Program-made: the position numbers and the translations under genes
Part shown: positions 1 to 64,000 of the stretch, one piece after another
How the letters are laid out: every line of letters begins with the position of its first letter
Numbering within the stretch: the stretch's first letter is position 1
Source of the DNA: Candidatus Borrarchaeum weybense
GTDB taxonomy: Archaea; Asgardarchaeota; Sifarchaeia; Borrarchaeales; Borrarchaeaceae
DNA length: 64,000 bases
Assembly (NCBI GenBank): GCA_019057385.1
Contig: JAHQJS010000007.1
Coordinates: forward strand, 384,001 to 448,000
Direction of reading: 5' to 3'
Notes under the pieces: model-generated
Seen by the model: the letters and a program-made list of their open reading frames with translations, nothing else
What the model was told of the DNA's origin: nothing
Databases searched by the model: none

Positions 1-424
1 AAAGATGTTTCGCTAAATGCTCCCCCTCATCTGTGTCAACTGATCTTATATCATCTAAATCACACTTATTCCCTATAATTATAGTCGGCAAAGAAGTGCC
101 AACATTTCCCGTAAGGTAACCCATCCAGATTGGTATCCTCTCAAATGATTGTCGTCTAGTCACATCATATACGACCAAAGCACCATGTGCACCACTATAG
201 TACGCTGGTTGCAGAAAACGAAATCGTTCTTGTCCTGCAGTATCCCAGATCTGCAGTTTGACTTTTTGTCCCTTAATTGTGCACATCTTCATTCCAAACT
301 CAACGCCAATAGTCATTAAATACTCTCCGTCAAATTGACCATGGCATATTCTCACAGTTATACTTGTTTTTCCGACGGCACCGTCTCCAATAACGACAAC
401 CTTGAAAAGATTTTGTTTCGCCAT
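1..424 (-). CDS. Rab-like small GTPase, 3' end runs off the window (missing from ORF track)
   Basis: Manual translation from ATG 424: MAKQNLFKVVVIGDGAVGKTS...TIGVEF...KLQIWDTAGQERFRFL...YYSGA...GNKCD; GGTGA SD upstream; paralog of 463..1050. Confidence 0.93.
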   Translation of the reverse strand, partial: MAKQNLFKVVVIGDGAVGKTSITVRICHGQFDGEYLMTIGVEFGMKMCTIKGQKVKLQIWDTAGQERFRFLQPAYYSGAHGALVVYDVTRRQSFERIPIWMGYLTGNVGTSLPTIIIGNKCDLDDIRSVDTDEGEHLAKHL

Positions 425-462
425 TATTTCACCATTTTAGTAAATTTTTTCTTTTTAAAAAA

Positions 463-1050
463 TTACCACCAAGTACCTTCTGCACGTTCTTTCCATTCTT
501 CAGCATTCTTAAATTCAATAAGCCGTTCTTCTAGCATCAATGAGCCGAGTTTAATAAATAACTCCTCTACATTCTGATTGGTTTTGGCAGACGCTTCAAA
601 GAAGGGAATTACTCTTTTATACTCAGTTGAAAGTTTTTCTGCTAAAAGTTTACCTTCCTCGAAGGTGACCACTCTCAATTCATCTAGATCACACTTATTT
701 CCTACGAGAATAGTAGGAATAGGATCAGTAATTGTACTAAGAAGATTGTCCATCCATGAAGGAATTTTGTCGAAAGACTCCTTGCGAGTTATATCGTACA
801 CAAGAAGTGCTCCATGTGACCCCCGATAATATGCTGGCTGGAGAAAACGAAACCTTTCTTGTCCTGCAGTATCCCAGATTTGCATTCTAATCTCGTCATT
901 CTCAACCGTACAAGCCTTTGTTCCAAACTCGACACCAATAGTCATCAAGTATTCTCCGTCAAATTGACCATGACAAGTCCTAACTGTTATACTTGTTTTT
1001 CCGACAGCGCCATCTCCAATAACAACGATCTTGAAAAGACTATTGTCCAT
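463..1050 (-). CDS. Rab-like small GTPase
   Basis: GDGAVGKTS, TIGVEF, WDTAGQERF, YYRG, LVYDIT, NKCD, EASAK; no C-terminal Cys. Confidence 0.95.
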   Translation of the reverse strand: MDNSLFKIVVIGDGAVGKTSITVRTCHGQFDGEYLMTIGVEFGTKACTVENDEIRMQIWDTAGQERFRFLQPAYYRGSHGALLVYDITRKESFDKIPSWMDNLLSTITDPIPTILVGNKCDLDELRVVTFEEGKLLAEKLSTEYKRVIPFFEASAKTNQNVEELFIKLGSLMLEERLIEFKNAEEWKERAEGTWW

Positions 1051-1320
1051 TTTTTATACCACCATGCCAAATACATACTTTCTGAACTAGTTCTTTACTT
1101 TTTCTTGAAAATTATCGAGGAATTATCTCTTCCTTTGTTCCCTTACGTTTTGATGTTCGGAAGTTATTCCCAAGATTCGAGCAGTTTGTTAATACTTAAG
1201 TTTTCTAGTAAATTTCTTCTCAATTAAAGAGCGAAAAAATTCCAATTTCATTTCTAGCTCTAATTTTAATTTCAATTTTGCTAACTAATTTATGTTATAT
1301 CACAATCTAGTTTTCGTAGA

Positions 1321-2415
1321 TTATTTCCACTCATCCCACAATTTAGAAAAAATACTTGCCAACGAGATGAGGTCCTGTTTATTGTGGTCAACGATAGGGA
1401 TTAAAGGTCCTGGATTTTCTGTTTTCAAATATGTATCATAAAAATCTGGAATTAGAGTATTTGGTACATCATCTTCCCTTTTGATTCCAAGCAGATGATT
1501 TTCTATGGTATTTAATCGACAATTTGGTAGGTGTTCTTTCCACGCACGCCTTGAGAAATGAAGTAAGTCAATGTTGAAATGCTTGAGATCTGCATCCATC
1601 CCATAATAAGCAACACGTTCCTGTATATAGGGAACATCAAAGGCACGTCCGTTATATGTAACTAAGGCAGCACTCTCTTTAAAATGAGAAAGGGTAGCTG
1701 CTATTGCTCCAGCCTCTTCTGAGATATCACGCAATAAATATTGACTTATTGAAATTTTTTTACCTGAAATATGAGCGATACCAAACAATATTATTGGCCT
1801 TGTAAAGAATCCAAGTGTTTCTATATCGAGAAACACAAAATCTTCCTTATTATATAGACCTGACGCATATAACATAAGTGGGTGCGACTTTGGAAAGCGT
1901 TTTCCAATCCAATCAATTATGTTGACAAGGTCAAATTCGTCAAAGAATGTCAAGAATTCTTTAGCTTTGCTTCTGAATCGTGGATGTCCAATAAGATCTT
2001 TGATAGTCTTGTATCCTTTCCGTTTTAATTGAAGTTCAGTTTTCTCTCTAATGCCAAAAATAAGCTTAAGATCTGATAATATTTTTTTTCTCATTTCATC
2101 TTTGTCTGGTTTTATTAGACTAACTTCGGTGTGATCTGATAGGCAATAACATGCACCCATTTCCGTTGTAAGTTCTTCTCCACTAAGCACATCTTCGATT
2201 TTTGCCCCTTCATACCTATCAAGCAAGTCGATCTTCAATTTTTGGGCTTCTAAATATTTAAAATCAAGTATAAACGAAGGGATAAATCCTGTTTCGACTA
2301 ATGGTTCTTCAGCAGTAATTTCAAATTCTTTTGCAATATCTACTCGTTCTCTGAACTTTCTTCCTATGTTATCGAAGAAATCTTCCATGCTATCCTTTGT
2401 CTCCTGCTTGTTCAT
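1321..2415 (-). CDS. RNase H-like (YprB / RNase_H_2) exonuclease domain protein
   Basis: FLDIETLG, TYNGRAFDVPY, IDLLH, HNKQDL motifs. Confidence 0.85.
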   Translation of the reverse strand: MNKQETKDSMEDFFDNIGRKFRERVDIAKEFEITAEEPLVETGFIPSFILDFKYLEAQKLKIDLLDRYEGAKIEDVLSGEELTTEMGACYCLSDHTEVSLIKPDKDEMRKKILSDLKLIFGIREKTELQLKRKGYKTIKDLIGHPRFRSKAKEFLTFFDEFDLVNIIDWIGKRFPKSHPLMLYASGLYNKEDFVFLDIETLGFFTRPIILFGIAHISGKKISISQYLLRDISEEAGAIAATLSHFKESAALVTYNGRAFDVPYIQERVAYYGMDADLKHFNIDLLHFSRRAWKEHLPNCRLNTIENHLLGIKREDDVPNTLIPDFYDTYLKTENPGPLIPIVDHNKQDLISLASIFSKLWDEWK

Positions 2416-2637
2416 CTAATTTCCTTATTTTTGTCGCTCGTGACTTATGGATTATAAATATCTATATTCTATTAAGATTATAAAAAGATCGCCTTAAAAA
2501 TAGGAAAGCATGTTCTTTCTAAAGAATAAATTTTCCTAAAGATAGGAAACAACATTCTTTTAATCTGACATTAGATTCTAAAAAACAAAAAAATAAAAGA
2601 TTTTCACAGAGCCCAGACTTTTATAGTGCTCAAACAT

Positions 2638-3435
2638 TTAATTTAGTATTTCACCATTTATGTTAATGGTTACTGTTTCAAACGGAATGCTACTACCTGC
2701 CTCTTTCATTGCTTGTTCTACAACTCTTACAAGACCTGAGCAGCAAGGAACTTCCATCTTCACAATTGTTATGCTTTTAGGAGTTGATGTCTGAATTATT
2801 TGTGCTAATTTCATCACATAAGCATTGGCATCATCAAGTTTTGGACAACCAACTGCGATTGCGTTACCCTTTACAAAATCCTGATGAAAATTGCCATAAG
2901 AAAATGGAACACAATCTGCAATTATTGCTAAGTCTGCATTCTTAAAATATGGCGCAGATGGCGGAACTAAATGTATCTGTACAGGCCATTGTCGTAGCTG
3001 GCTTTCCAGTTTCACTGTTTCTTTAGGGGCAGTCTCCTCTTTATCCCATTGAAGCATCTGTACTGAAGGACAACCACCACATCCTCCTCCTGTTTCAGTT
3101 TTTTGTAATTGTAGTGCAGGTAATTCGTGTGCATGTTCTTCCATATGCTGTTTATGTGATTCTAGCATCTCAGGCGTCAATTCTTTTATTCGAGCGATTA
3201 CCGCATCTTCATTGTAAGCCTCTACTTCTTTTTCCTCAATTATCAACGCTCCAGTGGGACAGGCACCAAGACAGGCACCAAGTCCATCACAGTAAAACTC
3301 TTTTACTAGCCTGGCTTTAAGCCCATTAGGTGTATCAACTAGTTCTAAAGCCTGCTCGGCGCAATTGGGTATGCATTCGCCACAACCAGTACACAATTCT
3401 TCATCAATTGTGATGATTTTTCTTTTTACTTTCAT
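2638..3435 (-). CDS. 4Fe-4S ferredoxin-domain protein
   Basis: CTGCGECIPNC, CDGLGACLGACP, QWPVQ, ADC, GCPKLD, MEVPCC. Confidence 0.88.
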   Translation of the reverse strand: MKVKRKIITIDEELCTGCGECIPNCAEQALELVDTPNGLKARLVKEFYCDGLGACLGACPTGALIIEEKEVEAYNEDAVIARIKELTPEMLESHKQHMEEHAHELPALQLQKTETGGGCGGCPSVQMLQWDKEETAPKETVKLESQLRQWPVQIHLVPPSAPYFKNADLAIIADCVPFSYGNFHQDFVKGNAIAVGCPKLDDANAYVMKLAQIIQTSTPKSITIVKMEVPCCSGLVRVVEQAMKEAGSSIPFETVTININGEILN

Positions 3436-3546
3436 TGAAACACCTCAAATCAAATCATCGTTTGAATATACCACTGTCATCTTTAAAAGACTGCGCATGA
3501 AGGCAGAAATACGCTAAGAAAAATAATGATATTAATTAAATGCGTT

Positions 3547-4395
3547 TCACGGGAGATAATCTATAAAAAACTTATCAAGTCCTAAATCTCGTATTCGATT
3601 CCAATCTTGTTTTAGATAGGGATGAATATGCTTTTTAAATTCTTCAGAATACTTCTTACTTCCCAGATACTCTTCAAGAACAACCAATGTAGATTTACAT
3701 AAATCATGAATGGTTGCCTTTACAGTTTCAGCACTTAATTCTGGATTAAAAACATTTACACTCAAGACATCTAAAAAAGTCTCTTTTATGTCAAAAATTT
3801 GCGAAAGTTCTTCCACATTTAGAATATGCTTATGATACTCTATCGTTTCTTTTAATTGATCCTCAAGTTTTTGCTTAATTTTTCCTTTTTTGAAAAGAGG
3901 GAAAGTCATTTTAGCGATTCTAGAAAAAAGCTGTTGAAATACTTCCAATATATCCATTTTTTCAGCAATTGAAGTTGTAATCTTAACATCCATCCATGAG
4001 TGTATTAAATCTTCAATGATATCGTTGAATTTTTGAAATATTGTTTGTTCACCGCTCCAATTCAACCAGAACTCCCTACCTCCTTTCACCACAAAAGGAA
4101 ATTCCTGCAGAAATGAACTTTTTATATAGTCTACCTGCATTTTAAGATTTGATCTCTTGTCTTCTTTGTCTGCTGCTAAAACAAAAAGTAAGTTATGACT
4201 GAAACAATAGACAAAAATGTATTCTCCCATTTCCATACTTTCTATACCGAAACCACTTATTTCACTTTCTGCAAAGGTATAAACTGCGGACAAAAAACCA
4301 GATAACAGAACATCTTGTGCTTCAATAGATCCAAATCTTTTATGAAATACTGGTCTTCCAGTTTCTTTTTCGAGTATCCAGACATTTTGGATCAT
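3547..4395 (-). CDS. N-terminal longin-domain protein (paralog 1); start revised to ATG 4395
   Basis: MIQNVWILEKETGRPVF...LLSGFLSAVYTFA longin pattern; GGAGG SD before 4395; aligns with 4695..5549. Confidence 0.75.
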   Translation of the reverse strand: MIQNVWILEKETGRPVFHKRFGSIEAQDVLLSGFLSAVYTFAESEISGFGIESMEMGEYIFVYCFSHNLLFVLAADKEDKRSNLKMQVDYIKSSFLQEFPFVVKGGREFWLNWSGEQTIFQKFNDIIEDLIHSWMDVKITTSIAEKMDILEVFQQLFSRIAKMTFPLFKKGKIKQKLEDQLKETIEYHKHILNVEELSQIFDIKETFLDVLSVNVFNPELSAETVKATIHDLCKSTLVVLEEYLGSKKYSEEFKKHIHPYLKQDWNRIRDLGLDKFFIDYLP

Positions 4396-4651
4396 GGGTC
4401 CTCCCCATAGCGAGTATAACCCTATTAATATTTGTGTTTTTCGCTCACGACAAAAAAGGCTATTTGCTATACTTAGTGTATTTGTATTTAACTCAATAGA
4501 ACTCATAAATTGAAGACATAAGATTCTTTTATCGCAATTTAAATTTCTTTTTAGCTCTTAGTCGAATGAGAATGCATTTTAATAATACAAAATATTGAAT
4601 ATTGTGATACTTTGGTGTACAAGATATTTAGTGTGCATTAAAATTGTTTAC

Positions 4652-4698
4652 AAGTCTCCATCAAGGAAACCCCTACCGTTTAGCATGAAATAGCTCAC
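4652..4698 (+). mobile_element. Degenerate IS200/IS605 mini-element
   Basis: TTAC|aagtctccatcaaggaaacccc...tttagc...tagcTCAC resembles fused left and right ends; hairpin decayed. Confidence 0.5.
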
Positions 4699-5549
4699 AT
4701 GACGTAATTAATGAAAAACTTATCAAGCTCCAATTCGCGTATTCTATCCCAATCTTGTTTAACGTATGGGAAGACATGAGTTCGAAATTCTTCACCAAAA
4801 CTTTTCTTTCCCATGTATTCCTGGAGAACATCTAGTATCGTTTTGCATAAATCTAAAAGTGTTAGCTTCAGTGTTGAAACAGTTAATTCAGGATTAAAGA
4901 CATTTACAGATAACACATCAAGAAAGGTCTTTTCACTATCATATATACTTGAAAGTTCTTCTATGTTTAAAACACTCTTATGAGCTTTTATTATTTCCAT
5001 TAACTTGAGCTCTAAATTTGCTTTAATTGACATCTCTCTAAAATATGGAAAGCTAATTTTTGCTATCCTTGAAAAAATCTGCTGAAAAACCTCTAAAAAG
5101 TCCATTTTTTCAGCAATAGATGTCGTAGCTTCGACCTCTACCCAAGAGCCTATTAAATCCCTCAAAGGAAACATAAATTTTTTGAATTTATCTCGATCTC
5201 CAAGCCAATTCCTGAGAAAGTCCTCATGATTTTCTTTGAGACCAGGAAATTCGTCTATAAAACTATCCCTTATTAAATCAATCTGTGCTTTAAGGCTAGA
5301 TGAACTATCTGTCTTATCCGCTGCCATAACAAAAAGAAGTCCGTGTGAAAGGCAATAAATCATATTATAGTCTCCCATTTCCATGCTTTCTATACCAAGA
5401 CCACCTATTTCCGTCTCAGCAAACGAATATATAGCAGATAAAAATCCTGATAGCAAATCTTCTTCCGTCTCGATAGAACCTAGTTTATCGTGAAACAGAA
5501 GCCTTCCACTTTTCTCTAGAATCCACACATTATGAATCATAGTGCTCAC
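4695..5549 (-). CDS. N-terminal longin-domain protein (paralog 2)
   Basis: MIHNVWILEKSGRLLF...LLSGFLSAIYSFA; end-to-end similar to neighbour. Confidence 0.75.
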   Translation of the reverse strand: MSTMIHNVWILEKSGRLLFHDKLGSIETEEDLLSGFLSAIYSFAETEIGGLGIESMEMGDYNMIYCLSHGLLFVMAADKTDSSSSLKAQIDLIRDSFIDEFPGLKENHEDFLRNWLGDRDKFKKFMFPLRDLIGSWVEVEATTSIAEKMDFLEVFQQIFSRIAKISFPYFREMSIKANLELKLMEIIKAHKSVLNIEELSSIYDSEKTFLDVLSVNVFNPELTVSTLKLTLLDLCKTILDVLQEYMGKKSFGEEFRTHVFPYVKQDWDRIRELELDKFFINYVM

Positions 5550-5744
5550 ATGACAAAATTAAGTATTTTTAAGACTTTTTCCGTATTAAACGCCCTATCC
5601 CTGCTTACTAGTATACTTATCATGGTTTAATAAAAAAGTTGTCCCTTAAAAAAGGAATATTCGAATGTAACTGTAACTTCTAAACTTCTGATAGTCTCGC
5701 TTCTTACGATAAGCTCAATTTTACTGATAATAAGCGTGCTAAAA

Positions 5745-7157
5745 TTAATTTCCTGGCAGTTTACATTCCGTTAACTCTTCGTCTCGTAATTTTCCTCTCA
5801 CGAGCGATGCAAAAACACCCACAATACAAAGGATGACGAAGATGATAAATGCTACTTGCACACTCATTAAGAAGAGTGGATAATTTTCAGGAGTTATTTG
5901 AACTCGTCCGATGAATAAGTTAAACAATAGCATTGCTGTTGCCATGCTGAGCAGTTGCCCAATCAGACGCATCGTTCCAACCATTCCAGAAGCTACACCG
6001 TAACATTTCTTCTCGACTGAGCTCATAATTGCATTTGTATTGGGAGATGAAAATAACGCAAAGCCTAAGCCAAGGAGACATAAACTCGCTATGATAAACT
6101 CCAATGCTGTTGTTTCTGATAGAATAAAAGCGAATATTGAAAGTCCTACGACGATCAATGTCATACCACTTGAGGCAACGATACGCGGTTCAATTCTGTC
6201 AGAAAGCTTGCCAGCAAATGGTGAAAAAATTGCTTGCATAACTGGTTGTGCCAATAGAATCATACCCGCATTTAGAGGGCTAAAATTTTTTATGTACTGT
6301 AAATATAAACTTAAAAGAAAACCTACAGCAAATGTTGCACTATAATTAATCAACGCAGCCATATTAGAGAAAGTAAAGACTCTGTTTGTTCTAAATAGAG
6401 TTACATCCAAAATAGGATGTTCCACCTTCAATTCCCAGAAAATAAAAAGAGTAAGTCCTAAAAAGCCTGCTAAAATTAACCATGCCCCCATTATCGCTGG
6501 CAACAAAGAAAGTCCATACATAATCGCTATAAGCATAACGCTCCAAAGTATAGAACCAGTATAATCGAATTTTTCTCCCTCTGCTTCTGCCCATTCTTTC
6601 CCTTTAAATTTCCAGAAAATAAAAATAAGTGTTATTGCGCCTAGAGGCACGTTTGAAAGAAATACGCTTCTCCATCCGAACTGTTGGGTTAGAAATCCGC
6701 CTAAGAATGGACCAACAGAAAGTCCAAAATAAACAGCGGCCACATTAATTCCCAATGCTTTACCTCGCTCTCCTGGAGGGAATACTGAAGTCAAAATTGC
6801 GACGCCTGTGCCGAAGATCATTGAAGCGCCAAAGCCCTCTATAAAACGAAAGGCAACAAGCCATTCTCCAGATGGTGAATTCGCTGAAAGGATGGCAGAA
6901 AGTGTGTAAATGAATATACCAATACTGAACACCTTTTTTCTTCCGTAAATATCAGCTATTCTTCCAATTGAGACCAAAAAAATTGCAGCTGCCAAAAGGT
7001 AAGCTGTAGCAACCCAACTTAATAACACAGCATCCATTCCATACTCATTGGCAATTGTGGGAAGAGCAATGTTAACAGCCGAACCCATGAAGGGTGTAAG
7101 GAATCCTGCCATAGTAGCTACAATTAACGCATACTTCTTGATTTCATCATCATTCAT
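5745..7157 (-). CDS. MFS transporter, DHA2/EmrB-like
   Basis: VNIALPTI, GRIADIYGRKK, GPFLGGFL, WRSVF; many TM segments. Confidence 0.93.
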   Translation of the reverse strand: MNDDEIKKYALIVATMAGFLTPFMGSAVNIALPTIANEYGMDAVLLSWVATAYLLAAAIFLVSIGRIADIYGRKKVFSIGIFIYTLSAILSANSPSGEWLVAFRFIEGFGASMIFGTGVAILTSVFPPGERGKALGINVAAVYFGLSVGPFLGGFLTQQFGWRSVFLSNVPLGAITLIFIFWKFKGKEWAEAEGEKFDYTGSILWSVMLIAIMYGLSLLPAIMGAWLILAGFLGLTLFIFWELKVEHPILDVTLFRTNRVFTFSNMAALINYSATFAVGFLLSLYLQYIKNFSPLNAGMILLAQPVMQAIFSPFAGKLSDRIEPRIVASSGMTLIVVGLSIFAFILSETTALEFIIASLCLLGLGFALFSSPNTNAIMSSVEKKCYGVASGMVGTMRLIGQLLSMATAMLLFNLFIGRVQITPENYPLFLMSVQVAFIIFVILCIVGVFASLVRGKLRDEELTECKLPGN

Positions 7158-7241
7158 AACGGTCGATCACTTATGACCGACTTATATGTCTTGCTATTTA
7201 AGTTATTAAAAAACTAAAATTCATCCATTGGCTTTTTTAAG

Positions 7242-7661
7242 TTATTCTAAATCCATTTTGTATCCGCAGTCACGACATTCGTATAAATAAAATGCGACTA
7301 GCCCTCCACATTTTGGACAACAATATTTATTCAGTTGTTCTTTCAACCAGTTTATTTCACCGATTTCCTTAATTCTTTTGAGATTATCAACTATCTCTTC
7401 TCGATACCTAAACTTTTTGTCACCTAGGTGAGATTTTTGGAGACGAGTGATCAGCGTACACGGTAACTCACTACATTGATTACAAGAATCAAATTTGTGT
7501 TCATCAATACAACAGCGTCGAATTTTGCAACCCCACTTACTGGTGCGTTTCTGAGTTCTATCATCAGAACTACAGCCATAACAAGTTCCTTTATAGAACG
7601 ATGGACAAGCACCACAGTATACTCCACAGGGGGCTGCTAAATCTTCGAGTTCGTGCTTCAT
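7242..7661 (-). CDS. DUF3795 Cys-rich protein
   Basis: APCGVYCGACP, CYGC, CKIRRCC, CNQCSELPC. Confidence 0.8.
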   Translation of the reverse strand: MKHELEDLAAPCGVYCGACPSFYKGTCYGCSSDDRTQKRTSKWGCKIRRCCIDEHKFDSCNQCSELPCTLITRLQKSHLGDKKFRYREEIVDNLKRIKEIGEINWLKEQLNKYCCPKCGGLVAFYLYECRDCGYKMDLE

Positions 7662-7689
7662 AGCAATCAGCCATTGTAGTTTGCTATTG

Positions 7690-8316
7690 TTATTTTGACT
7701 TGACAGGCTGTCTTATTACCGTCTTCCATTTTTCTTCTGGAGTTCGCCTTGGATCTGATAAATATATTTCGTGGTGTTTTTCTATTAAGCCATCAAACTC
7801 GCAGTCATTATTTCGAATGAACTTGTGCAGTTTCTCTATTGTTGGTCCTTCGGCAGAATAATGACCGATATGCATTATTTGTGCGGATAATCCTTCTTGA
7901 AAACTCTCAAATCTAAGCTTAGGAAGAGCTGGTGGATTCTTTTTTTCCTTAACTTGTTCGATAGCTTCCTTGATTAAAGTTTTTGTCACTTGTGAAGGCT
8001 GTACGATCATTGCAGTCCATTTCCACGCATCTTTATTACCGACCAGAAAATCTTTCATGTTGTTAGACCACCAAAGACCTTCCAGTGGCATTACGACGTA
8101 GTCTTGTGCTGGTTTTTTCTTTTTCACCATAAACTTGACGGTGTAACTAACACTATAAAGTGCTTCAATTGCCACCTTGTATTCTTGAGCAGTATTAGGA
8201 TCGCCTTCACCGTCTAACATTAAAAAATTCATTTCAGGAACGTCAACAAAGACGCATTCTTTTGTTGATGGAAAGTATAAATGTTTTAGTTCTTTCTTTA
8301 AGTCTTTTTTTGCCAT
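7690..8316 (-). CDS. GyrI-like small-molecule-binding protein
   Basis: GEGDPN, VMPLEGLWW, HHEIYLSDPRR, TVIRQP. Confidence 0.9.
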   Translation of the reverse strand: MAKKDLKKELKHLYFPSTKECVFVDVPEMNFLMLDGEGDPNTAQEYKVAIEALYSVSYTVKFMVKKKKPAQDYVVMPLEGLWWSNNMKDFLVGNKDAWKWTAMIVQPSQVTKTLIKEAIEQVKEKKNPPALPKLRFESFQEGLSAQIMHIGHYSAEGPTIEKLHKFIRNNDCEFDGLIEKHHEIYLSDPRRTPEEKWKTVIRQPVKSK

Positions 8317-8331
8317 AAGTTTTACCTCCTT

Positions 8332-8880
8332 TCATTTTATAATATCTTCTTCTATAAATTTGACAAATAATTCAAGCCACAACTTTTCTGTTTTTAAATA
8401 TGCTAAAGGTCTGCTAAAAAGTGCAGTTACAAAATAAGGAGAATTATTTTCTTCATGTTGATAGTGTGCTTTTTCAATGAAGTCAATACTTTGATCTAAA
8501 GATTTTATATACTTCTTTAAGCACTCAACAACTACATCAGGTTTTAAAATTGGGATATGAGCAATACCAAGGTCAAGAGGAGAGATTAATTTTGCGGGTT
8601 CTGATAGTAATACTCTGACTTTTTTTTGTAAAACTGAATTACCCTTTTTTGTTAGACTATAAACCCTCCTAGACGGTTTACCCTCGATATCCATCATCTT
8701 GCTGCCAATTAGACCTTTATCTTCGAGTTTATTCAACAAATAATAGATGCTCGAAAAACCTATTTCAGTCCAAGCACGATATCCTCTTTCCTCTATTACT
8801 TTCTCAATTTCGTAGCCATAACGAGATTTTTCTGCCAGTAATCCAAGTATAGCTGTTTCACGATTGGTTATTTTGGTCAT
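8332..8880 (-). CDS. PadR-family transcriptional regulator
   Basis: AILGLL, YGYEI, SIYYLLNKLE, RRVYSLT. Confidence 0.9.
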   Translation of the reverse strand: MTKITNRETAILGLLAEKSRYGYEIEKVIEERGYRAWTEIGFSSIYYLLNKLEDKGLIGSKMMDIEGKPSRRVYSLTKKGNSVLQKKVRVLLSEPAKLISPLDLGIAHIPILKPDVVVECLKKYIKSLDQSIDFIEKAHYQHEENNSPYFVTALFSRPLAYLKTEKLWLELFVKFIEEDIIK

Positions 8881-8897
8881 TTATATTCCGATTTTTC

Positions 8898-8937
8898 ATA
8901 TTCTAATTTTAGAATATATATTATAGTACTAGAATAT
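8898..8937. promoter_or_regulatory. Two tandem 20-bp palindromic operators (probable PadR sites)
   Basis: ATATTCTAattttAGAATAT (8898-8917) and ATATTATAgtacTAGAATAT (8918-8937) in the divergent intergenic region. Confidence 0.6.
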
Positions 8938-8973
8938 TAACTTTATCTTCATCAATAGACAATGTATTAAAAC

Positions 8974-9411
8974 ATGTCACCAGAACAAAGAGAAATAAAA
9001 TTAAGGCCACATCACGTTTGGGGATTACATGACATTCAGGAAAATACTGATCACTATTATCTCCCCAATGAAGAATATATAGTTAAATGGAGAGAACAAG
9101 AAGGGGAAATCAAATATACTGAGAAATTGATATTGCATGGTAGAGATACAATTAGATTTCTTTTTGAAAATCCAGATTATGAGTTCACATATATTGATGG
9201 AAAAACTGAAGTTGATACAATCTGCTTAGAATGCAATACTTTCGAAGAATGCCACGATCCCGAATGCGAATCATTTCACAATGCACAGAAATGGGATGAA
9301 GACGCACTAAAAGCAATGCCATTTTTGAAAACGATGGAATTCGGAAAAAAATACAATCTGAATAAGTTCAATGAAATTCGAGACGCATTTCAAAGAAGTG
9401 TAAGCCAATGA
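8974..9411 (+). CDS. Hypothetical protein, DUF1284-like
   Basis: LRPHH and DTICLEC motifs. Confidence 0.5.
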   Translation: MSPEQREIKLRPHHVWGLHDIQENTDHYYLPNEEYIVKWREQEGEIKYTEKLILHGRDTIRFLFENPDYEFTYIDGKTEVDTICLECNTFEECHDPECESFHNAQKWDEDALKAMPFLKTMEFGKKYNLNKFNEIRDAFQRSVSQ

Positions 9412-9508
9412 TGGACTCTGAAAAACAATCTCTCTTCTCTAGGAAAACATTTGATGACCGTTTCTTGACAAAATAAGCTCTTACATGCGATAGGTTTTAA
9501 AATACAGG

Positions 9509-10039
9509 CTATATTGGCTTAGCTGGTATCACGTTATTAATAATCTGTTTTGTTAATGCAAAAAAAGGTTTTTTCAAATTGAATCCACTTTTCGAAGACG
9601 TTTCAAAGAAGTATAAATCCCTTTCCATCGCAAAATTGCGTCCTTCTTCCTCTGTAACAACCCTGAATTCCTCAAGATCCTGCTTTGTTGCAACTAAAAT
9701 TTTTGGAATATTTCCGCAATAATTCTCAACATTTCTAATCCACTTTGGAACATTCTCGAAGGATGCTCTTTTTGTAATATCGTAGCAGCAGAGAGCCCCA
9801 AGCGCCCCTCGATAATAAATTGGACTCACATATTGAAAGCGCTCCTGACCTCCAGTATCCCAGATCTGCAGTTTTACTGTTGTCTGCTTTATTTTGAGAA
9901 ATTTTACCGAAAGGTCTACACCTAATGTCATTTTGTATTTTGTCTGAAATTTTCCTGTGATAAGTTTTTGTGTTAACGTTGTTTTTCCTACTGCGCCGTC
10001 CCCGACGACAATCATTTTGAAGAGATAATCCGCTGTCAT
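9509..10039 (-). CDS. Rab-like small GTPase
   Basis: GDGAVGKTT, KLQIWDTGGQERF, YYRGA, TKQD (G4 variant), ETSSK; ATG 10039 chosen. Confidence 0.92.
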   Translation of the reverse strand: MTADYLFKMIVVGDGAVGKTTLTQKLITGKFQTKYKMTLGVDLSVKFLKIKQTTVKLQIWDTGGQERFQYVSPIYYRGALGALCCYDITKRASFENVPKWIRNVENYCGNIPKILVATKQDLEEFRVVTEEEGRNFAMERDLYFFETSSKSGFNLKKPFFALTKQIINNVIPAKPI

Positions 10040-10266
10040 TGAAATTCCCAAATAAAGCAATTCTATAAGTTTAACATCGATTTTTTATTTAAACTCAATT
10101 ATAAGCTGCAGTCAGCTGAAGAAGTTTCATATATTCTTTATCAATATTTCTCTAATTAACCAGCTTTCAAACAATATTATATATTTTCTGAGAGAAATCT
10201 CAACAATTTCTGTAATATATGCAACGATCTTTTTAGAAAACGCCGTAAATTCTGTGTATTTACAAT

Positions 10267-10722
10267 CTAATTATCTTTATCTGCTTCAAATCGTTCTTCT
10301 TTTAATGTTTTAATGGTCAGAATATGTATAGTAACCCCGATGGCTATTATAACTAAGATTATCCGTACTATCAAATCGTTAACAATGAAATAAGTTGAAA
10401 ATCCTATGGTAAGCCATAAGAATGTTATAGACAATAATTTTGCTTTTAGAGGAATACCTTTTCCTTCGTAATAATTTCTAATATAGCTACCAAACCATTT
10501 ATTGCTTATTAACCAATTGTATAGTTTCTTTGAACTCCTTGCATAACAATATGCAGCAAGCAGGAGAAAAGGCGTAGTAGGCAAAAGCGGTATAAAAATT
10601 CCAATAATCCCCAGTGCTAAAGAAAGAGTTCCGGTAACTACCAATGCACCTTTGAACAGTTTCTGTCGAAAAGTAATAGTTATATTGGCATCATTGATAT
10701 CCTTTTCTTCGCTTTTATCCAT
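10267..10722 (-). CDS. YbaN/DUF454 membrane protein
   Basis: GIFIPLLPTTPFLLLA. Confidence 0.92.
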   Translation of the reverse strand: MDKSEEKDINDANITITFRQKLFKGALVVTGTLSLALGIIGIFIPLLPTTPFLLLAAYCYARSSKKLYNWLISNKWFGSYIRNYYEGKGIPLKAKLLSITFLWLTIGFSTYFIVNDLIVRIILVIIAIGVTIHILTIKTLKEERFEADKDN

Positions 10723-10750
10723 TGTTCCACCATCATTTCAACATTGAACA

Positions 10751-12028
10751 CTATAGTTTACCTGTTTTGAAGTACGTTGCAATTTTCTCAGCGACTTTTT
10801 CTTGTTCTCTCCAATTACCATAGATAATGTCTTTTGAAATCAGTTTTTTTATCATTTTTCTAATATTTTTGTCTATTTTTCCTGCTGGTGCGTTCTTGAA
10901 AGGTGTTGAAGGTAAGGGCATAAATGTATGTGCATGAATTCTTGCCCCCATTTTTACTAAATCGCTCATAACCTTTATTGTTAATTCAATATCTTCTTCA
11001 TTTTCTTCAGGTAATCCAAAGACAAAGTCTACATTAGCATTAAGACCTTTTTTTAATGTCAGTTCAACAGAATTATATACATCTTCAACAGTATGACCTC
11101 TATGACACAAATCTAATACCCTTTGACTTCCGGATTGTGCACCGATAATTAAGTTGTCGTTATGTGCATATTTTAAAACTAAATCTATGGTTTCCTCGGT
11201 TACATGCTTTGGTCGGACTTCTGATGGAAAAGATCCTAAGAAAACTTTTCCTGAATCAAAAATTTCACTAACATCACTGAGCAATCTTTCTAATCTTGAA
11301 ATGTTTAATTTTTTTCCATCTAGTGAGCCGTAGGAAAACGCACTCGGTGCAATGAATCTAAGAAATGTAAGGTTTCGATTTTTCATAATTTGAACATACT
11401 TACAAATTACTTCTATACTTCGATGTCTTATTTGCCCTCCAAATAAATAAGGTGTTTGACAGAAATAGCAGAAATAGGGGCAGCCTCTCGTTATTTCGAT
11501 ATAGCCGAATCGATTATGTTTGACAGCAAAAGGTGGGTATCTATCTAAATCGATAGGAGGTCTTCGACCAGTATAGCAGTATTCACCTTCGTCGTCTAAA
11601 AAGGCTATTCCTTTGACAGTACTATAAGTTTCATTGTTATCTATCTTCTTAAGAAGTTCAATTAGGGTTTCTTCCCCTTCTCCTCTTATGACTACATCAA
11701 ATCCCATTCTAAGCGTTCCTATTGGATCTCCTGTTGGATGAGGACCTCCTGTTATGAATAGTGGTTTATTTTTGTATTTTTCTCTCAAATCCCTAATCAG
11801 TCTATAAGTTTCCCAAAGTTGAGGTGTACAAAATGAAATTCCAACGATCACTTCTTCATGTTTATTGATTATAGTCCCTAATCCTGAGATTAGTTCATTT
11901 TCGCGGCTAATGAAATAGATTGGTAAATTATCAAAATACTCATCTGTTTCTAGTGCTCCAACTAAAGCATTGAAACTGAACCTAGTCTGTTTGTTATAAT
12001 ACAGCACTAAAGCTATGTTTTTTTCCAT
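10751..12028 (-). CDS. B12-binding domain radical SAM protein (TIGR04013-like)
   Basis: [30 protein letters not shown]. Confidence 0.88.
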
Positions 12029-12203
12029 AATTAATCATCCTTTTCTCTTAACAGCGAAAACAGAGTTTGGATAATTTGGTTAATGCAAACAGCGTTTTGT
12101 TTTTTGGTCTAGTTGGACGTTTTTATTGAAATAAATTTATCTATAGAACCATAGTAATCGAATCTACAATAAAATAATATTCAACTTCAGGTAGGGAGTT
12201 CAA

Positions 12204-12782
12204 TTGCGAGAGTTTACAAGACCTAATATAGTTGTTAGTAAATGTCTCGGATTTGCCGCATGCCGATGGAATGCTGAAATAATTCAAGCGGACAATATTA
12301 AAAAACTTGAACCGTATGTAAATTTCATTCCCGTGTGTCCAGAGGTTGAAATTGGCCTAGGAATCCCTCGTGATCCGATACAAATTGTCTCCATGAATGG
12401 TGAAGAGAAACTTATACAGCCTGCAAGTGGAAATGATTTAACAGAAAAGATGATTAAATTTACAGACTTATTTTTGTCCTCCTTGGATGAAATTGATGGT
12501 TTTATCTTAAAAAGCCGCTCTCCTTCGTGTGGTATTAATGATGTAAAGATATATCCAAGCTTAGAAACAACAGATCCAATAAGTTCTAATAATTCAGGCT
12601 TTTTTGGTAGAAGAGTTCTTGAAATTTTTCCTGATTTAGCGATAAATGATGAATGTCAACTAAAAGACAGCAAAATAAGACAAGATTTTCTAAAAAAACT
12701 TTTTACCCGCGCTTGTTTTCGTGAAGGCCAAAAAGTCAATAAAATAGAAGATTTTGTGAAACGTAACTTCAAGAATTTGTAA
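12204..12782 (+). CDS. DUF523 (2-thiouracil desulfurase-like) protein; DUF1722 part absent
   Basis: SKCLG, PVCPEVEIGLGIPR, LKSRSPSCG. Confidence 0.85.
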   Translation: MREFTRPNIVVSKCLGFAACRWNAEIIQADNIKKLEPYVNFIPVCPEVEIGLGIPRDPIQIVSMNGEEKLIQPASGNDLTEKMIKFTDLFLSSLDEIDGFILKSRSPSCGINDVKIYPSLETTDPISSNNSGFFGRRVLEIFPDLAINDECQLKDSKIRQDFLKKLFTRACFREGQKVNKIEDFVKRNFKNL

Positions 12783-12852
12783 CCGATTTGCCTATATAAC
12801 AAATTTAAAAGATAATTGGGCTCGTTTATCATTATCTAAAATAGGAGGAGAT

Positions 12853-13398
12853 TTGTTTATGATGCCAATCGGTCCTTTAATGATTGAACACAGACTTATC
12901 GAACGTATAGTTCCTGTACTTAAAGAAGAACTCCGTAGAATTAACAATACAAACGAAGTGAATCCTGTTTTAATTGAAACTGCAGTTGATTTTTTTAGGA
13001 CATATGCAGACAGAACACACCATGGTAAAGAAGAAGATATTCTTTTTCGAGAACTTAAAAAAAAGCTACTCTCGCCTGAACATCAAAAAATTATGGATGA
13101 ATTAGTAGAAGAACATGTTTATGCAAGAAAAACTGTGGGCAATCTGCTTAAGGCTAAAGATAGCTTTATGCAGGGCAGTAAAAATGCTTTAAAGGATGTT
13201 ATAGATCGTTTAAGTGATCTTATTGAACTTTATCCTGCTCATATCGAAAAGGAAGACAAGAGGTTTTTCATACCAGTAATGGACTATTTCAGTAAACAAG
13301 AACAAGATGACATGCTTCAGGAATCATGGGAATTCGACAGAAAAATGATACATGAGAAATACGAAAACATTGTTGAACATCTTGAAGGTGCAGGCTAA
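12853..13398 (+). CDS. Hemerythrin-domain protein
   Basis: LMIEH, HHGKEEDILF, EEH, HIEKED. Confidence 0.9.
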   Translation: MFMMPIGPLMIEHRLIERIVPVLKEELRRINNTNEVNPVLIETAVDFFRTYADRTHHGKEEDILFRELKKKLLSPEHQKIMDELVEEHVYARKTVGNLLKAKDSFMQGSKNALKDVIDRLSDLIELYPAHIEKEDKRFFIPVMDYFSKQEQDDMLQESWEFDRKMIHEKYENIVEHLEGAG

Positions 13399-13435
13399 TT
13401 CATTAATAACTCTAAAACAATATAGACAATAAAAC

Positions 13436-14329
13436 TTATGGTAATTGAAACTCTTCTTCGGTTTTCTTTACCAAACCCTCTTTTTGTAACTGCTTGAGAT
13501 TTCTTTTTATTTTTTCTGATTCTACACCAAGTTTATTAATCATTTCTGATTCAGAGAGACTTTTTTCTTTTAGAAGTGCTTTTAAAATCATTCCTCGAAT
13601 TTCTCTGTTAGATCCTTTGAAAGATTTCTGTTTTCTATAATGGGCACTTCGTCTTGTGGGATTTTTATATCGTTTTTTAAGTAGAACCCCATAATCCATC
13701 ACCATATAGTACCATATGCGAGGATTTGAAGCATCGAGAGTTTTTTCTATCAAAGGAAAAATTTCGGCATCTTTAACATCATCTCTATCACTAAAGAAGA
13801 AGTGTAAAAATACACTTCGTATATTTGTTTCGATAAATACCGTAGGCTTATTGAAGGCAAAGGTAGCAACTGCAGAAGCCGTATATTCACCGATGCCTGG
13901 AAATTTTATCAAAATATCTGGAGAGGAAGGAAGTTTACCTTTAAAATCCGTTACTACCATATTTGCTGTTTCTTTTAAAGCCTTAGCCCTTCGATTATAT
14001 CCCAGCCCCTGCCATAATTCAAGTACTTCACGGAGAGACGCCTTAGCCAGTGATTCAAAATCTGGAAACGCTTCGATAAATTGTTCATATTTCTTGATAA
14101 CCCTTTTCGTTTGAGTTTGCTGAAGCATGATTTCTGAAACCAGAATATAATAGGGATCCTTCGTTTCTCTCCACGGAAATTTACGTCCATTTTCTTGATA
14201 GTAGTTATAAATGATTTTTTGAAAAAGACTGACTGCCTGTGGTGTTAGGCCATGTTCATTAAACTCATTTCTTAATTGTGAAGTAATATCCTTTTCTATT
14301 TGCCATGATGTTATGAAATCCTTCTTCAT
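13436..14329 (-). CDS. mutY: A/G-specific adenine glycosylase (MutY-like) lacking Fe-S cysteines
   Basis: PWR, VSEIMLQQT, WQGLGY, PGIGEYTA; no Cys cluster. Confidence 0.8.
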   Translation of the reverse strand: MKKDFITSWQIEKDITSQLRNEFNEHGLTPQAVSLFQKIIYNYYQENGRKFPWRETKDPYYILVSEIMLQQTQTKRVIKKYEQFIEAFPDFESLAKASLREVLELWQGLGYNRRAKALKETANMVVTDFKGKLPSSPDILIKFPGIGEYTASAVATFAFNKPTVFIETNIRSVFLHFFFSDRDDVKDAEIFPLIEKTLDASNPRIWYYMVMDYGVLLKKRYKNPTRRSAHYRKQKSFKGSNREIRGMILKALLKEKSLSESEMINKLGVESEKIKRNLKQLQKEGLVKKTEEEFQLP

Positions 14330-14449
14330 ATGTATCCCTATGCGCTTGATATCGTAAACGAATAAGCTGTAGCACGAAGACTTTTAAATTTTTATGAAAT
14401 TGTAGTTCATATTAAATAATTCAAATAATGTGTTTTGGGTGGATATAAT

Positions 14450-14800
14450 ATGCCATGGATAAAACAAGAAGATTGTGTTGGTTGTGAAACTTGTATTGAT
14501 GAATGTCCCGTTGATGCAATTTATTTGGAAAACGAAACAGCACATATAGATAAAGAACTTTGTGTTCGTTGCGGAATATGTCATGATATATGTCCAGAAG
14601 AGGCAATAAGACATGATAGTGAAAAAATACCTGAAGACGTGGAAGCCAACGTAGAGTGGACAAAAAAGCTGTTAGAATATTATGATAAAATAGAAGAAAG
14701 AAGGGCATTCCTCATAAGAATTGGTAAGTATTTCAACAAAGAAAAAGTAGTCGCAGAAAAGACAATCGAGCAAATAGAATTGTTGAAAGGGCAGTTATAA
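14450..14800 (+). CDS. 2x[4Fe-4S] ferredoxin
   Basis: CVGCETCIDECP, CVRCGICHDICP. Confidence 0.9.
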   Translation: MPWIKQEDCVGCETCIDECPVDAIYLENETAHIDKELCVRCGICHDICPEEAIRHDSEKIPEDVEANVEWTKKLLEYYDKIEERRAFLIRIGKYFNKEKVVAEKTIEQIELLKGQL

Positions 14801-14818
14801 CGAGGTCGAACCGCTAGA

Positions 14819-15391
14819 ATGAGAGATGAAATGGAAAGGTGGGAACAAGAAAAGGGAGTAAGGTTTCTAAGGAAAATTGGCATTAGAAAAGGCCAGACTG
14901 TTTTAGATTTCGGTTCGGGAGTTGGTCATTACAGTATCCCTGCGGCAATTATTGTTGGGATCAGAGGCAGAGTTTATGCCATCGATAAAGATCACAATGA
15001 TTTGAACAAATTAGAGCAAAAAGCAATTTTTCTAAATTTAGTGAGTATTAGACCAATTGGGACCTCTGGAGAATTAAGACTTGATTTAGAGGACAAATCA
15101 ATCGATGCAGCATTAATTTATGATGTCTTGCACTATTTAAAAAAATATGAAAGGAAAATATTATACACTGAAGTTCACCGTGTCTTAAAGTCAAATGCTT
15201 TGCTTTCAATCTATCCCAAACATACAGCTGAAGATTTTCCAATGTGGGAATTTAGAAACATGCGTTTAAATGCTGTTATCAAAGAAATCCAAGATTCTGG
15301 CTTTATCTTCGAAAAAAAATATTGTAATAAAATCATCCACTATGACTGGCTTACTCAGGGTTGTGTCTTTAATTTTAAGAAGATCAATTAA
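14819..15391 (+). CDS. Class I SAM-dependent methyltransferase
   Basis: VLDFGSGVG, YAID, DVLH. Confidence 0.85.
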   Translation: MRDEMERWEQEKGVRFLRKIGIRKGQTVLDFGSGVGHYSIPAAIIVGIRGRVYAIDKDHNDLNKLEQKAIFLNLVSIRPIGTSGELRLDLEDKSIDAALIYDVLHYLKKYERKILYTEVHRVLKSNALLSIYPKHTAEDFPMWEFRNMRLNAVIKEIQDSGFIFEKKYCNKIIHYDWLTQGCVFNFKKIN

Positions 15392-15415
15392 AAGCAAATA
15401 GTTTCTCTAACAAGT

Positions 15416-15847
15416 CTATTCTTTTAATGAGTTTCTTATCATAGTAGAAATTTTATCCAGCTCTTCTCTTGGTGGCTCTAAGAAGTTATTTGGACCATAT
15501 TTCACCTCGAATCCGTCTCCAAAAAAGCGAGGAACTACATGTAGGTGGATGTGGAATATTTCTTGAGCCGCCGCCTTGCCGTCGGATAGAAATAGGTTAA
15601 TTCCTTCGCATTCTATTCCTGATTTTTTAATTGCCTTTACGATGCGTAATGCGACCTTAAACATATGTGCACCCATTTCTTCGTCTAATTCTGATAAGCC
15701 AGGAGCATGAGTTTTTGGAATCACTACTAGATGTCCAGGGTTAATTGGTCGGATTACCATGAATGCGAGTACTTTTTCATCTGAATACACGATACTCGCA
15801 GGTTTTTTGTCATTTATAATTTCGCAGAACACACAATTTTGTTCCAT
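15416..15847 (-). CDS. HIT family hydrolase
   Basis: CVFCEI, PGHLVVIPK, HIHLH; start revised. Confidence 0.9.
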   Translation of the reverse strand: MEQNCVFCEIINDKKPASIVYSDEKVLAFMVIRPINPGHLVVIPKTHAPGLSELDEEMGAHMFKVALRIVKAIKKSGIECEGINLFLSDGKAAAQEIFHIHLHVVPRFFGDGFEVKYGPNNFLEPPREELDKISTMIRNSLKE

Positions 15848-16072
15848 AAGCATCCCTTCATTCTCCTTAAGCTGAATTATCTTTAACTGATTTACCTTTA
15901 AAAAGTAATGAGATACGAAAACATTAAACCAAGAAAAGAAATGAAATAACACCGATGCCACTTTAACAAAGTTTTTATTTTTCATTCTCTGATACAAGAG
16001 GCTATCAATTGAAATTTAAGGTTCTGTGAATATTCAGGAGGACATTTTTTGAACGAAAAAATAAGAGAGAGA

Positions 16073-16263
16073 ATGAGATTAAGTCAATCACCCCCTAACA
16101 AGTTGGGGGGTCTCCTTGCGGTGGTAATTATGAACAGGAGAAAAAACTAAAAGAGATAGATTGGGACAACTTAGATTGGCAGGAATATCTTTGCGATTGT
16201 TGTCATGGAGGTAGTACTGCGCCTACAATTCGAAGCAAGGATAAAGATGCCAAACATGATTAA
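16073..16263 (+). pseudogene. 47-aa CDCCH-containing small ORF interrupted by a mini-element
   Basis: Removing 16083..16129 restores MRLNEQEKKLKEIDWDNLDWQEYLCDCCHGGSTAPTIRSKDKDAKHD*. Confidence 0.55.
16083..16129 (+). mobile_element. 47-bp IscB-type IS200/IS605 mini-element (fused ends)
   Basis: GTCAATCACCCCCTAACAAGTTGGGGGGTCTCCTTGCGGTGGTAATT|ATGA matches both termini of the 29670 and 58543 elements. Confidence 0.85.
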
Positions 16264-16315
16264 GGATTTACTTGGACCAGTGATAAAAGACATATTATGA
16301 GAATGTAAGAAAAAT

Positions 16316-17185
16316 GTGATAAAAATGGATCCAGAGGATGAAAAAAAAGAAGTTGAAATAAAAAAGATGGTACGAGAGGGTTATGCTAAGGTAGTTAAAG
16401 AAGAGAGTTCCTGTTGCCCTTCAGTAGATTCTTGCTGTGAAGGAGGCACTAGTACATTAGAAGATATGAGTAAAATGGTGGGATACACTGAAGAAGAACT
16501 CAAGGAAGTTCCTGCAGGAGCAAACCTAGGACTCGGATGCGGCAATCCCGTTGCTCTCGCTTCATTACAAAAAGGTGAAATCGTACTTGATCTTGGCTCA
16601 GGTGCTGGCTTTGACTGTTTTCTTGCAGCAAACAGAGTAGGAAAAGATGGTAAAGTGATTGGCGTAGATATGACACCAGAAATGATAGACAAAGCCAGAA
16701 TGAATGCAAGAAAAGGAGATTACGAAAATATAGAATTTAGGCTTGGAGAGATCGAAAATCTTCCTGCAGCTGATAATTCAGTAGATGTCGTTATTTCAAA
16801 TTGTGTAATTAACCTCTCACCAAATAAAAAAAGAGTTTTTGAAGAAGCATATAGGGTATTAAAGCCTGGAGGAAGGTTGATGGTCTCTGATATTGTATTA
16901 TTGAAAGAACTTCCAGATTTCATAAAGAAATCCGTTGAAGCCTATGTTAGTTGTGTTTCCGGAGCGATTATGAAGGACGAATACCTTAATCTAATACAGA
17001 TTGCAGGATTTGAGGAAGTAAATATAATTGATGAAACAGCCTTCCCTGCGGAATGCGTTACTAATGACCCGACTGTAAAAAGAATTATAGATGAGTTAAA
17101 AATTCCACTTGAAACAGTAGAAGATGCGATTAATTCGGCAGTGAGTATAAAACTCAATGGGATCAAACCAATTATAATCAAATAG
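16316..17185 (+). CDS. arsM: Arsenite S-adenosylmethionine methyltransferase
   Basis: SCC..SCC, LGLGCGNP, LDLGSGAGFD, GVDMTPEM, SNCVINL, CVSGA. Confidence 0.9.
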   Translation: MIKMDPEDEKKEVEIKKMVREGYAKVVKEESSCCPSVDSCCEGGTSTLEDMSKMVGYTEEELKEVPAGANLGLGCGNPVALASLQKGEIVLDLGSGAGFDCFLAANRVGKDGKVIGVDMTPEMIDKARMNARKGDYENIEFRLGEIENLPAADNSVDVVISNCVINLSPNKKRVFEEAYRVLKPGGRLMVSDIVLLKELPDFIKKSVEAYVSCVSGAIMKDEYLNLIQIAGFEEVNIIDETAFPAECVTNDPTVKRIIDELKIPLETVEDAINSAVSIKLNGIKPIIIK

Positions 17186-17226
17186 TGATCATCGTTAAGG
17201 ATGAGGGAATTCATTTTATTCCTTCT

Positions 17227-17272
17227 GTAAACTACCTCACCCTATCGGAAGGGGACTTCCTGCCGATTAAGT
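17227..17272 (-). mobile_element. IS200/IS605 mini-element (single hairpin)
   Basis: Minus strand TTAA|acttaatcggcaggAAGTccccttccgatagggtgaggtagtttac. Confidence 0.65.
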
Positions 17273-17333
17273 TTAAATAAGTATAAACAATAGTGTTAAT
17301 AGTAGTGAGATGTATCTAAGGAGATGAGAACTT

Positions 17334-17519
17334 ATGAGTAGAAGAGGACGAGGTGGCGGAGCAGGAGGAGGCAGAGGAAGAGGCGGTGGATATGGTCTTG
17401 GTCCTGGAGGACAATGTGTATGTCCTAGTTGCGGCTACACAGCTCAACATATAGTAGGACAACCCTGTTATTCGATGAAATGTCCTAACTGTGGTTCACC
17501 TATGACAAGGGGAAGCTAA
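17334..17519 (+). CDS. Small Gly/Arg-rich double zinc-ribbon protein
   Basis: RG-rich N-terminus, GPGGQCVCPSCG, HIVGQPC, CPNCG; GGAGA SD. Confidence 0.8.
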   Translation: MSRRGRGGGAGGGRGRGGGYGLGPGGQCVCPSCGYTAQHIVGQPCYSMKCPNCGSPMTRGS

Positions 17520-17602
17520 ATTCATCAATAATTTACTTTTGCAGTAACACAAAAGATGAATTTGATATTGAGGGTTAGTGCCTTTTCAAGGTAGCAAAGA
17601 TT

Positions 17603-19840
17603 TCAAATTACCTCTTTTTTATTGATTAAATCTGCAACGGTTTTAATACCAAGTTCGTATAAGCGTCTTAGTTTCTTTCTTTCAGTGTACTCAAAAAATG
17701 GTGAGACGGCGATTAACTCCTCTTTGACACCTACCCGAATTCGTTCAGTTAAAGATTTCACAATTTTTTCTAATGCCTTTTCAATATCACTGCTCATGCT
17801 ACGTCCTATTCCTAAGATAGCATTAAGAATCCAATTAATTGAAGATCTAATTGATTCAAAATCCCCAGGCTCAATGATTTTGAGGGCCTCATTTAATTCT
17901 CTTTCATTGATCCAATCCCAGACGCAATCAAATAACTCAGTAGCTAAATATTTGCTAGAAAACTCCTCTGTTAGGATTTTCATTCCCAGCAAAAGAATGT
18001 TTTCTGTTGTGTAAACTGAAGTATTAAGAAGAACGTTACGTATGATTTGGCTTGTTTCAGGTCGAATATAATGCAGCACTGCAGCCCTACCAAAGTCGGT
18101 GACAAAATATTTTCCATCTCTTATTTTTATCATATTTGCTTGGTTTAAATAAGTAAAGATATCTTTTTCAAGCGCATTTCTCACAATAGTCTTTTTGTAG
18201 GCTTCTAGTTCTTTGTGAGCATCACAGAATAATGAGAACGCTATACGATGAAGGCACATTTTTGAATTCTTAATTCCACAATTACAATAATGGCCCTTAT
18301 TTTCATCAAAAGAAACTATGTAATTTCCAACTCTACCAAGTAATCTATTTTTTGAAGCACTAAGCAACTCAATATCGGAGAACAGTAACTTTGCCTTATC
18401 AATCGATTCTGTGGATTCAATATCAGATAAGATTTCTTCAATTCCTCTCCCTGCATACTTTGGAAGTGCATCGCTATTAGATTTTTGCTCTAAGTATGCC
18501 CAAAATGTTCGTTTAAAGAATGATATTAGTTCATCTTCAGTTAATCCATATTTTCGTTTCTCGTATATCTTTACGAGTACTTGCTCACGTAAAGTGGAAA
18601 CATTGTTAAATTGACTAAGGATAGGTTCATAGTCTTCGATTTTCTCGCCCACAGAAGTTTGAGTATACATATATGCCTCAATAAACTCTTTGTCTTTCTT
18701 ATCCTCTGCTAATATAATCCCTATTCCCTCTTCATCTAATCCTGGACGCCCTGCTCTTCCTAATATCTGAAATATTTCATTTGATGTGAGTGTTCTAAGT
18801 GGTTTTTCCGAATCACCTATTCTTATATCCTTTATTACAACAAGCCTTGCCGGAACATTGATACCTGCAGAAAGAGTTGTTGTACAAACAATTACTTTAA
18901 TAATACCTTGTCTAAAATAACTCTCTACAATTTTCCTATCACTTGAAATAAGCCCTGCGTGATGATATCCAACACCTTTTGGCAGTATGGTTTTTAATTT
19001 AATAGATAGATTTGATACAAGATCTGCATCAATTTCATTACCTTTTGGCTTCAAAATACGTTCTAGTTGATTTGCTATACGTTCAGCTAAAAATTCAGCA
19101 TCTCTCCTTGTCATAGCAAAAATTAATACTTGCCCGTTTATTAAAATCGTTTTTTCTACAAGCTTAAGTATCAAATTAAGTTTATTTTTATTTTTAGATA
19201 CAAGGGTTTTAATTGTTAACGGTACTGTTCTTTCATTTGAAATTATTGGATATGCTTGTAACCAGTCAGATAACTCTTCCCAATTCTTTACTGTCGCGCT
19301 TAAGCAAATTAACTGTGTATACGGGAGATATTCCTTTAAACGAATAATGACACTTTCTAACCTTGAACCTCTCTCTTTTTGACCAATCATATGAACTTCA
19401 TCAATAACAATTACAGCTATGTCCGGTAACCAATCCGGTTTGGTTCGCAATAAACTATCAAATCGTTCATAAGTAGCTATAATTAAATTTGCAGCGCTTA
19501 ATTCCTCTGGAATAGTCTCGAAATCACCTGTTGAGACTTTAACGGCAAAAAAATCCTCATATTTCCTACAAAATTCATCATATTTTTCATCAGCAACAGC
19601 TTTTAGTGGAACAAGAAAAAGTGCCTTTTGATTTTCATTACCTAAAAGATGTTTAAGAATCGCTAACTCACCAATAAGAGTTTTACCTGAACCTGTAGGG
19701 GCTGAGATTAATAGATTTTTTCCTTTCAACAAACCTTTTTCTATAGCTTGCTCTTGAAATTCTCTAAAATCACTAATACGTTGTTTCTTCATGATTTCGA
19801 CGATTTGGGGATATGCTGACAATAATTCAAGCGCTGACAT
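17603..19840 (-). CDS. Ski2/Hel308-like SF2 helicase with inserted SWIM finger
   Basis: APTGSGKT, DEVH, LSAT, HHAGL, GINVPA, GRAGRP; YCNC..CLH insert. Confidence 0.88.
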   Translation of the reverse strand: MSALELLSAYPQIVEIMKKQRISDFREFQEQAIEKGLLKGKNLLISAPTGSGKTLIGELAILKHLLGNENQKALFLVPLKAVADEKYDEFCRKYEDFFAVKVSTGDFETIPEELSAANLIIATYERFDSLLRTKPDWLPDIAVIVIDEVHMIGQKERGSRLESVIIRLKEYLPYTQLICLSATVKNWEELSDWLQAYPIISNERTVPLTIKTLVSKNKNKLNLILKLVEKTILINGQVLIFAMTRRDAEFLAERIANQLERILKPKGNEIDADLVSNLSIKLKTILPKGVGYHHAGLISSDRKIVESYFRQGIIKVIVCTTTLSAGINVPARLVVIKDIRIGDSEKPLRTLTSNEIFQILGRAGRPGLDEEGIGIILAEDKKDKEFIEAYMYTQTSVGEKIEDYEPILSQFNNVSTLREQVLVKIYEKRKYGLTEDELISFFKRTFWAYLEQKSNSDALPKYAGRGIEEILSDIESTESIDKAKLLFSDIELLSASKNRLLGRVGNYIVSFDENKGHYCNCGIKNSKMCLHRIAFSLFCDAHKELEAYKKTIVRNALEKDIFTYLNQANMIKIRDGKYFVTDFGRAAVLHYIRPETSQIIRNVLLNTSVYTTENILLLGMKILTEEFSSKYLATELFDCVWDWINERELNEALKIIEPGDFESIRSSINWILNAILGIGRSMSSDIEKALEKIVKSLTERIRVGVKEELIAVSPFFEYTERKKLRRLYELGIKTVADLINKKEVI

Positions 19841-19974
19841 AATCTATACAACTCTTCTAACATATATAAGAAATCCTAATTTAAAAAAACCAGCAAATAT
19901 TAAAAAAGCAAATAAATTGCCCTCAAGAAAACCACAAAATTAAAAACTTCTTGAATCAGGAGTTCTAATTCTCT

Positions 19975-20745
19975 TTAAGAATCTAATAAGACTTCTTTAG
20001 CAACTTGAAAGAGAGTTTCTAAATGATCTTTGGTCAAATGGAATTTAAGTTCCCATTCCAGTTCTGCTAAATAATCGCTAATTGTAAAAATAGATCCTGC
20101 CTCAACACCTCTGTATTCTGCTACTGAAAAAATTGCTGAGGCTTCCATATCAACTGTTAAAACTCCTTCTTTTTGATACTGCTTAACTTCCGTTATTGTT
20201 TCTCTATAAGGAGTATCGATAGTCCATGTGGTCCCAACCGAATACTCTAAGTTAAATCTAGTTAATGCTTCTTCTATCTTTTTAGTCAATGTTTTTGAAG
20301 CAAAGGAATATTTTGATGATTTAATGTAATGATGAGATACGCCTTCGTCCCTTATTGCTTTGTCACAAATAATGATATTGCCAACTCTAAGATCTTTTTG
20401 TAATGATCCTGCTATACCAACCGAAATAAATTCCTTGACACCAAAAGCAATGAGTTGTTCCAGTAGTATTACCACTACAGGAGCCCCCCAGCCGAAGTTT
20501 CCAAGGACACCTATCCTGTTATCTGTTTCTTTTAATAGATAGAAGTCTCCATGGAAGCCACGAACTTTTACTATTTCGTGATTTTTTATTATATACTCCA
20601 ACAATTCCTTCTGAAATAAAAGAATCACTCCTTTAGGTGGTTTATAATCCGGATACTTTCCTCTTTTCTTTAAGTAGTCCAAATATTTCTGTGGTGTAAG
20701 CAGTGCAGCTTCTTTATGTTTGTTTTTCAGATTTGGAAATGACAT
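19975..20745 (-). CDS. Nucleoside phosphorylase (PNP/UDP family)
   Basis: IRDEG, YRET, VDMEAS, ISD. Confidence 0.9.
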   Translation of the reverse strand: MSFPNLKNKHKEAALLTPQKYLDYLKKRGKYPDYKPPKGVILLFQKELLEYIIKNHEIVKVRGFHGDFYLLKETDNRIGVLGNFGWGAPVVVILLEQLIAFGVKEFISVGIAGSLQKDLRVGNIIICDKAIRDEGVSHHYIKSSKYSFASKTLTKKIEEALTRFNLEYSVGTTWTIDTPYRETITEVKQYQKEGVLTVDMEASAIFSVAEYRGVEAGSIFTISDYLAELEWELKFHLTKDHLETLFQVAKEVLLDS

Positions 20746-20798
20746 TATCTTTCAGTTAATTTGATATTATATATAATTTAGCATTCAATTAAGAAAAC

Positions 20799-21257
20799 TT
20801 ATAAGAATTCCAAATCTAAAAGCTTTGGTCTCGGAATCATATTTCTGATATGATGTCCTTTCAATAAGCCACACCCGACTGGGAAATCAAGGTAGGTGAT
20901 CAAAACATAACCATTTAATGCATCTTGAACTTCATTTTTAGTAAGATCCAAATTTTCTCCTTGTATAAAACGGATTGTATGTTCTTTATTGAGTCTGATC
21001 TTGTTTTTGGTAGCATTCTTTCCAAAGAACTGTAAAAAAATAGTAGTAGGTTTGATGTCACGACTAATTCTTGCGATAAGGATGCCGCCAGTAACTGGTT
21101 TTGGCTTTTCAATAAGATTTTTCGGACCAATATAGATTCTACCTTTTGAAGCAGAATAAAACCTAAAATCTTCAAATAATTGTCTTTGGATCCCAAATCG
21201 TTCTTCAAAATAAATAAGAATCTTTTCTTGATCCTGAGGGGAACATTTGATAATCAT
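20799..21257 (-). CDS. NIP7/PUA-like RsmF C-terminal-like protein
   Basis: FIQGENL, GYVLI, GCG, NMIP; overlaps the stop of the m5C MTase gene. Confidence 0.7.
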   Translation of the reverse strand: MIIKCSPQDQEKILIYFEERFGIQRQLFEDFRFYSASKGRIYIGPKNLIEKPKPVTGGILIARISRDIKPTTIFLQFFGKNATKNKIRLNKEHTIRFIQGENLDLTKNEVQDALNGYVLITYLDFPVGCGLLKGHHIRNMIPRPKLLDLEFL

Positions 21258-22177
21258 TTTCTCACCTTAGCAATGAAAAATCCATCTGTATCGTTATGAT
21301 GTGGCCAGATCCGCACAGTTTTCTTGATCTCTGAATTAAATTGCTTACCATTGTATTCAAGAATTCCAGGTGAGAGTTTCATTTTCGGGATATTGATCCT
21401 TTCTATTGAAGCAGGATGATTTTCTAGTAGCCAGTTGATGACTCCTTCGTTTTCTTCTGGAGCAAATGTACATGTAGAATAGACTAGGCACCCTCCTGGT
21501 TTTAAAAGATTAAATGCTTTGACAATAAGTTGTTGTTGAAGGTTTGCATAGCCTGGGATCCTTTTTTCCTGATTAGACCATTTTGATAGCATGGTAGGGT
21601 TTTTTCTAATAGTTCCTTCTGAAGAACAGGGTACATCAACTAAAATAACATCAAAAGAGTTTTTTCCTGGAAAAAGCCGTAGATCTCGATTCGTGATGAC
21701 AACATTCAACGAGCCAGTTTTTTCGATATTAAATTTTAAAGCACGAATCCTGTTATAGTCAATATCATTAGCGATGATTATATCATTATTTTTCATCATT
21801 GCTGCAAGTTGAGTAGTTTTTGATCCAGGAGCTGCACAACCATCTAAAACAAATTCTGAATTTTGAAGTTCTGCATGCAATATTAGAGGAGGCAACATTG
21901 ATGTTAACTCTTGAATGTAGATATAACCTAAGAAGTTCTCCAAAGTGTTGCCAATAGAATTGTTTTGCGAAATAAAGGCATCTGAATGCCAAGGTACTTG
22001 TTTGAGATGTATACCATATTCTTCGAACCTCTCTTTCACAACTTGTTTGTCTGTCTTTAAAGTATTGACACGAAAGGTTTTAGGAAGATGTTGGAGTAAA
22101 CTTGTGAAAAAAGCATCTTGATCATCAACAATTTGTCCATATCGTTCAATAAATTGATCTGGAATAATCAGTTTCAT
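21254..22177 (-). CDS. RsmB/NOP2-family RNA m5C methyltransferase
   Basis: CAAPGSKT, DVPCS, YSTCT, EENE, GFF. Confidence 0.93.
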   Translation of the reverse strand: MKLIIPDQFIERYGQIVDDQDAFFTSLLQHLPKTFRVNTLKTDKQVVKERFEEYGIHLKQVPWHSDAFISQNNSIGNTLENFLGYIYIQELTSMLPPLILHAELQNSEFVLDGCAAPGSKTTQLAAMMKNNDIIIANDIDYNRIRALKFNIEKTGSLNVVITNRDLRLFPGKNSFDVILVDVPCSSEGTIRKNPTMLSKWSNQEKRIPGYANLQQQLIVKAFNLLKPGGCLVYSTCTFAPEENEGVINWLLENHPASIERINIPKMKLSPGILEYNGKQFNSEIKKTVRIWPHHNDTDGFFIAKVRK

Positions 22178-22210
22178 AACATCACAAAATTCTAGTGAAA
22201 AGGATTAATA

Positions 22211-22903
22211 TTATTTTGTCTTAAAACTTCTTGTTAATCTTTTTTGAATCTTTTCACTTGTTAGCTCCCTAATTGCATCAGAAGCAATCCATTTGGCACT
22301 TTTAGAGTTAATTGTTTTTATTTCTGTAGCTGTTTCAATAGCCTTCCTATTAAGAATAAGGTTTCTTTTTCCAATTTGTCTTAATGCCCAATTAATTGCC
22401 TTCTTAACAAAGTTTCTTTCATCAGTTGCTTCTCTTTTGATAATCTCAAGAAATTTGATAAATTCTTTATCTTCTTTCTTTTTATCGTGAACCGCTAGAG
22501 ACGCTAATATAGCGAAACCAGTCCTTTTAATAAACTCCTCTTTTCTGCTACTCCATTCAGCTACCTTTTGATAGGCGAATTGAGTTTTTCTAAAAAGATT
22601 ATTGGCACATTGGTCGCAAATATCCCAAGAATTAAAATCTTGCGCCCAACTTTCCATTTGTTGTTCAGTTACTTTCTTAGGGTCATCAATCAGGCTGGCA
22701 AGTAATCTAGCATCGTGGATACCAGACGACCATAGTTTTAATGCTAAAGGATGATTTTTACCAATTTCTTTTGATAAAATTCTCAAATCGGGTATTGATA
22801 CACCGTATGTATTGTTAGCAGTAATTCCAAACCTTTTCATCTTGTCTACTGCTTCTGGATTAGCTAAAGTCTTAAGTCTATCTAAAACTTCTTCAAATTG
22901 CAT
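22211..22903 (-). CDS. AlkD-like DNA alkylation repair protein
   Basis: GVSIPDLR, SWDICD, FVKKAINWALR. Confidence 0.88.
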   Translation of the reverse strand: MQFEEVLDRLKTLANPEAVDKMKRFGITANNTYGVSIPDLRILSKEIGKNHPLALKLWSSGIHDARLLASLIDDPKKVTEQQMESWAQDFNSWDICDQCANNLFRKTQFAYQKVAEWSSRKEEFIKRTGFAILASLAVHDKKKEDKEFIKFLEIIKREATDERNFVKKAINWALRQIGKRNLILNRKAIETATEIKTINSKSAKWIASDAIRELTSEKIQKRLTRSFKTK

Positions 22904-22921
22904 TAAAATCTTCCACCATTA

Positions 22922-24469
22922 TTAGGGTGATCTTTCAATAACTAAATCAGCAGCCAAGTTACCAGTGTACATTGCTGTGGGATAACCACCTAAGAACAGT
23001 TCGGAGGCAGCATACATACCTACCATTAATAAATTTTCAATTGGAGTTTCTATCAATAATTTGCCTGGAAGTTTTTTAGATTCATTTACATTCCATGACC
23101 AGCCTGCTATAGAACCCTGAAATCGCTGACTAAAGTCTTCATAAGTTAGCGGAGTTCCGCTATCCATAACTTCAATTGCAGAAGATAAGCCTGGTATAAT
23201 ATTCTCAGCGGTTTTTATTAGCTTCTCAGCTAATTGTTTCTTATAAGAAATATATCCCTCTTTACGTTTCATTTCGCCTAATTTCCAATGAGCAAAGGGT
23301 TCATAAGGAAAACCTGAACGAAGAACTAAGGTTAATTTTTCAAGGGGTGCAGAATCGCGTGCATTTTCTGACCAAAAACTTATCTCAATTTCTCGATTAT
23401 CAAAGTCTTCTAAGTCAAATTTCTCAGGTGGTTTTATTTCTTTACGAAAATAAACACGTTGGGCTTTGATTTTGCTTAAATCAACTTTCTTTGAATCAAC
23501 ACCTAAATAGACACAGAATTCTGAATCGAAAAAGGCTGCATCCTTAATCACATTCAAATATTCTTCCGGAATTTTCTTGGGGTCTACTAACTCTAAAAAA
23601 GTCCTCTTATAATCAGCATTTGATATTACCCATTTAGATTCAAAGATTTCGTTTTTTATGGTCTTTACACCAGTTACACGGTTATTTCTATCGATTAAAA
23701 TTTCTTTGACGGACGAAGCTACTTTAACTTCCCCATTATAATTTAGAAATGTATCATAGATTGATCGGTTAATTCCGTGCATTCCGCATGAGGGATACCA
23801 TATCCCTTTTTCTGAAATTAAGCACCACATAATTGCAAGTAGTAACATAGACATATTGGGTCTATATGTGCCTTGAGATCCCAGAAAATTCTGTAATATC
23901 TCATTAGAAATATATTTTTCGAGTATTTGTTTAGCTGAAATTTTGGAATATTTTTCTATAAGTTCAAACTCATGCTTATATTTTAAGAGTAAGTTCTTAC
24001 GTGCGTTGTCTCTCTTTTTTCCGATTAAATAATCTGGGTGCCATTGGTGAACGTTAACGGTAGCTTTCATGATTTTTTCTAGTTCATCAAGAAATTTATC
24101 AATCCCATCTTGCTCCTCGGTGAAAATTTTTTTCAGACTTATTCTTAATTCTTGAATTGGCTGGGAATACACAATATCAAAAAGGGGCGTTATCAGTTGA
24201 AAGTTATTCTTACGGAATTCAATCTTCTCCTCAATTCCAAGTTCCGTTAATATTTCAATTAGCAAATCAGGATAACTAAATGATAAGGGGCCCATTGGGA
24301 AATAAAACTCGCCTCTCTTGAAAATGTGGCTAGTTCCACCGATAACGCGCATTTTTTCTAACAACAATACCTTCTTACCATTCTTAGCTAACTTTGCCGC
24401 ACATGTTAACCCACCAATCCCCGAACCAATAACTATGACATTATACAATCCATACACACCTGAATACAT
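22922..24469 (-). CDS. Phytoene desaturase-family FAD oxidoreductase
   Basis: GSGIGG, ISNAD, TPLT, TPIENL. Confidence 0.82.
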   Translation of the reverse strand: MYSGVYGLYNVIVIGSGIGGLTCAAKLAKNGKKVLLLEKMRVIGGTSHIFKRGEFYFPMGPLSFSYPDLLIEILTELGIEEKIEFRKNNFQLITPLFDIVYSQPIQELRISLKKIFTEEQDGIDKFLDELEKIMKATVNVHQWHPDYLIGKKRDNARKNLLLKYKHEFELIEKYSKISAKQILEKYISNEILQNFLGSQGTYRPNMSMLLLAIMWCLISEKGIWYPSCGMHGINRSIYDTFLNYNGEVKVASSVKEILIDRNNRVTGVKTIKNEIFESKWVISNADYKRTFLELVDPKKIPEEYLNVIKDAAFFDSEFCVYLGVDSKKVDLSKIKAQRVYFRKEIKPPEKFDLEDFDNREIEISFWSENARDSAPLEKLTLVLRSGFPYEPFAHWKLGEMKRKEGYISYKKQLAEKLIKTAENIIPGLSSAIEVMDSGTPLTYEDFSQRFQGSIAGWSWNVNESKKLPGKLLIETPIENLLMVGMYAASELFLGGYPTAMYTGNLAADLVIERSP

Positions 24470-24621
24470 CTTGTTTTATTTTCTATTTTTGAAAATGCGA
24501 CCCTCATTAAAATTCAAAAATATATCTTAATGATTTCATATGTATAAAATGTAGTTTTTCACTGCTACGCCTCAAGGAAGCCCCGATCCTTTCCTACAAA
24601 AATCAGAATTGTGGGTATTTA

Positions 24622-25815
24622 TTATTTGAGATTAAGGAATTGTTTTAAGTCTTCTAAATTCCTTTTAACAAAAAGCAAATTAGGATCAATTTCTAATGCT
24701 TTTTTATAACACTTTAACGCATTTTTGTGTCGATTTAACGCTCTGTAAGCAAGTCCCATAAGCCCCCACGCTTTTGCATTATTTGCATCGATCTCTACTA
24801 CTTTTTCAAATTGTTTAATAGCATTATGATACTTTCCTAAATAGTAAAAAGCAGTTCCCATTAGATTCCATGCATCTACATACATTATGTCGATTCTTAG
24901 TGCCTTTTCACAGTTTACAATAGTTTTACTATGATCTCCTAGTTTTCCATAAACAACACCCATATTATACCAAGCTTTGGCGAATTTCGGATTGATTTTA
25001 ATAGCTTTTTGAAAACATTTAATTGCTTTTTTGTGCTCTCCTAAATGATCATAGGCCAGACCAATAAGATTCCATGCATCTAAATAATCAGGATTGATTT
25101 CAAGCACTTTTTCAAGACATTCAATAGATCTTGTATGCTCACCTATCTCACCATGGGCTACTCCCATACTATACCATGCATCAGCATCTTGAGGATCAAA
25201 TTTTAACGCTACTTGATAACTGTTAATAGCATTTCTGTGTTCACCTAGCCTTCCATATGAGACCCCCATTTTATACCATGCATCAACATGATCTGATTTA
25301 AGATCTATTGCTTTCTTAAAACATTCAAATGCCTTATTGTGATCTCCCACCTCACTATATACTACACCTAAACTATACCACGCATCAGCTTTCTCTGGAT
25401 CGATTTCCAGTGCTTTTTCATAGGAATGAAGTATGTTTTTATAATCATTTAACCTCCCATAAGCCACTCCCATCATTAGCCAGGCATCTGAATTGTTAGG
25501 ATTTACATCCAAAGCTCTATGGTATGCTCCTACTGCATTTTCATATTCACCTAAATAGTAATAGGCACCACCCATGAGTATCCAAGCATCTACAAATTCA
25601 TAATCTATTTCTAAGGCTTTTTGATAACATTCAATCGCTTTCTTATAATCATCCAGTTTCCCATATGCTTTTCCCATAAGCGCTAAAATAATAGACTGTT
25701 TGTTATTTTCGTTAACCTTTAATGCTTTTTCGTATTCTTTTATAGCTTTTTTATATTTTCCTTCTTTATAGTGTTTATTTCCTTTGTCAATCATATTTTT
25801 AGGGCTTATCTGCAT
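24622..25815 (-). CDS. TPR-only protein
   Basis: About 11 regular 34-aa TPR repeats. Confidence 0.93.
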   Translation of the reverse strand: MQISPKNMIDKGNKHYKEGKYKKAIKEYEKALKVNENNKQSIILALMGKAYGKLDDYKKAIECYQKALEIDYEFVDAWILMGGAYYYLGEYENAVGAYHRALDVNPNNSDAWLMMGVAYGRLNDYKNILHSYEKALEIDPEKADAWYSLGVVYSEVGDHNKAFECFKKAIDLKSDHVDAWYKMGVSYGRLGEHRNAINSYQVALKFDPQDADAWYSMGVAHGEIGEHTRSIECLEKVLEINPDYLDAWNLIGLAYDHLGEHKKAIKCFQKAIKINPKFAKAWYNMGVVYGKLGDHSKTIVNCEKALRIDIMYVDAWNLMGTAFYYLGKYHNAIKQFEKVVEIDANNAKAWGLMGLAYRALNRHKNALKCYKKALEIDPNLLFVKRNLEDLKQFLNLK

Positions 25816-25911
25816 CCCTCTATCAATCTATTGAGTAATCATTTTTCGAATAACATTGAGATATTTTGTTTAGTCTTGTGCTAAATAAAAAACCCATCTA
25901 ACTATGAAGTT

Positions 25912-27099
25912 TCACTGGATGCTTTCTAATATTTCTAAATTCCTTTTAGCCAAGACCAATTCTGGATCTAGTTCTAGCGCCTTTCCATAATATTTGATCG
26001 CCTTTTTGAATTCATTCAAAGCCTCACAGGCAATTCCTAAAAGTTCCCATGATTTTGCATTCTCAGGTTCAATATTCAACGCTTGTTGATAGTATTTTAC
26101 TGCCTTTTCGTACTCACCTAAATTATAATAAAGTTGTCCTAAAAGATTCCATGGATCTGTATTCCTCGGATTGAGTTCCACGGCTTTCTGGCAATATTCT
26201 ATTGCCTTATCACGATCACCTAATTTTCCATAAGCTTCTCCTACATTATACCATGCTTTTGCAGATTCAGGATTGATTTTTAGCACTTTCTGATAAAAGT
26301 CAACAGCTTTATTATATTCGCCTAAATGGTAGTAAGCGTCTCCTAAATTGTACCAGAGGTCTGAATTTCCCGACTTCACTTCCAAGAATTTTTCATACCA
26401 TTCAATTGCTTTGTTATATTCACCTAACTCCCCGTACGCTATACCCATATCATACCAGGTAATTGTATCTTCAGGATTGATTTTTAAAACTTGATGATAA
26501 CAATTAACCGCATTCTGATGCTCACCTAATTTACTATAAGCGATTCCCATTTTGTACCAAGGATCTGAAAACACAGGTGTTATTTCCAATGAATTTTGAA
26601 AGCATTCGATGGCTTTGGTATGCATAAATAATTCTTCATACACCAAACCCATGCCATACCAAGCATCAGGATCATTTGGGTTTATATCAAGTGCTTTTTG
26701 ATAGCAATCAATGGTTTTTTCATGCTTGTCTAAAGTGCTGTAAACTACACCCATAAGAAGCCATGTATCTGCATTATCAGGCTTGATTTCAGCCGCGTGA
26801 TGATAGCAGTCAATGGCTTCTTTATATTTGCCTAAATAGTAGTATGAACCACCCATGAGCACCCAAGCATCTGCTTTTGTAGCATCGATGTCCATTGCTT
26901 TTTGATAGCAATCAATAGACTGCTGATGTTCACCTAGCTTTCCATGTGCCTTTCCCAAAAATATCCATGCAATATAGATATCTTCTGATTCTTCCAAGGC
27001 TTTTTTGTATTCTTTAATGGATTCTTTATATTCTCCTTGATCATAATAGGTTTTTCCTTTCTCAAGATGAATATTGTTTAGCATTTTAGCTTCACTCAT
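25912..27099 (-). CDS. TPR-only protein (start revised to ATG 27099)
   Basis: About 11 TPRs, paralog of neighbour; the longer ORF call overlaps the upstream gene. Confidence 0.9.
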   Translation of the reverse strand: MSEAKMLNNIHLEKGKTYYDQGEYKESIKEYKKALEESEDIYIAWIFLGKAHGKLGEHQQSIDCYQKAMDIDATKADAWVLMGGSYYYLGKYKEAIDCYHHAAEIKPDNADTWLLMGVVYSTLDKHEKTIDCYQKALDINPNDPDAWYGMGLVYEELFMHTKAIECFQNSLEITPVFSDPWYKMGIAYSKLGEHQNAVNCYHQVLKINPEDTITWYDMGIAYGELGEYNKAIEWYEKFLEVKSGNSDLWYNLGDAYYHLGEYNKAVDFYQKVLKINPESAKAWYNVGEAYGKLGDRDKAIEYCQKAVELNPRNTDPWNLLGQLYYNLGEYEKAVKYYQQALNIEPENAKSWELLGIACEALNEFKKAIKYYGKALELDPELVLAKRNLEILESIQ

Positions 27100-27172
27100 T
27101 CTTATGCTAAGAAAATCCCCTTCCCGGTGAATAATAAATTTTGTGGAGGGAGAGCTGATCGAGTTTGATGGA

Positions 27173-29038
27173 TCACATTTTAGGGGCTTTACTGTGCATT
27201 TTACATAAGTTATTGTCCATATCCCAACATTGCAAGCAAACCCAGCCCATGCATTCTGGGCAATAGTGAATTTCTTCAAAAATTTTCGATGCTCTAAGTT
27301 TTTCCAGTAATTTATCTTTCTCCTTTTGTGTAAGAAAAAAAGTTTGATCTGGAATCGTTTCCTTTTGCTTATAGAGATCTAATGCTTGCTGTAAATCTGT
27401 AGTTGCATGTCCATAGTCTCCTACTACAATTTTCGCTCCAAGTTTAATTCCATATGCTAACAGTTTTACCCATTTTCGCCATTCTTTATCGCGAATTTCA
27501 CCTATATGTTCTCCGTTGCAGCTACACGTAAAAATTAGCCGAAGCGTGTCCCTCAACTTTCCTGATATCACTTCTACGCGTGATGGAAGAGGAATTGTTT
27601 TCGCAATCTCACCAAGTTTTTCCCTAATAGCCATATCATGCTCTTCAATTCTTGAAATTGTTGTATGCAGTTTTTTAGCAATTTCATTAAGAAATCCGAC
27701 AATTAATTTTTCTGCTGGTGACAAAGCTGTTAGTTCTGCATCATTTCCTACCTTCTTGAGTAGGAGACCGAAAAATTCATGTTTTAAACTTTCACCAGAA
27801 AACTGTGCGTTATCCTCATTTACGTTTACTAAAGATAAGCCGCAGATCCTTTGAATTTCTTGAATGAGAACATCAAAATCTTCAACATTTTCTAGAACAA
27901 TAGTATTCTTTTTTAACGAATCTCTTGTACTTTCTTGCTGAAAGACATCTTGAGACACGAATTTCGGCTTTACAAACTGACACGCTTCAATAAACTTCCC
28001 AGGAACTTCTTTAATGATTCTATTATCCTGATAATCCCGGTAGAATAGAACTGCTCCAATCTTGCTGACTGTACAGATTCTAGGTCTTAAATAATAAATA
28101 GCTGTACGAGCTTCTCCTGGGCGAATTTTTTGAAGATAGACAAGACGACCTTCGGTTTGTGATCCTTCTGCACGTTTAAGATCAAGAATATCTTTCGGGT
28201 AATCCAGTTTAATATCCACGTCATGTATAACATATCGAGTATGATTCTCTACCCGAAAACCAAACTTGATAGTATCTCCCCATGGAACAAAACCCCGTTT
28301 CACAACAACTTCATTCTCTGTTTTCTCACAAATTAAAATCTTTGAAAATACCTCAGTGTCATCTTCTGAAACAATTACTTCTGTATCTGGAATGACATCA
28401 GGAAATGAATCAGAAGGAATTTCATTAGGTTTTGTGACTTCTTTTCTTTTTTGATCCAGTTCATGGAGTGCATGTTCTAGATTTTCTTTTGCACCCTTAT
28501 GATCGGGATTTATTTCTAAAGCTTTTTCATAGTAATAGATTGATCTGCTTAAATCTCCTAGATTTTGATATGCCTCTCCCATGTAATTCATAGCATTCTC
28601 AGATCTGTTATTGATTTTCAATGCTGCGTGAAAACACTCAATTGCCTCTTTATATTCCTCCATAGCCATCTTACACCAGCCTAAGTTGACCCAAGTATGC
28701 GCATCTTCTGATTTTAATTCCAGAACTTTGTCAAAACTTTCAATTGCCCATTTATACTTGCCCAATTCTTTGTATGCCATTCCCAAATTACGCCATCCCT
28801 CAATATTTTTAGGATAAAGATTTACGACTTCTTGAGCGCATTCAACAGCTTTCTTATAATTACCGATCATTCTATATGTGGCGCTTAGGGCATTCAAACC
28901 ATCAGCAAATTTGGGGGCAAGCTTTACAGCTATTTCGAAGTGTTCTTTGGCTTTTTTATAATTCTCTTGTGAAAAATGATACTTTCCGGTCCAAAAATAA
29001 TAATTTGCCTTTACAACATCAAGCATTTTTGGATACAC
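27173..29038 (-). CDS. TPR + adaptin/COP appendage-like + zinc-finger protein
   Basis: About 5 TPRs, beta-sandwich, FVKPKFVSQDVF, C-terminal CPEC..CLQC..C..H. Confidence 0.7.
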   Translation of the reverse strand: MYPKMLDVVKANYYFWTGKYHFSQENYKKAKEHFEIAVKLAPKFADGLNALSATYRMIGNYKKAVECAQEVVNLYPKNIEGWRNLGMAYKELGKYKWAIESFDKVLELKSEDAHTWVNLGWCKMAMEEYKEAIECFHAALKINNRSENAMNYMGEAYQNLGDLSRSIYYYEKALEINPDHKGAKENLEHALHELDQKRKEVTKPNEIPSDSFPDVIPDTEVIVSEDDTEVFSKILICEKTENEVVVKRGFVPWGDTIKFGFRVENHTRYVIHDVDIKLDYPKDILDLKRAEGSQTEGRLVYLQKIRPGEARTAIYYLRPRICTVSKIGAVLFYRDYQDNRIIKEVPGKFIEACQFVKPKFVSQDVFQQESTRDSLKKNTIVLENVEDFDVLIQEIQRICGLSLVNVNEDNAQFSGESLKHEFFGLLLKKVGNDAELTALSPAEKLIVGFLNEIAKKLHTTISRIEEHDMAIREKLGEIAKTIPLPSRVEVISGKLRDTLRLIFTCSCNGEHIGEIRDKEWRKWVKLLAYGIKLGAKIVVGDYGHATTDLQQALDLYKQKETIPDQTFFLTQKEKDKLLEKLRASKIFEEIHYCPECMGWVCLQCWDMDNNLCKMHSKAPKM

Positions 29039-29309
29039 TCCCCCAATAACCAGATTTCAACTCACGTAACATCTCATATTCTTGATATAAAATATCCTCT
29101 GAAGTTCTTGAAGTCTGCTTAGTTAAATACTACATTATTACTTATAAAACCCCATCAGCTTTCGGAAAATCTACAGCTAATCTTATATATGAAGGAAGCG
29201 TTTATATCTCAACCCGTGGGCGGGTTCTCAATACCAAGAAGAAAATACGTTAAATGTTCTAAAAACCGCTTTTTGACTAATACTGCACTTAAGCTAGGAG
29301 TGTGTGTAC

Positions 29310-29647
29310 TAGTAACTGCGCAAGCAAGCACCAAAGCTTCAATGTGGTGATGAATTGAGTGAGTGTGAACGTTCATCACTTGCATCGAAGGGTCTCCCTA
29401 ATAGTTATATAGAAGGTATGAAGAAAATAGTAACAGTAATTGGAGGGATAATACACATACTTGTAGACATGGTGCATACTCCGATTGCATTAAATAAAAG
29501 CAGTACCTACGGGACGTAGGGATGTTAAGCCTGTGGAGACTAAATCCTCTACTGAGGCCGTGGAATACCTCAATAGTATCCCCTAGGTCATAGCAAGTTC
29601 GGGCGTCGAAGCAGGATGCCTCAACGCTTTAGCGTGAGGTAGTTCAC
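29310..29647 (+). mobile_element. Non-autonomous TnpB-type IS200/IS605 element retaining omegaRNA region, no tnpB
   Basis: Left end gcaagcaagcacc...gatgaattg; tnpB 3' remnant VPTGRRDVKPVE; right-end hairpin cctcaacgctttagcgtgagg-tagtTCAC; left boundary approximate. Confidence 0.78.
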
Positions 29648-29669
29648 TAAGATGGAAATGCTAGAAGAA

Positions 29670-29960
29670 GTCAATCACCCCTTAACAAGTTAAGGGGCTT
29701 GTTCCGTGAGGAATAAGAGTAATTGGTTGATTAGCCTAAGAGAGGTCATGGTGGAAACAACATGACGGTATCTACGTTATCAGGAGAGTTAAAGAACGCA
29801 CCAAGGGATGCTTCTCTAGTCCCTTGCTCTGTAAACGGTGGTTTAAACAGAGAGGAAACTCTCAGTGATCATCGTATAGTACTGACTGATAACCTTGGCG
29901 AAGAGAACCTACTCCCTTGATGTTGGGAGCGACGGGACTTGCGAGTACCCGTCATTAAAA
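29670..29960 (+). ncRNA. HEARO / IscB omegaRNA scaffold
   Basis: GTCAATCACCCC..GGGGCTTG..GTTGATTAG..CTACGTT..GGATGCTTCTCTAGTCC..GGCGAAGAGAA pattern with pseudoknot complement; 3' end approximate. Confidence 0.8.
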
Positions 29961-30075
29961 CACCACCTGAGGTTAGGTATATCATCCCCTGTCTTCGTAG
30001 AAAGGGTTGTGTGAGCAACGCCCGGGATCAATTCCTCACCCCAACAAGTTGGGGGGTCTCCTTGAGGTAATAATT
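29670..30075 (+). mobile_element. Non-autonomous IscB-type IS200/IS605 element (406 bp), no iscB
   Basis: Terminal hairpins with AACAAGTT loop; second copy at 58543..58947; followed by ATGA. Confidence 0.88.
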
Positions 30076-30447
30076 ATGATGCCATTTCAAGAAATGATGG
30101 AACAGATGAAAAAACAAATCCGTGAAGGCATCAAACTAAAACGTCCTTCTCCTAATTCCATACAAATGTCAATTGATAAAAACATTGTGGATGAGAATAC
30201 AAGCTCTCAAATTCTGAATCTTGATGAGATGAAGAAAAACATAGGTGAAATCACAGGCAACCCTGAAGATTTGATTTCATTTGAAGCAGGCGATGATAAT
30301 ATTAAACTAGGTTTCAGTGGAGAGGAACCAGCTAATAAAGTGTTTCAGTTTCTAAACGAATTTCTTTACGGGGATATGTTAGATAAACTTATGAAGCCAT
30401 TTCTTGAAATGATGGAGCAGATGAAAAAGAGTTTTGGCGCTGAGTAA
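30076..30447 (+). CDS. Hypothetical Met-rich protein; first 6 codons (29652..29669) detached by insertion
   Basis: Empty site reads MEMLEE|MMPFQEMMEQMKK in frame; element end supplies GAGGT before ATG. Confidence 0.75.
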   Translation: MMPFQEMMEQMKKQIREGIKLKRPSPNSIQMSIDKNIVDENTSSQILNLDEMKKNIGEITGNPEDLISFEAGDDNIKLGFSGEEPANKVFQFLNEFLYGDMLDKLMKPFLEMMEQMKKSFGAE

Positions 30448-30815
30448 TTCAATTAATAAGGTTAACAAGAAACTAACGATAAGTTATAGCCCATTTAATC
30501 TCTCTTTTTTTATCTTTAGTTTTCTATAATGTTCTTACTTACTTTATTCCAAAATAGTTGATTCTTATCGAAATTTTCAAACTGAAATCTCTTATAAAGA
30601 GATGTAACAGAAAAAAGATTTATAAATTTCACTTCAATGATTTTCAAAATAGTTTGTATTTAATTTACAAACTTCATTCTACCGAAAGAAGGTCCTGAAA
30701 AAGGATGAGTACCTTATGGTGTCTGTTGGACCATTGGATTTAGGAATTAGCATTGGAATCATTATCGCTATTTATTTACTTCTTTTAAAGCGAAATGCAG
30801 ATTCTCTTGAACGTT

Positions 30816-32213
30816 TTATGTCCAAATTATATCTTTAGAAATCTTATTAATCGCGTCATCAATTTTATCAATGTTTTTCAGCAGCCGTTCTTTAGTAGGT
30901 TTTCTCCCTCTAATAGAAGTTCCCTGTGAATGCTTTAGTTTTTCCCTAAATTGCATCATCTGTTGTGTGACAGTTTCGGCTATAAAAACATCGCTCTCTG
31001 GGGTAACATTGATATTCTCAATTTTTTGCAATATAAGTATGAACTCATCGTCGATTTTTCCAATATCTGCGCTAGTATATTTTTTTGTTTTATCAATTGT
31101 TCTAAAAATCGTTTTTATTGTCTTGAAACCTATATCCTTAGACATTTCTGCAAAAAATTTATGACTTTCAATCAACTCGTATTCTAAGCTGGAATTCCCA
31201 ACGACAATAACGCAGAACTTGTTTTGTTTTAAAATCCGATTCATTTCTATCATGGAGCGGAGCATGGCTCCTAAATACTCGGAAAACAATCTAAATCTAT
31301 TATTAATAAAACGCGAATGTGCTCCTATTTCATGTTTTTTGAAGGCATTAAAATCCATATCTAACCAGAACATGTTATACATGTGTACTCGATAGTAATC
31401 TAGTGCGTTTACGTAAGGGGGAGAAGTAACTATCAAATCTATGGATTCAGATTCAACTTCTAGCTTTCTTGCATCACTATTCAAGACTAATACATTGGGT
31501 ATATTTTTCATAACTTTGGCAGTTTTCTTTAGTTCATTTTCCATATGAGCCACTTTTCTTAGAAATAAATCCTTCACATCAACGATTCCATGTTCTACTA
31601 ATGACCAAATGGTTGCAGATAAAGCTACTTGTCCGAGATCATATATATCAACAAATCCTTCTGCTCTAATCTCCAATAAAGTCTCCCGAATTGCTTCCAA
31701 TTGTGAAATGATCTTTCTATCGAAAAGTTTGCTAATCTTTCTGCGGGGCATGTTTCTTAATCTTTCATCAATTTGACTGTTATCTACATCCAATTTACTC
31801 TTTATGCTCGCAAGTCTTTCATTTAAATACAATAGTTCTTCTTTATTGATTAATGTTGTTTTTACTTTAGTAATTAGTGCTGCTAGAGGGTTGAAGTCAT
31901 TTCCAATAGAATGCCGGTTGTTTAAGAACGCTTCAACGAGGGTCGTGCCACATCCACAAAAGGGATCTGCGATTGTTTCCTTTTTTTTCGAAAATAATTT
32001 AAGAAATGTCAAAGGTATTTGAGGAATGAATCGAGCGGGATAAGAATGAAATTTATGGGTGAGATATTGTGTAGTAAAATCCTTAAAGTCCCACTCTATT
32101 TTATCCAGAATTTCTAATGATTCTGAACGACCATATTTTCTGTTAATTAGGTCTAAATACCCTTCGCAAGGTGTTTTTTTACCAAACATTGTCTGCCTGT
32201 CTAGTGTCATCAT
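30816..32213 (-). CDS. Orphan amino-DNA methyltransferase (SPPY, N4C-type)
   Basis: HSYPARF, DPFCGCGT, TSPPY. Confidence 0.85.
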   Translation of the reverse strand: MMTLDRQTMFGKKTPCEGYLDLINRKYGRSESLEILDKIEWDFKDFTTQYLTHKFHSYPARFIPQIPLTFLKLFSKKKETIADPFCGCGTTLVEAFLNNRHSIGNDFNPLAALITKVKTTLINKEELLYLNERLASIKSKLDVDNSQIDERLRNMPRRKISKLFDRKIISQLEAIRETLLEIRAEGFVDIYDLGQVALSATIWSLVEHGIVDVKDLFLRKVAHMENELKKTAKVMKNIPNVLVLNSDARKLEVESESIDLIVTSPPYVNALDYYRVHMYNMFWLDMDFNAFKKHEIGAHSRFINNRFRLFSEYLGAMLRSMIEMNRILKQNKFCVIVVGNSSLEYELIESHKFFAEMSKDIGFKTIKTIFRTIDKTKKYTSADIGKIDDEFILILQKIENINVTPESDVFIAETVTQQMMQFREKLKHSQGTSIRGRKPTKERLLKNIDKIDDAINKISKDIIWT

Positions 32214-32440
32214 TATTCACGTACTTGCTATATATTCTATGTTATAAGAAATAATCATTATTAATACAACTGTACAAGAAGTCTACCGATGTATTCAATG
32301 ATTTTAGCTTATAATTTTGACTCTCTGTTTTTTAGAAACGAGATTATTTTAGCTCTCAAATAAACTGGGTTATATGAAAGAAAAAATAGAAACAAATTTC
32401 CCTTCGATTCCCTTTAATACAAAAGATTTTAGGCGAGACT

Positions 32441-34015
32441 TCATTTTATCTCTTCCCATAATGCCCTGCGGAGTACCTTACCTACACCTGTCATTGGGAG
32501 GTTGTCTCGAAATTCGATGATTTTGGGCACTTTAAAGTATGCTATTCTTTCTTTGCAGAATATTACAATTTCATTGTCAGTAGTGCTCTGTCCTTCTTTT
32601 AGTACAATATAGGCTTTAACCGTTTCTCCTCTGTATTCATCAGGAACGCCAATAACTGCTGCTGATTTTACTTTTGGATGCTCGTATAACACTTCTTCTA
32701 CATCTCTGGGGTATACCTTGTAACCAGCAACATTGATCATGTCCTTCTTCCTGCCTACAATTGCAAAGTATCCTTCTTTATCCATGGTCGCAATATCGCC
32801 CGTATGAAGTTCGCCGTTTACTATTGCGTTTTTTGTTTCTTCCGGTTTTTTCCAATAGCCTTTCATTACCATAGGACCGCTAACCAACAATTCTCCTCTC
32901 TCACCGACAGGTACATCATTTCCATTTTCGTCGGCAATTCTTGCAAAACAGTCAATAACTGGAATGCCTATTAAACCACCCTTTTTTCGTGCAACTGGGC
33001 TGGTATGAGTAACCGGAGCAGCCTCTGTGAGGCCGTAGCCTTCCAGAAGATTACATCCCGTCTTCTCAGAAAACTCTTTCATCAATTGAACGGGAAGAGG
33101 CGCACCACCAGAAAGCATAAAGCGAACTGAACTCAGATCATATTTTTCGAGTTCTGGATAGTTAAGGAGCGCAATGTACATTGTTGGCACACCCGGCATG
33201 AAAGTAAGTTTATAGTTGGAAATCGCCTCAAGCACCTGTCTGGGATGAAATTTCGGTATTAAAACTATTGTTCCTGCGCTGGAAAGTGATGCAGTCATAG
33301 CTACTGTGAAGCCGAAGATGTGGGTGAGAGGGAGGACAGCTATCGTGCGCACCTTCCCCTCTTCAAAATTGAACCACTTGGCGGTCACTAGGGCATTCGA
33401 CACGAGGTTTAAATTTGTGAGAAGGACACCTTTCGGTATACCGGTCGTCCCTCCTGTATATGCTAAAACGGCAATATCTTCTGCTTTGATATCAACTTTT
33501 GGAGGTTCTTCCTGTGTTGTAGCAAGCAACTCGTAAAAATTAAAGGTGTTTGGAACAGGTTCTTTTCCAATGACAACTATATTTTTTAGAGACGTTTCCT
33601 CTAGAATATTCTTCACAATAGGATATAGTCCATCCAAGACAACTATGGTTTCAGCTTCCGAATCCTTAAGCAAAAACTTTATTTCTTTTTCTCGATATGC
33701 CACATTACAGGGAATAGCTATTGCGCCAATCATGTTCACGGCAAAGAAACTGATGAGATAAGCGGGAAGATTAGGAAGATATAGCGCAACCCTGTCCGCG
33801 TATTTCACTCCAAGAGTATGGAAAACTGTAGCAAACTTCTTAATTTGTGTATAAAATTGGTCGTAACTTATGCTTTCATCTTGGAAGATGTATGCCGTAT
33901 TATTAGGAAATGCCTCTGCAGCGTCTTTCACCAATTGATAAAGTGGAATTTTTGGATATTCTAAAGTTAGAGGAACGTTAGTAGGCCAATATGCAATCCA
34001 TGGTTTTGTTGGCAT
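32441..34015 (-). CDS. Long-chain fatty acid--CoA ligase
   Basis: YTGGTTGIPKG, EGYGLTE, TGD, GRKKD, GKV. Confidence 0.92.
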   Translation of the reverse strand: MPTKPWIAYWPTNVPLTLEYPKIPLYQLVKDAAEAFPNNTAYIFQDESISYDQFYTQIKKFATVFHTLGVKYADRVALYLPNLPAYLISFFAVNMIGAIAIPCNVAYREKEIKFLLKDSEAETIVVLDGLYPIVKNILEETSLKNIVVIGKEPVPNTFNFYELLATTQEEPPKVDIKAEDIAVLAYTGGTTGIPKGVLLTNLNLVSNALVTAKWFNFEEGKVRTIAVLPLTHIFGFTVAMTASLSSAGTIVLIPKFHPRQVLEAISNYKLTFMPGVPTMYIALLNYPELEKYDLSSVRFMLSGGAPLPVQLMKEFSEKTGCNLLEGYGLTEAAPVTHTSPVARKKGGLIGIPVIDCFARIADENGNDVPVGERGELLVSGPMVMKGYWKKPEETKNAIVNGELHTGDIATMDKEGYFAIVGRKKDMINVAGYKVYPRDVEEVLYEHPKVKSAAVIGVPDEYRGETVKAYIVLKEGQSTTDNEIVIFCKERIAYFKVPKIIEFRDNLPMTGVGKVLRRALWEEIK

Positions 34016-34316
34016 TTTCAATTCATCTGACTATATTTGTAGTATGCTTGTTTATGAGAAGTATATTTAAATTTAATCTAATATCAGTAGTCTTAGATCA
34101 AAAGTCACGTTAAGGAAAATTCTACCTGAAAATAGGTTTTTCCAAAGTGTTTCAGGTAGAATAAGCTGAAGAAACGATGATTGTCACCAAAGATGGACCT
34201 GAAATTAAAAAACGCTTTAGTTTATCACGTAGTTCAGAGAATCGCGATTTCTATAATGAGTACCAAAGATGCAAATGAGGTCAAATTAAAAAACTAATAG
34301 AAAAGGTCTAAAACTT

Positions 34317-35756
34317 ATGACCAAAATGCAATCACTTTTTTCTCTAACTAGAGATTTAAGGACACGTCTTTTTATCAGCGTCTTAATTGTGTATGTCTAC
34401 TTTATTAACGGCTTTAAGTCTATCAACGAAGGCTCGCATCTTGCTTTAACTATGGCGATCGTGGAAGAACGTTCGTTTAGAATTAACAAATATATGTTTT
34501 GGACGGGATGGGCAGACTATAGCGAGTATCCTCCAGGAAGTAGAAATTATTATTCAGATAAAGCACCCGGATTGAGTTTTTTGGGAATTCCTTTCTATCT
34601 TCTAGGCAAGTTCGTTGCGTATAGTATATTCGGAAAATATGAGTTTGTATTTATTAGAGGGACGTTAGCAAGCTTCATGGTTTTATGCAGCAGTATACTT
34701 ACTGCACTTAGCGTTGTGGTAATCTTTGAACTCTGTAAATTATTTGAAATCAGTGAAAAAACGAGCCTTCTCACAGCATTATCATATGCCTTTGGTACAA
34801 TAGCTTTTGTCTATGGAGTAACTTTTTTCGCGCATGGAACTTCTGCATTTTTACTAGTTTCTGCTGCATATCTCACAGTTCATTATTTTAAAAATGAAAG
34901 GAAAGATAATACAAAAGTATTTCTTGCTGGCCTCGCTTTAGGATATTCTGTTTGTGTAGAATACCAGAATATACTTGCACTACCTCCATTTCTCTTGTTT
35001 TATTTGTATAAACGAGAATTTAAGAACTTGATATTATTTCTATTTCCTTACTTGGCTTGTTTAGGAACATTAGCGTGGTATCACAATACCATATTCGGTA
35101 GTCCTTTCGCAACTCCTTATATGTATCAAGGCTTTTCTGGGGAAGTCCAAAGTGTTCATGCATTTTCATATCCCCTTCATCTTGGTTTGTGGGGTTTGCT
35201 GTTTGGCACCTCTCATGGCTTATTTTATCTTTCGCCTTTTCTTCTATTTGCAATATATGGCTTTGTATTGTTTTTTAGACGTTATCCAAATGAAGCTATT
35301 TGGTTTAGTTCAACATTTTTACTTATGTTGCTTTTGTTCTCTATACATATTGGTTGGTCTGGAGGCGGCGCTTATGGTCCAAGGTATTTATTGAGTGTCA
35401 TTCCTTTCCTTGTCATTCCTGTCGGAATACTTTTAGATACGCCTTCCATTGCGAAAAATCGCAAGTTTCAAATAATTTTCTTCAGTACTTTAGCTTACAG
35501 TATGTTTGCCATAGCAACTGGCGCTGTTACCAACCCAACTCCTCCTATGTGGCCTCAAAATCCGTTTTTAGAGTACAATCTTCCTCTTTTGATCGAAGGG
35601 AACTTAAATAGTTTATTTTTTAAATATTTTTCTCCATATACAGTTATTTTAGTACCATTATTGCTTCTCATCATTAATCTGCGACAATTTCATATACTTA
35701 AATTAAGAAATAGATTGCTTGACACAATTAACGCTTTTAGAAAGGCTCTACCATAA
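34317..35756 (+). CDS. GT-C fold membrane glycosyltransferase
   Basis: YYSDKAPG, multiple TMs, GLFYLSP, GPRYL. Confidence 0.75.
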   Translation: MTKMQSLFSLTRDLRTRLFISVLIVYVYFINGFKSINEGSHLALTMAIVEERSFRINKYMFWTGWADYSEYPPGSRNYYSDKAPGLSFLGIPFYLLGKFVAYSIFGKYEFVFIRGTLASFMVLCSSILTALSVVVIFELCKLFEISEKTSLLTALSYAFGTIAFVYGVTFFAHGTSAFLLVSAAYLTVHYFKNERKDNTKVFLAGLALGYSVCVEYQNILALPPFLLFYLYKREFKNLILFLFPYLACLGTLAWYHNTIFGSPFATPYMYQGFSGEVQSVHAFSYPLHLGLWGLLFGTSHGLFYLSPFLLFAIYGFVLFFRRYPNEAIWFSSTFLLMLLLFSIHIGWSGGGAYGPRYLLSVIPFLVIPVGILLDTPSIAKNRKFQIIFFSTLAYSMFAIATGAVTNPTPPMWPQNPFLEYNLPLLIEGNLNSLFFKYFSPYTVILVPLLLLIINLRQFHILKLRNRLLDTINAFRKALP

Positions 35757-35858
35757 CATGGTTTCATTAAGCTTTTTTCTGAAAAAACAAAAGTAATGTC
35801 AGTTTATTTACTGATATTTATCTGCCCACAATTTCTATAAGGTTGGGAGGTTCTACAC

Positions 35859-36008
35859 TTGCTAGATGACATAGACCAAAAAATTATTGATCTCTTAAAA
35901 AAAGACTCCCGTACTTCCTTTGTAAAAATTGCTGATGAAGTCGGACTTTCAGAAACTGCAATTAGAAAGAGAATTAAAAACCTGCAAGAATCAAAAACCA
36001 TTAGATTA
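35859..36008 (+). pseudogene. Lrp/AsnC regulator fragment (HTH only)
   Basis: LDDIDQKIIDLLKKDSRTSFVKIADEVGLSETAIRKRIKNL, then runs into the antisense of the ligase fragment. Confidence 0.85.
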
Positions 36009-36010
36009 TT

Positions 36011-36298
36011 AATCATGTTCACGGCAAAGAAACTAATAAGATAGCCTTCGTGATTTGGAAGATATAGCGCAACCTTGTCCGTGAATTTCACTCCGAAAGT
36101 ATGGAGTGTTGTCGCAAATTTCTTAATTTGTGCATATAATTGGTCGTAACTTGTGCTTTTATTTTGGAAGATGTATGCCGTATTATTAGGAAACGCCTCT
36201 GCAGCGTCTTTCACCAATTGATAAAGTGGAACTTTTGGATAATTTAAGGTTAGTGGGACATTGGCTGCCCAATATTCTATCCATGGTTTTGTTGTCAT
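36011..36298 (-). pseudogene. 5' fragment of a duplicated acyl-CoA ligase
   Basis: Highly similar to 33728..34015 at DNA level; similarity stops at 36011. Confidence 0.9.
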
Positions 36299-36473
36299 TT
36301 ATTAACCTCTTAACTAACCTATGCAGAACTACATGTTTTAGGGAATTATATTTAAATTTTGATTAAAGATCATTTGATTGCGATGTATAATTATAAACTT
36401 TACCTAGAGGTACATCAAAATCCAATAATTACTTGAGAATTGATGGGGCGATTAAACCTAAGGACGTAGTACG

Positions 36474-37001
36474 ATGACATTCGGAGTAATACGCTTTTTT
36501 AAAAGAAATAAAAATGATCTTAAAATGCTAAAGACTTTTTATAACTCTTTAGAGGAAGAAAAAACAACATTTTTATCATCCTGGAACACAATCACGAGCG
36601 CTAAATTCATGTTAATAAGTGAATATGAAGGAAACATTGTCGCTATTTCTGGTGTAACTCACAAAGATAATAGTTTTAGTTGTGTAAAAAAACAATATCA
36701 GGGACGTGGAATTGGAAAAAGTTTGGCTGCAAGGAAACTTAAGTACTGCAAGAAAATTGGAGTTAAAAAGATTAGAGCTGCAAGTTTCAATCCAATTTCT
36801 CAACACCTAGCGGAAAAAACCGGATATAAGGAACTTTTGCGTATAGATAAAACCGTGTATTATGAACTTCCTCTTTTGAAAGTTTCAAAAATAACATTAC
36901 CTATACGGCGTATTGGATATTTGCTATTTGGCTTTTGGATGAATCTTAGGTTAGCAGTAGCGAAAAAAACATTTAAAGGAATCGATTTTTTAAAAGGGTA
37001 G
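36474..37001 (+). CDS. GNAT acetyltransferase
   Basis: YQGRGIGK, NPISQHLAEKTGY. Confidence 0.8.
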   Translation: MTFGVIRFFKRNKNDLKMLKTFYNSLEEEKTTFLSSWNTITSAKFMLISEYEGNIVAISGVTHKDNSFSCVKKQYQGRGIGKSLAARKLKYCKKIGVKKIRAASFNPISQHLAEKTGYKELLRIDKTVYYELPLLKVSKITLPIRRIGYLLFGFWMNLRLAVAKKTFKGIDFLKG

Positions 37002-37045
37002 CCATTGAAACAATATTCTGAAAATACTTTTTCCAATAGTTCTAG

Positions 37046-38542
37046 CTAGTTTTCTCTAAGATATTTAATCGTAAGCTTATATTTGTGATTTCTATTTGGT
37101 GTATTCACTCGAAAGTCTCCATTAATATTACGGATTTTACAATGATATCGGAAATTCCACCATCGCGCAATTTCCTTCGGCAAGGTAACCCAAGCATCTT
37201 CTTTTTTGGAAAGATATGCTAAATACTCACTATACACTTCATACCCTTCTTTATTTCCAGAAAAATGATTGTCTGGGTGCGTGTTTAAACTAGTTAGGCC
37301 ACCTACCTTCTCTATCCAGTCTGTTTTTCTTTTCCAAATTTTAAGAATCTGAGTTCGCGGTGTCTTGAGAAAACGAAAAAGCGCATCCTGCGGAATCGTT
37401 AAGGGTAATGTGATAAGCCCATTGGAAAAATATGGAAAAATAGAGCAGGATCCATTTCTAGGGGCAGTTTGTGATAATATTTCCGTGTCAGGGATGGACA
37501 TATCATAGTCAACATATTTTGCTACGATCTTCATTAATTTTGTACTTCTTAAATGACTCGGAGACCTAAATCCTTCAATTCTTACCGAAGGAATGAAGTT
37601 TTTAAAACGGCTTATCCCGTAGCTGATTCTTCTATCGATCTCTTTGGGCTTTAAGAAGGCTAATTTACCATCGTGATTATAGCCATGAAGACAAATTTCA
37701 TGTCCTCTCCTAAGAATCCATTCTAGAAAAGTAGGGGTTAACCGATAGCCCTTCGATAAAAAATACCACGAAGATTTCATTCCGAAGGCTCTTTCAAGTT
37801 TAGAGAGAAAAGATACATTTTTCACACCCGAGTAAGTATCAACATCATGTACTAGACAGGCGGCAAATTTCCGTTTAAAAGGCCAGAAATCCAGATAAGC
37901 TAGTTCTTTCTCAGTAACTAATTGAATACACTTTAGAAATAAATAGCGGATTAATTCAACATGTTGAACTATAGGCCATGGAGGAAACTTAATAGCGGAA
38001 TGACGTCTTTGTAGGAGGCCTGGAATTCTTATCCTTATGAAGGCCGGTAAAAGATGATACCTAAAAGGGATCTTGGCATACAGCGGAATTTTTGGAATAA
38101 AGTAATTTTCATACAAGTGATAATTTACTAGAAATTCCGGATCAATATTGAAAAGAATATTATTTTCTTTATCCCGAAGAATAAATGGGATCTTAGATCC
38201 CTCTTCATTGTACAAATAACACAATATCTCATCATCCCAATAATTTTCGAATGACGCAAAAGTGGGCAGCATTACAGAGCTTTCCCTAGGATTTGACCAG
38301 GATGGAACTAACTCTTTTTCCAATTTTATAAAGAATATTTGACTTCCTGGCTCGATCTTGTGTTCAACCGTGGGAAAAGGGTTGACGAAAATTGCTGGAG
38401 AGTTTTTATATTTTTTCAGGTTTTTCTTGTTTTGAATAACAATGTTACAAAGGTGTTCCATCGGTATTTTCCAAAACTCTACTAAAGATTTGCACGCTTC
38501 AATTACTTTCATTTTCTCAAACTGAAGATCCATTATTTTCAA
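37046..38542 (-). CDS. Polysaccharide deacetylase family protein
   Basis: HDVD, HEICLHGYNH, GFRSP, YD, HPD. Confidence 0.82.
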   Translation of the reverse strand: MKIMDLQFEKMKVIEACKSLVEFWKIPMEHLCNIVIQNKKNLKKYKNSPAIFVNPFPTVEHKIEPGSQIFFIKLEKELVPSWSNPRESSVMLPTFASFENYWDDEILCYLYNEEGSKIPFILRDKENNILFNIDPEFLVNYHLYENYFIPKIPLYAKIPFRYHLLPAFIRIRIPGLLQRRHSAIKFPPWPIVQHVELIRYLFLKCIQLVTEKELAYLDFWPFKRKFAACLVHDVDTYSGVKNVSFLSKLERAFGMKSSWYFLSKGYRLTPTFLEWILRRGHEICLHGYNHDGKLAFLKPKEIDRRISYGISRFKNFIPSVRIEGFRSPSHLRSTKLMKIVAKYVDYDMSIPDTEILSQTAPRNGSCSIFPYFSNGLITLPLTIPQDALFRFLKTPRTQILKIWKRKTDWIEKVGGLTSLNTHPDNHFSGNKEGYEVYSEYLAYLSKKEDAWVTLPKEIARWWNFRYHCKIRNINGDFRVNTPNRNHKYKLTIKYLREN

Positions 38543-38878
38543 CCAGTTTCATTGAATACAAAGTTACTTTTTCGGTTTCGATTTCAGAAAATCTCTTTAT
38601 ATAAATATTGTAGATCCTTTATTAGATGAGGAGTGTCATATGAATAATTCTGGACAGTAGACACAGGTTTTCCCCAAAAGAAGTTCATGGAATCCTGAAA
38701 CTGATAAATAATAGAATCTATAAGGAGTCAAAAAGAGACCTTAAAACAAGCCAATCCAGATTATTAGACTCAACGACACTAAACAAATGACGTCTTCGCG
38801 AACTGCGAAATGAAACGAACCCGCAAAGTAGTTCCTAAGTTCCTCCTCGAAGAAGTCGCCATCTTATTTGTGTCTATA

Positions 38879-39586
38879 TTATTTATGAAACTTTAGCTTG
38901 AATAATTCAATAAAATTTTTCAAAATCGATCTAACTATGTATAATGGATGCCTTGCAATTTCTTCCTCGATATGATTGAGTGGAATCTCATAAAATTTTA
39001 AAGACTTCGCGTTTAATAAACAAACTAATTCGACTTCTATAAAGGGTCCTTTTGCTGTTGTAAGTTTAACCAGTTTTTTTCCTACAGGCGTTCTAAATGC
39101 CTTTAGACAATTTACATCATTATAATGCATGTCAAAAAGAGTATTCACGAATTTTGTGTGGACTCTAGAAATCAAATTGCGAATGGAAGGGCGGCTAACT
39201 TTACTTTTTTGATGATATCGTACACCAAGAATGACTGTAAATTTATTGAGAAGTCTATAGGCGCGTTCAATAAAATTGAGACTAAAGGCAAGATCTACAG
39301 GATGAACAGTGACCATATCATAGTTAGCTCGAAGTATTCCGTAGCGATAGGCTTCTCCATAGGATGGAGTCGGCAAAAAGAACGCTTTTAAGTTCGGATA
39401 TTCAGTTTCTAATTCTTTTGCTATGACTGCAGTTCTATCAGTACTTCCATTTTCAACTAATATGATTTCAAAATTACACCCAAGTAATTTCGCAAGATAT
39501 TCATGAATTGTTTTAATATTTAAACGAAGATTGTTCTCCTCATTATGCGCAGGGATAACAATACTTACATTTTGTATCTTATACAT
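38879..39586 (-). CDS. GT2 glycosyltransferase (DPM/DPG-synthase-like)
   Basis: SIVIPAHNEE, VENGSTD; DxD degenerate (PVD). Confidence 0.85.
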   Translation of the reverse strand: MYKIQNVSIVIPAHNEENNLRLNIKTIHEYLAKLLGCNFEIILVENGSTDRTAVIAKELETEYPNLKAFFLPTPSYGEAYRYGILRANYDMVTVHPVDLAFSLNFIERAYRLLNKFTVILGVRYHQKSKVSRPSIRNLISRVHTKFVNTLFDMHYNDVNCLKAFRTPVGKKLVKLTTAKGPFIEVELVCLLNAKSLKFYEIPLNHIEEEIARHPLYIVRSILKNFIELFKLKFHK

Positions 39587-39700
39587 TAGCAGTGCCCTAG
39601 CCTAATGAAATTTGGATTGGTTTTAGTAAGTTAATTACATATAAATTTAATTATCTATTGGCTTAAGTTCTATGCAATCCTGCTAGGTGTAATGTCTATA

Positions 39701-39832
39701 TTATTCCCCCAAACTGACCGTCTTTTTCTCTGTTATGGAAGTATATGCTGCTTCAATAATCCTGATAACTTGTAAGCCAATGTTTCCATTAGTCATCGGC
39801 TGCTTTCTTTTTTCGACGCATTCTAAGAAATT
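39701..39832 (-). pseudogene. C-terminal remnant of a Gfo/Idh/MocA oxidoreductase
   Basis: Manual translation NFLECVEKRKQPMTNGNIGLQVIRIIEAAYTSITEKKTVSLGE*. Confidence 0.7.
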
Positions 39833-39863
39833 GGGAGAAACTTTACACTATATGATCTAAAGC

Positions 39864-40247
39864 TCACCCTTCAAGTATTTTTTTGCCATATGCAACAAAT
39901 ATACTGACATTGGCATATTCATCTCCACAGCAGGACGGAGAACAGCAGTTTTCACCTACACAATCAACCATCACGTTTTTGAGCCCTGCTTCATCAAACC
40001 AACGTTTGACATCATCTCTCTTGAACCCCATCCAGCGATCATAGTGTTCTTTTTTCAGGAATTCGAAATTATGGGCATCTAGATCTGTGATTACTAACAT
40101 GCCACTAGGCTTTAAGATTCTCACTAATTCCTTAATTACAACTGATGGGCGCTCTACATGGTGCAGAAACATATTTGCAAACGCATAGTCAACAATTTCA
40201 GCTTCAATAGGAAGTTTTTCAGCATCTCCTCTGCAATAAGCAATTTT
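39864..40247 (-). pseudogene. 5'-truncated duplicate of methyltransferase 42625..43254
   Basis: Near-identical C-terminal two thirds; SAM motif I missing. Confidence 0.85.
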
Positions 40248-40362
40248 TTCCTTTAATAAATAATAAGCCAAACAAAATACCTAAATACCAATTTATTTTG
40301 TCCAAAGATCTTAACATCATACAAAATACCTGTGATTTGAATATGAATTATAAGATAAATAA

Positions 40363-40896
40363 TTATAAGTCGTGTTCCCAAAGGCGTGGTACAATCTTTC
40401 GAAGAAAGTATTTATCGCCAAATAAAAAGATAAGCGCTATGAACCATTGATCTAAAAAGTTTAAGGATGGCCAAAAAATATCATTTATTAATATGCTGCA
40501 AAGTGTCAGAAACGTTACAAGAGCAAATCTGTAGGTAAAAAAAGAGGGTTCTTTCAGTAGTAAAGAAGGAAAGTCTTTCCACATCGCCTTATTATTGGTA
40601 TTTGGTGTTTCTGTGAATAAGTTTCGCAGGAAGGATATAACTGAAACTATTAGAAATAAACAGCCTGCTATATCTAAACTTAGAGCATATGTAGCAATTG
40701 TAGGTGGTTGACCACTAAGTGCATGCAGCCAAACTTCAGTCCAAATACCCAGAAAGGTGGTATTTAGATCCAAATCTAAAGAAAACATATATTTGAAAAA
40801 AATAGAAGGGATTAAAAACACTGTAGGAAGAGAAAGAAGAATCACGAGAAGCGAAAGTCCTTTAGCTAGATAGTCTTCTTTTATCACAAGTTTCAA
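40363..40896 (-). CDS. Hypothetical membrane protein
   Basis: About 4 hydrophobic segments; overlaps upstream stop. Confidence 0.6.
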   Translation of the reverse strand: MKLVIKEDYLAKGLSLLVILLSLPTVFLIPSIFFKYMFSLDLDLNTTFLGIWTEVWLHALSGQPPTIATYALSLDIAGCLFLIVSVISFLRNLFTETPNTNNKAMWKDFPSLLLKEPSFFTYRFALVTFLTLCSILINDIFWPSLNFLDQWFIALIFLFGDKYFLRKIVPRLWEHDL

Positions 40897-42461
40897 GCTC
40901 CTATGTATAAATATATAGCTGTATACGAATTTTTAGGATAAATTCTAGGTGCTCTGTGAAATTCTTCGAGCAGTTGACAGTCTTCTTCTAAAATATAATG
41001 CCATTTTATTACAGTATAAGTAACTAATATCGTTTTTTCGGTGGCTACTAAGTCATTTACAAGAGACTCAAAATGGGGTGCATCAATGATCTCATATTCA
41101 GGTGCAAGGAATTCGAAGTGCATTCTCTCTTCTCTGACTATTACAACAACATCTTCTGGAGAATAGTTTGTCTGCACATACTCAACCACTTGAGTAAATG
41201 GAGAAGGAATAGTATGCAGACCATTCACGCTATAGGCGGACTGTACAAACATAGAAATAAGTAAAGGTGAGACTAAAAGGTCTTTTAAAAAAATTCCTCT
41301 TTTCTTAAATCGAGTTGATAGATACTCAAATGGTGTTTTCATTCCCCAAATATACATCAAGAAAAAAGGAACCACGATAGGTAACAGATACCGTGAATAT
41401 ACTGTTGTTATCAAATGAGGAAATACCCAAGCAAAGAATGAGATAAACCAAAGTAATAAAAACTGATTTCTTCTATCAGATATATCACTTTTTAATAGAT
41501 AAAAAAGAAATCCAAGCAGAATAATCGGAAGAGGCAGTATTTTATAAATATCTCCCCAATATCCTAACCCAAAACTATCTCGAAATAACGCATTGTATAT
41601 AGCCCTGTTTTTCTGAATTATTTCAGTCATTGTAGCTCGTTGATCAGGAAAAATGCCATGAGTACGTAATTGTCTTTCATATGATCCGACAAGATTAGAA
41701 TAATACCTAGTCCAACCGCCCGAAAAATACACCGTAGGTAGAAGCCAAAATAGAACAGTAACGCCAAAAATAACCATTACCTTTAAGAATACAATTAATT
41801 CTTTTCTCCAAATCTTGGATCCCTCATTTCCGTCATAATAAATACGTGCTAATGCGATGAAGGGAATTAAAATTCCGATAGCAATATCAGTAGGTCGAAT
41901 TCCCAAATGTAATGCAAAAGCAAATGAACCAAGATAAAATTTCTTTTTGTCATGTATTCCAAGATATAGCCAATAGCTCGCTGTCGACAAGAAAAACACA
42001 TTGCATACATCACTTAAGTCTACAACACTATGAATCTAAACAAGGGGACTTACAATAAAAAGGATTGATGAAAGAGTCGCTAAGTCTTTCCTATCAAAGA
42101 ATTTAATTGTAAGTCGATAAATTGGCAGAATTGTAAGTGTACTTGTGATGGCACTTACCATTGTTAAAGAAAAAATATGGTTTCTTGTAGGTAAATATAT
42201 TAACCATGCAAGAAAAACAAATACGATATACCCAGGCAAGTGAGGACGACCATATGTTGGTCCATAGTCATTTAAAGCCTTGGCAAAGTTTATGGTATCC
42301 CATTCATCTAGAGAAATTGACAAAAATAAGACTCTGCTAATAAAGCAAATTGTTATCAGAATTAATTCTTCAACTGTGATGTATTTTAGCAATTGAGTAT
42401 ACACTTTGTGAAAGAAATTCTGAAGGACTAATTTGTTCTTAGCAAGTTTTATATGATCCAC
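40893..42461 (-). pseudogene. PMT/ArnT-like GT-C glycosyltransferase with one in-frame TAG (42036..42038)
   Basis: The two ORF-track pieces are in frame: SPLV*IHSVVDLSDV; DEWD, PHLPGY, RYLLP motifs. Confidence 0.82.
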
Positions 42462-42624
42462 TCATTCCACCATGAGTATCAAAATGTAGAGACATTATTC
42501 GTGTTGTTTTATAAAAATATATCTTAATATTCTAAATAAACATTAAAACTAGTAAATCCGCACTTTTTGACTGATTCATTAGAAAAATTGGTTATTAGCA
42601 TTTAATAAGAAATGTATTATTTTC

Positions 42625-43254
42625 TTAGATCACTTTTTTTCCAGATGCCACAAATATGCTGACACTTGCATATTCATCTCCACAACAAGATGGCGCACAG
42701 CAGTTTTCACCTACGCAATCAACCATAATCTCTTTGAGTCCTGCTTTAATGAACCAAAGCTTAACATCTTCTCTCTTAAATCCCATCCAACGATCATATT
42801 GCTCTTTTTTCAAGAATTCGAAATTATGTTCATCAATATCAGTAATTATTAACTTACCATCAGGCTTTAAGATCCTCACCATCTCATTAATTGCAACTGG
42901 TGGGCTCTCTACGTGGTGCAGAAACATATTTGCAAACACATAGTCAACAATTTCATCTTCAATAGGAAGTTTTTCAGCCTCTCCTTTGCGATAATCAATT
43001 TTACCATCACATTGGAATTTCTTCTTTAATTCTTGGAGCATTGCATCCGATTGGTCTATGGCAATTACCTTCAAACCTCTTTGAAGAAGTCCTTCTGTAA
43101 TAAAGCCTGTTCCAACTCCAATATCTGCAGCAAGTTGATCAGGTTGGATGCTTGCCACGGCAAACGCCTTTTCCCTTACTGCCTCAGAAAAGAAAGTTTC
43201 TCGCATCTTGTCCCATTGGGATGCCACATCATCAAAATATTTCTTGCTACTCAT
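42625..43254 (-). CDS. Class I SAM methyltransferase with CC-xxx-CC tail
   Basis: DIGVGTG, NMFLHH, LKPDG, ENCCAPSCC. Confidence 0.88.
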   Translation of the reverse strand: MSSKKYFDDVASQWDKMRETFFSEAVREKAFAVASIQPDQLAADIGVGTGFITEGLLQRGLKVIAIDQSDAMLQELKKKFQCDGKIDYRKGEAEKLPIEDEIVDYVFANMFLHHVESPPVAINEMVRILKPDGKLIITDIDEHNFEFLKKEQYDRWMGFKREDVKLWFIKAGLKEIMVDCVGENCCAPSCCGDEYASVSIFVASGKKVI

Positions 43255-43363
43255 AAGAATTACTCCTTTCTGTGATGTTTGCTCCTTATCTTTATGGCCT
43301 AAAGTTGATTTTCCCTAATATCTTCGCAATTCATTTTTAAAGGTAAATGACACACGTCAATTA

Positions 43364-43990
43364 GTGACTTTGATGGAATTCCTGAAATTAAAGATTAGAC
43401 ATAGAGGATGTTGGTCAAAACTCACTAAGAGTTATCCTACTGTGACAATGAGTGCGATAACCACCCAGCGTGAATCAGATACATGTTCTACAATTCTTCG
43501 GATAACGGGTGAGTCGGTTGAAATTCGGAATTTATTACAAGAACTTCGCAAGCACTCCGACATTGGAGATTTCCAATTGAAAGAAATCAGTAAGGAAGCG
43601 ACAATCCGTCTAGTTTGTTTATGTACCCCTATCATCGATCTAATACAGAAATTTGCATACATTAAACCAGATGGTGTCGCATACCGAAATGGTTTCGAAT
43701 TTTGGGAAGTTATACCCTTTTCTAAGGATTCAGGTAAGGGTTTACTCAAAGAATTAAAATCCCACCACGAGTTTGAAATAATCAAAGTCGGGAAAAGAGA
43801 CATAGAAACTCTAACTGAACGCCAAAAAGAAGTTATTCGAACAGCTTTTGAATTGGGATATTACGATTTCCCTCGAAAAATCACATTAACACAATTAAGT
43901 GAGAAGTTAAATATGTCACCGTCTACGCTAAGTGAAATTCTTAGGACGGTGCATAAAAAAATAGTACCATATGCCCTGGACGTTTTATAG
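43364..43990 (+). CDS. HTH-10 (Bat-type) transcriptional regulator
   Basis: LTERQ..AFELGYYDFPR..LSEILR; N-terminal HRGCWS. Confidence 0.88.
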   Translation: MTLMEFLKLKIRHRGCWSKLTKSYPTVTMSAITTQRESDTCSTILRITGESVEIRNLLQELRKHSDIGDFQLKEISKEATIRLVCLCTPIIDLIQKFAYIKPDGVAYRNGFEFWEVIPFSKDSGKGLLKELKSHHEFEIIKVGKRDIETLTERQKEVIRTAFELGYYDFPRKITLTQLSEKLNMSPSTLSEILRTVHKKIVPYALDVL

Positions 43991-44087
43991 AATAATAAAG
44001 TCTCCATCAGAATAATTGTTTATCTAGAGTAACTTGTTATTAATCTATGAACAGTAAGGCAACTAAACTGATAATTTAAAGGTGGAT

Positions 44088-44215
44088 TTCTGTTTTACAA
44101 TTGCTTCGTGAACTACCACCCTACAAGTAGGGTGGCTTCCTGAATCATCCATTCCCCAGCGGGACATGTCAACCAGGCTCAACGGGCAGTCCCTGCCCTG
44201 ATGATAATGATGATG
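44088..44215 (-). ncRNA. TnpB omegaRNA with 3' guide GAAGCAATTGTAAAACAGAA
   Basis: Inferred from position overlapping the tnpB 3' end and right end; 5' boundary approximate. Confidence 0.6.
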
Positions 44216-45488
44216 ATCGTGCTTTTAAATAGTAAGTAGATCGATGTAAAACAGTGATGGCAGAATTATGGTCTCTCGCTAACACCAGTCCACAGTAAGG
44301 ACACCTGTGGATTCGGGTGGCCAGCGTTTTCGGTACCAGTTTTCCACACCGACTACACAGTTGTGTGGTGTGATAGGCACTCACATATTCTACCAGAGTA
44401 CCAGCTTCCTCCGCTTTGTACTCGGTAAAATGCATGAGTTGCCCCCATCCTGCGTCACTAATCGACTTAGCTAGATGATGGTTCTTCGCCATGTTGGTGA
44501 TCCTAAGTTTCTCATACACAATCAGGTCATAACTATCGACCAGTTTCCGACTGAGTTTGTGATGAAAGTCCTTCCGCTGATTGCGTATCTTCCTGTGTAC
44601 CCGTGCCATCTTCCTGTTCTGCTTGTGACGGTTATACGAGCCCTTAACCTTCCTGTCTTTCCTTCGCTGTTCTTTGGCTAATTGCTTCTCCGAGTGTCTC
44701 AACCAACGGGGGTTGTCTATTGTTTCGCCATTATTTAACGTTAACAAACTCTTCAACCCGACATCCACCCCTATCGCCTTCTGTAGCTCTCTTTTCTGAG
44801 ACTCAGGATCAGGATTATGCAGTGCTACTGCAAAACAAGCATACCAGTGGTCGACATCGCGTGTGATGGTGCAGGTCTTGACCTCGCCTTCAGATGGGAT
44901 AGGTCGGTGGAGTACGATGGTAATAGCTCCAATTTTCGAGAGTCGGAGTTTCTTGTTGTGGTAATCGAGGGCGAACCCACTTTGCGGGTAAGTGAAGGAA
45001 TCATACCGGTTTTTGCCTTTAAATCGTGGGTATCCGGCCTTTTCCCCCTTTTTAATGCGCCGAAAAAAGTGCTTGAAGCTCTTATCCAGTCGTCTCAGCA
45101 CGTCTTGCAGTACCTGCGAATGAACCGTTTTTAAAAATGGAGTGGTCTTTTTAGCGTCTTTTAATTGGTTGGCTTGCTCACCATACGTAACTGATTGTTT
45201 CTGAGTTTCCCAGGCATTTTTTCGCTCTGCCAGAGAGTTGTTATACAACAGTCGGCAAGTAGTAAGCCATTGAGTGAGAATAGTTGCCTGTGGTGTGGTG
45301 GGATACAAGCGAAATTTGTACGTACGTTTCATCACAGGTCTTCCTCTGTTCCCTTGAGCGTCATATCACTAACGATAGTATCCGCAAACAGCTATTTAAA
45401 CTGGGGGACACTACCGTGAAAGTAAAAACAGCAAAAAAACGCAATTCATCCCCCCCAACAAGTTGGGGGGTCTTCTTGCGAAGACATT
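44108..45488 (-). mobile_element. IS1341-type IS200/IS605 element (tnpB only)
   Basis: TTAT target, left-end hairpin 45449-45470, right-end hairpin ccaccctacttgtagggtgg-tagtTCAC; GC-richer than flanks. Confidence 0.92.
44169..45332 (-). CDS. tnpB: RNA-guided endonuclease TnpB
   Basis: YKFRLYPT, YPRFK, GVDVG (D), VYEKL (E), CSRCG/CPYCG, RDHNSA (D). Confidence 0.96.
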   Translation of the reverse strand: MKRTYKFRLYPTTPQATILTQWLTTCRLLYNNSLAERKNAWETQKQSVTYGEQANQLKDAKKTTPFLKTVHSQVLQDVLRRLDKSFKHFFRRIKKGEKAGYPRFKGKNRYDSFTYPQSGFALDYHNKKLRLSKIGAITIVLHRPIPSEGEVKTCTITRDVDHWYACFAVALHNPDPESQKRELQKAIGVDVGLKSLLTLNNGETIDNPRWLRHSEKQLAKEQRRKDRKVKGSYNRHKQNRKMARVHRKIRNQRKDFHHKLSRKLVDSYDLIVYEKLRITNMAKNHHLAKSISDAGWGQLMHFTEYKAEEAGTLVEYVSAYHTTQLCSRCGKLVPKTLATRIHRCPYCGLVLARDHNSAITVLHRSTYYLKARSSSLSSGQGLPVEPG

Positions 45489-46111
45489 ATAAATTCTTCT
45501 GTCGTGATAAGTTCGCAAGAAATATTTATTAGTTCTTCAATACCCTTTCCGTAGATCCCCGAAATCGCATCTTCAATGACTATCAACCTAAAACCCCGTT
45601 CACTTGCTTCATATATGGATGTTCTAGGGCAATTTGGGAAGTTACAGCCTGTAAAAACCAATGTTGTTATTCCTTTCTTTTGAAGGAAGTCTTCTAACGG
45701 CGTTTTGTAAAACGCTCCCCATCTGGGTTTATATATCACGAATTCGTTAGATGCTAACTCTTGGATTTCTCCACTCAGTAGTCTTTTTGCATCCAATTTA
45801 ACTTCATTAGGCTTTAGTTCTTTGACTAATTCAGCACCTTCAGAATTTGGAGCAACTACTTTTAATCCATCTTCCACTTTCTTTTTTCTACAGATATCAA
45901 CATTAGAACCATCTTCTTTGTAGAGTCTTATTATGTGGATTATTGGTTTACTCTTTTCTCTGAATCGTTTTAGAATTTTAACCATATTAGGAATTACATC
46001 ATCATAGGTTCCTTTAATCTCACAGATCGCATCTTTTAGCGAGAAATCATTTTGTGTATCAATTGTAAGCAATGCACTATTCTCATAATCTGGTTCTGTG
46101 TATTTAGCCAT
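45446..46111 (-). CDS. Isochorismatase/cysteine hydrolase; C-terminus replaced by IS sequence
   Basis: IDTQNDF, KPRWGAF, GCNFPNC; native tail MKQL* lies beyond the IS at 44095..44107. Confidence 0.88.
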   Translation of the reverse strand: MAKYTEPDYENSALLTIDTQNDFSLKDAICEIKGTYDDVIPNMVKILKRFREKSKPIIHIIRLYKEDGSNVDICRKKKVEDGLKVVAPNSEGAELVKELKPNEVKLDAKRLLSGEIQELASNEFVIYKPRWGAFYKTPLEDFLQKKGITTLVFTGCNFPNCPRTSIYEASERGFRLIVIEDAISGIYGKGIEELINISCELITTEEFIMSSQEDPPTCWGG

Positions 46112-46151
46112 AATATAGCCTCTTTTGAACGAAGATTATTATGAACGGCGT

Positions 46152-46676
46152 CTAGAAGATTGTTTTCTTTCTGTATTCGAGATATTCATTTCCGAACTTT
46201 TTTTCCAAATCCTTTTCTTCCATATACTTCCAGATCAGTATTAATGGAATCCATATTACCGCAGAAAGCAAGGTTAAAAAACTCTTTGCCATGAGTGGGA
46301 ATCCAACATGTATGAGCATAATACCAACATACATAGGATTTCTAAATTTAGAATATATTCCGTTAGTGACAAGATAATCTAGTTCTCTGAATCCTCTTTT
46401 TGATTTGGCAGATACTACAAACAGCACTAAGCCTAGTATTCCTATTGCTAGACCCAATGGCACCGCAATATAGTCCGATATGTTTATTCGAATTGGATCG
46501 AAAAAAGACATCAAAAACCATCCAACGTATCCAATGAAAATAATTATTGTTAGTACAATCTCAAACATCTTTGATTGTCCAAGGCTATATCCTTTGTATT
46601 CAAAGAAATGAGATATTGTATGCAAAAGGTATCCAATTAAACACAGTATAAATGCGATTAAGAAAATTTGATTCAT
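46152..46676 (-). CDS. ICMT/PEMT-family membrane methyltransferase
   Basis: LVTNGIY, RNPMY, EEKDL..FG.EY..Y. Confidence 0.85.
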   Translation of the reverse strand: MNQIFLIAFILCLIGYLLHTISHFFEYKGYSLGQSKMFEIVLTIIIFIGYVGWFLMSFFDPIRINISDYIAVPLGLAIGILGLVLFVVSAKSKRGFRELDYLVTNGIYSKFRNPMYVGIMLIHVGFPLMAKSFLTLLSAVIWIPLILIWKYMEEKDLEKKFGNEYLEYRKKTIF

Positions 46677-46803
46677 ATTAACAGAAATAGTTTTCTACAT
46701 ATATATAAGATTATTTGAAAGATTCTGGAGAAATATAATTTCCTTAGAACGGATTAACGTTTAGTGAAAAATTCAGGATCAAAATTAAAAATTATACTGC
46801 TGC

Positions 46804-47145
46804 TTATGTTTCTTGGATCGCACGATCATAACTTTTTCTCACAAAAGGCATAATTTGATCCAAGTCTTTTTTGCGATTGATAGGTATCCTTGCCCAATTA
46901 TGAACTGTTTTTTTGCCAGTTTTAAAAGGAGTCGTCGAGAACTGTTGAGATAGTATCTCTTTCTCTTTTTTATCTAGTTTTGTAATAACTATGCCCTTTG
47001 TCACAAGAAACACGAAAAGCTTACCATTCGATTGATAGCAAGGGCAACCAAACATTTTCTTGATATCGATCTGCTTCCACTTAAGCACCTTCTCTTCAAA
47101 AGCTAATCTTAGATCTTTCATTTCATCTTCTGAATAATATTTCAA
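46804..47145 (-). CDS. TfoX/YjbR-like protein
   Basis: KKMFGCPCY..NGKLF. Confidence 0.65.
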   Translation of the reverse strand: MKYYSEDEMKDLRLAFEEKVLKWKQIDIKKMFGCPCYQSNGKLFVFLVTKGIVITKLDKKEKEILSQQFSTTPFKTGKKTVHNWARIPINRKKDLDQIMPFVRKSYDRAIQET

Positions 47146-47228
47146 TTAGAACCCCCGAAATTGATTTTCTGTGAACTACTAAGAGCTTATTATGAAATAA
47201 TTCAAAAAAAGAGTAAAAGTTAAATTTT

Positions 47229-47507
47229 TTACTTACTTTTCCATCTTTTAAGGGTTGGATAGTGCTTTTCAGCCTCTTTTTTTGCCTGCTCTTCTGTCAA
47301 TGAACCAAAAGAGAGTTGTAAGAGTAGTTCCGTTGCCCTTTCAATCATCTGCTCCAGTGTGGCCTCTGGATGCGTAAATTCTCCGTTCTGGAAACAGTCT
47401 TGACAGTAATCTTCGCTTTTACTTCCATCAGCGTTTGTTCCATAACCTTCTAACATTTCGAATGGCAAGCCACAAAACTGGCAAAATGGTCCTTTTTGCA
47501 TTTCCAT
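47229..47507 (-). CDS. Zinc-ribbon protein (Zn_ribbon_2)
   Basis: FCQFCGLP, GTNADGS, YCQDCF, LKRW. Confidence 0.88.
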   Translation of the reverse strand: MEMQKGPFCQFCGLPFEMLEGYGTNADGSKSEDYCQDCFQNGEFTHPEATLEQMIERATELLLQLSFGSLTEEQAKKEAEKHYPTLKRWKSK

Positions 47508-47660
47508 ATTCTCACCTCATTTTTTTAGCTATTATTATTAAATAGTTCTTATAGTTTTTCTTTCCTTAGTAAAGAGTTGATTTACGAAATGCTATCGGTA
47601 TACACTGTGTTATAGACTTTTGATTAGTTCAGAAAAAAGCGTAAAACCCCATTTATGTCA

Positions 47661-47933
47661 CTATCTTTGCAATCTTTTAAGTTGAATGAACATTCTAGCC
47701 TTTTCTTTAGCTCGCTCTTTTGATATATTCATTTGTTTTACCAAAATACTAGCCACTACTTCAATCATTTGTTCTGTTGAGAGCTTATGATGTGTCAACT
47801 TACCATTCTGAAAACATAATCGACAATAATCATTGTTTATACTACCATCAGCGTTTGTCCCAAAATCTTCTGTCTTCTCGATTGGCTTCCTACAGATACG
47901 ACAAAAGAATCCTTTCGACAATCTTAATTCCAC
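47661..47933 (-). CDS. Zinc-ribbon protein (Zn_ribbon_2), tandem paralog
   Basis: FCRICRKP, GTNADGS, YCRLCF. Confidence 0.82.
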   Translation of the reverse strand: MELRLSKGFFCRICRKPIEKTEDFGTNADGSINNDYCRLCFQNGKLTHHKLSTEQMIEVVASILVKQMNISKERAKEKARMFIQLKRLQR

Positions 47934-48012
47934 AGGGGGTTCTCATTTCATATACAATTATTCATTCGATGTTATATTATCTTGTAAGTGATTAAATTTA
48001 AATAAATATTAG

Positions 48013-49161
48013 TCATAGAAAACGCAAAAGTCCTGTTTGATCTTCATCAACATCTAGATTTTCTCGAATGAACTCCTCTATTTCATCATTGACATTTCGA
48101 ATTTCCTGTAATTCATTTCTTTTTGCTATAGCTACAATAGATTCCTTCAAATTTTGTATATTCATTCCTGCCCAATATTTCTTACTCCAAGCTTTACCTA
48201 ACATTTGTTGCCTATACGCTTCATTTAGAAGTTTTTCAGCAATTGAATAATTCATTCTTCTAAAATCCTGTGGAATAAACCTTTTCACTCGGTAAGGCAA
48301 TTCATATTTCTCGCATAAATTGAGCATTTTTTTATTAATCTTTTTATGATAGCTTGTCTTTGGAGTGTATTTTCCTTCATATGATTCTGGATTGTATTTA
48401 AAGTCATAAAGTTCTTCGTACTTTTCAATTAATTCAGGATATCTTTCGTTCAAATGTTTCAAAAACCATTTGGCTTGTAAATCTCTCATAGTAACTCCGC
48501 TGCCAAATAGAATAAAATCTGCTCCTGTCTCTTTGATCTTCTTTGCCATCGCCTCTAAATGTTCATCTGAATCACACAGGTATGGTACAATTGGAATAAA
48601 TGATACTCCTGCTTGAATGTAATTCGTCTGGTCTTTTATTGTTCGAATTACATCAAATCTTTCTTTAGGTGTTGGAACTCTAGGTTCCAAGAACTTTGAT
48701 ATCTCTTGATCGTTTGTTGTAATTGTCACACAAATACTACACCAAGAGTCTTTTCCAATCTTTTCTAATATATCGAGATCTCTTAAAACCAGTTTTGATT
48801 TTGTTCCTACACTAACGGGATATTTATGCTTTGAAAAGACTTCTAAACATTGCCTAGTATTCTTGTATTTCGCTTCTGCAGGTTGATAAGGATCATTGGA
48901 CCCAGTAGCCACAACATCTGGTAGTAGTTTTCTTGCTCTTGTTAGTCTTTTATCAAGCATTTCTTTGATATTTTTCTTAACAATAATAGTATTCTCAAAA
49001 TCAGTAGGCATCCGGTATTTCGCACTTCTTGAATCACAATAGATACAGCCAAATTGACAGCCATTGTATGTATTGATGGTATATTTGCACCAATACCAGC
49101 TATCGATATACTTGAAGACATTTAATATCGATTTGAACTCTTTTTCAATATATTCTACCAT
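48013..49161 (-). CDS. SPL-like / Rv2578c-family radical SAM protein
   Basis: YNGCQFGCIYC, DPYQPAE, TKS, LEP. Confidence 0.87.
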   Translation of the reverse strand: MVEYIEKEFKSILNVFKYIDSWYWCKYTINTYNGCQFGCIYCDSRSAKYRMPTDFENTIIVKKNIKEMLDKRLTRARKLLPDVVATGSNDPYQPAEAKYKNTRQCLEVFSKHKYPVSVGTKSKLVLRDLDILEKIGKDSWCSICVTITTNDQEISKFLEPRVPTPKERFDVIRTIKDQTNYIQAGVSFIPIVPYLCDSDEHLEAMAKKIKETGADFILFGSGVTMRDLQAKWFLKHLNERYPELIEKYEELYDFKYNPESYEGKYTPKTSYHKKINKKMLNLCEKYELPYRVKRFIPQDFRRMNYSIAEKLLNEAYRQQMLGKAWSKKYWAGMNIQNLKESIVAIAKRNELQEIRNVNDEIEEFIRENLDVDEDQTGLLRFL

Positions 49162-49221
49162 AAATTATCACTAGGAGTTTTTCTTTTACTCTTAAGAAAA
49201 AATCGAAAAAAAGGTAACATA

Positions 49222-49569
49222 TTAAGACCTAATCATTACTAAAAGCATCTTGTACGGCGTTACTGCTCTTAGGGCATGTGGGTCGTTAGCGGGCATTATA
49301 ATCATTTCACCTGCATTAACACGATAAGCTTCGCCTGAGATGGTTATCTCTGCTTCACCATCAAGAATACAAACTAAAGCATCAAATGGCGCCGTATGCT
49401 CACTTAATCCCTCCCCTTCGTCAAAAGAGAATACAGTTACGGTTCCTGTTTCTTTATCCATAATGGTTCTACTCACTACAGAGCCCTCTTGGTAAGCTAC
49501 TAATTCGCTTAGGTTTTTGACAACTGCTAAGAGCTTTTCATCACTTTTAATTCTTTTAATATTTTGCAT
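49222..49569 (-). CDS. Cupin-domain protein
   Basis: GLSEHTAPFDA, MPANDPHAL. Confidence 0.9.
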   Translation of the reverse strand: MQNIKRIKSDEKLLAVVKNLSELVAYQEGSVVSRTIMDKETGTVTVFSFDEGEGLSEHTAPFDALVCILDGEAEITISGEAYRVNAGEMIIMPANDPHALRAVTPYKMLLVMIRS

Positions 49570-49660
49570 GATTTCTCACCTATAATTTTAAACAAAAGTT
49601 CATCGTAAAGTTGCAAACATGTTTTTAACCTAAGTATTTAAGAAGAATTAGTTTTAATCT

Positions 49661-50173
49661 TTGGTTATGGCAATCAAAGATGTCTTATTAATCGGGAATC
49701 CTAAATTGAGGCAAGAATCATCAGAAGTCACGGATTTCAACTTAGAACTTAAGGAAATACTCCAGGATCTTAAAGATACTCTTATTCATCTTCAGAAAAC
49801 AAAAAAGATCGGCAGAGGGCTAGCTGCGCCTCAGATAGGTCATATGAAGAAGGTCATCCTTTTTCTATTACCAGAACAACCATTCATTATGGTTAACCCT
49901 AAAATAACTTGGAAAAGTGACGAAATGTTTCAAGTGTGGGATAGCTGCTTCTGTTTCGATGTTGCATTTTTTGTCCAAGTTGAGAGGAACAAAAGCATTA
50001 AAGTTGAGTATCAAGATGAGAATGGAGATATTAAAACAGAAGAATTCGTTGGAGACCTATCCGAATTAGTACAGCATGAAATTGATCATCTTTATGGAAT
50101 CTTAGCTACAGATCATCTTAAGGATGTAACTAAGATTATAATGAGAGATGAATGGGAGAAAATTGTAACTTAA
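49661..50173 (+). CDS. Peptide deformylase-like protein
   Basis: GRGLAAPQIG, DSCFC (EGCLS variant), QHEIDHLYG. Confidence 0.85.
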   Translation: MVMAIKDVLLIGNPKLRQESSEVTDFNLELKEILQDLKDTLIHLQKTKKIGRGLAAPQIGHMKKVILFLLPEQPFIMVNPKITWKSDEMFQVWDSCFCFDVAFFVQVERNKSIKVEYQDENGDIKTEEFVGDLSELVQHEIDHLYGILATDHLKDVTKIIMRDEWEKIVT

Positions 50174-50327
50174 TGAAATAAACAATATTCTAAGTCAATT
50201 TTTTATTGAAAATATTCACAAATATTTTATATTCACGCCTTATAGGAATAACAAATAAATCTGGATGCAATTATACTTCACTGGACTTCCCATTTCGATT
50301 TTTATAGCATATTAAGGGGGGATTGGG

Positions 50328-51590
50328 ATAGAGATTAAATTAAAGATAGGTAAGGACTTTAAGACAATATCTATACCAGACGATAAGATCCTTGATGTAT
50401 TAACTGGTCCAGAAATTCCAGAGCTTGACCAAGAGGAAATAAAAGATCAAATAGTAGAGGCCGTCAGAAATTCATTGCCTGAAAACATTGAGACAAAAAA
50501 GATAGTTATTCTAGTTGCTGATCACACAAGGCTTTGGACAAAAGGAAATCTCTATGTACCAGTAATTTTGAACATTCTTCTTGAAGAAGGTGCAATAAAT
50601 GAAAATATAAAAGTTATTATCGCTCTCGGAACGCATGTTGATACACCTATTGAAAGAATGCATGAACTTGTAGGAGAAGAAACGATAAAGAAAGTAGAAG
50701 TTATTAATTCTGCTAATATGAATACTGATCGTCTGACTTATATAGGAAAAACTACCCACGACACGTCATTATATTTGACTAGTGAGGCCTGTGAGGCAGA
50801 CCATATTATAATGTATGGCGGAGTTCTTCACCATGTAATAGCAGGATTTGGTGGGGGTAGAAAATATATACATCCTGGCATAGCAGGTTATGATTCCATT
50901 CAACAAAATCATTCTCTAACGATAAGGGCGGACGGGTCCCTTCATCCAAAAGTATGTCAAGCAATCCTTGAAGGAAACCCAGTTCACGAAGACATGAATG
51001 AAGGTGCTGAGATGTTTCTACGAGATCGTACTTCTCTCCTCATCAATGTAGCTGAGAATGGGGATGGAAAGATATTCTATGTTGCTAAAGGTGACTGGAA
51101 AAAGGCTTTCGCTGAAGGATGCGAACAAGTAAATCGAGCAGGAAGAGTATTTATAAGCCGAAAAGCCGATTTCGTTATTTTCTCAGCTGGAGGGTATGAA
51201 AAAGACGGACAATTATATCAATCTACTAAGGCCTTGTTTAATAGTTATGGTGCAGTGCGAGATGGCGGACAAATTATTATGTTCGCTGAGGCAAGAGAAG
51301 GGATAGGGAATATTGAGTTTGGAGAAGCTCTTAAAACATATAAAGGAAATATGAACGTTCTAGGGAAAAAACTTATAGAAAAATACAGTATGCCGTCATA
51401 TATTGCGTATCGGATTATTGATATCCTGTCACGTTATAACGTAACGCTAGTATCAAACCTTTCACAGGAAGAAACAGAGGCATTCGGTTTTAACTACACT
51501 AATAATATTGATGAATACGTGAAAAATCTTAAGGGGAAAGGATATATCATTCCTTCTGCTGAAAATATTCTACCTCTCATCGAAGAATGA
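50328..51590 (+). CDS. LarA-family nickel-pincer racemase/epimerase; probable ATA start
   Basis: ADHTR, ALGTH, HVIAGFGGGRK, GNPVHED, LYQS; frame open 49 codons upstream of called TTG. Confidence 0.82.
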   Translation: MEIKLKIGKDFKTISIPDDKILDVLTGPEIPELDQEEIKDQIVEAVRNSLPENIETKKIVILVADHTRLWTKGNLYVPVILNILLEEGAINENIKVIIALGTHVDTPIERMHELVGEETIKKVEVINSANMNTDRLTYIGKTTHDTSLYLTSEACEADHIIMYGGVLHHVIAGFGGGRKYIHPGIAGYDSIQQNHSLTIRADGSLHPKVCQAILEGNPVHEDMNEGAEMFLRDRTSLLINVAENGDGKIFYVAKGDWKKAFAEGCEQVNRAGRVFISRKADFVIFSAGGYEKDGQLYQSTKALFNSYGAVRDGGQIIMFAEAREGIGNIEFGEALKTYKGNMNVLGKKLIEKYSMPSYIAYRIIDILSRYNVTLVSNLSQEETEAFGFNYTNNIDEYVKNLKGKGYIIPSAENILPLIEE

Positions 51591-51651
51591 AAAGAGATTT
51601 AATTAATAGTTATCTCTATCCAGAAAGAACTCCATAAACGGGGCATCACTA

Positions 51652-52335
51652 GTGGCAAAAAGAATTGGTATTTTAGGCGGAATAAGCTATGAATCAACGA
51701 TAAAATACTATGAGTTAATCCTTAGAACATATTACGAACAAAATATGGACTATTACTATCCAGAAATTGTAATCTTCAGCCTAGATTTCCAGAAATTCAC
51801 TAATTTTGAAAATGAAAACAAGCGAATGTACATAAAATATATCCTTGAAGGCATTAATTCATTAGAAAAGGCAGGTGCAGAGTTTGTTTTAATGGCAGCT
51901 AATTCACCTCACGCTGTTTTCGAAGAATTGGAAATATTATCAAATATTCCTCTTCTTAGCATAGTTAAAGTATCTGCAGAAAAAGCAAAGCAAGAAGGCA
52001 TGAAAAAACTGTTGCTTCTGGGAATTAAATTTACTATGCAATCTTCATTTTATCAAAATGCTTGTAAGAAACTTGGAATTGAGGTTAAAGTCCCAACAGA
52101 GGACGAACAGAATGATATCAACAGAATAATTTTTGACGAGTTAGTGATAGGTGTTTTCAAGAACGAAAGTAAAAATAGACTTCTAGAGATAATAGGCAAT
52201 TATGAAGTTGATGGCGTTATTTTAGGCTGTACGGAACTACCGTTGATTCTTAAACAAAAAGATGCTGACGTAAAGTTGCTTAATACTTTAAAAATTCACG
52301 CAGAAGCGGCCTTGAATTATTCTTTGTCCTCTTGA
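51652..52335 (+). CDS. Asp/Glu racemase family protein
   Basis: IGILGG, AANSPH, LGCTELP. Confidence 0.88.
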   Translation: MAKRIGILGGISYESTIKYYELILRTYYEQNMDYYYPEIVIFSLDFQKFTNFENENKRMYIKYILEGINSLEKAGAEFVLMAANSPHAVFEELEILSNIPLLSIVKVSAEKAKQEGMKKLLLLGIKFTMQSSFYQNACKKLGIEVKVPTEDEQNDINRIIFDELVIGVFKNESKNRLLEIIGNYEVDGVILGCTELPLILKQKDADVKLLNTLKIHAEAALNYSLSS

Positions 52336-52621
52336 AGGTGAATGCGTACTAAATTCCAAGAAATTAATTGCATGAAAGGGCAGTTTCACGAAATTGCTAT
52401 AATACGTATATCACATAGCTTAACTTTTTTTGAAATACAATACTATGTGATAAGAAAAATGATTAAGAAGCGCTTCGCTAATTTCTTATTAAAATTGAAA
52501 TTTGGCTCCTTTAAGGAACAATATACACAAATAGCAAGTTTAAGTAGTACTGATGATATTAACGGCTATATAACTCATTTTAAAAAACTCCTCTTGCATG
52601 CATATTAAAATGTACACTTCT

Positions 52622-53293
52622 CTACAAAAAGTCAAATCCAATTGATGAGAGAAATCGCAGGAGAACCTTTTTCACATTTTCACCTGAAAGTTCAGAGATG
52701 GGAAACGTGCCCAAGTAACTTGGACGAGTCCATAATTGCAAACGCTTACGTAATTCATGTGCTGGAATAGCCGTCTGAAGATCTTGTTTATTCGCGCAGA
52801 TAATGTATGGTTTTTTGATTTTTGTTTCGATGATGTCAAGTATTCTTCTTGCTTCTTTTAAGTAATTATCATCTGAAGTTTTACACGAGTCAAGAACTAC
52901 AATGACGCCTCGTGCACCAGCCCACCATATATTCCATAGATTTTGGTATCTTTCTTGTCCACCGAGTTCCCAATGTACAAATTCCAGTTCATGTTCATGT
53001 TTATTTGTTCCTGTTTTTCTTAAAGAAAATTTATAAAACGCCACTCCAGGTGTGGGCTTATACACAGACGCTTCTTTTTTGTGATCTTTATCAACGCTAG
53101 AATTTCTTCCAACAGAGGTGGGATTACGCTTGGATGTCTCATAGCCACCCTCATAAGCCTTTCTTTCACCGTTGAAAATTTCTTCGAGACGGCTGCCTAA
53201 CTCTGATTTACCAGCATTTGCTGGGCCCATTAACAATATTTTAATCACGTCTTCTTTTCCAAGTGGCGGTGAACGTTTATCATTAACTGCCAT
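52622..53293 (-). CDS. Atypical Arf/MglA-like small GTPase
   Basis: GPANAGKS, PTPG, WELGGQERY, ANKQD, ISEL. Confidence 0.85.
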   Translation of the reverse strand: MAVNDKRSPPLGKEDVIKILLMGPANAGKSELGSRLEEIFNGERKAYEGGYETSKRNPTSVGRNSSVDKDHKKEASVYKPTPGVAFYKFSLRKTGTNKHEHELEFVHWELGGQERYQNLWNIWWAGARGVIVVLDSCKTSDDNYLKEARRILDIIETKIKKPYIICANKQDLQTAIPAHELRKRLQLWTRPSYLGTFPISELSGENVKKVLLRFLSSIGFDFL

Positions 53294-53814
53294 TCGAATT
53301 CCGCTCTGTATTTATATTATGGGGCTAGCCTTCGTTTTTAGAATAAAAATAGCACCATATTATATAAATCCCATACACAAAGAAGCCTGTTGTTGTTCTA
53401 TTATAGTCGTGGGTCATCATATTCACTCAGTTATTCAAAAACTATCAGTGGTCGCAATAAAGTGGAAAAAATCAGTGATTTTGATCTCTTTCAACTTTAA
53501 AACGCGGCATCTGGCATGACACTCTAGCACCATTATAGGATTGATCTGTTTTTCCATCATATTGCAATTTTTTGTTAAAATATCGGAATGATTGAAGGGC
53601 GGTTTCGTGAAATTCAAGTGGTTTAAACCTGCCTAATTTACCTATACGGGTTCTCTTTATTCTTCTTATCAATTTCGAATTTATAGCGCACTAATTTGCT
53701 TTTCTATTTCTCAAGCATCTAAAAGTATTGATGATAAATTTACCAGAATTTTTATTATTCTTGAGTGAATGGATAATTCGAAGGGAAGTATATACACCAT
53801 AAGGATAAATCAAT

Positions 53815-56800
53815 ATGAGAAAGAATTATATTTTCATCATCGTTCTGATCAGTCTATTAGCATCTAGTATGATTGTTAACGATGCGATGCGTGTTTATGC
53901 TCAGACTGATATTGAGGATTTCGTTGATAACAATTCAAGTGATATAGACACTTCACCAGATATAGGCAATCATTATGATTTTGATAAAGAGAAAGCCAAT
54001 GATTCTGATTTTGATACCTTAAATGAATCCTTAATTGTGACTCCTCCCATAAAAGATTTCGTTGATAACAATTCAAGTGACGTAGATTCTTCTTCGAATT
54101 TAGGGGCGCATTCTAATTTTACAGCCATGCAATATGGTCCAGACTCAATATATGATAACATAACTGAGGTGAATAACGCTGGCATGGTCAATACGACGCT
54201 CATTGATGCAGAATCCTTTGAAGGAGCTTGGCCTCCATCTGATCCATCTGACTGGACTGAAACTGGACGATGGAACAAAGAAAGCGATTTTGTGCCTTCT
54301 GGTGGTGGAACCTATTCAGCGGATATTGAACATTCTGGGGGTTATTATTCAGAGTCAGGAGATTTGATCACCGCTGATTTAGATTGCTCTGATGCGGCAG
54401 CAATATATGTGAGTTTCTATTTTAGAGAAGCCGTTAGCGCGGATACCGAGTTTCAGCTATACTTTTGGAATGGGGCGACGTGGGTTAACATCGAAGATTT
54501 GGGTCAGGGTTATTCGCCAGGTTGGAACCTTTGGGAAATGGAAGTCACCGACAGTCAATATTTCAAGTCAGATTTCAAAATTCGTTGGAGAGCAAATGCG
54601 ATTGAGAGCGGTGAAAACGCGAATGTTGATTTGGTTACCGTAAAAAAGGAAACACCCCTCCCCGATAATTACGCATTAAATTTAGAAGTACAATTTACTG
54701 CAGTTCCCTATTCTCTAGCCAGTGAAACACTCTGTATCTATATGGGTTATAATGGCACTGAAGCTATTAGGGTAGATTATTGGAATGGAACTGGCTGGGA
54801 GAATGTTTTCACGTATTTAAATAACAGTTCTTGGAATAACGCATCAGTCTCAGTAACGAATTCTAATTTTACCATTAGATTTAATGGCACTATAGAATCA
54901 GGTGATACCACGCAGGATTATTATCTGATAGATTGTGTTATTTTGAGACTTGAGGGTGATGGCCATAACGAATTTGTTGTTCAAAATCAAGATTCGGATG
55001 TTGATGGAACTGGGGATGCAGGAGAAATTATTGATTTCTCCAATATGACTGCTTCCGACACTAATATGACCCTTTTGAACGAGACAATTGAAACTGGCGG
55101 CGATCCCAACGAATATTCTATTGATTTGACTGGCGGATATATTAGTTGCGCTACTGCTGATATAGGTGTAGCAGCTGGAACTATTTCATTCTGGATTCAA
55201 TTTGATTCGACAACTTCAGGCAGACCCGTTGGAATGAATGGCAATGAAGAATTAAGACTTAGTAATAGCATTTTATATGCTGATTGGGGAGAAAGCGGAC
55301 CAAGTTTTACTTCTGATACTACCTTTACAATAGGTACATGGTATTTCGTGGCAGTCACATGGGATGAAACAGCAAACGATCTTTTTCTATATGTTGGAAC
55401 AGAAACAACAACACCTTCTTTAGATGCAGGTAGTTCCGCTGCGGGAAGTTGGACAGGAACGACATCAACTATTCCTCAAGCTGCAGTCTATTGGGGAAAT
55501 GGATATGGTTTTTCTGAACCAGTAAATGGGCACATGGATGATATACGTTTTTACGATACAGTAAGAACCTTGAGCGAAATCCGTAGTGATTATAACCAGA
55601 CTCTAACAGGAACTGAAACAGATCTCGTGAATTATTATAAATTAGAGAATGATTATACCGATTCTGCTGCTGGAAATGATGATGGGACTCTTTCTGGCTC
55701 TGGTGCTTTCTCAACCGATGTACCCTCATGGGAGGTTGGTAGTGGTGGTACTAATTTTATTTTAGACCAAGAAGTTCAATGGACTAATATTCCCTCGAAT
55801 TTGCTAAATGAGTATCTATGTATAAAAACGGGAACGTTTTCAGGAACGGAGAAGATATTGGTTGATGCCTGGAATGGAACTGACTGGGAAAACCTCTTTG
55901 ACGATTTGGACGCTAACTGGAATAATGTTTCAATTGCTGATTACCTGACTAGTTCCACTTTTACCATAAGATTTAGGGATGACAACACCACAGAAGATAG
56001 CAGCATTCATGATACATGGGAAATCGATGTTGCACTAATTCACATTTGGAACGAAGACGAGGTTTACAAATTAGACCTAGAGGTTCAATTTGAAGAACCG
56101 CTATTTGCTGATGAATATTTTGAAAAATTATGTATAAAAACAGGAGCATTCTCAGGAATAGAGGATCTTTTAGTTGATGTATGGGATGGTTCACAATGGC
56201 AGGAGGTTCCTGATTTAAATCCATTAAATCCAAATGTTTGGAATAATGCGAGTGTCGCATCATATCTAATAAGCAGTACGGAGAACTTCACAATTCGGTA
56301 TAGGGGAGGTTCTGAGACTTCAGACGATGTACCGGATACATGGCAAATAGATGCTGTTTTACTACATACTTACACTCCATTTGATGATGCGCCCCCAAAC
56401 ATTTCTTGGGGATCAAATCAATTTACAAATGATATAGGAACTCACCAGGTTCATATAGATGTTGACGCAGAAGATATATATTTCGGATCTGGTATTGATA
56501 CGGTTTGGTATCGCATTTGGAACGTTTCATCTGGAATCGAATGGGTTCCTGATCATAATAATGTTTCTTTATCCTTGTCTTCTGGTTATGAGATCGATAT
56601 CAATGTTTCAACTTGGCATCCCTCAACTGAGTACTATGTAGAGGCGTTTGCGACTGACAACTCAGCCCTGAAAAATGAAAATACTACTCAAAATATCACT
56701 GGAGATGAATACAGGTACTTCACGATTGTACACGGCATTGACGTGAGTCAACCAACGGTAACTTACTCGGGGGGTTCAATACAAGAACTAGACATTTCTG

Positions 56801-58410
56801 TTGCAAACGTTAGCTGTAGTTATGCAGCACATGGACCGTTAACTATCAGCAACACCGCACCAGACGTTCATAACTACACAATTTATACTATTGGAGAATT
56901 ATCAACAGGTATTACTGGATTTTTATATCCTTATCAAGAGATGTGGCAAGCTTTCGATGTTGACATCTCTAGTCTGCCTGATGGCGATTATTATGTTCAA
57001 TGCGATTTTGAAGATTCGTGGGGACATACGGGGACAAGCCCCCCTTCCATCAGTTTCACAAAAACAACTGATACCAGCAATGGTGGAGGCAATGGTGGCG
57101 GAGATGGTTCTAGTGATGGAGGTGGTAGCGATGGAACAAGCACGAATACCTTCCTTCTCAATTTCCTGAACAATTTTTACGGCACTAAGCCTGGCCAAAC
57201 AGTAACATTATCAGGAACTATCAGTTCAAATGAAAATGGAAAACTTCTAACGATCACCTTTGAGGGTGAAACGTACACGGCGTATACATTCAATAATGGT
57301 GAATTCGAAGTTACGCTCACGGCACCAAATACCTATGGCAGTTACACTGTTACTGCAAAATTTGCAGGCGATTCAAGCTGGGAAAGTACGAGTACGACTT
57401 GTCAACTCCTTGTTGTAGAAAAAGAAACACAAATGACTATTGATATCGATGGTAACCTAGCTATTGGCGAGCAAATTACGATCCAAACTACCTTGACAAC
57501 AGAAAATGGAGATCTAATGCCTGGTGAGAAGATCACCATCTATATCTATGAGCGAACAAATTCCGTCTCAACTAGTACGCTCTTGACGTCTTCAGGTGTA
57601 AGAGTGTTTTCGGTAGATACACGATATTGGGATTTAATCGCAACATATGAGATTACAACCGATGAGAATGGCAAAGCGACTATTGAGTTGACGATTTCTA
57701 CTGATCAGGATGTACAGATCGTAGCAGAATACGCAGGCAAAATTGAAGGCGAAGGCGGAGAGAACTTAGGTCCATCAATTGTAACATATGTGGAAGGCGA
57801 AACAGGGCCTTTTATTTTAATGTCAAGTGAAATGTTGTATCTTTTCGGAGGAATATTGGCAACAGTCTTAGTGATAGGCTTAATTGTAGTGAAGAAAACG
57901 GATCTCCTTTCAGTTATTATCCAACGGGAGAAAATAGAAGAGACTGTTATACTATCACAAGATCTACTTGATCCAACTCGTTTCGGAATAAAAGCGGTAT
58001 TTATGATTGTGTTTGATCCAGTTATAGGCCCTATGATTAAAGAAAGTCGATTTTTTGATTTTCAAGTTGAGTTTTTCAACGACCTTAAGGATCCTTCAAA
58101 GCTTACACTCTTTTATTCAATGAGTGCAACAAAAGAGCAGTTTAAACTTGAAGAAAAGAATGAACACATTTTTGTAAAATCTGCAACAACATTGATAATC
58201 AATGAAGCAGATATGACAGTTTCTGGCGAAACAGTAGCTCCAAACCTGATCATAGTAATTGCAAAGAAAGGATGTAATGAGAATTTTGTGTGGAAGTTCA
58301 TAAATACAGTCTTGGTAGGATGGTCTGACCATCAGGGATATCTGGTACATCAAATGGATCGTTTGGATTCTGAAAATATGATAGATTTAGGTATCCTCAG
58401 TCTTTTTTAA
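53815..58410 (+). CDS. Giant single-pass surface glycoprotein (LamG-like and Ig-like domains) with cytoplasmic longin/uDENN-like tail
   Basis: Signal peptide, WYFVAVTW..GHMDDIRFY LamG motif, internal repeats, Gly linker, TM, VFDPVIGP. Confidence 0.8.
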   Translation: MRKNYIFIIVLISLLASSMIVNDAMRVYAQTDIEDFVDNNSSDIDTSPDIGNHYDFDKEKANDSDFDTLNESLIVTPPIKDFVDNNSSDVDSSSNLGAHSNFTAMQYGPDSIYDNITEVNNAGMVNTTLIDAESFEGAWPPSDPSDWTETGRWNKESDFVPSGGGTYSADIEHSGGYYSESGDLITADLDCSDAAAIYVSFYFREAVSADTEFQLYFWNGATWVNIEDLGQGYSPGWNLWEMEVTDSQYFKSDFKIRWRANAIESGENANVDLVTVKKETPLPDNYALNLEVQFTAVPYSLASETLCIYMGYNGTEAIRVDYWNGTGWENVFTYLNNSSWNNASVSVTNSNFTIRFNGTIESGDTTQDYYLIDCVILRLEGDGHNEFVVQNQDSDVDGTGDAGEIIDFSNMTASDTNMTLLNETIETGGDPNEYSIDLTGGYISCATADIGVAAGTISFWIQFDSTTSGRPVGMNGNEELRLSNSILYADWGESGPSFTSDTTFTIGTWYFVAVTWDETANDLFLYVGTETTTPSLDAGSSAAGSWTGTTSTIPQAAVYWGNGYGFSEPVNGHMDDIRFYDTVRTLSEIRSDYNQTLTGTETDLVNYYKLENDYTDSAAGNDDGTLSGSGAFSTDVPSWEVGSGGTNFILDQEVQWTNIPSNLLNEYLCIKTGTFSGTEKILVDAWNGTDWENLFDDLDANWNNVSIADYLTSSTFTIRFRDDNTTEDSSIHDTWEIDVALIHIWNEDEVYKLDLEVQFEEPLFADEYFEKLCIKTGAFSGIEDLLVDVWDGSQWQEVPDLNPLNPNVWNNASVASYLISSTENFTIRYRGGSETSDDVPDTWQIDAVLLHTYTPFDDAPPNISWGSNQFTNDIGTHQVHIDVDAEDIYFGSGIDTVWYRIWNVSSGIEWVPDHNNVSLSLSSGYEIDINVSTWHPSTEYYVEAFATDNSALKNENTTQNITGDEYRYFTIVHGIDVSQPTVTYSGGSIQELDISVANVSCSYAAHGPLTISNTAPDVHNYTIYTIGELSTGITGFLYPYQEMWQAFDVDISSLPDGDYYVQCDFEDSWGHTGTSPPSISFTKTTDTSNGGGNGGGDGSSDGGGSDGTSTNTFLLNFLNNFYGTKPGQTVTLSGTISSNENGKLLTITFEGETYTAYTFNNGEFEVTLTAPNTYGSYTVTAKFAGDSSWESTSTTCQLLVVEKETQMTIDIDGNLAIGEQITIQTTLTTENGDLMPGEKITIYIYERTNSVSTSTLLTSSGVRVFSVDTRYWDLIATYEITTDENGKATIELTISTDQDVQIVAEYAGKIEGEGGENLGPSIVTYVEGETGPFILMSSEMLYLFGGILATVLVIGLIVVKKTDLLSVIIQREKIEETVILSQDLLDPTRFGIKAVFMIVFDPVIGPMIKESRFFDFQVEFFNDLKDPSKLTLFYSMSATKEQFKLEEKNEHIFVKSATTLIINEADMTVSGETVAPNLIIVIAKKGCNENFVWKFINTVLVGWSDHQGYLVHQMDRLDSENMIDLGILSLF

Positions 58411-58542
58411 TTGGAATAAAACGATCTAGCGTGTTTCTGTTTTTTCTGTTTTATCTTTTTTTAAGAAGAAGGGAACAATGGGACAACTGCATTCTCATCA
58501 AATTAAAAAAGGAGTTAGTTGTGTGCTATTTTTCCACTTCAT

Positions 58543-58947
58543 AAGATTACCTCAAGGAGACCCCCCAACGTGTTGGGGAGAGAAATTGAGGTCAGGTATT
58601 TGACCATACAACCCTTTCTGCGGGGACAGGGGTTGGTGTACCCGATCTCGGGTGGTGTTTTAATGACGGGTACTCTCAAGTTCCGTCGCTCCCAACACCA
58701 GGGAGTTGGTTCTCTTCGCCAAGGTTATCAGTCAGTATTATACGGTGATCACTGAGAGTTTCCTCTCTGTTTAAACCACCGTTTACAGAGCAAGGGACTA
58801 GAGAAGCATCCCTTGGTGTGTTCTTTAACTCTCCTGGTAACGTAGATACCGCCATGGTTGTTTCACCACGACCTCTCTTAGGCTAATCAACCAATTGCCC
58901 TTGATCCTCACGGAACAAGCCCCTTAACAAGTTAAGGGGTGATTGAC
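58543..58947 (-). mobile_element. Non-autonomous IscB-type IS200/IS605 element (405 bp), second copy
   Basis: Colinear with 29670..30075; followed by ATGA. Confidence 0.88.
58655..58947 (-). ncRNA. HEARO / IscB omegaRNA scaffold, copy 2
   Basis: Same motifs as copy 1 with stem-preserving substitutions. Confidence 0.8.
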
Positions 58948-59060
58948 AACCTTCTTCTTCCCACTCATGTATCCTATGTTTGAGGCTTTTCACATTTCTA
59001 TAGCCGTATGCTTTTAGAAATAGTGTTGCATGAGCACTCTATGACCACTTCCGGCAATAT

Positions 59061-59265
59061 GTGAGCTACCTCGTGCTAAAGCATCGAGGCTTCCTGCTTC
59101 TACGACAGACTCGATCCCCTTGCGGGTTACAGAGGGGTTATCTCCACAGGCGTAAATCCCCTACGCCCCGTAGGTACTCATAGGGGATATTACAAAAAAA
59201 ACTATATAAACACCATACAATTCATCATTAGGCCAAAGCATTGGTGCTTTCTTGCTTAATTGTCT
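59061..59265 (-). mobile_element. 205-bp TnpB-type element: left end, TATA box, omegaRNA, right end
   Basis: TTAC|agacaattaagcaagAAAGcacc..; TTTATATA 59210-59203; gtacctacggggcgtagggg..cctgtggag..GAAGcctcgatgctttagcacgaggtagcTCAC. Confidence 0.82.
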
Positions 59266-59435
59266 GTAATAATTTCAGTATCTTTGTCCTTAGAGTACGA
59301 GTTTTTTTAAAAAAAATATATTTAAAGTAAAAACTTGAGAAAATTGTTTTATAACAAGATTGATCTTCGAATATCGCAGTTATTATCGCGATTTTCTCAG
59401 ATCACTAAAGAATAATTGATCATTGAATTTTTGAT

Positions 59436-59462
59436 TCACGGCTTAAGCGTGAGGTAGTTCAT
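59436..59462 (+). mobile_element. IS200/IS605 right-end remnant
   Basis: tcacggcttaagcgtgaggtagttca, similar to 29621..29647. Confidence 0.6.
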
Positions 59463-62400
59463 TCTTCGAAGCTGTATGTTCTTATTTTTACTACAACGAA
59501 CTCTCCTTTGTCTTTTGAAAAGATGCCGTTGAGATAATTCTTATCAACTAGAATTTGAATTATACTCTCTGCTTCCTCTGCTGAAGTTCCGAATTCTGCA
59601 GCGATATCACTAAACTTAACTCGTTTCTTGTCTTCTTCGCCTATATAATCTAAGATCTGATAATCTAGTTGGTCTTTAATCAAATTGTTTTCATTGAGTT
59701 CTATTTTACAGTTAGGACAACGTTCATTTGCTCGAACGTACCCTAAATAGAGATCTTTATGGCCATACACCTTGCAATAGGGACATCTGATATATTCCTC
59801 ACCAGACTGGATGTCGAGCCCACAAATGACGCATTTCACTCTCTTTTGACCACAATTTGGACACTCGTCAGCTTCTTCGGGAATAACAAAACCGCATTTC
59901 ACACATAATGTTTGTCTCTCATACATTTTCGCCTCAGCTTCTCTTGATCGAAGATATTCAATCGGTAAAATATCTTTATAATCTTTAGCAAGTGTCGAAA
60001 ACACTATTGACGCATCAGCATATTTGCCTGCTTCCATTGACTCATCTGCAGTAAGTAATGAAGTAATTGCAGTTAAATATCTTTCTGCTACGTTTTGTTT
60101 TTCCCTATCTTTTGCCTTTGTGAAAAGCGTAACAGCTTTACGAACATTGTTCAAGGCTTCTTTGAAGTTCTTTTTCATTAACAATTCGACAGCATAATCA
60201 AAATACATTTTACCAGCTGTTTCATATGTTTCGGCAAGTCTATAGGCCCTTTCTGCAAGAACATAAGATTTTAGACGTCGATATTTTTCCCCTAAGTTGA
60301 ACCATAGTTCAATAGCTTTTTCCAAACTTATTTTTTCTTCAACTAGTTTGGCAAGGTCGATATACATAGACTCTGCAACAAGACATGTTTCAGCAGCCTC
60401 TTCTATTTTACCTACTTTAATAAAGTCTCGTACTGCAGTCTCATAATCTCTTCCTTCTCTAGCCCCTACGGCACTCTTGTATCTTCGTCTCTTACGTGAA
60501 TACACAAGAGCTGCTAAGCCAATAACGGCAAGTAATCCACCCATTCCAACCATTATTTCCATATCTGGAAGGGCTGGCTGTATAGTTACCACAAAACTTT
60601 TTGTTGCACTTACATAATCGTTTTTCTCAGCAGTTAGAATGCACAAGTACGTCGCTGTAGCAATGCTACTAGTATCAATATCTGCTGTATAAAGCCCTCC
60701 ACCAAGTTCGTCAAATGTAATCCAGGTTCTATTGCCAATATTCAATACAACATTAGCGCCTTCAACGCCTTTTTCGAATTCATCTGTTACATTCACCGAA
60801 ATCGTCATTATTGTACCCTGTCTGAAAGTATTGCTAGCCAATGAATGTAATAGGTATAAACGGTGTGAAGGAGTCGTATCACCATCACCGCCACCACCGC
60901 TGCTTCCACCGCCATCACTACTTCCACCATCTCCACCGCCACGGTCACCACCACCACCACCGGACTCGGTCACAGTGTAAGTGTAAGCTGAACTGGTATT
61001 ACTATTTCCTGCACTATCGAAAACTTGGAAGAAGTAAACTACAACAGTTCCCGCAGATTGGGCGGGGATCGTTCCGCTATATGAATTACCGTATTGCATA
61101 AGAATTGAGGGCCTTGGTGAGCCGTTTACTGTATAATTTAAGTATACATTTAAGACGGGCGGATCTACGAATGGTAAATCATCAGGGTTAGGTATTGTGA
61201 TAGTAACGTCATCATTATCATCAGGATTCGCAACTGATTGTTGTGGAACAAAAGGATCTGGAAGTTCAGGAGGAATATCATCGACTATCAGAGTATTCCC
61301 GTTTTCAGTTTCTCCCGAAATTTCGAGGTTATCAAAGGCAATTATATCAATGAAATATATCTCTGATGATCTACCTGTAGAATCCCAAGTATTGGTATAG
61401 ATGTCATCTCCAGATGTGGCATCACTGTGCGTCCCGTCATCATATAACCGTATTATAGCAATATCTATTTCATTTGGGAATTGAATATAAGCAGTTACGT
61501 TTTTGACACCTGAAGGAAAGTCTATAACATATGCGGTTATGAGAAACTCTGTGCCTGAAGTACCTGCAGAAGGATTAGTTTGAACATTAGAAACTACAGG
61601 AGGATCATCGTCAATTATAAATGTTGCTACGTTCTCTGTTTCTCCTTGGTTCTCAACATTATCAAAAGCGATGATATCTATATAATATTCTCCCGAAAGT
61701 TGCCCAAATGAGTCCCAGGTACCTCCATAGGTACCATCTCCAGCTATCCCATCATTATGATTCCCATCGTCATAAAGACGCACACTATCTATTGTAGTTT
61801 CATCCGGTAGTTGGATATAAGCAGTTACGTTCTTGATTCCAGAGTCACCATCAAAAACATCAGCAGTAATATTGAAAAGTGTGCCAGATTTTTCTGCAGT
61901 TGGATCAACTAAGGCATTGGAAATAGTTGGTGCTGTATTGTCTATTAAGAAAATATCACCGTTTTCTTCTTCCCATTGGTTATTTGCATTGTCAAAGGCA
62001 ATTATATCAACGAAATATGTTCCTTCAGGTTGTCCAGAGGAGTCCCAATTGTTTCCATAGGTGCCATCTCCGGCGGCTCCATCATTATGGTTTCCATCAT
62101 CGAATAACTGTAAGATAACAATATTAATCTCATTTGGATGTTGAATGTATGCTGTTACGTTCTTGACACCCGAGAGTGTGTCTGTTACAAAAGCAGTTAC
62201 ATTAAAAGTAGTTCCTGAAGTTCCAATATTTGGATTTACCACAACATTGATTGAGGGAATTACTGGAGGTGTATCATCAACAATCAGAGTTTCTGCATTT
62301 TCAATTTCACCTTGATTGTTATCATTATCAGTTGCGACTATATCGATATAATACAATCCTTCTGATTCACCAGCAGAATTCCAGCTGTTTCCGTAGATAT

Positions 62401-64000
62401 CATCTCCTGCCAGTCCATCATTATGATTACCATCATCATATAACTGTAATATTGCAATATTTGTTTCATCTGGCAGCTGAATGTAGGCGAAAACATCTCT
62501 GACACCAGAAACGTCGGTAACAGTGGCAGTTATATTGAAAAGTGTTCCAGATTGTCCTATAGCAGGAATTACTTGTATGTTAGTTACACTTGGAGGATTG
62601 TTTATTATGAAAATATCCCCATCTTCTACTGATCTTTGATTTTCTACATTATCGAAAGCAATTATATCAACGAAATATGTTCCTTCAGGTTGTCCAGAGG
62701 AGTCCCAATTGTTTCCATAGGTGCCATCTCCGGCGGCTCCATCATTATGGTTTCCATCATCAAATAACTGTAAGATAACAATATTAATCTCATTTGGACG
62801 TTGAATATAAGCTGTCACATTTTTTACTCCTGATTGCACATCTGTTACAATTGCAGTTATTACAAAAATAGTTCCAGTTTCTCCCTGTGACGGCGTTACT
62901 TGGATATTTTGCGATAATGCTTCAGGAGGAGTCTTATCGATGCCAAAGAATCTAGCATTTGTTCCTGAAAGCTGAATTTCGTTTCCGAGTGAATCATTTG
63001 CGAAAATTTCTACCCTATAATAATTGACAATTGAACGCCACCCTGAAGTGTCTATATTAAGAGTATAATCAGGACCAAGCAGAGTTTGATTATTATATGC
63101 AGGGACATAAACACTTGAAGAGATATTATAAATTCTAAACCAAACCGTATCAACAACATTCTGCAAATCAGTTGCGTCCACATCAATAACGACCTGATCG
63201 ATCCACCAGGTATCATTGGCAAAATTATTCGTGTCCCAGGTTAAAACAGGTGGCGCATTATCAACTCTAAAGAATCGGGCATCGATCCCTGCTAGTTGCA
63301 TTTCATTACCGGCAGAATCGTTCGCAAAAACTTCTACTCTGTAGTAGGTAGAAGCAGAATTCCACCAAGAGGTGTCTATTGTAGTATTAAAATGAGGACC
63401 TAACAAACTAGCGTTATTGTGGCCTGGAACGTATTCACTAGCAGAGATATTGAAAATTCTATACCAGACTGTGTTCAATTGTAATAAATCGATTGCATCC
63501 ACATCGATAACGACTTCACCATTCCACCAGGTATCATTTGCAAAATTTTCAGTATCCCAATTTAGAGTAGGCAGATCAAGATCAATTCTAAAGAATCGTG
63601 CATCGATTCCGATCAGTTGCGTTTCATAACCTGAGGTATCGTTAGCAAAGACCTCTACTCTGTAATATATATCTGCAGAATGCCAGCTGGAAGTATCGAT
63701 AGTTGTATTGAAATCAGGACTTGAAAGGCTGGCATTATTGTGTCCGGGAACATAGTCACTTGAGGAAACATTATAGATTCGATACCAAACGAATTCGACA
63801 GTTTGTTCCAAATCTACTGCATCTACATCAATGACAACCTGACTATTCTGCCAAGTATCATTAACAAAATTATTGGTGTCCCAATTCAGGGTAGGTGGAT
63901 TTCGATCTATTCCAAAGAACCTAGCTTCCGTTCCAGTTAGTTGTGCTTCATTTCCTATTGTATCATTAGCAAAAACTTCTACTCGATAGTAGATATTTGC
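59459..64000 (-). CDS. Giant single-pass surface protein (Ig-like and DDGxHxDxxxGDxxY repeats) with cytoplasmic helical repeats, zinc ribbon, RING-like and PCI-like domains; 5' end beyond window
   Basis: Frame open to 64000; five DDGxHxD repeats; TM then RKRRR; CVKC..CPNC, CVIC..CPYC..H..CPNC; winged-helix end. Confidence 0.82.
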   Translation of the reverse strand, partial: ANIYYRVEVFANDTIGNEAQLTGTEARFFGIDRNPPTLNWDTNNFVNDTWQNSQVVIDVDAVDLEQTVEFVWYRIYNVSSSDYVPGHNNASLSSPDFNTTIDTSSWHSADIYYRVEVFANDTSGYETQLIGIDARFFRIDLDLPTLNWDTENFANDTWWNGEVVIDVDAIDLLQLNTVWYRIFNISASEYVPGHNNASLLGPHFNTTIDTSWWNSASTYYRVEVFANDSAGNEMQLAGIDARFFRVDNAPPVLTWDTNNFANDTWWIDQVVIDVDATDLQNVVDTVWFRIYNISSSVYVPAYNNQTLLGPDYTLNIDTSGWRSIVNYYRVEIFANDSLGNEIQLSGTNARFFGIDKTPPEALSQNIQVTPSQGETGTIFVITAIVTDVQSGVKNVTAYIQRPNEINIVILQLFDDGNHNDGAAGDGTYGNNWDSSGQPEGTYFVDIIAFDNVENQRSVEDGDIFIINNPPSVTNIQVIPAIGQSGTLFNITATVTDVSGVRDVFAYIQLPDETNIAILQLYDDGNHNDGLAGDDIYGNSWNSAGESEGLYYIDIVATDNDNNQGEIENAETLIVDDTPPVIPSINVVVNPNIGTSGTTFNVTAFVTDTLSGVKNVTAYIQHPNEINIVILQLFDDGNHNDGAAGDGTYGNNWDSSGQPEGTYFVDIIAFDNANNQWEEENGDIFLIDNTAPTISNALVDPTAEKSGTLFNITADVFDGDSGIKNVTAYIQLPDETTIDSVRLYDDGNHNDGIAGDGTYGGTWDSFGQLSGEYYIDIIAFDNVENQGETENVATFIIDDDPPVVSNVQTNPSAGTSGTEFLITAYVIDFPSGVKNVTAYIQFPNEIDIAIIRLYDDGTHSDATSGDDIYTNTWDSTGRSSEIYFIDIIAFDNLEISGETENGNTLIVDDIPPELPDPFVPQQSVANPDDNDDVTITIPNPDDLPFVDPPVLNVYLNYTVNGSPRPSILMQYGNSYSGTIPAQSAGTVVVYFFQVFDSAGNSNTSSAYTYTVTESGGGGGDRGGGDGGSSDGGGSSGGGGDGDTTPSHRLYLLHSLASNTFRQGTIMTISVNVTDEFEKGVEGANVVLNIGNRTWITFDELGGGLYTADIDTSSIATATYLCILTAEKNDYVSATKSFVVTIQPALPDMEIMVGMGGLLAVIGLAALVYSRKRRRYKSAVGAREGRDYETAVRDFIKVGKIEEAAETCLVAESMYIDLAKLVEEKISLEKAIELWFNLGEKYRRLKSYVLAERAYRLAETYETAGKMYFDYAVELLMKKNFKEALNNVRKAVTLFTKAKDREKQNVAERYLTAITSLLTADESMEAGKYADASIVFSTLAKDYKDILPIEYLRSREAEAKMYERQTLCVKCGFVIPEEADECPNCGQKRVKCVICGLDIQSGEEYIRCPYCKVYGHKDLYLGYVRANERCPNCKIELNENNLIKDQLDYQILDYIGEEDKKRVKFSDIAAEFGTSAEEAESIIQILVDKNYLNGIFSKDKGEFVVVKIRTYSFEE
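61998..62806. repeat. Intragenic 149-bp direct repeat (61998..62146 and 62658..62806)
   Basis: Two mismatches by eye; 660-bp offset. Confidence 0.9.

Follow-up and report, generated by a model that had tools for sequence, protein, structure and literature searches.

The window analysed here is a stretch of 64,000 nt from Candidatus Borrarchaeum weybense, whose genome is a 4.18-Mb archaeal MAG of 8 contigs. Within this window, two protein-free elements, one with a TnpB-type and one with an IscB-type omegaRNA scaffold, lie on the same strand on either side of a 22-nt segment at the 5′ end of a small host gene, as follows:

29306-29309, plus strand: target-adjacent motif GTAC at the left end of the TnpB-type element, also GTAC in the empty site of the congener
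29310-29647, plus strand: TnpB-type non-autonomous element (PATE/MITE-like), 338 nt, found with BLAST and precisely absent from the congener
29501-29647, plus strand: TnpB-type omegaRNA scaffold, custom covariance model R1, positions 1-147
29648-29669, plus strand: 22-nt host-derived spacer TAAGATGGAAATGCTAGAAGAA, guide position for both scaffolds, near-identical in the congener
29670-30075, plus strand: IscB/HEARO-type protein-free element, 406 nt, edges set by the empty site of the congener
29670-29912, plus strand: HEARO / IscB omegaRNA scaffold, RF02033, full model 1-211
29913-30075, plus strand: 3′ module of the IscB-type MITE, its other transposon end, common to at least 12 protein-free copies, each time with the target motif behind it
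30076-30079, plus strand: target motif ATGA of the IscB-type element (TCAT on the TnpA top strand)
30076-30447, plus strand: interrupted small host gene, 123 aa, no Pfam family, ortholog 97% identical in Ca. B. yapensis

A preliminary description made from the letters alone had reported two back-to-back cassettes without proteins, and its coordinates held throughout: the first element ends with TCAC at 29647, the 22-mer follows at 29648-29669, and the second element begins with GTCAA at 29670 on the same strand. No ORF longer than 58 aa overlaps 29310-30075, and both elements are thus protein-free.

The TnpB-type element terminates in GGTAGTTCAC, and about 70 right ends in the genome share GAGGTAG(C/T)TCAC, directly after which their similarity breaks off. 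Since Rfam has no family for the TnpB-type scaffold, our own covariance model (R1) was trained on the final ~150 nt of 12 elements at other genomic loci, the majority immediately downstream of an intact tnpB, the copy at 29310-29647 being excluded. R1 matched 29501-29647 (+) from end to end with 137.9 bits (E 2e-32) and stopped exactly at TCAC; further matches were 59061-59179 (-) and, at 44108-44203 (-), the scaffold that belongs to the tnpB within the window. The consensus fold of 21 scaffolds, including this copy and that of the second pair described below (locus B), has 23 pairs, 6 of them with compensatory changes. By BLAST, the left portion of the element resembles a MITE class of ~300 nt, and its last 148 nt (29500-29647) share 86-89% identity with right ends from elements that carry a tnpB of 427-432 aa; in the full-length paralogs that encode these proteins, the ORF runs into the scaffold, i.e. 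the scaffold overlaps the 3′ end of tnpB. The element at 29310-29647 contains a degenerate left end, a TATA-like TTATATA (29405-29411) and a tnpB remnant of 33 codons (29418-29519), and it is a derivative with an internal deletion. Besides full-length elements, size classes of about 47, 200 and 310 nt are found in the family, and the present copy is degenerate in three mismatches at the left end, one changed scaffold base that is otherwise invariant, and a 3-nt deletion. TTAC, the motif of this family, lies 6-8 nt ahead of TAAGCAAG in 52 of 56 TnpB-type left ends, and GTAC at 29306 is off-consensus against it. The smallest class, mini-elements of ~47 nt of which there are about a dozen genome-wide (for example G000:C4:585181-585228), is made up of nothing but the start of the left end joined to the final ~25 nt of the right end, and stands behind TTAC.

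The second scaffold matched RF02033 at 29670-29912 (+) with 130.8 bits (gathering score 83, E 7.6e-27), and together with the R1 match this bears out the assignment of both scaffolds in the preliminary description. Its HEARO core is 89-93% identical over ~220 nt to scaffolds upstream of intact iscB. All 36 HEARO copies of the genome start at GTCAA with unrelated DNA on their 5′ side and, in agreement with the empty site, the HEARO 5′ edge is a transposon end preceded by variable guide DNA. An iscB ORF stands directly downstream of about 12 paralogous HEARO copies and is absent at 29670, and with no ORF above 58 aa this copy is thus a standalone derivative. The protein-free form of the IscB-type element consists of the HEARO core and a 3′ module of ~160 nt, in which a subterminal hairpin (30039-30056) and an SD-like GAGGT (30064-30068) were found here. 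A conserved ATGA follows the element end in 12 of 15 copies, 6-7 nt on for the protein-free form and at 30076-30079 in this copy. Inspection by eye showed that several of these ATGA ends precede apparent ORF starts, with the SD-like GAGGT of the element 7 nt upstream, and the supply of this GAGGT before ATGA could explain the tolerance of IscB-type elements at such places.

The congener in GTDB, the Asgard archaeon Candidatus Borrarchaeum yapensis, has neither element: its sequence runs through gtgtgtac, tagatggagatgctagaagaa and atgaaaaaac in direct succession. This empty site fixes the boundaries at 29310, 29647, 29670 and 30075, and both insertions are precise. Exact presence and absence at short target motifs with no duplication of the target, and hairpins at the ends, by which PATEs and MITEs are recognised, were both seen. 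The counterpart of the spacer in Ca. B. yapensis is near-identical, uninterrupted and placed behind AGGAG, and given the empty site the 22-mer is ancestral host DNA between two independent insertions. Ancestrally, the downstream gene probably began with these 22 nt, which would have held its first six codons (MEMLEE). By comparison with the vacant allele, the TnpB-type element was inserted at GTAC, just ahead of the old start codon, and the IscB-type element at an in-frame ATGA, where the gene can now use that ATG with the GAGGT of the element. Right behind the IscB-type element, 30 in-frame bases (30076-30105) are absent in Ca. B. yapensis, either by gain here or by loss there; this stretch has ATGA on both sides and resembles the 3′ region of the gene itself (30397-30437).

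Within the IS200/IS605 group, TnpB and IscB alike are guided by the DNA adjoining the right end as TnpA defines it. Read in reverse complement, the HEARO start (GGGGTGATTGAC in this copy, GGGGTAGTTGAC in many others) resembles the right end of the TnpB-type element, and the IscB-type target motif is located at the element end far from the HEARO start; the HEARO end is thus the right end, read on the opposite strand. Meers et al. (doi 10.1101/2023.03.14.532601) likewise place HEARO at the transposon right end. Two TnpA-defined right ends therefore face each other across 22 nt, which is why the spacer is shared. It had been proposed from the sequence that this one spacer serves two unrelated scaffolds, and the same 22 nt do occupy the 3′-flank guide position of the TnpB-type scaffold and the 5′-flank guide position of the IscB-type scaffold, but the sharing itself proved incidental: the gaps of other pairs range from 16 to 205 nt, guides do not overlap at the longer gaps, and co-oriented proximity is all that recurs. 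The shared spacer is a geometric by-product of tail-to-tail insertion. The 22-mer is unique in the window and in the genome. A target elsewhere was sought with the 22-mer and its 16-nt ends and rejected, there being no other genomic match at up to 2 mismatches with the right flanking motifs; the vacant allele is thus the only target, as for any IS200/IS605 flank guide. Against the vacant allele of the sister species, the IscB guide has one motif-distal mismatch and the correct ATGA, and the TnpB guide has a 1-nt indel near the motif, which is GTAC and not TTAC.

The genome also holds cognate genes. Matches to the tnpB TNB domain number 41 and iscB matches 16, of which 12 form one close family and are mostly open at ~400 aa, and there is a single Y1 tnpA gene (C7:194221), a candidate match to these element ends; Pfam agrees throughout (OrfB_IS605 and TNB for TnpB, RRXRR and HNH for IscB, Y1_Tnp for TnpA). 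Cognate nucleases and one TnpA, which the preliminary description had named as things to look for in trans, are thus present. We regard it as probable that the locus consists of two non-autonomous IS200/IS605 elements, inserted independently and tail to tail, with 22 nt of host DNA as a common guide position. Both would have been inserted in trans, presumably by the single Y1 TnpA of the genome, at a GTAC (TTAC in the family) for the TnpB-type and an ATGA for the IscB-type element that would have lain 22 nt apart at the 5′ end of the small gene. With the HEARO scaffold at the right end and on the opposite strand, such insertions would yield a tail-to-tail pair with the 22 nt in both guide positions. 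The two RNAs, if made, could load in trans onto the resident TnpB (427-432 aa) and IscB (about 400 aa), and the loaded nucleases would then cut only the vacant allele, i.e. the known homing or retention role. To the vacant allele of the sister species the IscB half fits, and the TnpB half fits poorly.

The locus is a pair of elements of known kinds, standalone omegaRNA elements (PATEs). Standalone omegaRNAs acting in trans are credited to Altae-Tran et al. 2021 in PMC10691335, and PATEs carrying omegaRNAs have been published (Meers et al. 2023, doi 10.1101/2023.03.14.532601). Like these, the present elements combine transposon ends and an omegaRNA scaffold without a nuclease or transposase gene, in multiple copies with unrelated flanks; PATEs are mobilised and loaded in trans with a guide from the right-end flank, and the geometry here is the same, loading being putatively so as well. 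Unlike PATEs, the two elements here belong to different nuclease families and face each other over 22 nt, they reside in an Asgard archaeon, and the IscB-type MITE joins the HEARO core to the end hairpins of another family. In Geobacillus stearothermophilus, according to Meers et al. 2023, one TnpA mobilises tnpB- and iscB-bearing IS200/IS605 elements, and both genomes have many nuclease-only elements, very few tnpA genes, related TnpB-type and IscB-type ends and HEARO at the right end, whereas the target motifs differ, those here being TTAC and ATGA. The arrangement also recalls a CRISPR repeat-spacer-repeat unit, with a short segment of guide length between two stretches of the same strand that encode structured RNA; however, the flanking scaffolds here are unrelated, the segment is ancestral host sequence and not acquired, and neither adaptation machinery nor an array was found at the locus, thus a CRISPR-like array was rejected.

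As to transcription signals, no run of four or more T was found on the plus strand of 29275-30100. TATA-like boxes occur at 29405-29411 within the TnpB-type element and at 29184 and 29201 in host DNA, and at 31-70 nt ahead of HEARO starts genome-wide such motifs show a mild excess, thus host promoters may suffice for unpaired copies. A scan for sigma-70 promoters was set aside, the host being an archaeon. Four public runs were aligned to 29200-30500, and the best coverage came from sediment DNA metagenomes; the two metatranscriptomes gave related HEARO copies with other flanks only and no contig over 29647/29670, and have no bearing on transcription of the pair. The joint transcript proposed in the preliminary description is hypothetical. 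A metatranscriptome contig of 309 nt represents a related HEARO element in circularly permuted form (30001 joined to 29715, with a 30-nt terminal overlap), as is characteristic of circular or tandem molecules assembled at k=31; tandem copies in DNA would also fit. In two other RNA contigs, each from a different study, ~29963 is followed by 47-70 foreign letters and then by 29670. Circular omegaRNA isoforms have been reported for archaeal TnpB elements (PMC12558985).

Whether such pairs are more frequent than chance was assessed with 143 exact GGTAGYTYAC motifs as right ends in the genome (19 occurrences for the reversed control motif). Ahead of HEARO starts, right ends on the same strand were found at distances of 22, 52, 91, 113 and 205 nt. 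These 5 co-oriented right ends within 210 nt compare with 0.47 expected under an intergenic null (0 of 3000 shuffles reached 5 pairs, P below 1e-3) and 0.77 under a local null with each right end kept within 5 kb of its true place (P 7.5e-4). The numbers are small, the distance thresholds were picked after the data had been seen, and related genomes do not count as independent. The adjacency on which the preliminary description had built thus exceeds, as a class, what insertion density alone accounts for, and a single pair at 25 nt or less (0.06 expected, P about 0.06) is not itself beyond chance. Nearby pairs are co-oriented in 5 of 6 cases in this genome, the one opposite-strand case being a mini-element, and the genus total with both congener pairs is 7 to 1. 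Regional strand bias as the source of this co-orientation was rejected, the strands of the two families being uncorrelated beyond 300 nt. Self-clustering was seen neither for TnpB-type elements nor for HEARO copies in this genome, and upstream of ordinary genes TnpB-type elements are co-oriented in 11 cases and anti-oriented in 20. HEARO copies with no such TnpB-type element upstream make up 29 of the 36; two further copies lie behind a co-oriented element, which is a truncated TnpB-type one in one case and an IscB-type one in the other. No report of preferential adjacency or shared guides was found by literature text search or in Meers et al. 2023 and PMC10691335, and the excess of co-oriented pairs is a modest lead, the sole part of the locus that is possibly new.

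One of these pairs is located in the same window:

58543-59265, minus strand: second, independent pair (locus B), with a TnpB-type MITE (59265-59061), a 113-nt gap and an IscB-type MITE (58947-58543)

Its HEARO scaffold at 58947-58705 (-) scored 129.6 bits with Rfam and its TnpB-type scaffold 80 bits with R1 at 59061-59179. Spacer and TnpB-type subfamily differ from those of the first pair, the ATGA downstream opens an ORF of only 14 codons, and an orthologous site was not found in four congeners with the query used. Beside this pair lies a partial right end (59357-59462, +). Further pairs, whose gaps measure 38 and 25 nt, come from two congeners. When the pattern of a right end, 14-44 nt and a HEARO start was scanned in 400 genomes of the phylum and, in a stricter form, over GTDB representative genomes, it was found in this genus only. 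The metagenome scan gave 74 matches, within the roughly 200 expected by chance; inspection and Rfam left about 7 genuine pairs with gaps of 16-39 nt, which speaks of recurrence and not of enrichment. The smallest gap seen was 16 nt, and gaps of 0-13 nt were not found in the genus. Composite transposition of a preformed pair was rejected, as flanks, spacers and TnpB-type subfamilies differ between pairs, and the outer ends of a pair are both left ends in TnpA terms.

Independent insertion alone leaves the roughly ten-fold excess of co-oriented pairs unexplained, and several additional readings of this excess were weighed. The foremost, which we regard as possible though doubtful, is neutral: few genes tolerate insertions at their 5′ ends, and two tolerated insertions would then coincide there. 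Both elements do lie in the 5′ end of a small gene that belongs to no known family, and IscB-type copies end at ATGA, several before apparent ORF starts, to which they bring an SD-like end. However, neither family clusters with itself, and random orientation would be expected of such coincidences, yet the genus shows 7 to 1.

Alternatively, the right ends of TnpB-type elements may make an oriented short-range niche for IscB-type elements, through transcript donation or as a landing zone for TnpA, a proposal that we consider rather unlikely as a whole. Promoter donation by the upstream cassette, suggested by the preliminary description for the IscB omegaRNA, is a possible reading of the adjacency bias. 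For it to be selected, the co-oriented TnpB-type element would read through its right end and donate to the IscB-type scaffold the transcript that this scaffold needs from outside to include its 5′ guide, and IscB-type copies so placed would be retained better through homing; the chance of this we put as low. The short-range enrichment (5 against 0.47 or 0.77), the co-orientation of 5 of 6 nearby pairs and of both congener pairs against 11 co-oriented to 20 anti-oriented cases at ordinary genes, the loss of strand correlation beyond 300 nt and the two more HEARO copies behind co-oriented elements all point in this direction, as do the TATA-like box at 29405 and the lack of any T run of at least four in 29275-30100 (+). 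On the other hand, most HEARO copies (29 of 36) do without such an upstream element, the TATA-like motifs 31-70 nt upstream of HEARO suggest that host promoters may suffice, and the numbers are small with post hoc thresholds.

The other form of such a niche, a bias of insertion, appears improbable to us. TnpB with its omegaRNA would pair with the single-stranded bottom strand of its flank at replication, or cut the vacated site with resection of the ends; in both cases the DNA just past the right end would stay single-stranded for longer and TnpA would then integrate another element there, from which tail-to-tail orientation and gaps no shorter than a guide are predicted. In all pairs, the strand with the IscB-type target TCAT is the complement of the TnpB guide, the smallest gaps are 16 nt and the genus lacks gaps of 0-13 nt, and both TAM-independent single-strand cleavage by TnpB and fork stalling are discussed in PMC10691335. 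Nevertheless, the bias is purely conjectural, the argument from the minimum gap is not significant (P about 0.3 for the genus cases), and tail-to-tail TnpB-type pairs, which are also predicted, were not seen in the genome.

That the pair is an assembly artefact of misjoined repeats, as might be suspected of two multi-copy elements in a MAG with 7% estimated contamination, is scarcely credible, as Logan contigs chain host flank, first element, spacer and second element with zero mismatches, an independently assembled DNA contig covers 29512-29744 likewise with zero mismatches, the congener flanks match on both sides of both insertions, and comparable pairs occur in other assemblies.

Independent tail-to-tail insertion thus being the preferred reading, two questions are at stake beyond it: what promoter serves an IscB omegaRNA whose guide lies outside the element, and whether OMEGA families interact within one genome. 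The present genome is a natural test bed for them, with its 36 HEARO copies, more than 100 TnpB-type right ends, one tnpA and a sister species with empty sites. If the niche reading were true, two unrelated OMEGA families would cooperate, and tail-to-tail pairs with gaps of 16-25 nt would yield one guide for Cas12-like and Cas9-like ancestors. A co-oriented excess that holds would speak for cooperation or targeting among IS200/IS605 families; if it fails, the locus would stand as a clean textbook example of flank-derived guides.

Several minor observations concern elements elsewhere in the genome. At G000:C6:389432-389960 (-), a full-length iscB element (409 aa) lies within a co-oriented TnpB-type element and cuts it after CCGATTGCA; the remainder of the cut element was not found downstream of this insertion. 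Upstream of one HEARO copy, G000:C4:144954-145250 contains two copies of a ~35-nt unit (AAAAGAATTCCTTACCTAATAA…GGATT) with 57 BLAST matches in the genome, and this unit may be a CRISPR repeat or another MITE. The TnpB-type MITE at G000:C6:872239-872550 (locus L035) lies within an apparent split or intron-bearing tRNA gene, in which ARAGORN called no tRNA at this locus, also with the MITE removed; the 5′ part starts with CCCCTGGTAGCTCAATCTGG, and the 3′ part ends with a TΨC-arm-like segment and the acceptor GGTTCAAATCCGGCCCAGGGGACCA. The sole SSU rRNA match of the genome, G000:C5:332567-335232, is 2,666 nt long against a model of 1,478 positions, and the insertion of ~1.2 kb that this implies is probably an rRNA intron.

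Follow-up and report, generated by a model that had tools for sequence, protein, structure and literature searches.

The RNA family HEARO is the omegaRNA of IscB; it lies at the right end of the transposon and takes its guide from an external 5' flank (Meers 2023, bioRxiv 10.1101/2023.03.14.532601). The TAM of this system is TTCAT, the complement of ATGAA, and iscB elements are oriented with the upstream gene, the external 5' guide needing transcription from outside the element (Meers 2023). Protein-less, omegaRNA-encoding, PATE-like copies of ISGst families have also been described from Geobacillus stearothermophilus (Meers 2023). ISC transposons have N^ATGA targets, and their termini are common to TnpB elements in the opposite orientation (Kapitonov, Makarova, Koonin 2016, PMC4810608).

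The window analysed here, a whole stretch of 64,000 nt, belongs to the genome of an Asgard-type archaeon (4.18 Mb, 37% G+C, 8 contigs; hereafter G000). It contains two full elements and one mini copy that are, very probably, iscB-less, non-autonomous ISC-type IS200/IS605 elements of the PATE-like kind, presumably moved by TnpA and homed by IscB, both acting in trans. As with the PATE-like copies of Geobacillus, there is no ORF, there are two subterminal hairpins, the omegaRNA is retained with HEARO at the right end and an external guide, the predicted TAM is TTCAT, TnpA and nuclease would be supplied in trans, and the elements tend to be oriented like the upstream gene; unlike those copies, the present elements occur in an Asgard-type host, with ATGA, ATAA and GTGA subfamilies together, and include 47-nt minis. 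They resemble ISC1-1_MA, ISC2-1_HM and ISC2-1_MS and their IS605B partners in the 5'-GTCA terminus and in insertion 5' of ATGA without duplication. Further points in common with the ISC transposons of Kapitonov et al. are the ATAA/ATCA variants, a 3' terminus shared with opposite-strand TnpB elements, and a Y1 transposase in trans; however, those transposons encode IscB, whereas the window elements have lost iscB. The two full elements match HEARO (RF02033) over its full length, but without an adjacent HNH ORF and with ~160 nt of conserved sequence 3' of the model. The elements are thus real and well delimited, and extend a known kind to a new host lineage; publications already cover protein-less omegaRNA carriers, ATGA as target or TAM, the guide/cleavage rule and the orientation bias. 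The features of the elements are as follows.

29670-30075, plus strand: full protein-less omegaRNA element of 406 nt, with a HEARO match and an empty site in the congeneric genome G004.
58543-58947, minus strand: second full protein-less omegaRNA element, 405 nt, with a HEARO match; intergenic, between convergent genes.
16083-16129, plus strand: 47-nt single-hairpin mini derivative, with ATGA at 16130; interrupts a small ORF.
29654-29669, plus strand: predicted 5' guide of the omegaRNA, 16 nt, placed after Meers 2023.
29670-29912, plus strand: HEARO scaffold (Rfam RF02033), its 5' boundary coinciding with the empty-site breakpoint.
First 32 nt of the scaffold, read on the complementary strand: TnpA right end, comprising GTCA, ATCA, the hairpin 29678-29697 and CTTG.
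29913-30030, plus strand: additional structured region 3' of the Rfam model (two hairpins and a long-range helix), which contains the variable ACCT/AGGT hairpin.
30031-30075, plus strand: on the complementary strand the TnpA left end, placed from its fold and a rule-defined end at length 406.
30039-30056, plus strand: left-end hairpin CCCC/GGGGGG.
30057-30061, plus strand: guide complement TCTCC.
30062-30067, plus strand: TTGAGG, with GAGG at -12 from the ATG, followed by the tail TAATAATT.
30076-30079, plus strand: ATGA, predicted IscB TAM; its complement TCAT is the TnpA target.
45453-45489, plus strand: related left-end hairpin of the TCTTC type with flank ATAA, part of a TnpB element (tnpB 44169-45335, minus strand).

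Both full copies score well above the Rfam gathering score for HEARO (83 bits) and match the whole model: 29670-29912 (plus strand) with 130.8 bits (E 7.6e-27, model positions 1-211) and 58947-58705 (minus strand) with 129.6 bits (model positions 1-211). They are ~90% identical to each other, and an ORF scan detected no ORF of any size inside 29670-30075 or 58947-58543; more generally, copies of 377-409 nt contain no ORF of at least 150 aa, so that no iscB (RRXRR-HNH-RuvC) lies directly downstream of the scaffold. The mini copy is a fusion of the element's 5' 12 nt (GTCAATCA), one hairpin and the 3' tail. ATGA directly 3' of all three members, reported in the preliminary description, is present at 30076, at 58542-58539 (minus strand) and at 16130, and the 3' termini of the full copies are indeed GAGGTAATAATT and GAGGTAATCTT, each followed directly by ATG. 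All three members had also been placed inside host ORFs in sense orientation; this stands for the 29670 and mini copies, but the 58947 copy is intergenic, flanked by two long convergent genes that end at 58410 and 59459, and the only "host ORF" around it is one of 21 codons.

Comparison with congeners provides direct evidence of insertion. The genome G004 is ~99% identical around the 29670 copy, yet is without it, and the scaffold and the transposon share their boundary exactly: position 1 of the HEARO model is 29670, the first base missing from the G004 empty site. For the mini copy, the empty site in G004 reads ..gagattaa up to the junction and ATAAacagg after it; here a small ORF that follows an SD and is conserved in G004 is broken by the copy, which lies in sense, out of frame, and causes a frameshift, in agreement with its initial placement within a host ORF. 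In three congeners an empty site (..gttaaaa followed by ATGAGCGAA) is found where G000 has a copy before an FKBP-type gene, and that copy sits precisely at the border of leader and start codon. None of the three empty-site comparisons (29670, mini and FKBP-type gene copies) shows a target duplication. The corresponding search for the 58947 copy returned repeat matches only, and the four congeneric genomes, which are incomplete, contain few extra full copies.

The strand complementary to the omegaRNA reads TCAT, then the left end, and finishes in a right end terminating in TGAC. Both ends have subterminal imperfect hairpins (29678-29697 and 30039-30056), without terminal inverted repeats, and the tetranucleotides 5' of these hairpins are GAGA (left) and CAAG (right). 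In IS608, the tetranucleotide 5' of the hairpin reportedly pairs with the cleavage site, crosswise at positions 1 and 2 and directly at position 4, the pairs being AAAG/TTAC and GAAT/TCAA. The present ends fit the same crossed pairing, as GAGA/TCAT and CAAG/TGAC, and resemble IS608 also in the distance of 18-19 nt from the left cleavage site to the hairpin; they differ in target sequence and in a right cleavage site only 4 nt from the hairpin. The crossed pairing put forward earlier thus fits, and at the left end it also covaries across subfamilies: in the sense of the omegaRNA, ATGA follows ends with TCTCC, ATAA those with TCTTC and GTGA those with CTTCC; the autonomous IS605 of this genome has ACTTC/ACTTT and is followed by TTAA. 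The right-end pairing fits but is uninformative, because it is invariant. Since the left ends covary with ATGA, ATAA and GTGA, ATGA is one of several family targets; as the target of the three window members it holds, but not as the sole target, close relatives being flanked by ATAA. A search for ends based on the guide/cleavage rule and a G-rich hairpin foot only found ends for 20 of 36 HEARO starts, 377-409 nt or 1291-1540 nt downstream.

The sequence 3' of the Rfam model is conserved in both sequence and structure over ~160 nt, with covariation. The 3' 180 nt of 21 copies were aligned and analysed with RNAalifold and pair counts, with shuffled and slid controls; the alignment supports a terminal hairpin, a long-range helix and two further hairpins that vary little or not at all. 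In a structure that derives from the same alignment, pairing extends to 95.4% of cells, and both sides are changed in 10 pairs, values above both controls; four pairs with both-side changes belong to the terminal hairpin (helix 7). The mobile guide-RNA gene with conserved structure put forward in the preliminary description is borne out by the HEARO match, the 3' covariation, an insertion present in G000 and absent from G004, and ends that obey the TnpA rule. Of the stem-preserving changes cited there, the compensatory one (ACCT..AGGT vs. ACCC..GGGT) is real, but it occurs in one copy only, and several copies have lost this hairpin.

Genome-wide, there are 36 HEARO matches, 16 RRXRR (IscB) loci (the one checked has RRXRR and HNH domains), about 40-41 TnpB matches and dozens of protein-less derivatives, together with a single Y1_Tnp gene (Y1/HUH TnpA, 131 bits) inside a tnpA+tnpB IS605 at ~194.2 kb on contig C7. 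The window subfamily consists of nine near-identical ORF-less copies of 380-409 nt, with ATGA or ATAA following eight of the nine full copies; a sister set has the 3' 170 nt in common with it and a different first hairpin. The label "standalone" is accordingly correct in cis, other parts of the genome carrying the one TnpA gene as well as intact IscB genes in ATGA-flanked elements. The full-length element closest to the window subfamily has an iscB broken by TGA; therefore, an IscB partner would come from a sister subfamily, of which four or more intact iscB elements have ATGA as their flank. TnpA is encoded by a single element, which differs in its target (TTAA) and to some extent in its hairpins, and cross-mobilisation of the window copies is for this reason an assumption.

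The ORF-less and iscB-linked scaffolds are 89-93% identical over positions 24/25-243, and the Rfam scores of the protein-less scaffolds equal those of iscB-linked copies. Such intact scaffolds, in many copies alongside intact IscB, are what might be expected if the protein-less copies were domesticated trans-acting RNAs, additional guides that the host or the IscB elements maintain in order to send IscB to chosen targets, genomic or foreign. We consider this very improbable: each guide is the flank of its own insertion site and matches only its own locus, and the copies are present or absent between congeners, as in recent transposition rather than as in conserved host genes.

For non-autonomous elements served in trans, the following cycle can be proposed. 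Each of the two ~405-nt PATE-like elements would consist of HEARO and ~120 nt of further structure between two subterminal hairpins recognised by TnpA, and 16083-16129 would be a 47-nt single-hairpin remnant or mini-element. TnpA would cut and paste single-stranded DNA 3' of TCAT, without target duplication, both cleavage sites being located through the crossed pairing of GAGA with TCAT and CAAG with TGAC; by analogy with known systems, the single genomic TnpA would act in trans to mobilise the copies. An omegaRNA with ~16 flanking bases as its guide would be made by host transcription that runs in from the 5' flank. Intact IscB from ATGA-flanked elements could then load this RNA and cut the empty donor joint, which presents both the guide match and ATGA, and recombination after the cut would restore the element. 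The GAGG at -11/-12 may meanwhile keep the downstream gene translated.

The gene hit at 30076 shows the effects of such an insertion, and its parts are listed here.

29652-29669, plus strand: native first six codons of the host gene (ATG GAA ATG CTA GAA GAA), from the G004 orthologue.
30076-30447, plus strand: host ORF as now present, 123 codons and a stop; candidate restart product, which would begin with MMPFQEMMEQ.
30076-30105, plus strand: 30-nt segment that came with the element, missing from all orthologues.
29310-29647, plus strand: protein-less TnpB-type omegaRNA element (element X), 338 nt, absent in G004; boundaries to ~3 nt.

A homologue search identifies the product of 30076-30447 as a conserved small protein of Promethearchaeota, a name that marks the genome as Asgard-type; it matches no Pfam family. 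In the G004 orthologue, from which the 29670 element is absent, ATGGAGATGCTAGAAGAA runs directly into ATGAAAAAACAA, and at the protein level MEMLEE joins MKKQ directly in G004 and in six other homologues. Because all of these pass straight from MEMLEE to MKKQ, the segment 30076-30105 arrived with the element; the converse possibility, that it is native and was deleted in G004, was rejected, since the segment is missing from all six homologues. The restart ATG is in frame, as originally claimed, and opens the 123-codon frame, but the gene does not lose "only 6 codons": the next 30 nt (10 codons) are foreign. This segment is identical at 26 of 30 positions to the host gene's own 3' region in this genome, and at 27 of 30 to that of G004. 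An earlier copy at the 3' site of the host gene (or of a homologue) may have been cut at the next TCAT, and so have carried the 30 nt along. The 3' region of the host gene that resembles the segment likewise precedes an ATGA.

The same gene carries element X, which sits between the host SD (AGGAG) and the host ATG. The 3' 145 nt of element X match regions directly downstream of tnpB genes elsewhere in the genome; a reading of it as reverse-oriented and HEARO-like was rejected after this comparison with tnpB loci, which identified it as a plus-strand TnpB-type omegaRNA element.

The elements as a set tend to lie before genes. About 10 of 24 IscB-type elements in G000 are followed, 0-14 nt after the left-end junction, by the start of a sense ORF of 100 codons or more (5 of 10 iscB-bearing and 5 of 14 protein-less elements; in the five iscB-bearing cases the long sense ORFs begin at 0-11 nt). 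Compared with all ATGA/ATAA/GTGA sites this gives P = 2e-10, and compared with sites outside coding sequence (intergenic or start-proximal) P = 2.5e-4 (25 trials each), figures that are post hoc, are based on crude ORF calls and treat mutually related copies. Among ATGA sites outside coding sequence 14-18% are already start-proximal, so the excess is only ~2.5-fold.

The genome offers a natural side-by-side control, in that one TnpA, 16 IscB loci and ~40 TnpB matches allow IscB-type ends to be set against TnpB-type ends. A sense start at 0-14 nt follows 9 of 20 rule-defined IscB-type ends vs. 2 of 35 TnpB-type ends (P = 9e-4, again post hoc, on crude gene calls and related copies); with the TAM fixed at ATAA, the counts are 2 of 6 vs. 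2 of 35 (P = 0.095). Position before sense starts fits the need of the 5' guide for an outside promoter, and can be regarded as a sharper form of the published orientation bias towards the upstream gene.

This distribution could be the outcome of survivorship only, whereby every accessible TCAT can take an insertion, intragenic copies are purged, and untranscribed copies lose homing and decay, which leaves an excess at the 5' ends of genes, with GAGG purely a part of the hairpin and the downstream genes weakened or dead. We regard this as a credible account, while stopping a little short of calling it probable. The large start-proximal share of non-coding ATGA sites and the small excess over it favour such an account, as does the published attribution of the orientation bias to the need for outside transcription (Meers 2023), and the window host gene has two insertions in its 5' end. 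On the other hand, the conserved genes behind elements retain intact ORFs. In the 113 codons common to the host gene of G000 and G004, all five differences are synonymous, although this insertion may be recent.

The second property of the ends that bears on the question is the SD-like motif. The 3' end of the 16S rRNA is GGATCACCTCCT, and GAGGU is complementary to the ACCUC of ..GGAUCACCUCCU; GAGG before long ORFs peaks at -11/-12 in this genome. In ATGA- and GTGA-type elements GAGG lies at -11 or -12 from the junction, that is, at the genomic SD mode. GAGG at -15 to -8 is found in 16 of 20 IscB-type vs. 3 of 35 TnpB-type ends, with a hairpin plan common to both (P = 1e-7, a value that overstates the evidence because the IscB-type ends represent few related lineages). 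It is thus GAGG at the SD position, together with abutment on gene starts (9 of 20 vs. 2 of 35), that marks the IscB-type ends in the side-by-side control.

GAGG is also a structural component of the element. It belongs to TTGAGG, the 3' strand of the left-end hairpin's outer stem, whose two arms change together from family to family (CCTCAA/TTGAGG, CCGCAA/TTGCGG, CGCCTCT/AGAGGCG); therefore, recognition by the transposase may explain the motif. Under survivorship this outer stem would account for GAGG, but the view that the hairpin explains the SD-like motif fully was dropped, since TnpB-type ends have the same outer stem and rarely GAGG. Predicted minimum-energy RNA folds (hairpins of -22 to -28 kcal/mol) pair the GAGG in 3 of 4 copies. 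In the element at 29670-30075 it is only loosely paired, because the partner arm, the 5' arm of the outer stem at the left end, is degenerate; this mutation may have disabled the left end for transposition, and the degenerate stem together with the 30 extra nt suggests that the copy is possibly immobile.

A different account is that IscB-type elements, unlike the TnpB-type elements moved by the same transposase, evolved to settle before host starts, through a TAM that contains a start codon, a GAGG at SD distance and a guide transcribed from the host promoter. We put this forward tentatively, as possible but rather doubtful. The corresponding adaptive explanation, that start-codon targets (ATGA, GTGA) and a working SD let the element capture the host promoter while the gene is still translated, seems to us likewise uncertain and on present evidence somewhat unlikely. 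The coincidence of GAGG with exactly the genomic SD mode and its enrichment in IscB-type ends argue for adaptation; in addition, an FKBP-type gene (from the empty sites) and a HEPN-like gene, both with intact ORFs, have their native start codon in the junction ATG, and five of the 10 iscB-bearing elements likewise precede long sense ORFs. Against it, transposase recognition of the covarying stem may suffice, the motif is sequestered in most predicted folds, the IscB-type lineages are few, the comparison weakens when the TAM is held at ATAA, and the mini copy and one 3'-end insertion each disrupt their host ORF. From the sequence of the junctions, it is plausible, with moderate support from the sequence statistics, that the element would restart translation of the downstream gene.

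If such an adaptation were true, insertion would be near-harmless, and the host gene would end up as the final cistron in a transcript of the form omegaRNA(-iscB)-gene. If confirmed, it would explain how elements dependent on host transcription can occupy the 5' leaders or start codons of conserved genes without killing them, and would mean that host gene syntax shapes the choice of target motif. The position at start codons with GAGG at the SD site is not described by Meers 2023, and neither "start codons" nor "Shine-Dalgarno" occurs in Kapitonov 2016 (PMC4810608; 0 occurrences of either term). A full-text literature search likewise found no mention of start codons or ribosome-binding motifs at element ends, nor a description of the adaptive account; the placement at start codons and the GAGG statistics are possibly new.

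Genes behind elements placed in this way include an FKBP-type and a HEPN-like gene, both on contig C4, and a PurM-like gene; an 853-codon ORF in the same position looks, by eye, like Rad50. Four further copies in congeners follow the same pattern: a long ORF begins at the junction ATG or at a start nearby.

The leader of the host gene, a conserved small-protein ORF, contains a TnpB-type omegaRNA element (element X), which lies between the SD (AGGAG) and ATG of the gene and is lacking from the congeneric genome G004 according to genome comparison:

29310-29647, plus strand: element X, TnpB-type omegaRNA, protein-less, 338 nt

The right end of element X reads ..GGTAGTTCAC| and is located 22 nt upstream of the start of the first copy of HEARO, the IscB omegaRNA scaffold; by this spacing, a single 22-nt stretch would serve both omegaRNAs. 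That stretch would act as 3' guide for the TnpB-type RNA as well as 5' guide for the HEARO RNA. The element X family has 75 BLAST matches across the genome. A remnant of the family was identified at 59061-59178 (minus strand), where it precedes the second HEARO copy by 104 nt; its terminal hairpin has two compensatory changes relative to the copy at 29600-29647.

Directly past the junction of the HEARO element that starts at 29670, the 30 nt at 30076-30105 duplicate the 3' region of the host gene (30391-30420; 26-27/30 identical), and are missing from all orthologues of this gene. This segment may be flank that was co-transported following cleavage at an alternative TCAT.

Single-hairpin mini-elements of ~47 nt recur in the genome, with a plan of 8-12 nt at the 5' end, one hairpin, and a 3' tail:

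16083-16133: mini-element, window copy
contig C3, near 105357: mini-element
C2:8662, C4:917715, and C6:553906: three mini-elements of another subfamily

The mini-elements may move by transposition as such, or may be deletion products between the two near-identical hairpins. For the window copy, the empty site in G004 is precise, and the flank there is ATAA, not ATGA.

An ATAA flank also adjoins the TCTTC-type left-end hairpin (45453-45489) of a TnpB element; about 35 TnpB left ends of this type with this flank are present in the genome:

44169-45489: TnpB element, tnpB on minus strand, 388 aa

The only tnpA gene of the genome is encoded outside the window:

contig C7, 194191-195880: IS605 with overlapping tnpA and tnpB

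The ends of this IS605 have the guide AAGT and a predicted target, TTAA, unlike that of every IscB-type subfamily; the C7 TnpA is presumed to mobilise the IscB-type subfamilies.

The window also includes a long gene at 24800-29040 (minus strand; 621-aa ORF at 27173-29038, with a further part upstream), in which periodic repeats of 102 nt are most likely TPR-like units of 34 residues each. A giant convergent ORF pair is found at 53815-58410 (plus strand, 1531 aa) and 59459-63811 (minus strand, 1450 aa), the latter with internal repeats of ~330 nt.

Follow-up and report, generated by a model that had tools for sequence, protein, structure and literature searches.

The closest described relatives of the elements analysed here are stand-alone IscB omega RNAs (HEARO, RF02033) and the PATEs of Geobacillus, in particular the ISGst PATEs of Geobacillus stearothermophilus. 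In the preprint that describes the latter (Meers et al., 2023; bioRxiv 10.1101/2023.03.14.532601), these elements have kept both ends and lost the nuclease gene, retain the RNA scaffold, take their guide from the flank and insert precisely at a motif without duplicating it, with genes for the nucleases and one TnpA at other places in the genome; TTCAT serves as a target motif of Geobacillus IS605-family elements. Meers et al. place the IscB guide outside the element, make IscB omega RNAs dependent on read-in transcription, and report that upstream genes have a strong same-orientation bias for iscB, which is absent for tnpB (Extended Data Fig. 1c). For IscB, the choice between copies that are 'preferentially generated' and copies that are 'preferentially retained' is left open there. 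A second point of comparison is provided by TnpB elements of the IS608/ISDra2 type, in which the omega (reRNA) scaffold overlaps both the tnpB 3' end and the right end of the element, the 3' guide is derived from the flank and, in IS608, the motif is TTAC. We describe here a locus in an Asgard archaeon at which one protein-less derivative of each kind, TnpB-type and IscB-type, has inserted in tandem into the same host gene. It is reasonably likely, in our judgement, that the two are separately inserted, PATE-like OMEGA relics and that their tandem arrangement is a special case of the IscB orientation rule rather than a dedicated two-part system.

The locus (locus B) lies in a window of 64,000 nt, i.e., the whole stretch of DNA that was analysed (G000:C7:384001-448000), of a 4.18-Mb genome with roughly 35% GC. 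It forms a GC-rich island (58526-59295, 45-50% GC) flanked by two convergent giant surface-protein genes (53815-58410, plus strand; 59459-63811, minus strand). Read along the minus strand, the island consists of TTAC, a 205-nt TnpB-type mini-element, a 113-nt host spacer, a 405-nt IscB-type mini-element and ATGA (Table 1), and both elements share their sense with each other and with the rhodanese host gene. A second pair, at 29.3 kb in the window (locus A), has the same order and sense with a gap of 22 nt. This correspondence had been proposed in a sequence-only reading of the window and was borne out by Rfam searches and by mapping of the cassettes; the gap of 113 nt given there for locus B is exact (59060-58948).

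Table 1. Features of the tandem locus, in positions of the window
Feature	Positions	Strand	Basis
TTAC, the TAM directly 5' of the TnpB-type left end	59266..59269	-	Flanks of family copies and empty alleles
TnpB-type mini-element, protein-less, 205 nt	59061..59265	-	16 full-length family copies
Spacer, host DNA, 113 nt, encoding rhodanese YCRKWS*SAHATLFLKAYGYRNVKSLKHRIHEWEEEG	58948..59060	-	Translation, Pfam and paralogue alignments
Predicted TnpB guide, first 20 nt past the right end, rhodanese codons YCRKWS	59041..59060	-	Length from published TnpB systems
Predicted IscB guide, 16 nt of host DNA immediately 5' of the HEARO scaffold	58948..58963	-	Position after Meers et al.
IscB-type mini-element, protein-less, 405 nt	58543..58947	-	Rfam and nine related copies
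ATGA flank of the IscB-type element, i.e., the (T)TCAT TAM on the opposite strand, in the transposase's frame	58539..58542	-	
Rhodanese pseudogene, C-terminal half, in three pieces (59295-59266, 59060-58948, 58542-58527)	58527..59295	-	Stop codon TAG at 58529-58527
Third TnpB-type right-end stub (GGCTTAAGCGTGAGGTAGTTCAT), abutting the stop codon of a giant surface-protein gene	59441..59465	+	Mapped at C7:443463, plus strand

Within the TnpB-type mini-element, the left end (AAGCAAGAAAGCACC...) is followed by a TATA box (TTTATATA, 59210-59203) and, from about 59180, by the omega-RNA core, and the right end is a hairpin terminating in ...GAGGTAGCTCAC. BLAST searches with the last 60 nt as query located 74 TnpB-type right ends in the genome (consensus ...GAAGCAGGAAGCCTCnnnGCTTTAGCnnGAGGTAGCTCAC), and the sequence past ...GTAGCTCAC was unrelated across all 74, which fits a 3' guide taken from the flank. 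Several of these ends stand directly behind the zinc-ribbon codons of an intact tnpB (e.g., C6:870504-870826 and C7:583085-583396), and intact tnpB elements end in sequence that is colinear with the right-end module of the mini-elements. Outside the final 45 nt, the genome contained no full-length master of the 205-nt family above about 85% identity. In about 25 family copies, TTAC (rarely TTGC or GTAC) closes the left flank, and empty alleles of another copy in two sister genomes (G002 and G004) show TTAC directly joined to the right flank. In 16 of 16 members of the 205-nt family, the TATA box precedes 22-24 nt that are free to vary and then the conserved core (...GAGTACCTACGGGGCGTAGGG); a TATA box, a variable gap of fixed length and a conserved core together suggest an archaeal promoter ahead of the scaffold. 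A sigma-70 promoter scan, which does not apply to an archaeal host, was empty. Structural support for the scaffold is weak: the cassette matched no Rfam family, even at E values up to 1, and the fold of the whole scaffold, computed on a single sequence, was not exceptional against shuffled sequences (z -1.2). The terminal hairpin was kept in an alignment fold, with one covarying pair (G-C / A-U). The mini-element resembles the IS608/ISDra2 type in its motif, scaffold position and flank-derived guide, and differs from it in that tnpB is deleted and an archaeal TATA box stands directly before a shortened scaffold of about 120 nt.

Rfam identified a complete HEARO RNA (RF02033, the omega RNA of IscB) in the IscB-type mini-element, covering model positions 1-211 with 129.6 bits (gathering score 83) at minus-strand positions 58705-58947; the second complete HEARO in the window lies at 29670-29912 on the plus strand (130.8 bits). 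At locus B, the 243-nt scaffold (58947-58705) is followed by a 162-nt tail that contains approximately the first 15 iscB codons, a subterminal hairpin (CCCCAACACGTTGGGG, about 58578-58563) and the end TCTCCTTGAGGTAATCTT. Directly downstream of this scaffold there is no iscB (HNH/RuvC) ORF; the gene is reduced to a 46-aa remnant ORF with about 15 iscB codons, so that the HEARO copy is a stand-alone derivative. Genome-wide, there are 36 HEARO matches and 16 iscB genes (RRXRR domain), 12 of the latter being preceded by closely related scaffolds. All 36 scaffolds start with GTCAA(T/C), and the sequence upstream of that start is unrelated in every copy, consistent with a 5' guide derived from the flank. 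About 20 HEARO copies are mini-elements, in which roughly 160 nt lie beyond the scaffold, comprising the iscB start (TTG AGA GTA CC...), a subterminal hairpin and the end TCTCCTTGAGGTAAT(n2-4); nine of about 400 nt are 84-92% identical, and the tail is homologous to the iscB start region and the far ends of full-length elements. Most or nearly all IscB-type copies, mini and full-length alike, are followed by ATGA(A/G/T), and in G004 the empty allele of another copy places the insertion point exactly before ATGA. In two pairs, at locus A and at C6:872, a GAGGT resembling a Shine-Dalgarno sequence terminates the IscB-type element, and the start codon of an intact gene comes immediately after it.

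The genome encodes 41 TnpB zinc-ribbon genes, 16 IscB and a single Y1 TnpA (C7:194221-194586), and subterminal hairpins are readable at both ends of both elements. The TnpB-type element inserted after TTAC and the IscB-type element before ATGA, which reads TTCAT on the opposite strand. No target duplication accompanied either insertion, so that excision restores the reading frame. Both are non-autonomous, protein-less IS200/IS605-family OMEGA derivatives of the PATE kind, and the putative route by which they arrived is ordinary TnpA-type 'peel and paste', with separate landings in the 3' half of the rhodanese gene. They differ from the Geobacillus PATEs in their Asgard archaeal host and in that the IscB-type mini-elements keep about 15 iscB codons and a Shine-Dalgarno-like GAGGT end.

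The precision of the two insertions at locus B was assessed on the host gene. When the flanks are joined they read SKDKDTEIIT/YCRKWS*SAHATLFLKAYGYRNVKSLKHRIHEWEEEG/YEVEK (slashes mark the joints) and then a stop codon. This 52-aa reading matched the Pfam Rhodanese profile (PF00581) from position 58 to 101 of 102 with 30.1 bits (E 6.7e-7, cut-off 22.2), whereas the middle piece by itself scored 17.1 bits, under that cut-off. In tblastn searches with the genome's two intact single-domain rhodaneses, the joined DNA aligned across both joints as far as the C-terminus (...GLQLEK in the paralogue, ...GYEVEK in the restored gene), and joining improved the E-values from 0.015 and 0.099 to 2e-5 and 5e-6. 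The restored frame, colinear with the paralogues, shows precise insertion at the locus, and for sister copies actual empty alleles show it (in G002, G004 and G000). The boundaries IIT/YC and EEEG/YEVEK, as read earlier from the sequence, are right within an ambiguity of one shared nucleotide at each joint, and the two insertions are independent and separate. The catalytic Cys is present, in a loop (CRKWS*S) with an in-frame TAG at the position where Arg is expected, and none of the frames upstream of 59295 still resembles rhodanese. With its N-terminal half lost and this TAG in place of the Arg, the gene is a pseudogene. TAG as a coding codon was considered and dropped, the gene having other lesions.

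For a genome-wide test of pairing we located the start of each of the 36 HEARO copies and each of the 74 TnpB-type right ends. A TnpB-type right end lay in the same sense at most 300 nt upstream of the HEARO in four of the 36 cases, all within 210 nt, when 0.09 were expected under a uniform null and 0.25 under an intergenic-only null; no permutation reached this number (0/5,000 and 0/20,000, respectively). By mapped ends, the four gaps are 22, 93, 115 and 207 nt, the third being locus B with its true spacer of 113 nt. The three other arrangements yielded no pair within 500 nt. Pairs at most 300 nt apart in any arrangement numbered 4 versus 1.28 expected (P about 0.04, intergenic-only null), a weaker excess than the same-sense one, so that much of the signal lies in the strict configuration and not in proximity alone. 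Between TnpB-type ends, two pairs were at most 2.5 kb apart versus 3.2 expected, and this lack of mutual clustering rules out general mobile-element clustering as the sole cause. As the discovery loci account for two of the four pairs, the remaining two were compared with their own expectation of 0.24 (Poisson P about 0.02). The four pairs involve different subfamilies and spacers and are therefore independent events.

Similar pairs were found in two fragmented sister genomes of the same genus, in the same sense and with gaps of 38 nt (G003:C15) and 25 nt (G004:C98, with a truncated HEARO). A weak HEARO fragment that is convergent with a TnpB-type end in another (G001:C35) is a possible counter-example. 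The oriented, same-sense enrichment is real, roughly 15- to 40-fold, and it is a minority pattern. The recurrence suspected in the sequence-only reading accordingly holds as an excess over chance (4 versus 0.09-0.25 expected, replicated in two sister genomes) and not as the rule: as stated there, each of the two full-length IscB-type copies in the window is partnered, but 32 of the 36 HEARO copies in the genome have no same-sense TnpB-type element upstream. A majority without a partner is what that reading had itself named as refuting it, and partnership as a requirement does not stand. The available sections of Meers et al. (2023; 10.1101/2023.03.14.532601) contain no mention of a recurrent same-sense TnpB-type cassette upstream of IscB.

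Chance co-accumulation in harmless DNA, with the shared orientation a small-number accident or a by-product of host-gene orientation, is in our view an unlikely account of these pairs. Locus B suits it well, since the N-terminal half of the rhodanese is unrecognisable, the remainder is interrupted by a TAG in frame and there is another TnpB-type stub, the third right end, close by; the modest any-arrangement excess leaves it some room, and the 207-nt spacer of the C6:872 pair contains a terminator-like run of seven T, which should stop archaeal transcription, so that this particular pair may be chance. It does not predict, however, that a single configuration should hold all pairs (4:0:0:0, plus two in sister genomes) while TnpB-type elements show no mutual clustering, and host-gene orientation does not predict same-sense pairs, because lone TnpB-type mini-elements lean antisense to neighbouring genes. 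The dead-DNA alternative raised in the earlier reading thus fits locus B, with its several rhodanese lesions, but not the other pairs, which are located where intact genes begin.

The orientation of IscB-type copies relative to neighbouring genes offers a more general explanation. The stop codon of a same-sense ORF lay at most 100 nt upstream of 13 of the 36 HEARO copies, compared with no opposite-sense ORF that near, and in tandem gene contexts HEARO copies were sense in 14 cases and antisense in 3-4. TnpB-type mini-elements showed the reverse tendency (8 sense versus 17 antisense contexts). This agrees with the bias reported by Meers et al., in which IscB-type copies stand behind same-sense units and TnpB-type copies are unbiased; the difference is that here, for 4 of the 36 copies, the upstream unit is not a host gene but a mobile element with an outward-reading predicted promoter. 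Per unit, such an element is followed by an IscB-type copy about 15 times as often as an ORF is (4 of 74 TnpB-type right ends versus 13 of about 3,700 ORF ends).

The mechanism that we favour would operate as follows. The TnpB-type cassette would have its own TATA promoter and an omega scaffold read outward over the right end, giving a transcript whose 3' guide matches the flank. The IscB-type RNA would carry 16 nt of flank as its 5' guide, and since its cassette has no promoter ahead of the guide, it would depend on transcription entering from upstream. With TnpB and IscB supplied in trans, each RNA would target the empty form of its own site for cleavage and thereby help that copy to be kept, and IscB-type copies would survive better, or insert more often, downstream of transcription units in their own sense. 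To make its own guide, a TnpB-type cassette has to be read outward, and it would therefore be a ready-made upstream unit, a compact one, downstream of which an insertion would seldom harm the host. In the 113-nt spacer of locus B there is no run of at least five T, i.e., no obvious archaeal terminator, and for this reason we interpret the tandem as one instance of the published orientation rule. Locus B would be permissive in any case, with a giant gene upstream and a dead host gene; because the IscB-type copy is already behind the same-sense giant gene, its orientation can be explained without the TnpB-type cassette. Promoter, read-through and processing are all predicted here. Pairing would most likely act through retention, and of the two forces named in the sequence-only reading, selection by way of read-through transcription is the one that best fits published IscB biology.

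Empty alleles bear on the order of the insertions and on the alternative force, targeting. Among the four sister genomes no empty allele of locus B was found: an orthologue of the giant gene occurs only in G003 (C77, 90% identity), where it ends GAAGAATAA without the TnpB-type stub and is followed by another neighbour, with no rhodanese. At locus A, the flanks are 96-97% identical to G004:C100, in which both elements are absent, and the 22-nt spacer corresponds to the end of the leader (its last 3-4 nt) plus host-gene codons 1 to 6 (MEMLEE). The G004:C98 pair has its empty site in G000, with the 25-nt spacer in its native state. At C6:872, G004:C69 has neither element and G002:C112 has the IscB-type but not the TnpB-type element, and the empty sites are seamless (...CCCTTAC/TCGCAG... 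and ...TATCTAAAA/ATGAGT...). The insertions are separate and canonical, and the spacers are native host DNA. A composite element moving as one unit was rejected on these grounds, the spacers varying in length (22-207 nt) and in sequence and being host DNA in empty alleles.

By flank identity, G004 is the closer relative at C6:872, and given the half-filled site of G002, the simplest history has the IscB-type element first. It was probably excised in G004, with the TnpB-type element arriving later in G000; other histories are possible, as precise excision allows them. Comparison of empty alleles, which had been suggested as a way to order the insertions, thus gave a probable order at C6:872 and none at locus B. 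An IscB-type element that seems the older of the two fits retention and not landing behind a cassette.

Under targeting, TnpB-type transcription, R-loops or hairpins would expose single-stranded DNA past the right end, into which the IscB-type element would integrate one way. IS200/IS605 transposases act on single-stranded DNA, which suits this proposal, as do three short gaps just beyond guide length (22, 25 and 38 nt), and Meers et al. leave 'preferentially generated' and 'preferentially retained' copies undecided. We nonetheless consider targeting quite improbable. With the IscB-type element alone in G002 and neither element in G004, the TnpB-type element was probably the later arrival at least once, which argues against simple targeting to existing cassettes and weakens that half of the original suggestion. 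Replication-strand bias cannot supply the shared sense either and was rejected: in the transposase's frame the motifs TTAC and TTCAT lie on opposite strands, so that a lagging-strand preference predicts opposite guide-RNA sense, and both families have mixed strands on every contig.

The pairs might instead be functional two-scaffold modules, with a joint transcript whose spacer guides both nucleases, or with the pair acting as promoter and leader of a host gene. A 3' guide and a 5' guide can coincide only when the TnpB-type element is followed by the IscB-type element in the same sense, three pairs have spacers of 22-38 nt, and at locus A and C6:872 the GAGGT ends are immediately followed by the start codons of intact genes. 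At locus B, however, the spacer is 113 nt of pseudogene, the guides do not overlap and there is no gene downstream; the spacers are plain host DNA in empty alleles and range from 22 to 207 nt; and the pairs show no conservation across the sister genomes. A dedicated module is accordingly the most improbable of the readings weighed here.

A bolder reading is that TnpB-type mini-elements are portable outward promoters exploited by IscB-type mini-elements, with pairs outlasting single elements. One OMEGA family would then depend on another, the TnpB relic providing the read-in transcription for which an IscB guide RNA has no means of its own. We hold this to be doubtful; if it applied, a short spacer may be one host stretch guiding both nucleases. 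Were a TnpB relic to feed an IscB guide RNA, two selfish RNA-guided systems would be coupled in cis, and the pairs would be a natural test of whether IscB is preferentially inserted into, or retained at, transcribed sites. They would also provide a natural single transcript in which a TnpB scaffold is followed by a guide and then by an IscB scaffold. For the annotation of Asgard genomes, locus B illustrates that GC-rich islands in AT-rich 'intergenic' DNA hide split pseudogenes.

At the C6:872 pair, a same-sense TnpB-type then IscB-type tandem in the Candidatus Borrarchaeum weybense genome (G000), and at a second junction in the window, the IscB-type mini (a protein-less element with a HEARO scaffold) was found to be inserted precisely where the native Shine-Dalgarno spacer of a gene meets the ATG. 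Comparison of the C6 mini with an empty allele from the sister genome G004 (table) showed the native ..AAGAGGTTATCTAAAA before the ATG to have been swapped for the mini's own end, ..CTTGAGGTGTAAAA. A start codon is contained in the IscB-type TAM, as TTCAT reads ATGAA on the other strand, and intact ORFs lie directly behind many IscB-type minis.

Features of the two element families and their positions
Feature	Location	Strand	Remark
IscB-type mini at gene start	G000:C6:872756-873121 (L013:1557-1922)		compared with empty allele
Empty allele for this mini	G004:C69, about 27050-27060		
Second IscB-type mini/ATG junction	window 30060-30079		
TnpB-type mini in tRNA-like sequence	G000:C6:872100-872600 (L013:900-1400)		
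TnpB-type right-end stub	window 59441-59465	+	adjoins end of 1450-aa giant gene
Further TnpB-type/IscB-type contacts	G000:C6:389432-389953; C7:655150-655250		
Ultra-mini TnpB-type examples	G000:C7:539640; C6:583463; C4:585229		

At the 29.3 kb locus, another such tandem, window 30076-30105 was compared with L021:2150-2290 (G004:C100). In G000, 30 extra nt (ATGATGCCATTTCAAGAAATGATGGAACAG) lie between the IscB-type element and ATGAAAAAACAA, which in the empty allele of G004 comes after the spacer. This piece is similar to the 3' repeat of the host gene near 30397-30426; a repair product, a duplication or a transduced flank are candidate origins.

Within the rhodanese pseudogene that hosts the main tandem, the catalytic loop reads in frame as CRKWS*S (window 59045-59024, minus strand). 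Read in the +1 frame, this stretch gives SGHR, and the canonical CRSGHRS is recovered by taking one A out after CGG and putting one in after AGA; this speaks for a pair of closely spaced, compensating indels, not a plain nonsense mutation. The TGA stop of the giant gene is provided by the TnpB-type stub, and the orthologue in sister genome G003 ends in GAAGAATAA without it.

In the C6 pair, the TnpB-type mini interrupts, after a TTAC, a tRNA-like sequence (3' part GGTTCAAATCCGGCCCAGGGGACCA). ARAGORN called no tRNA there, with or without the element, and the target may therefore be a tRNA gene that has an intron or has decayed.

Elsewhere in G000, a full-length IscB element is nested, in the same sense, in a TnpB-type element, whose left-end and internal segments reach to 16 nt before the HEARO start. 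A TnpB-type right-end stub (..GTGAGGTAGTTTAC) adjoins the far end of the IscB element at C7:656674. About ten "ultra-mini" TnpB-type elements (each about 45-90 nt) were also seen genome-wide, in which the right-end hairpin ...GCTTTAGCGTGAGGTAGTTCAC is joined directly to the left-end motif AAGCAAGAAAGCACC.

The whole genome contains a single Y1 TnpA gene (C7:194221-194586), as against 41 TnpB matches, 16 IscB genes, 74 TnpB-type right ends and 36 HEARO scaffolds; this one enzyme would need to handle two target motifs, TTAC and TTCAT.
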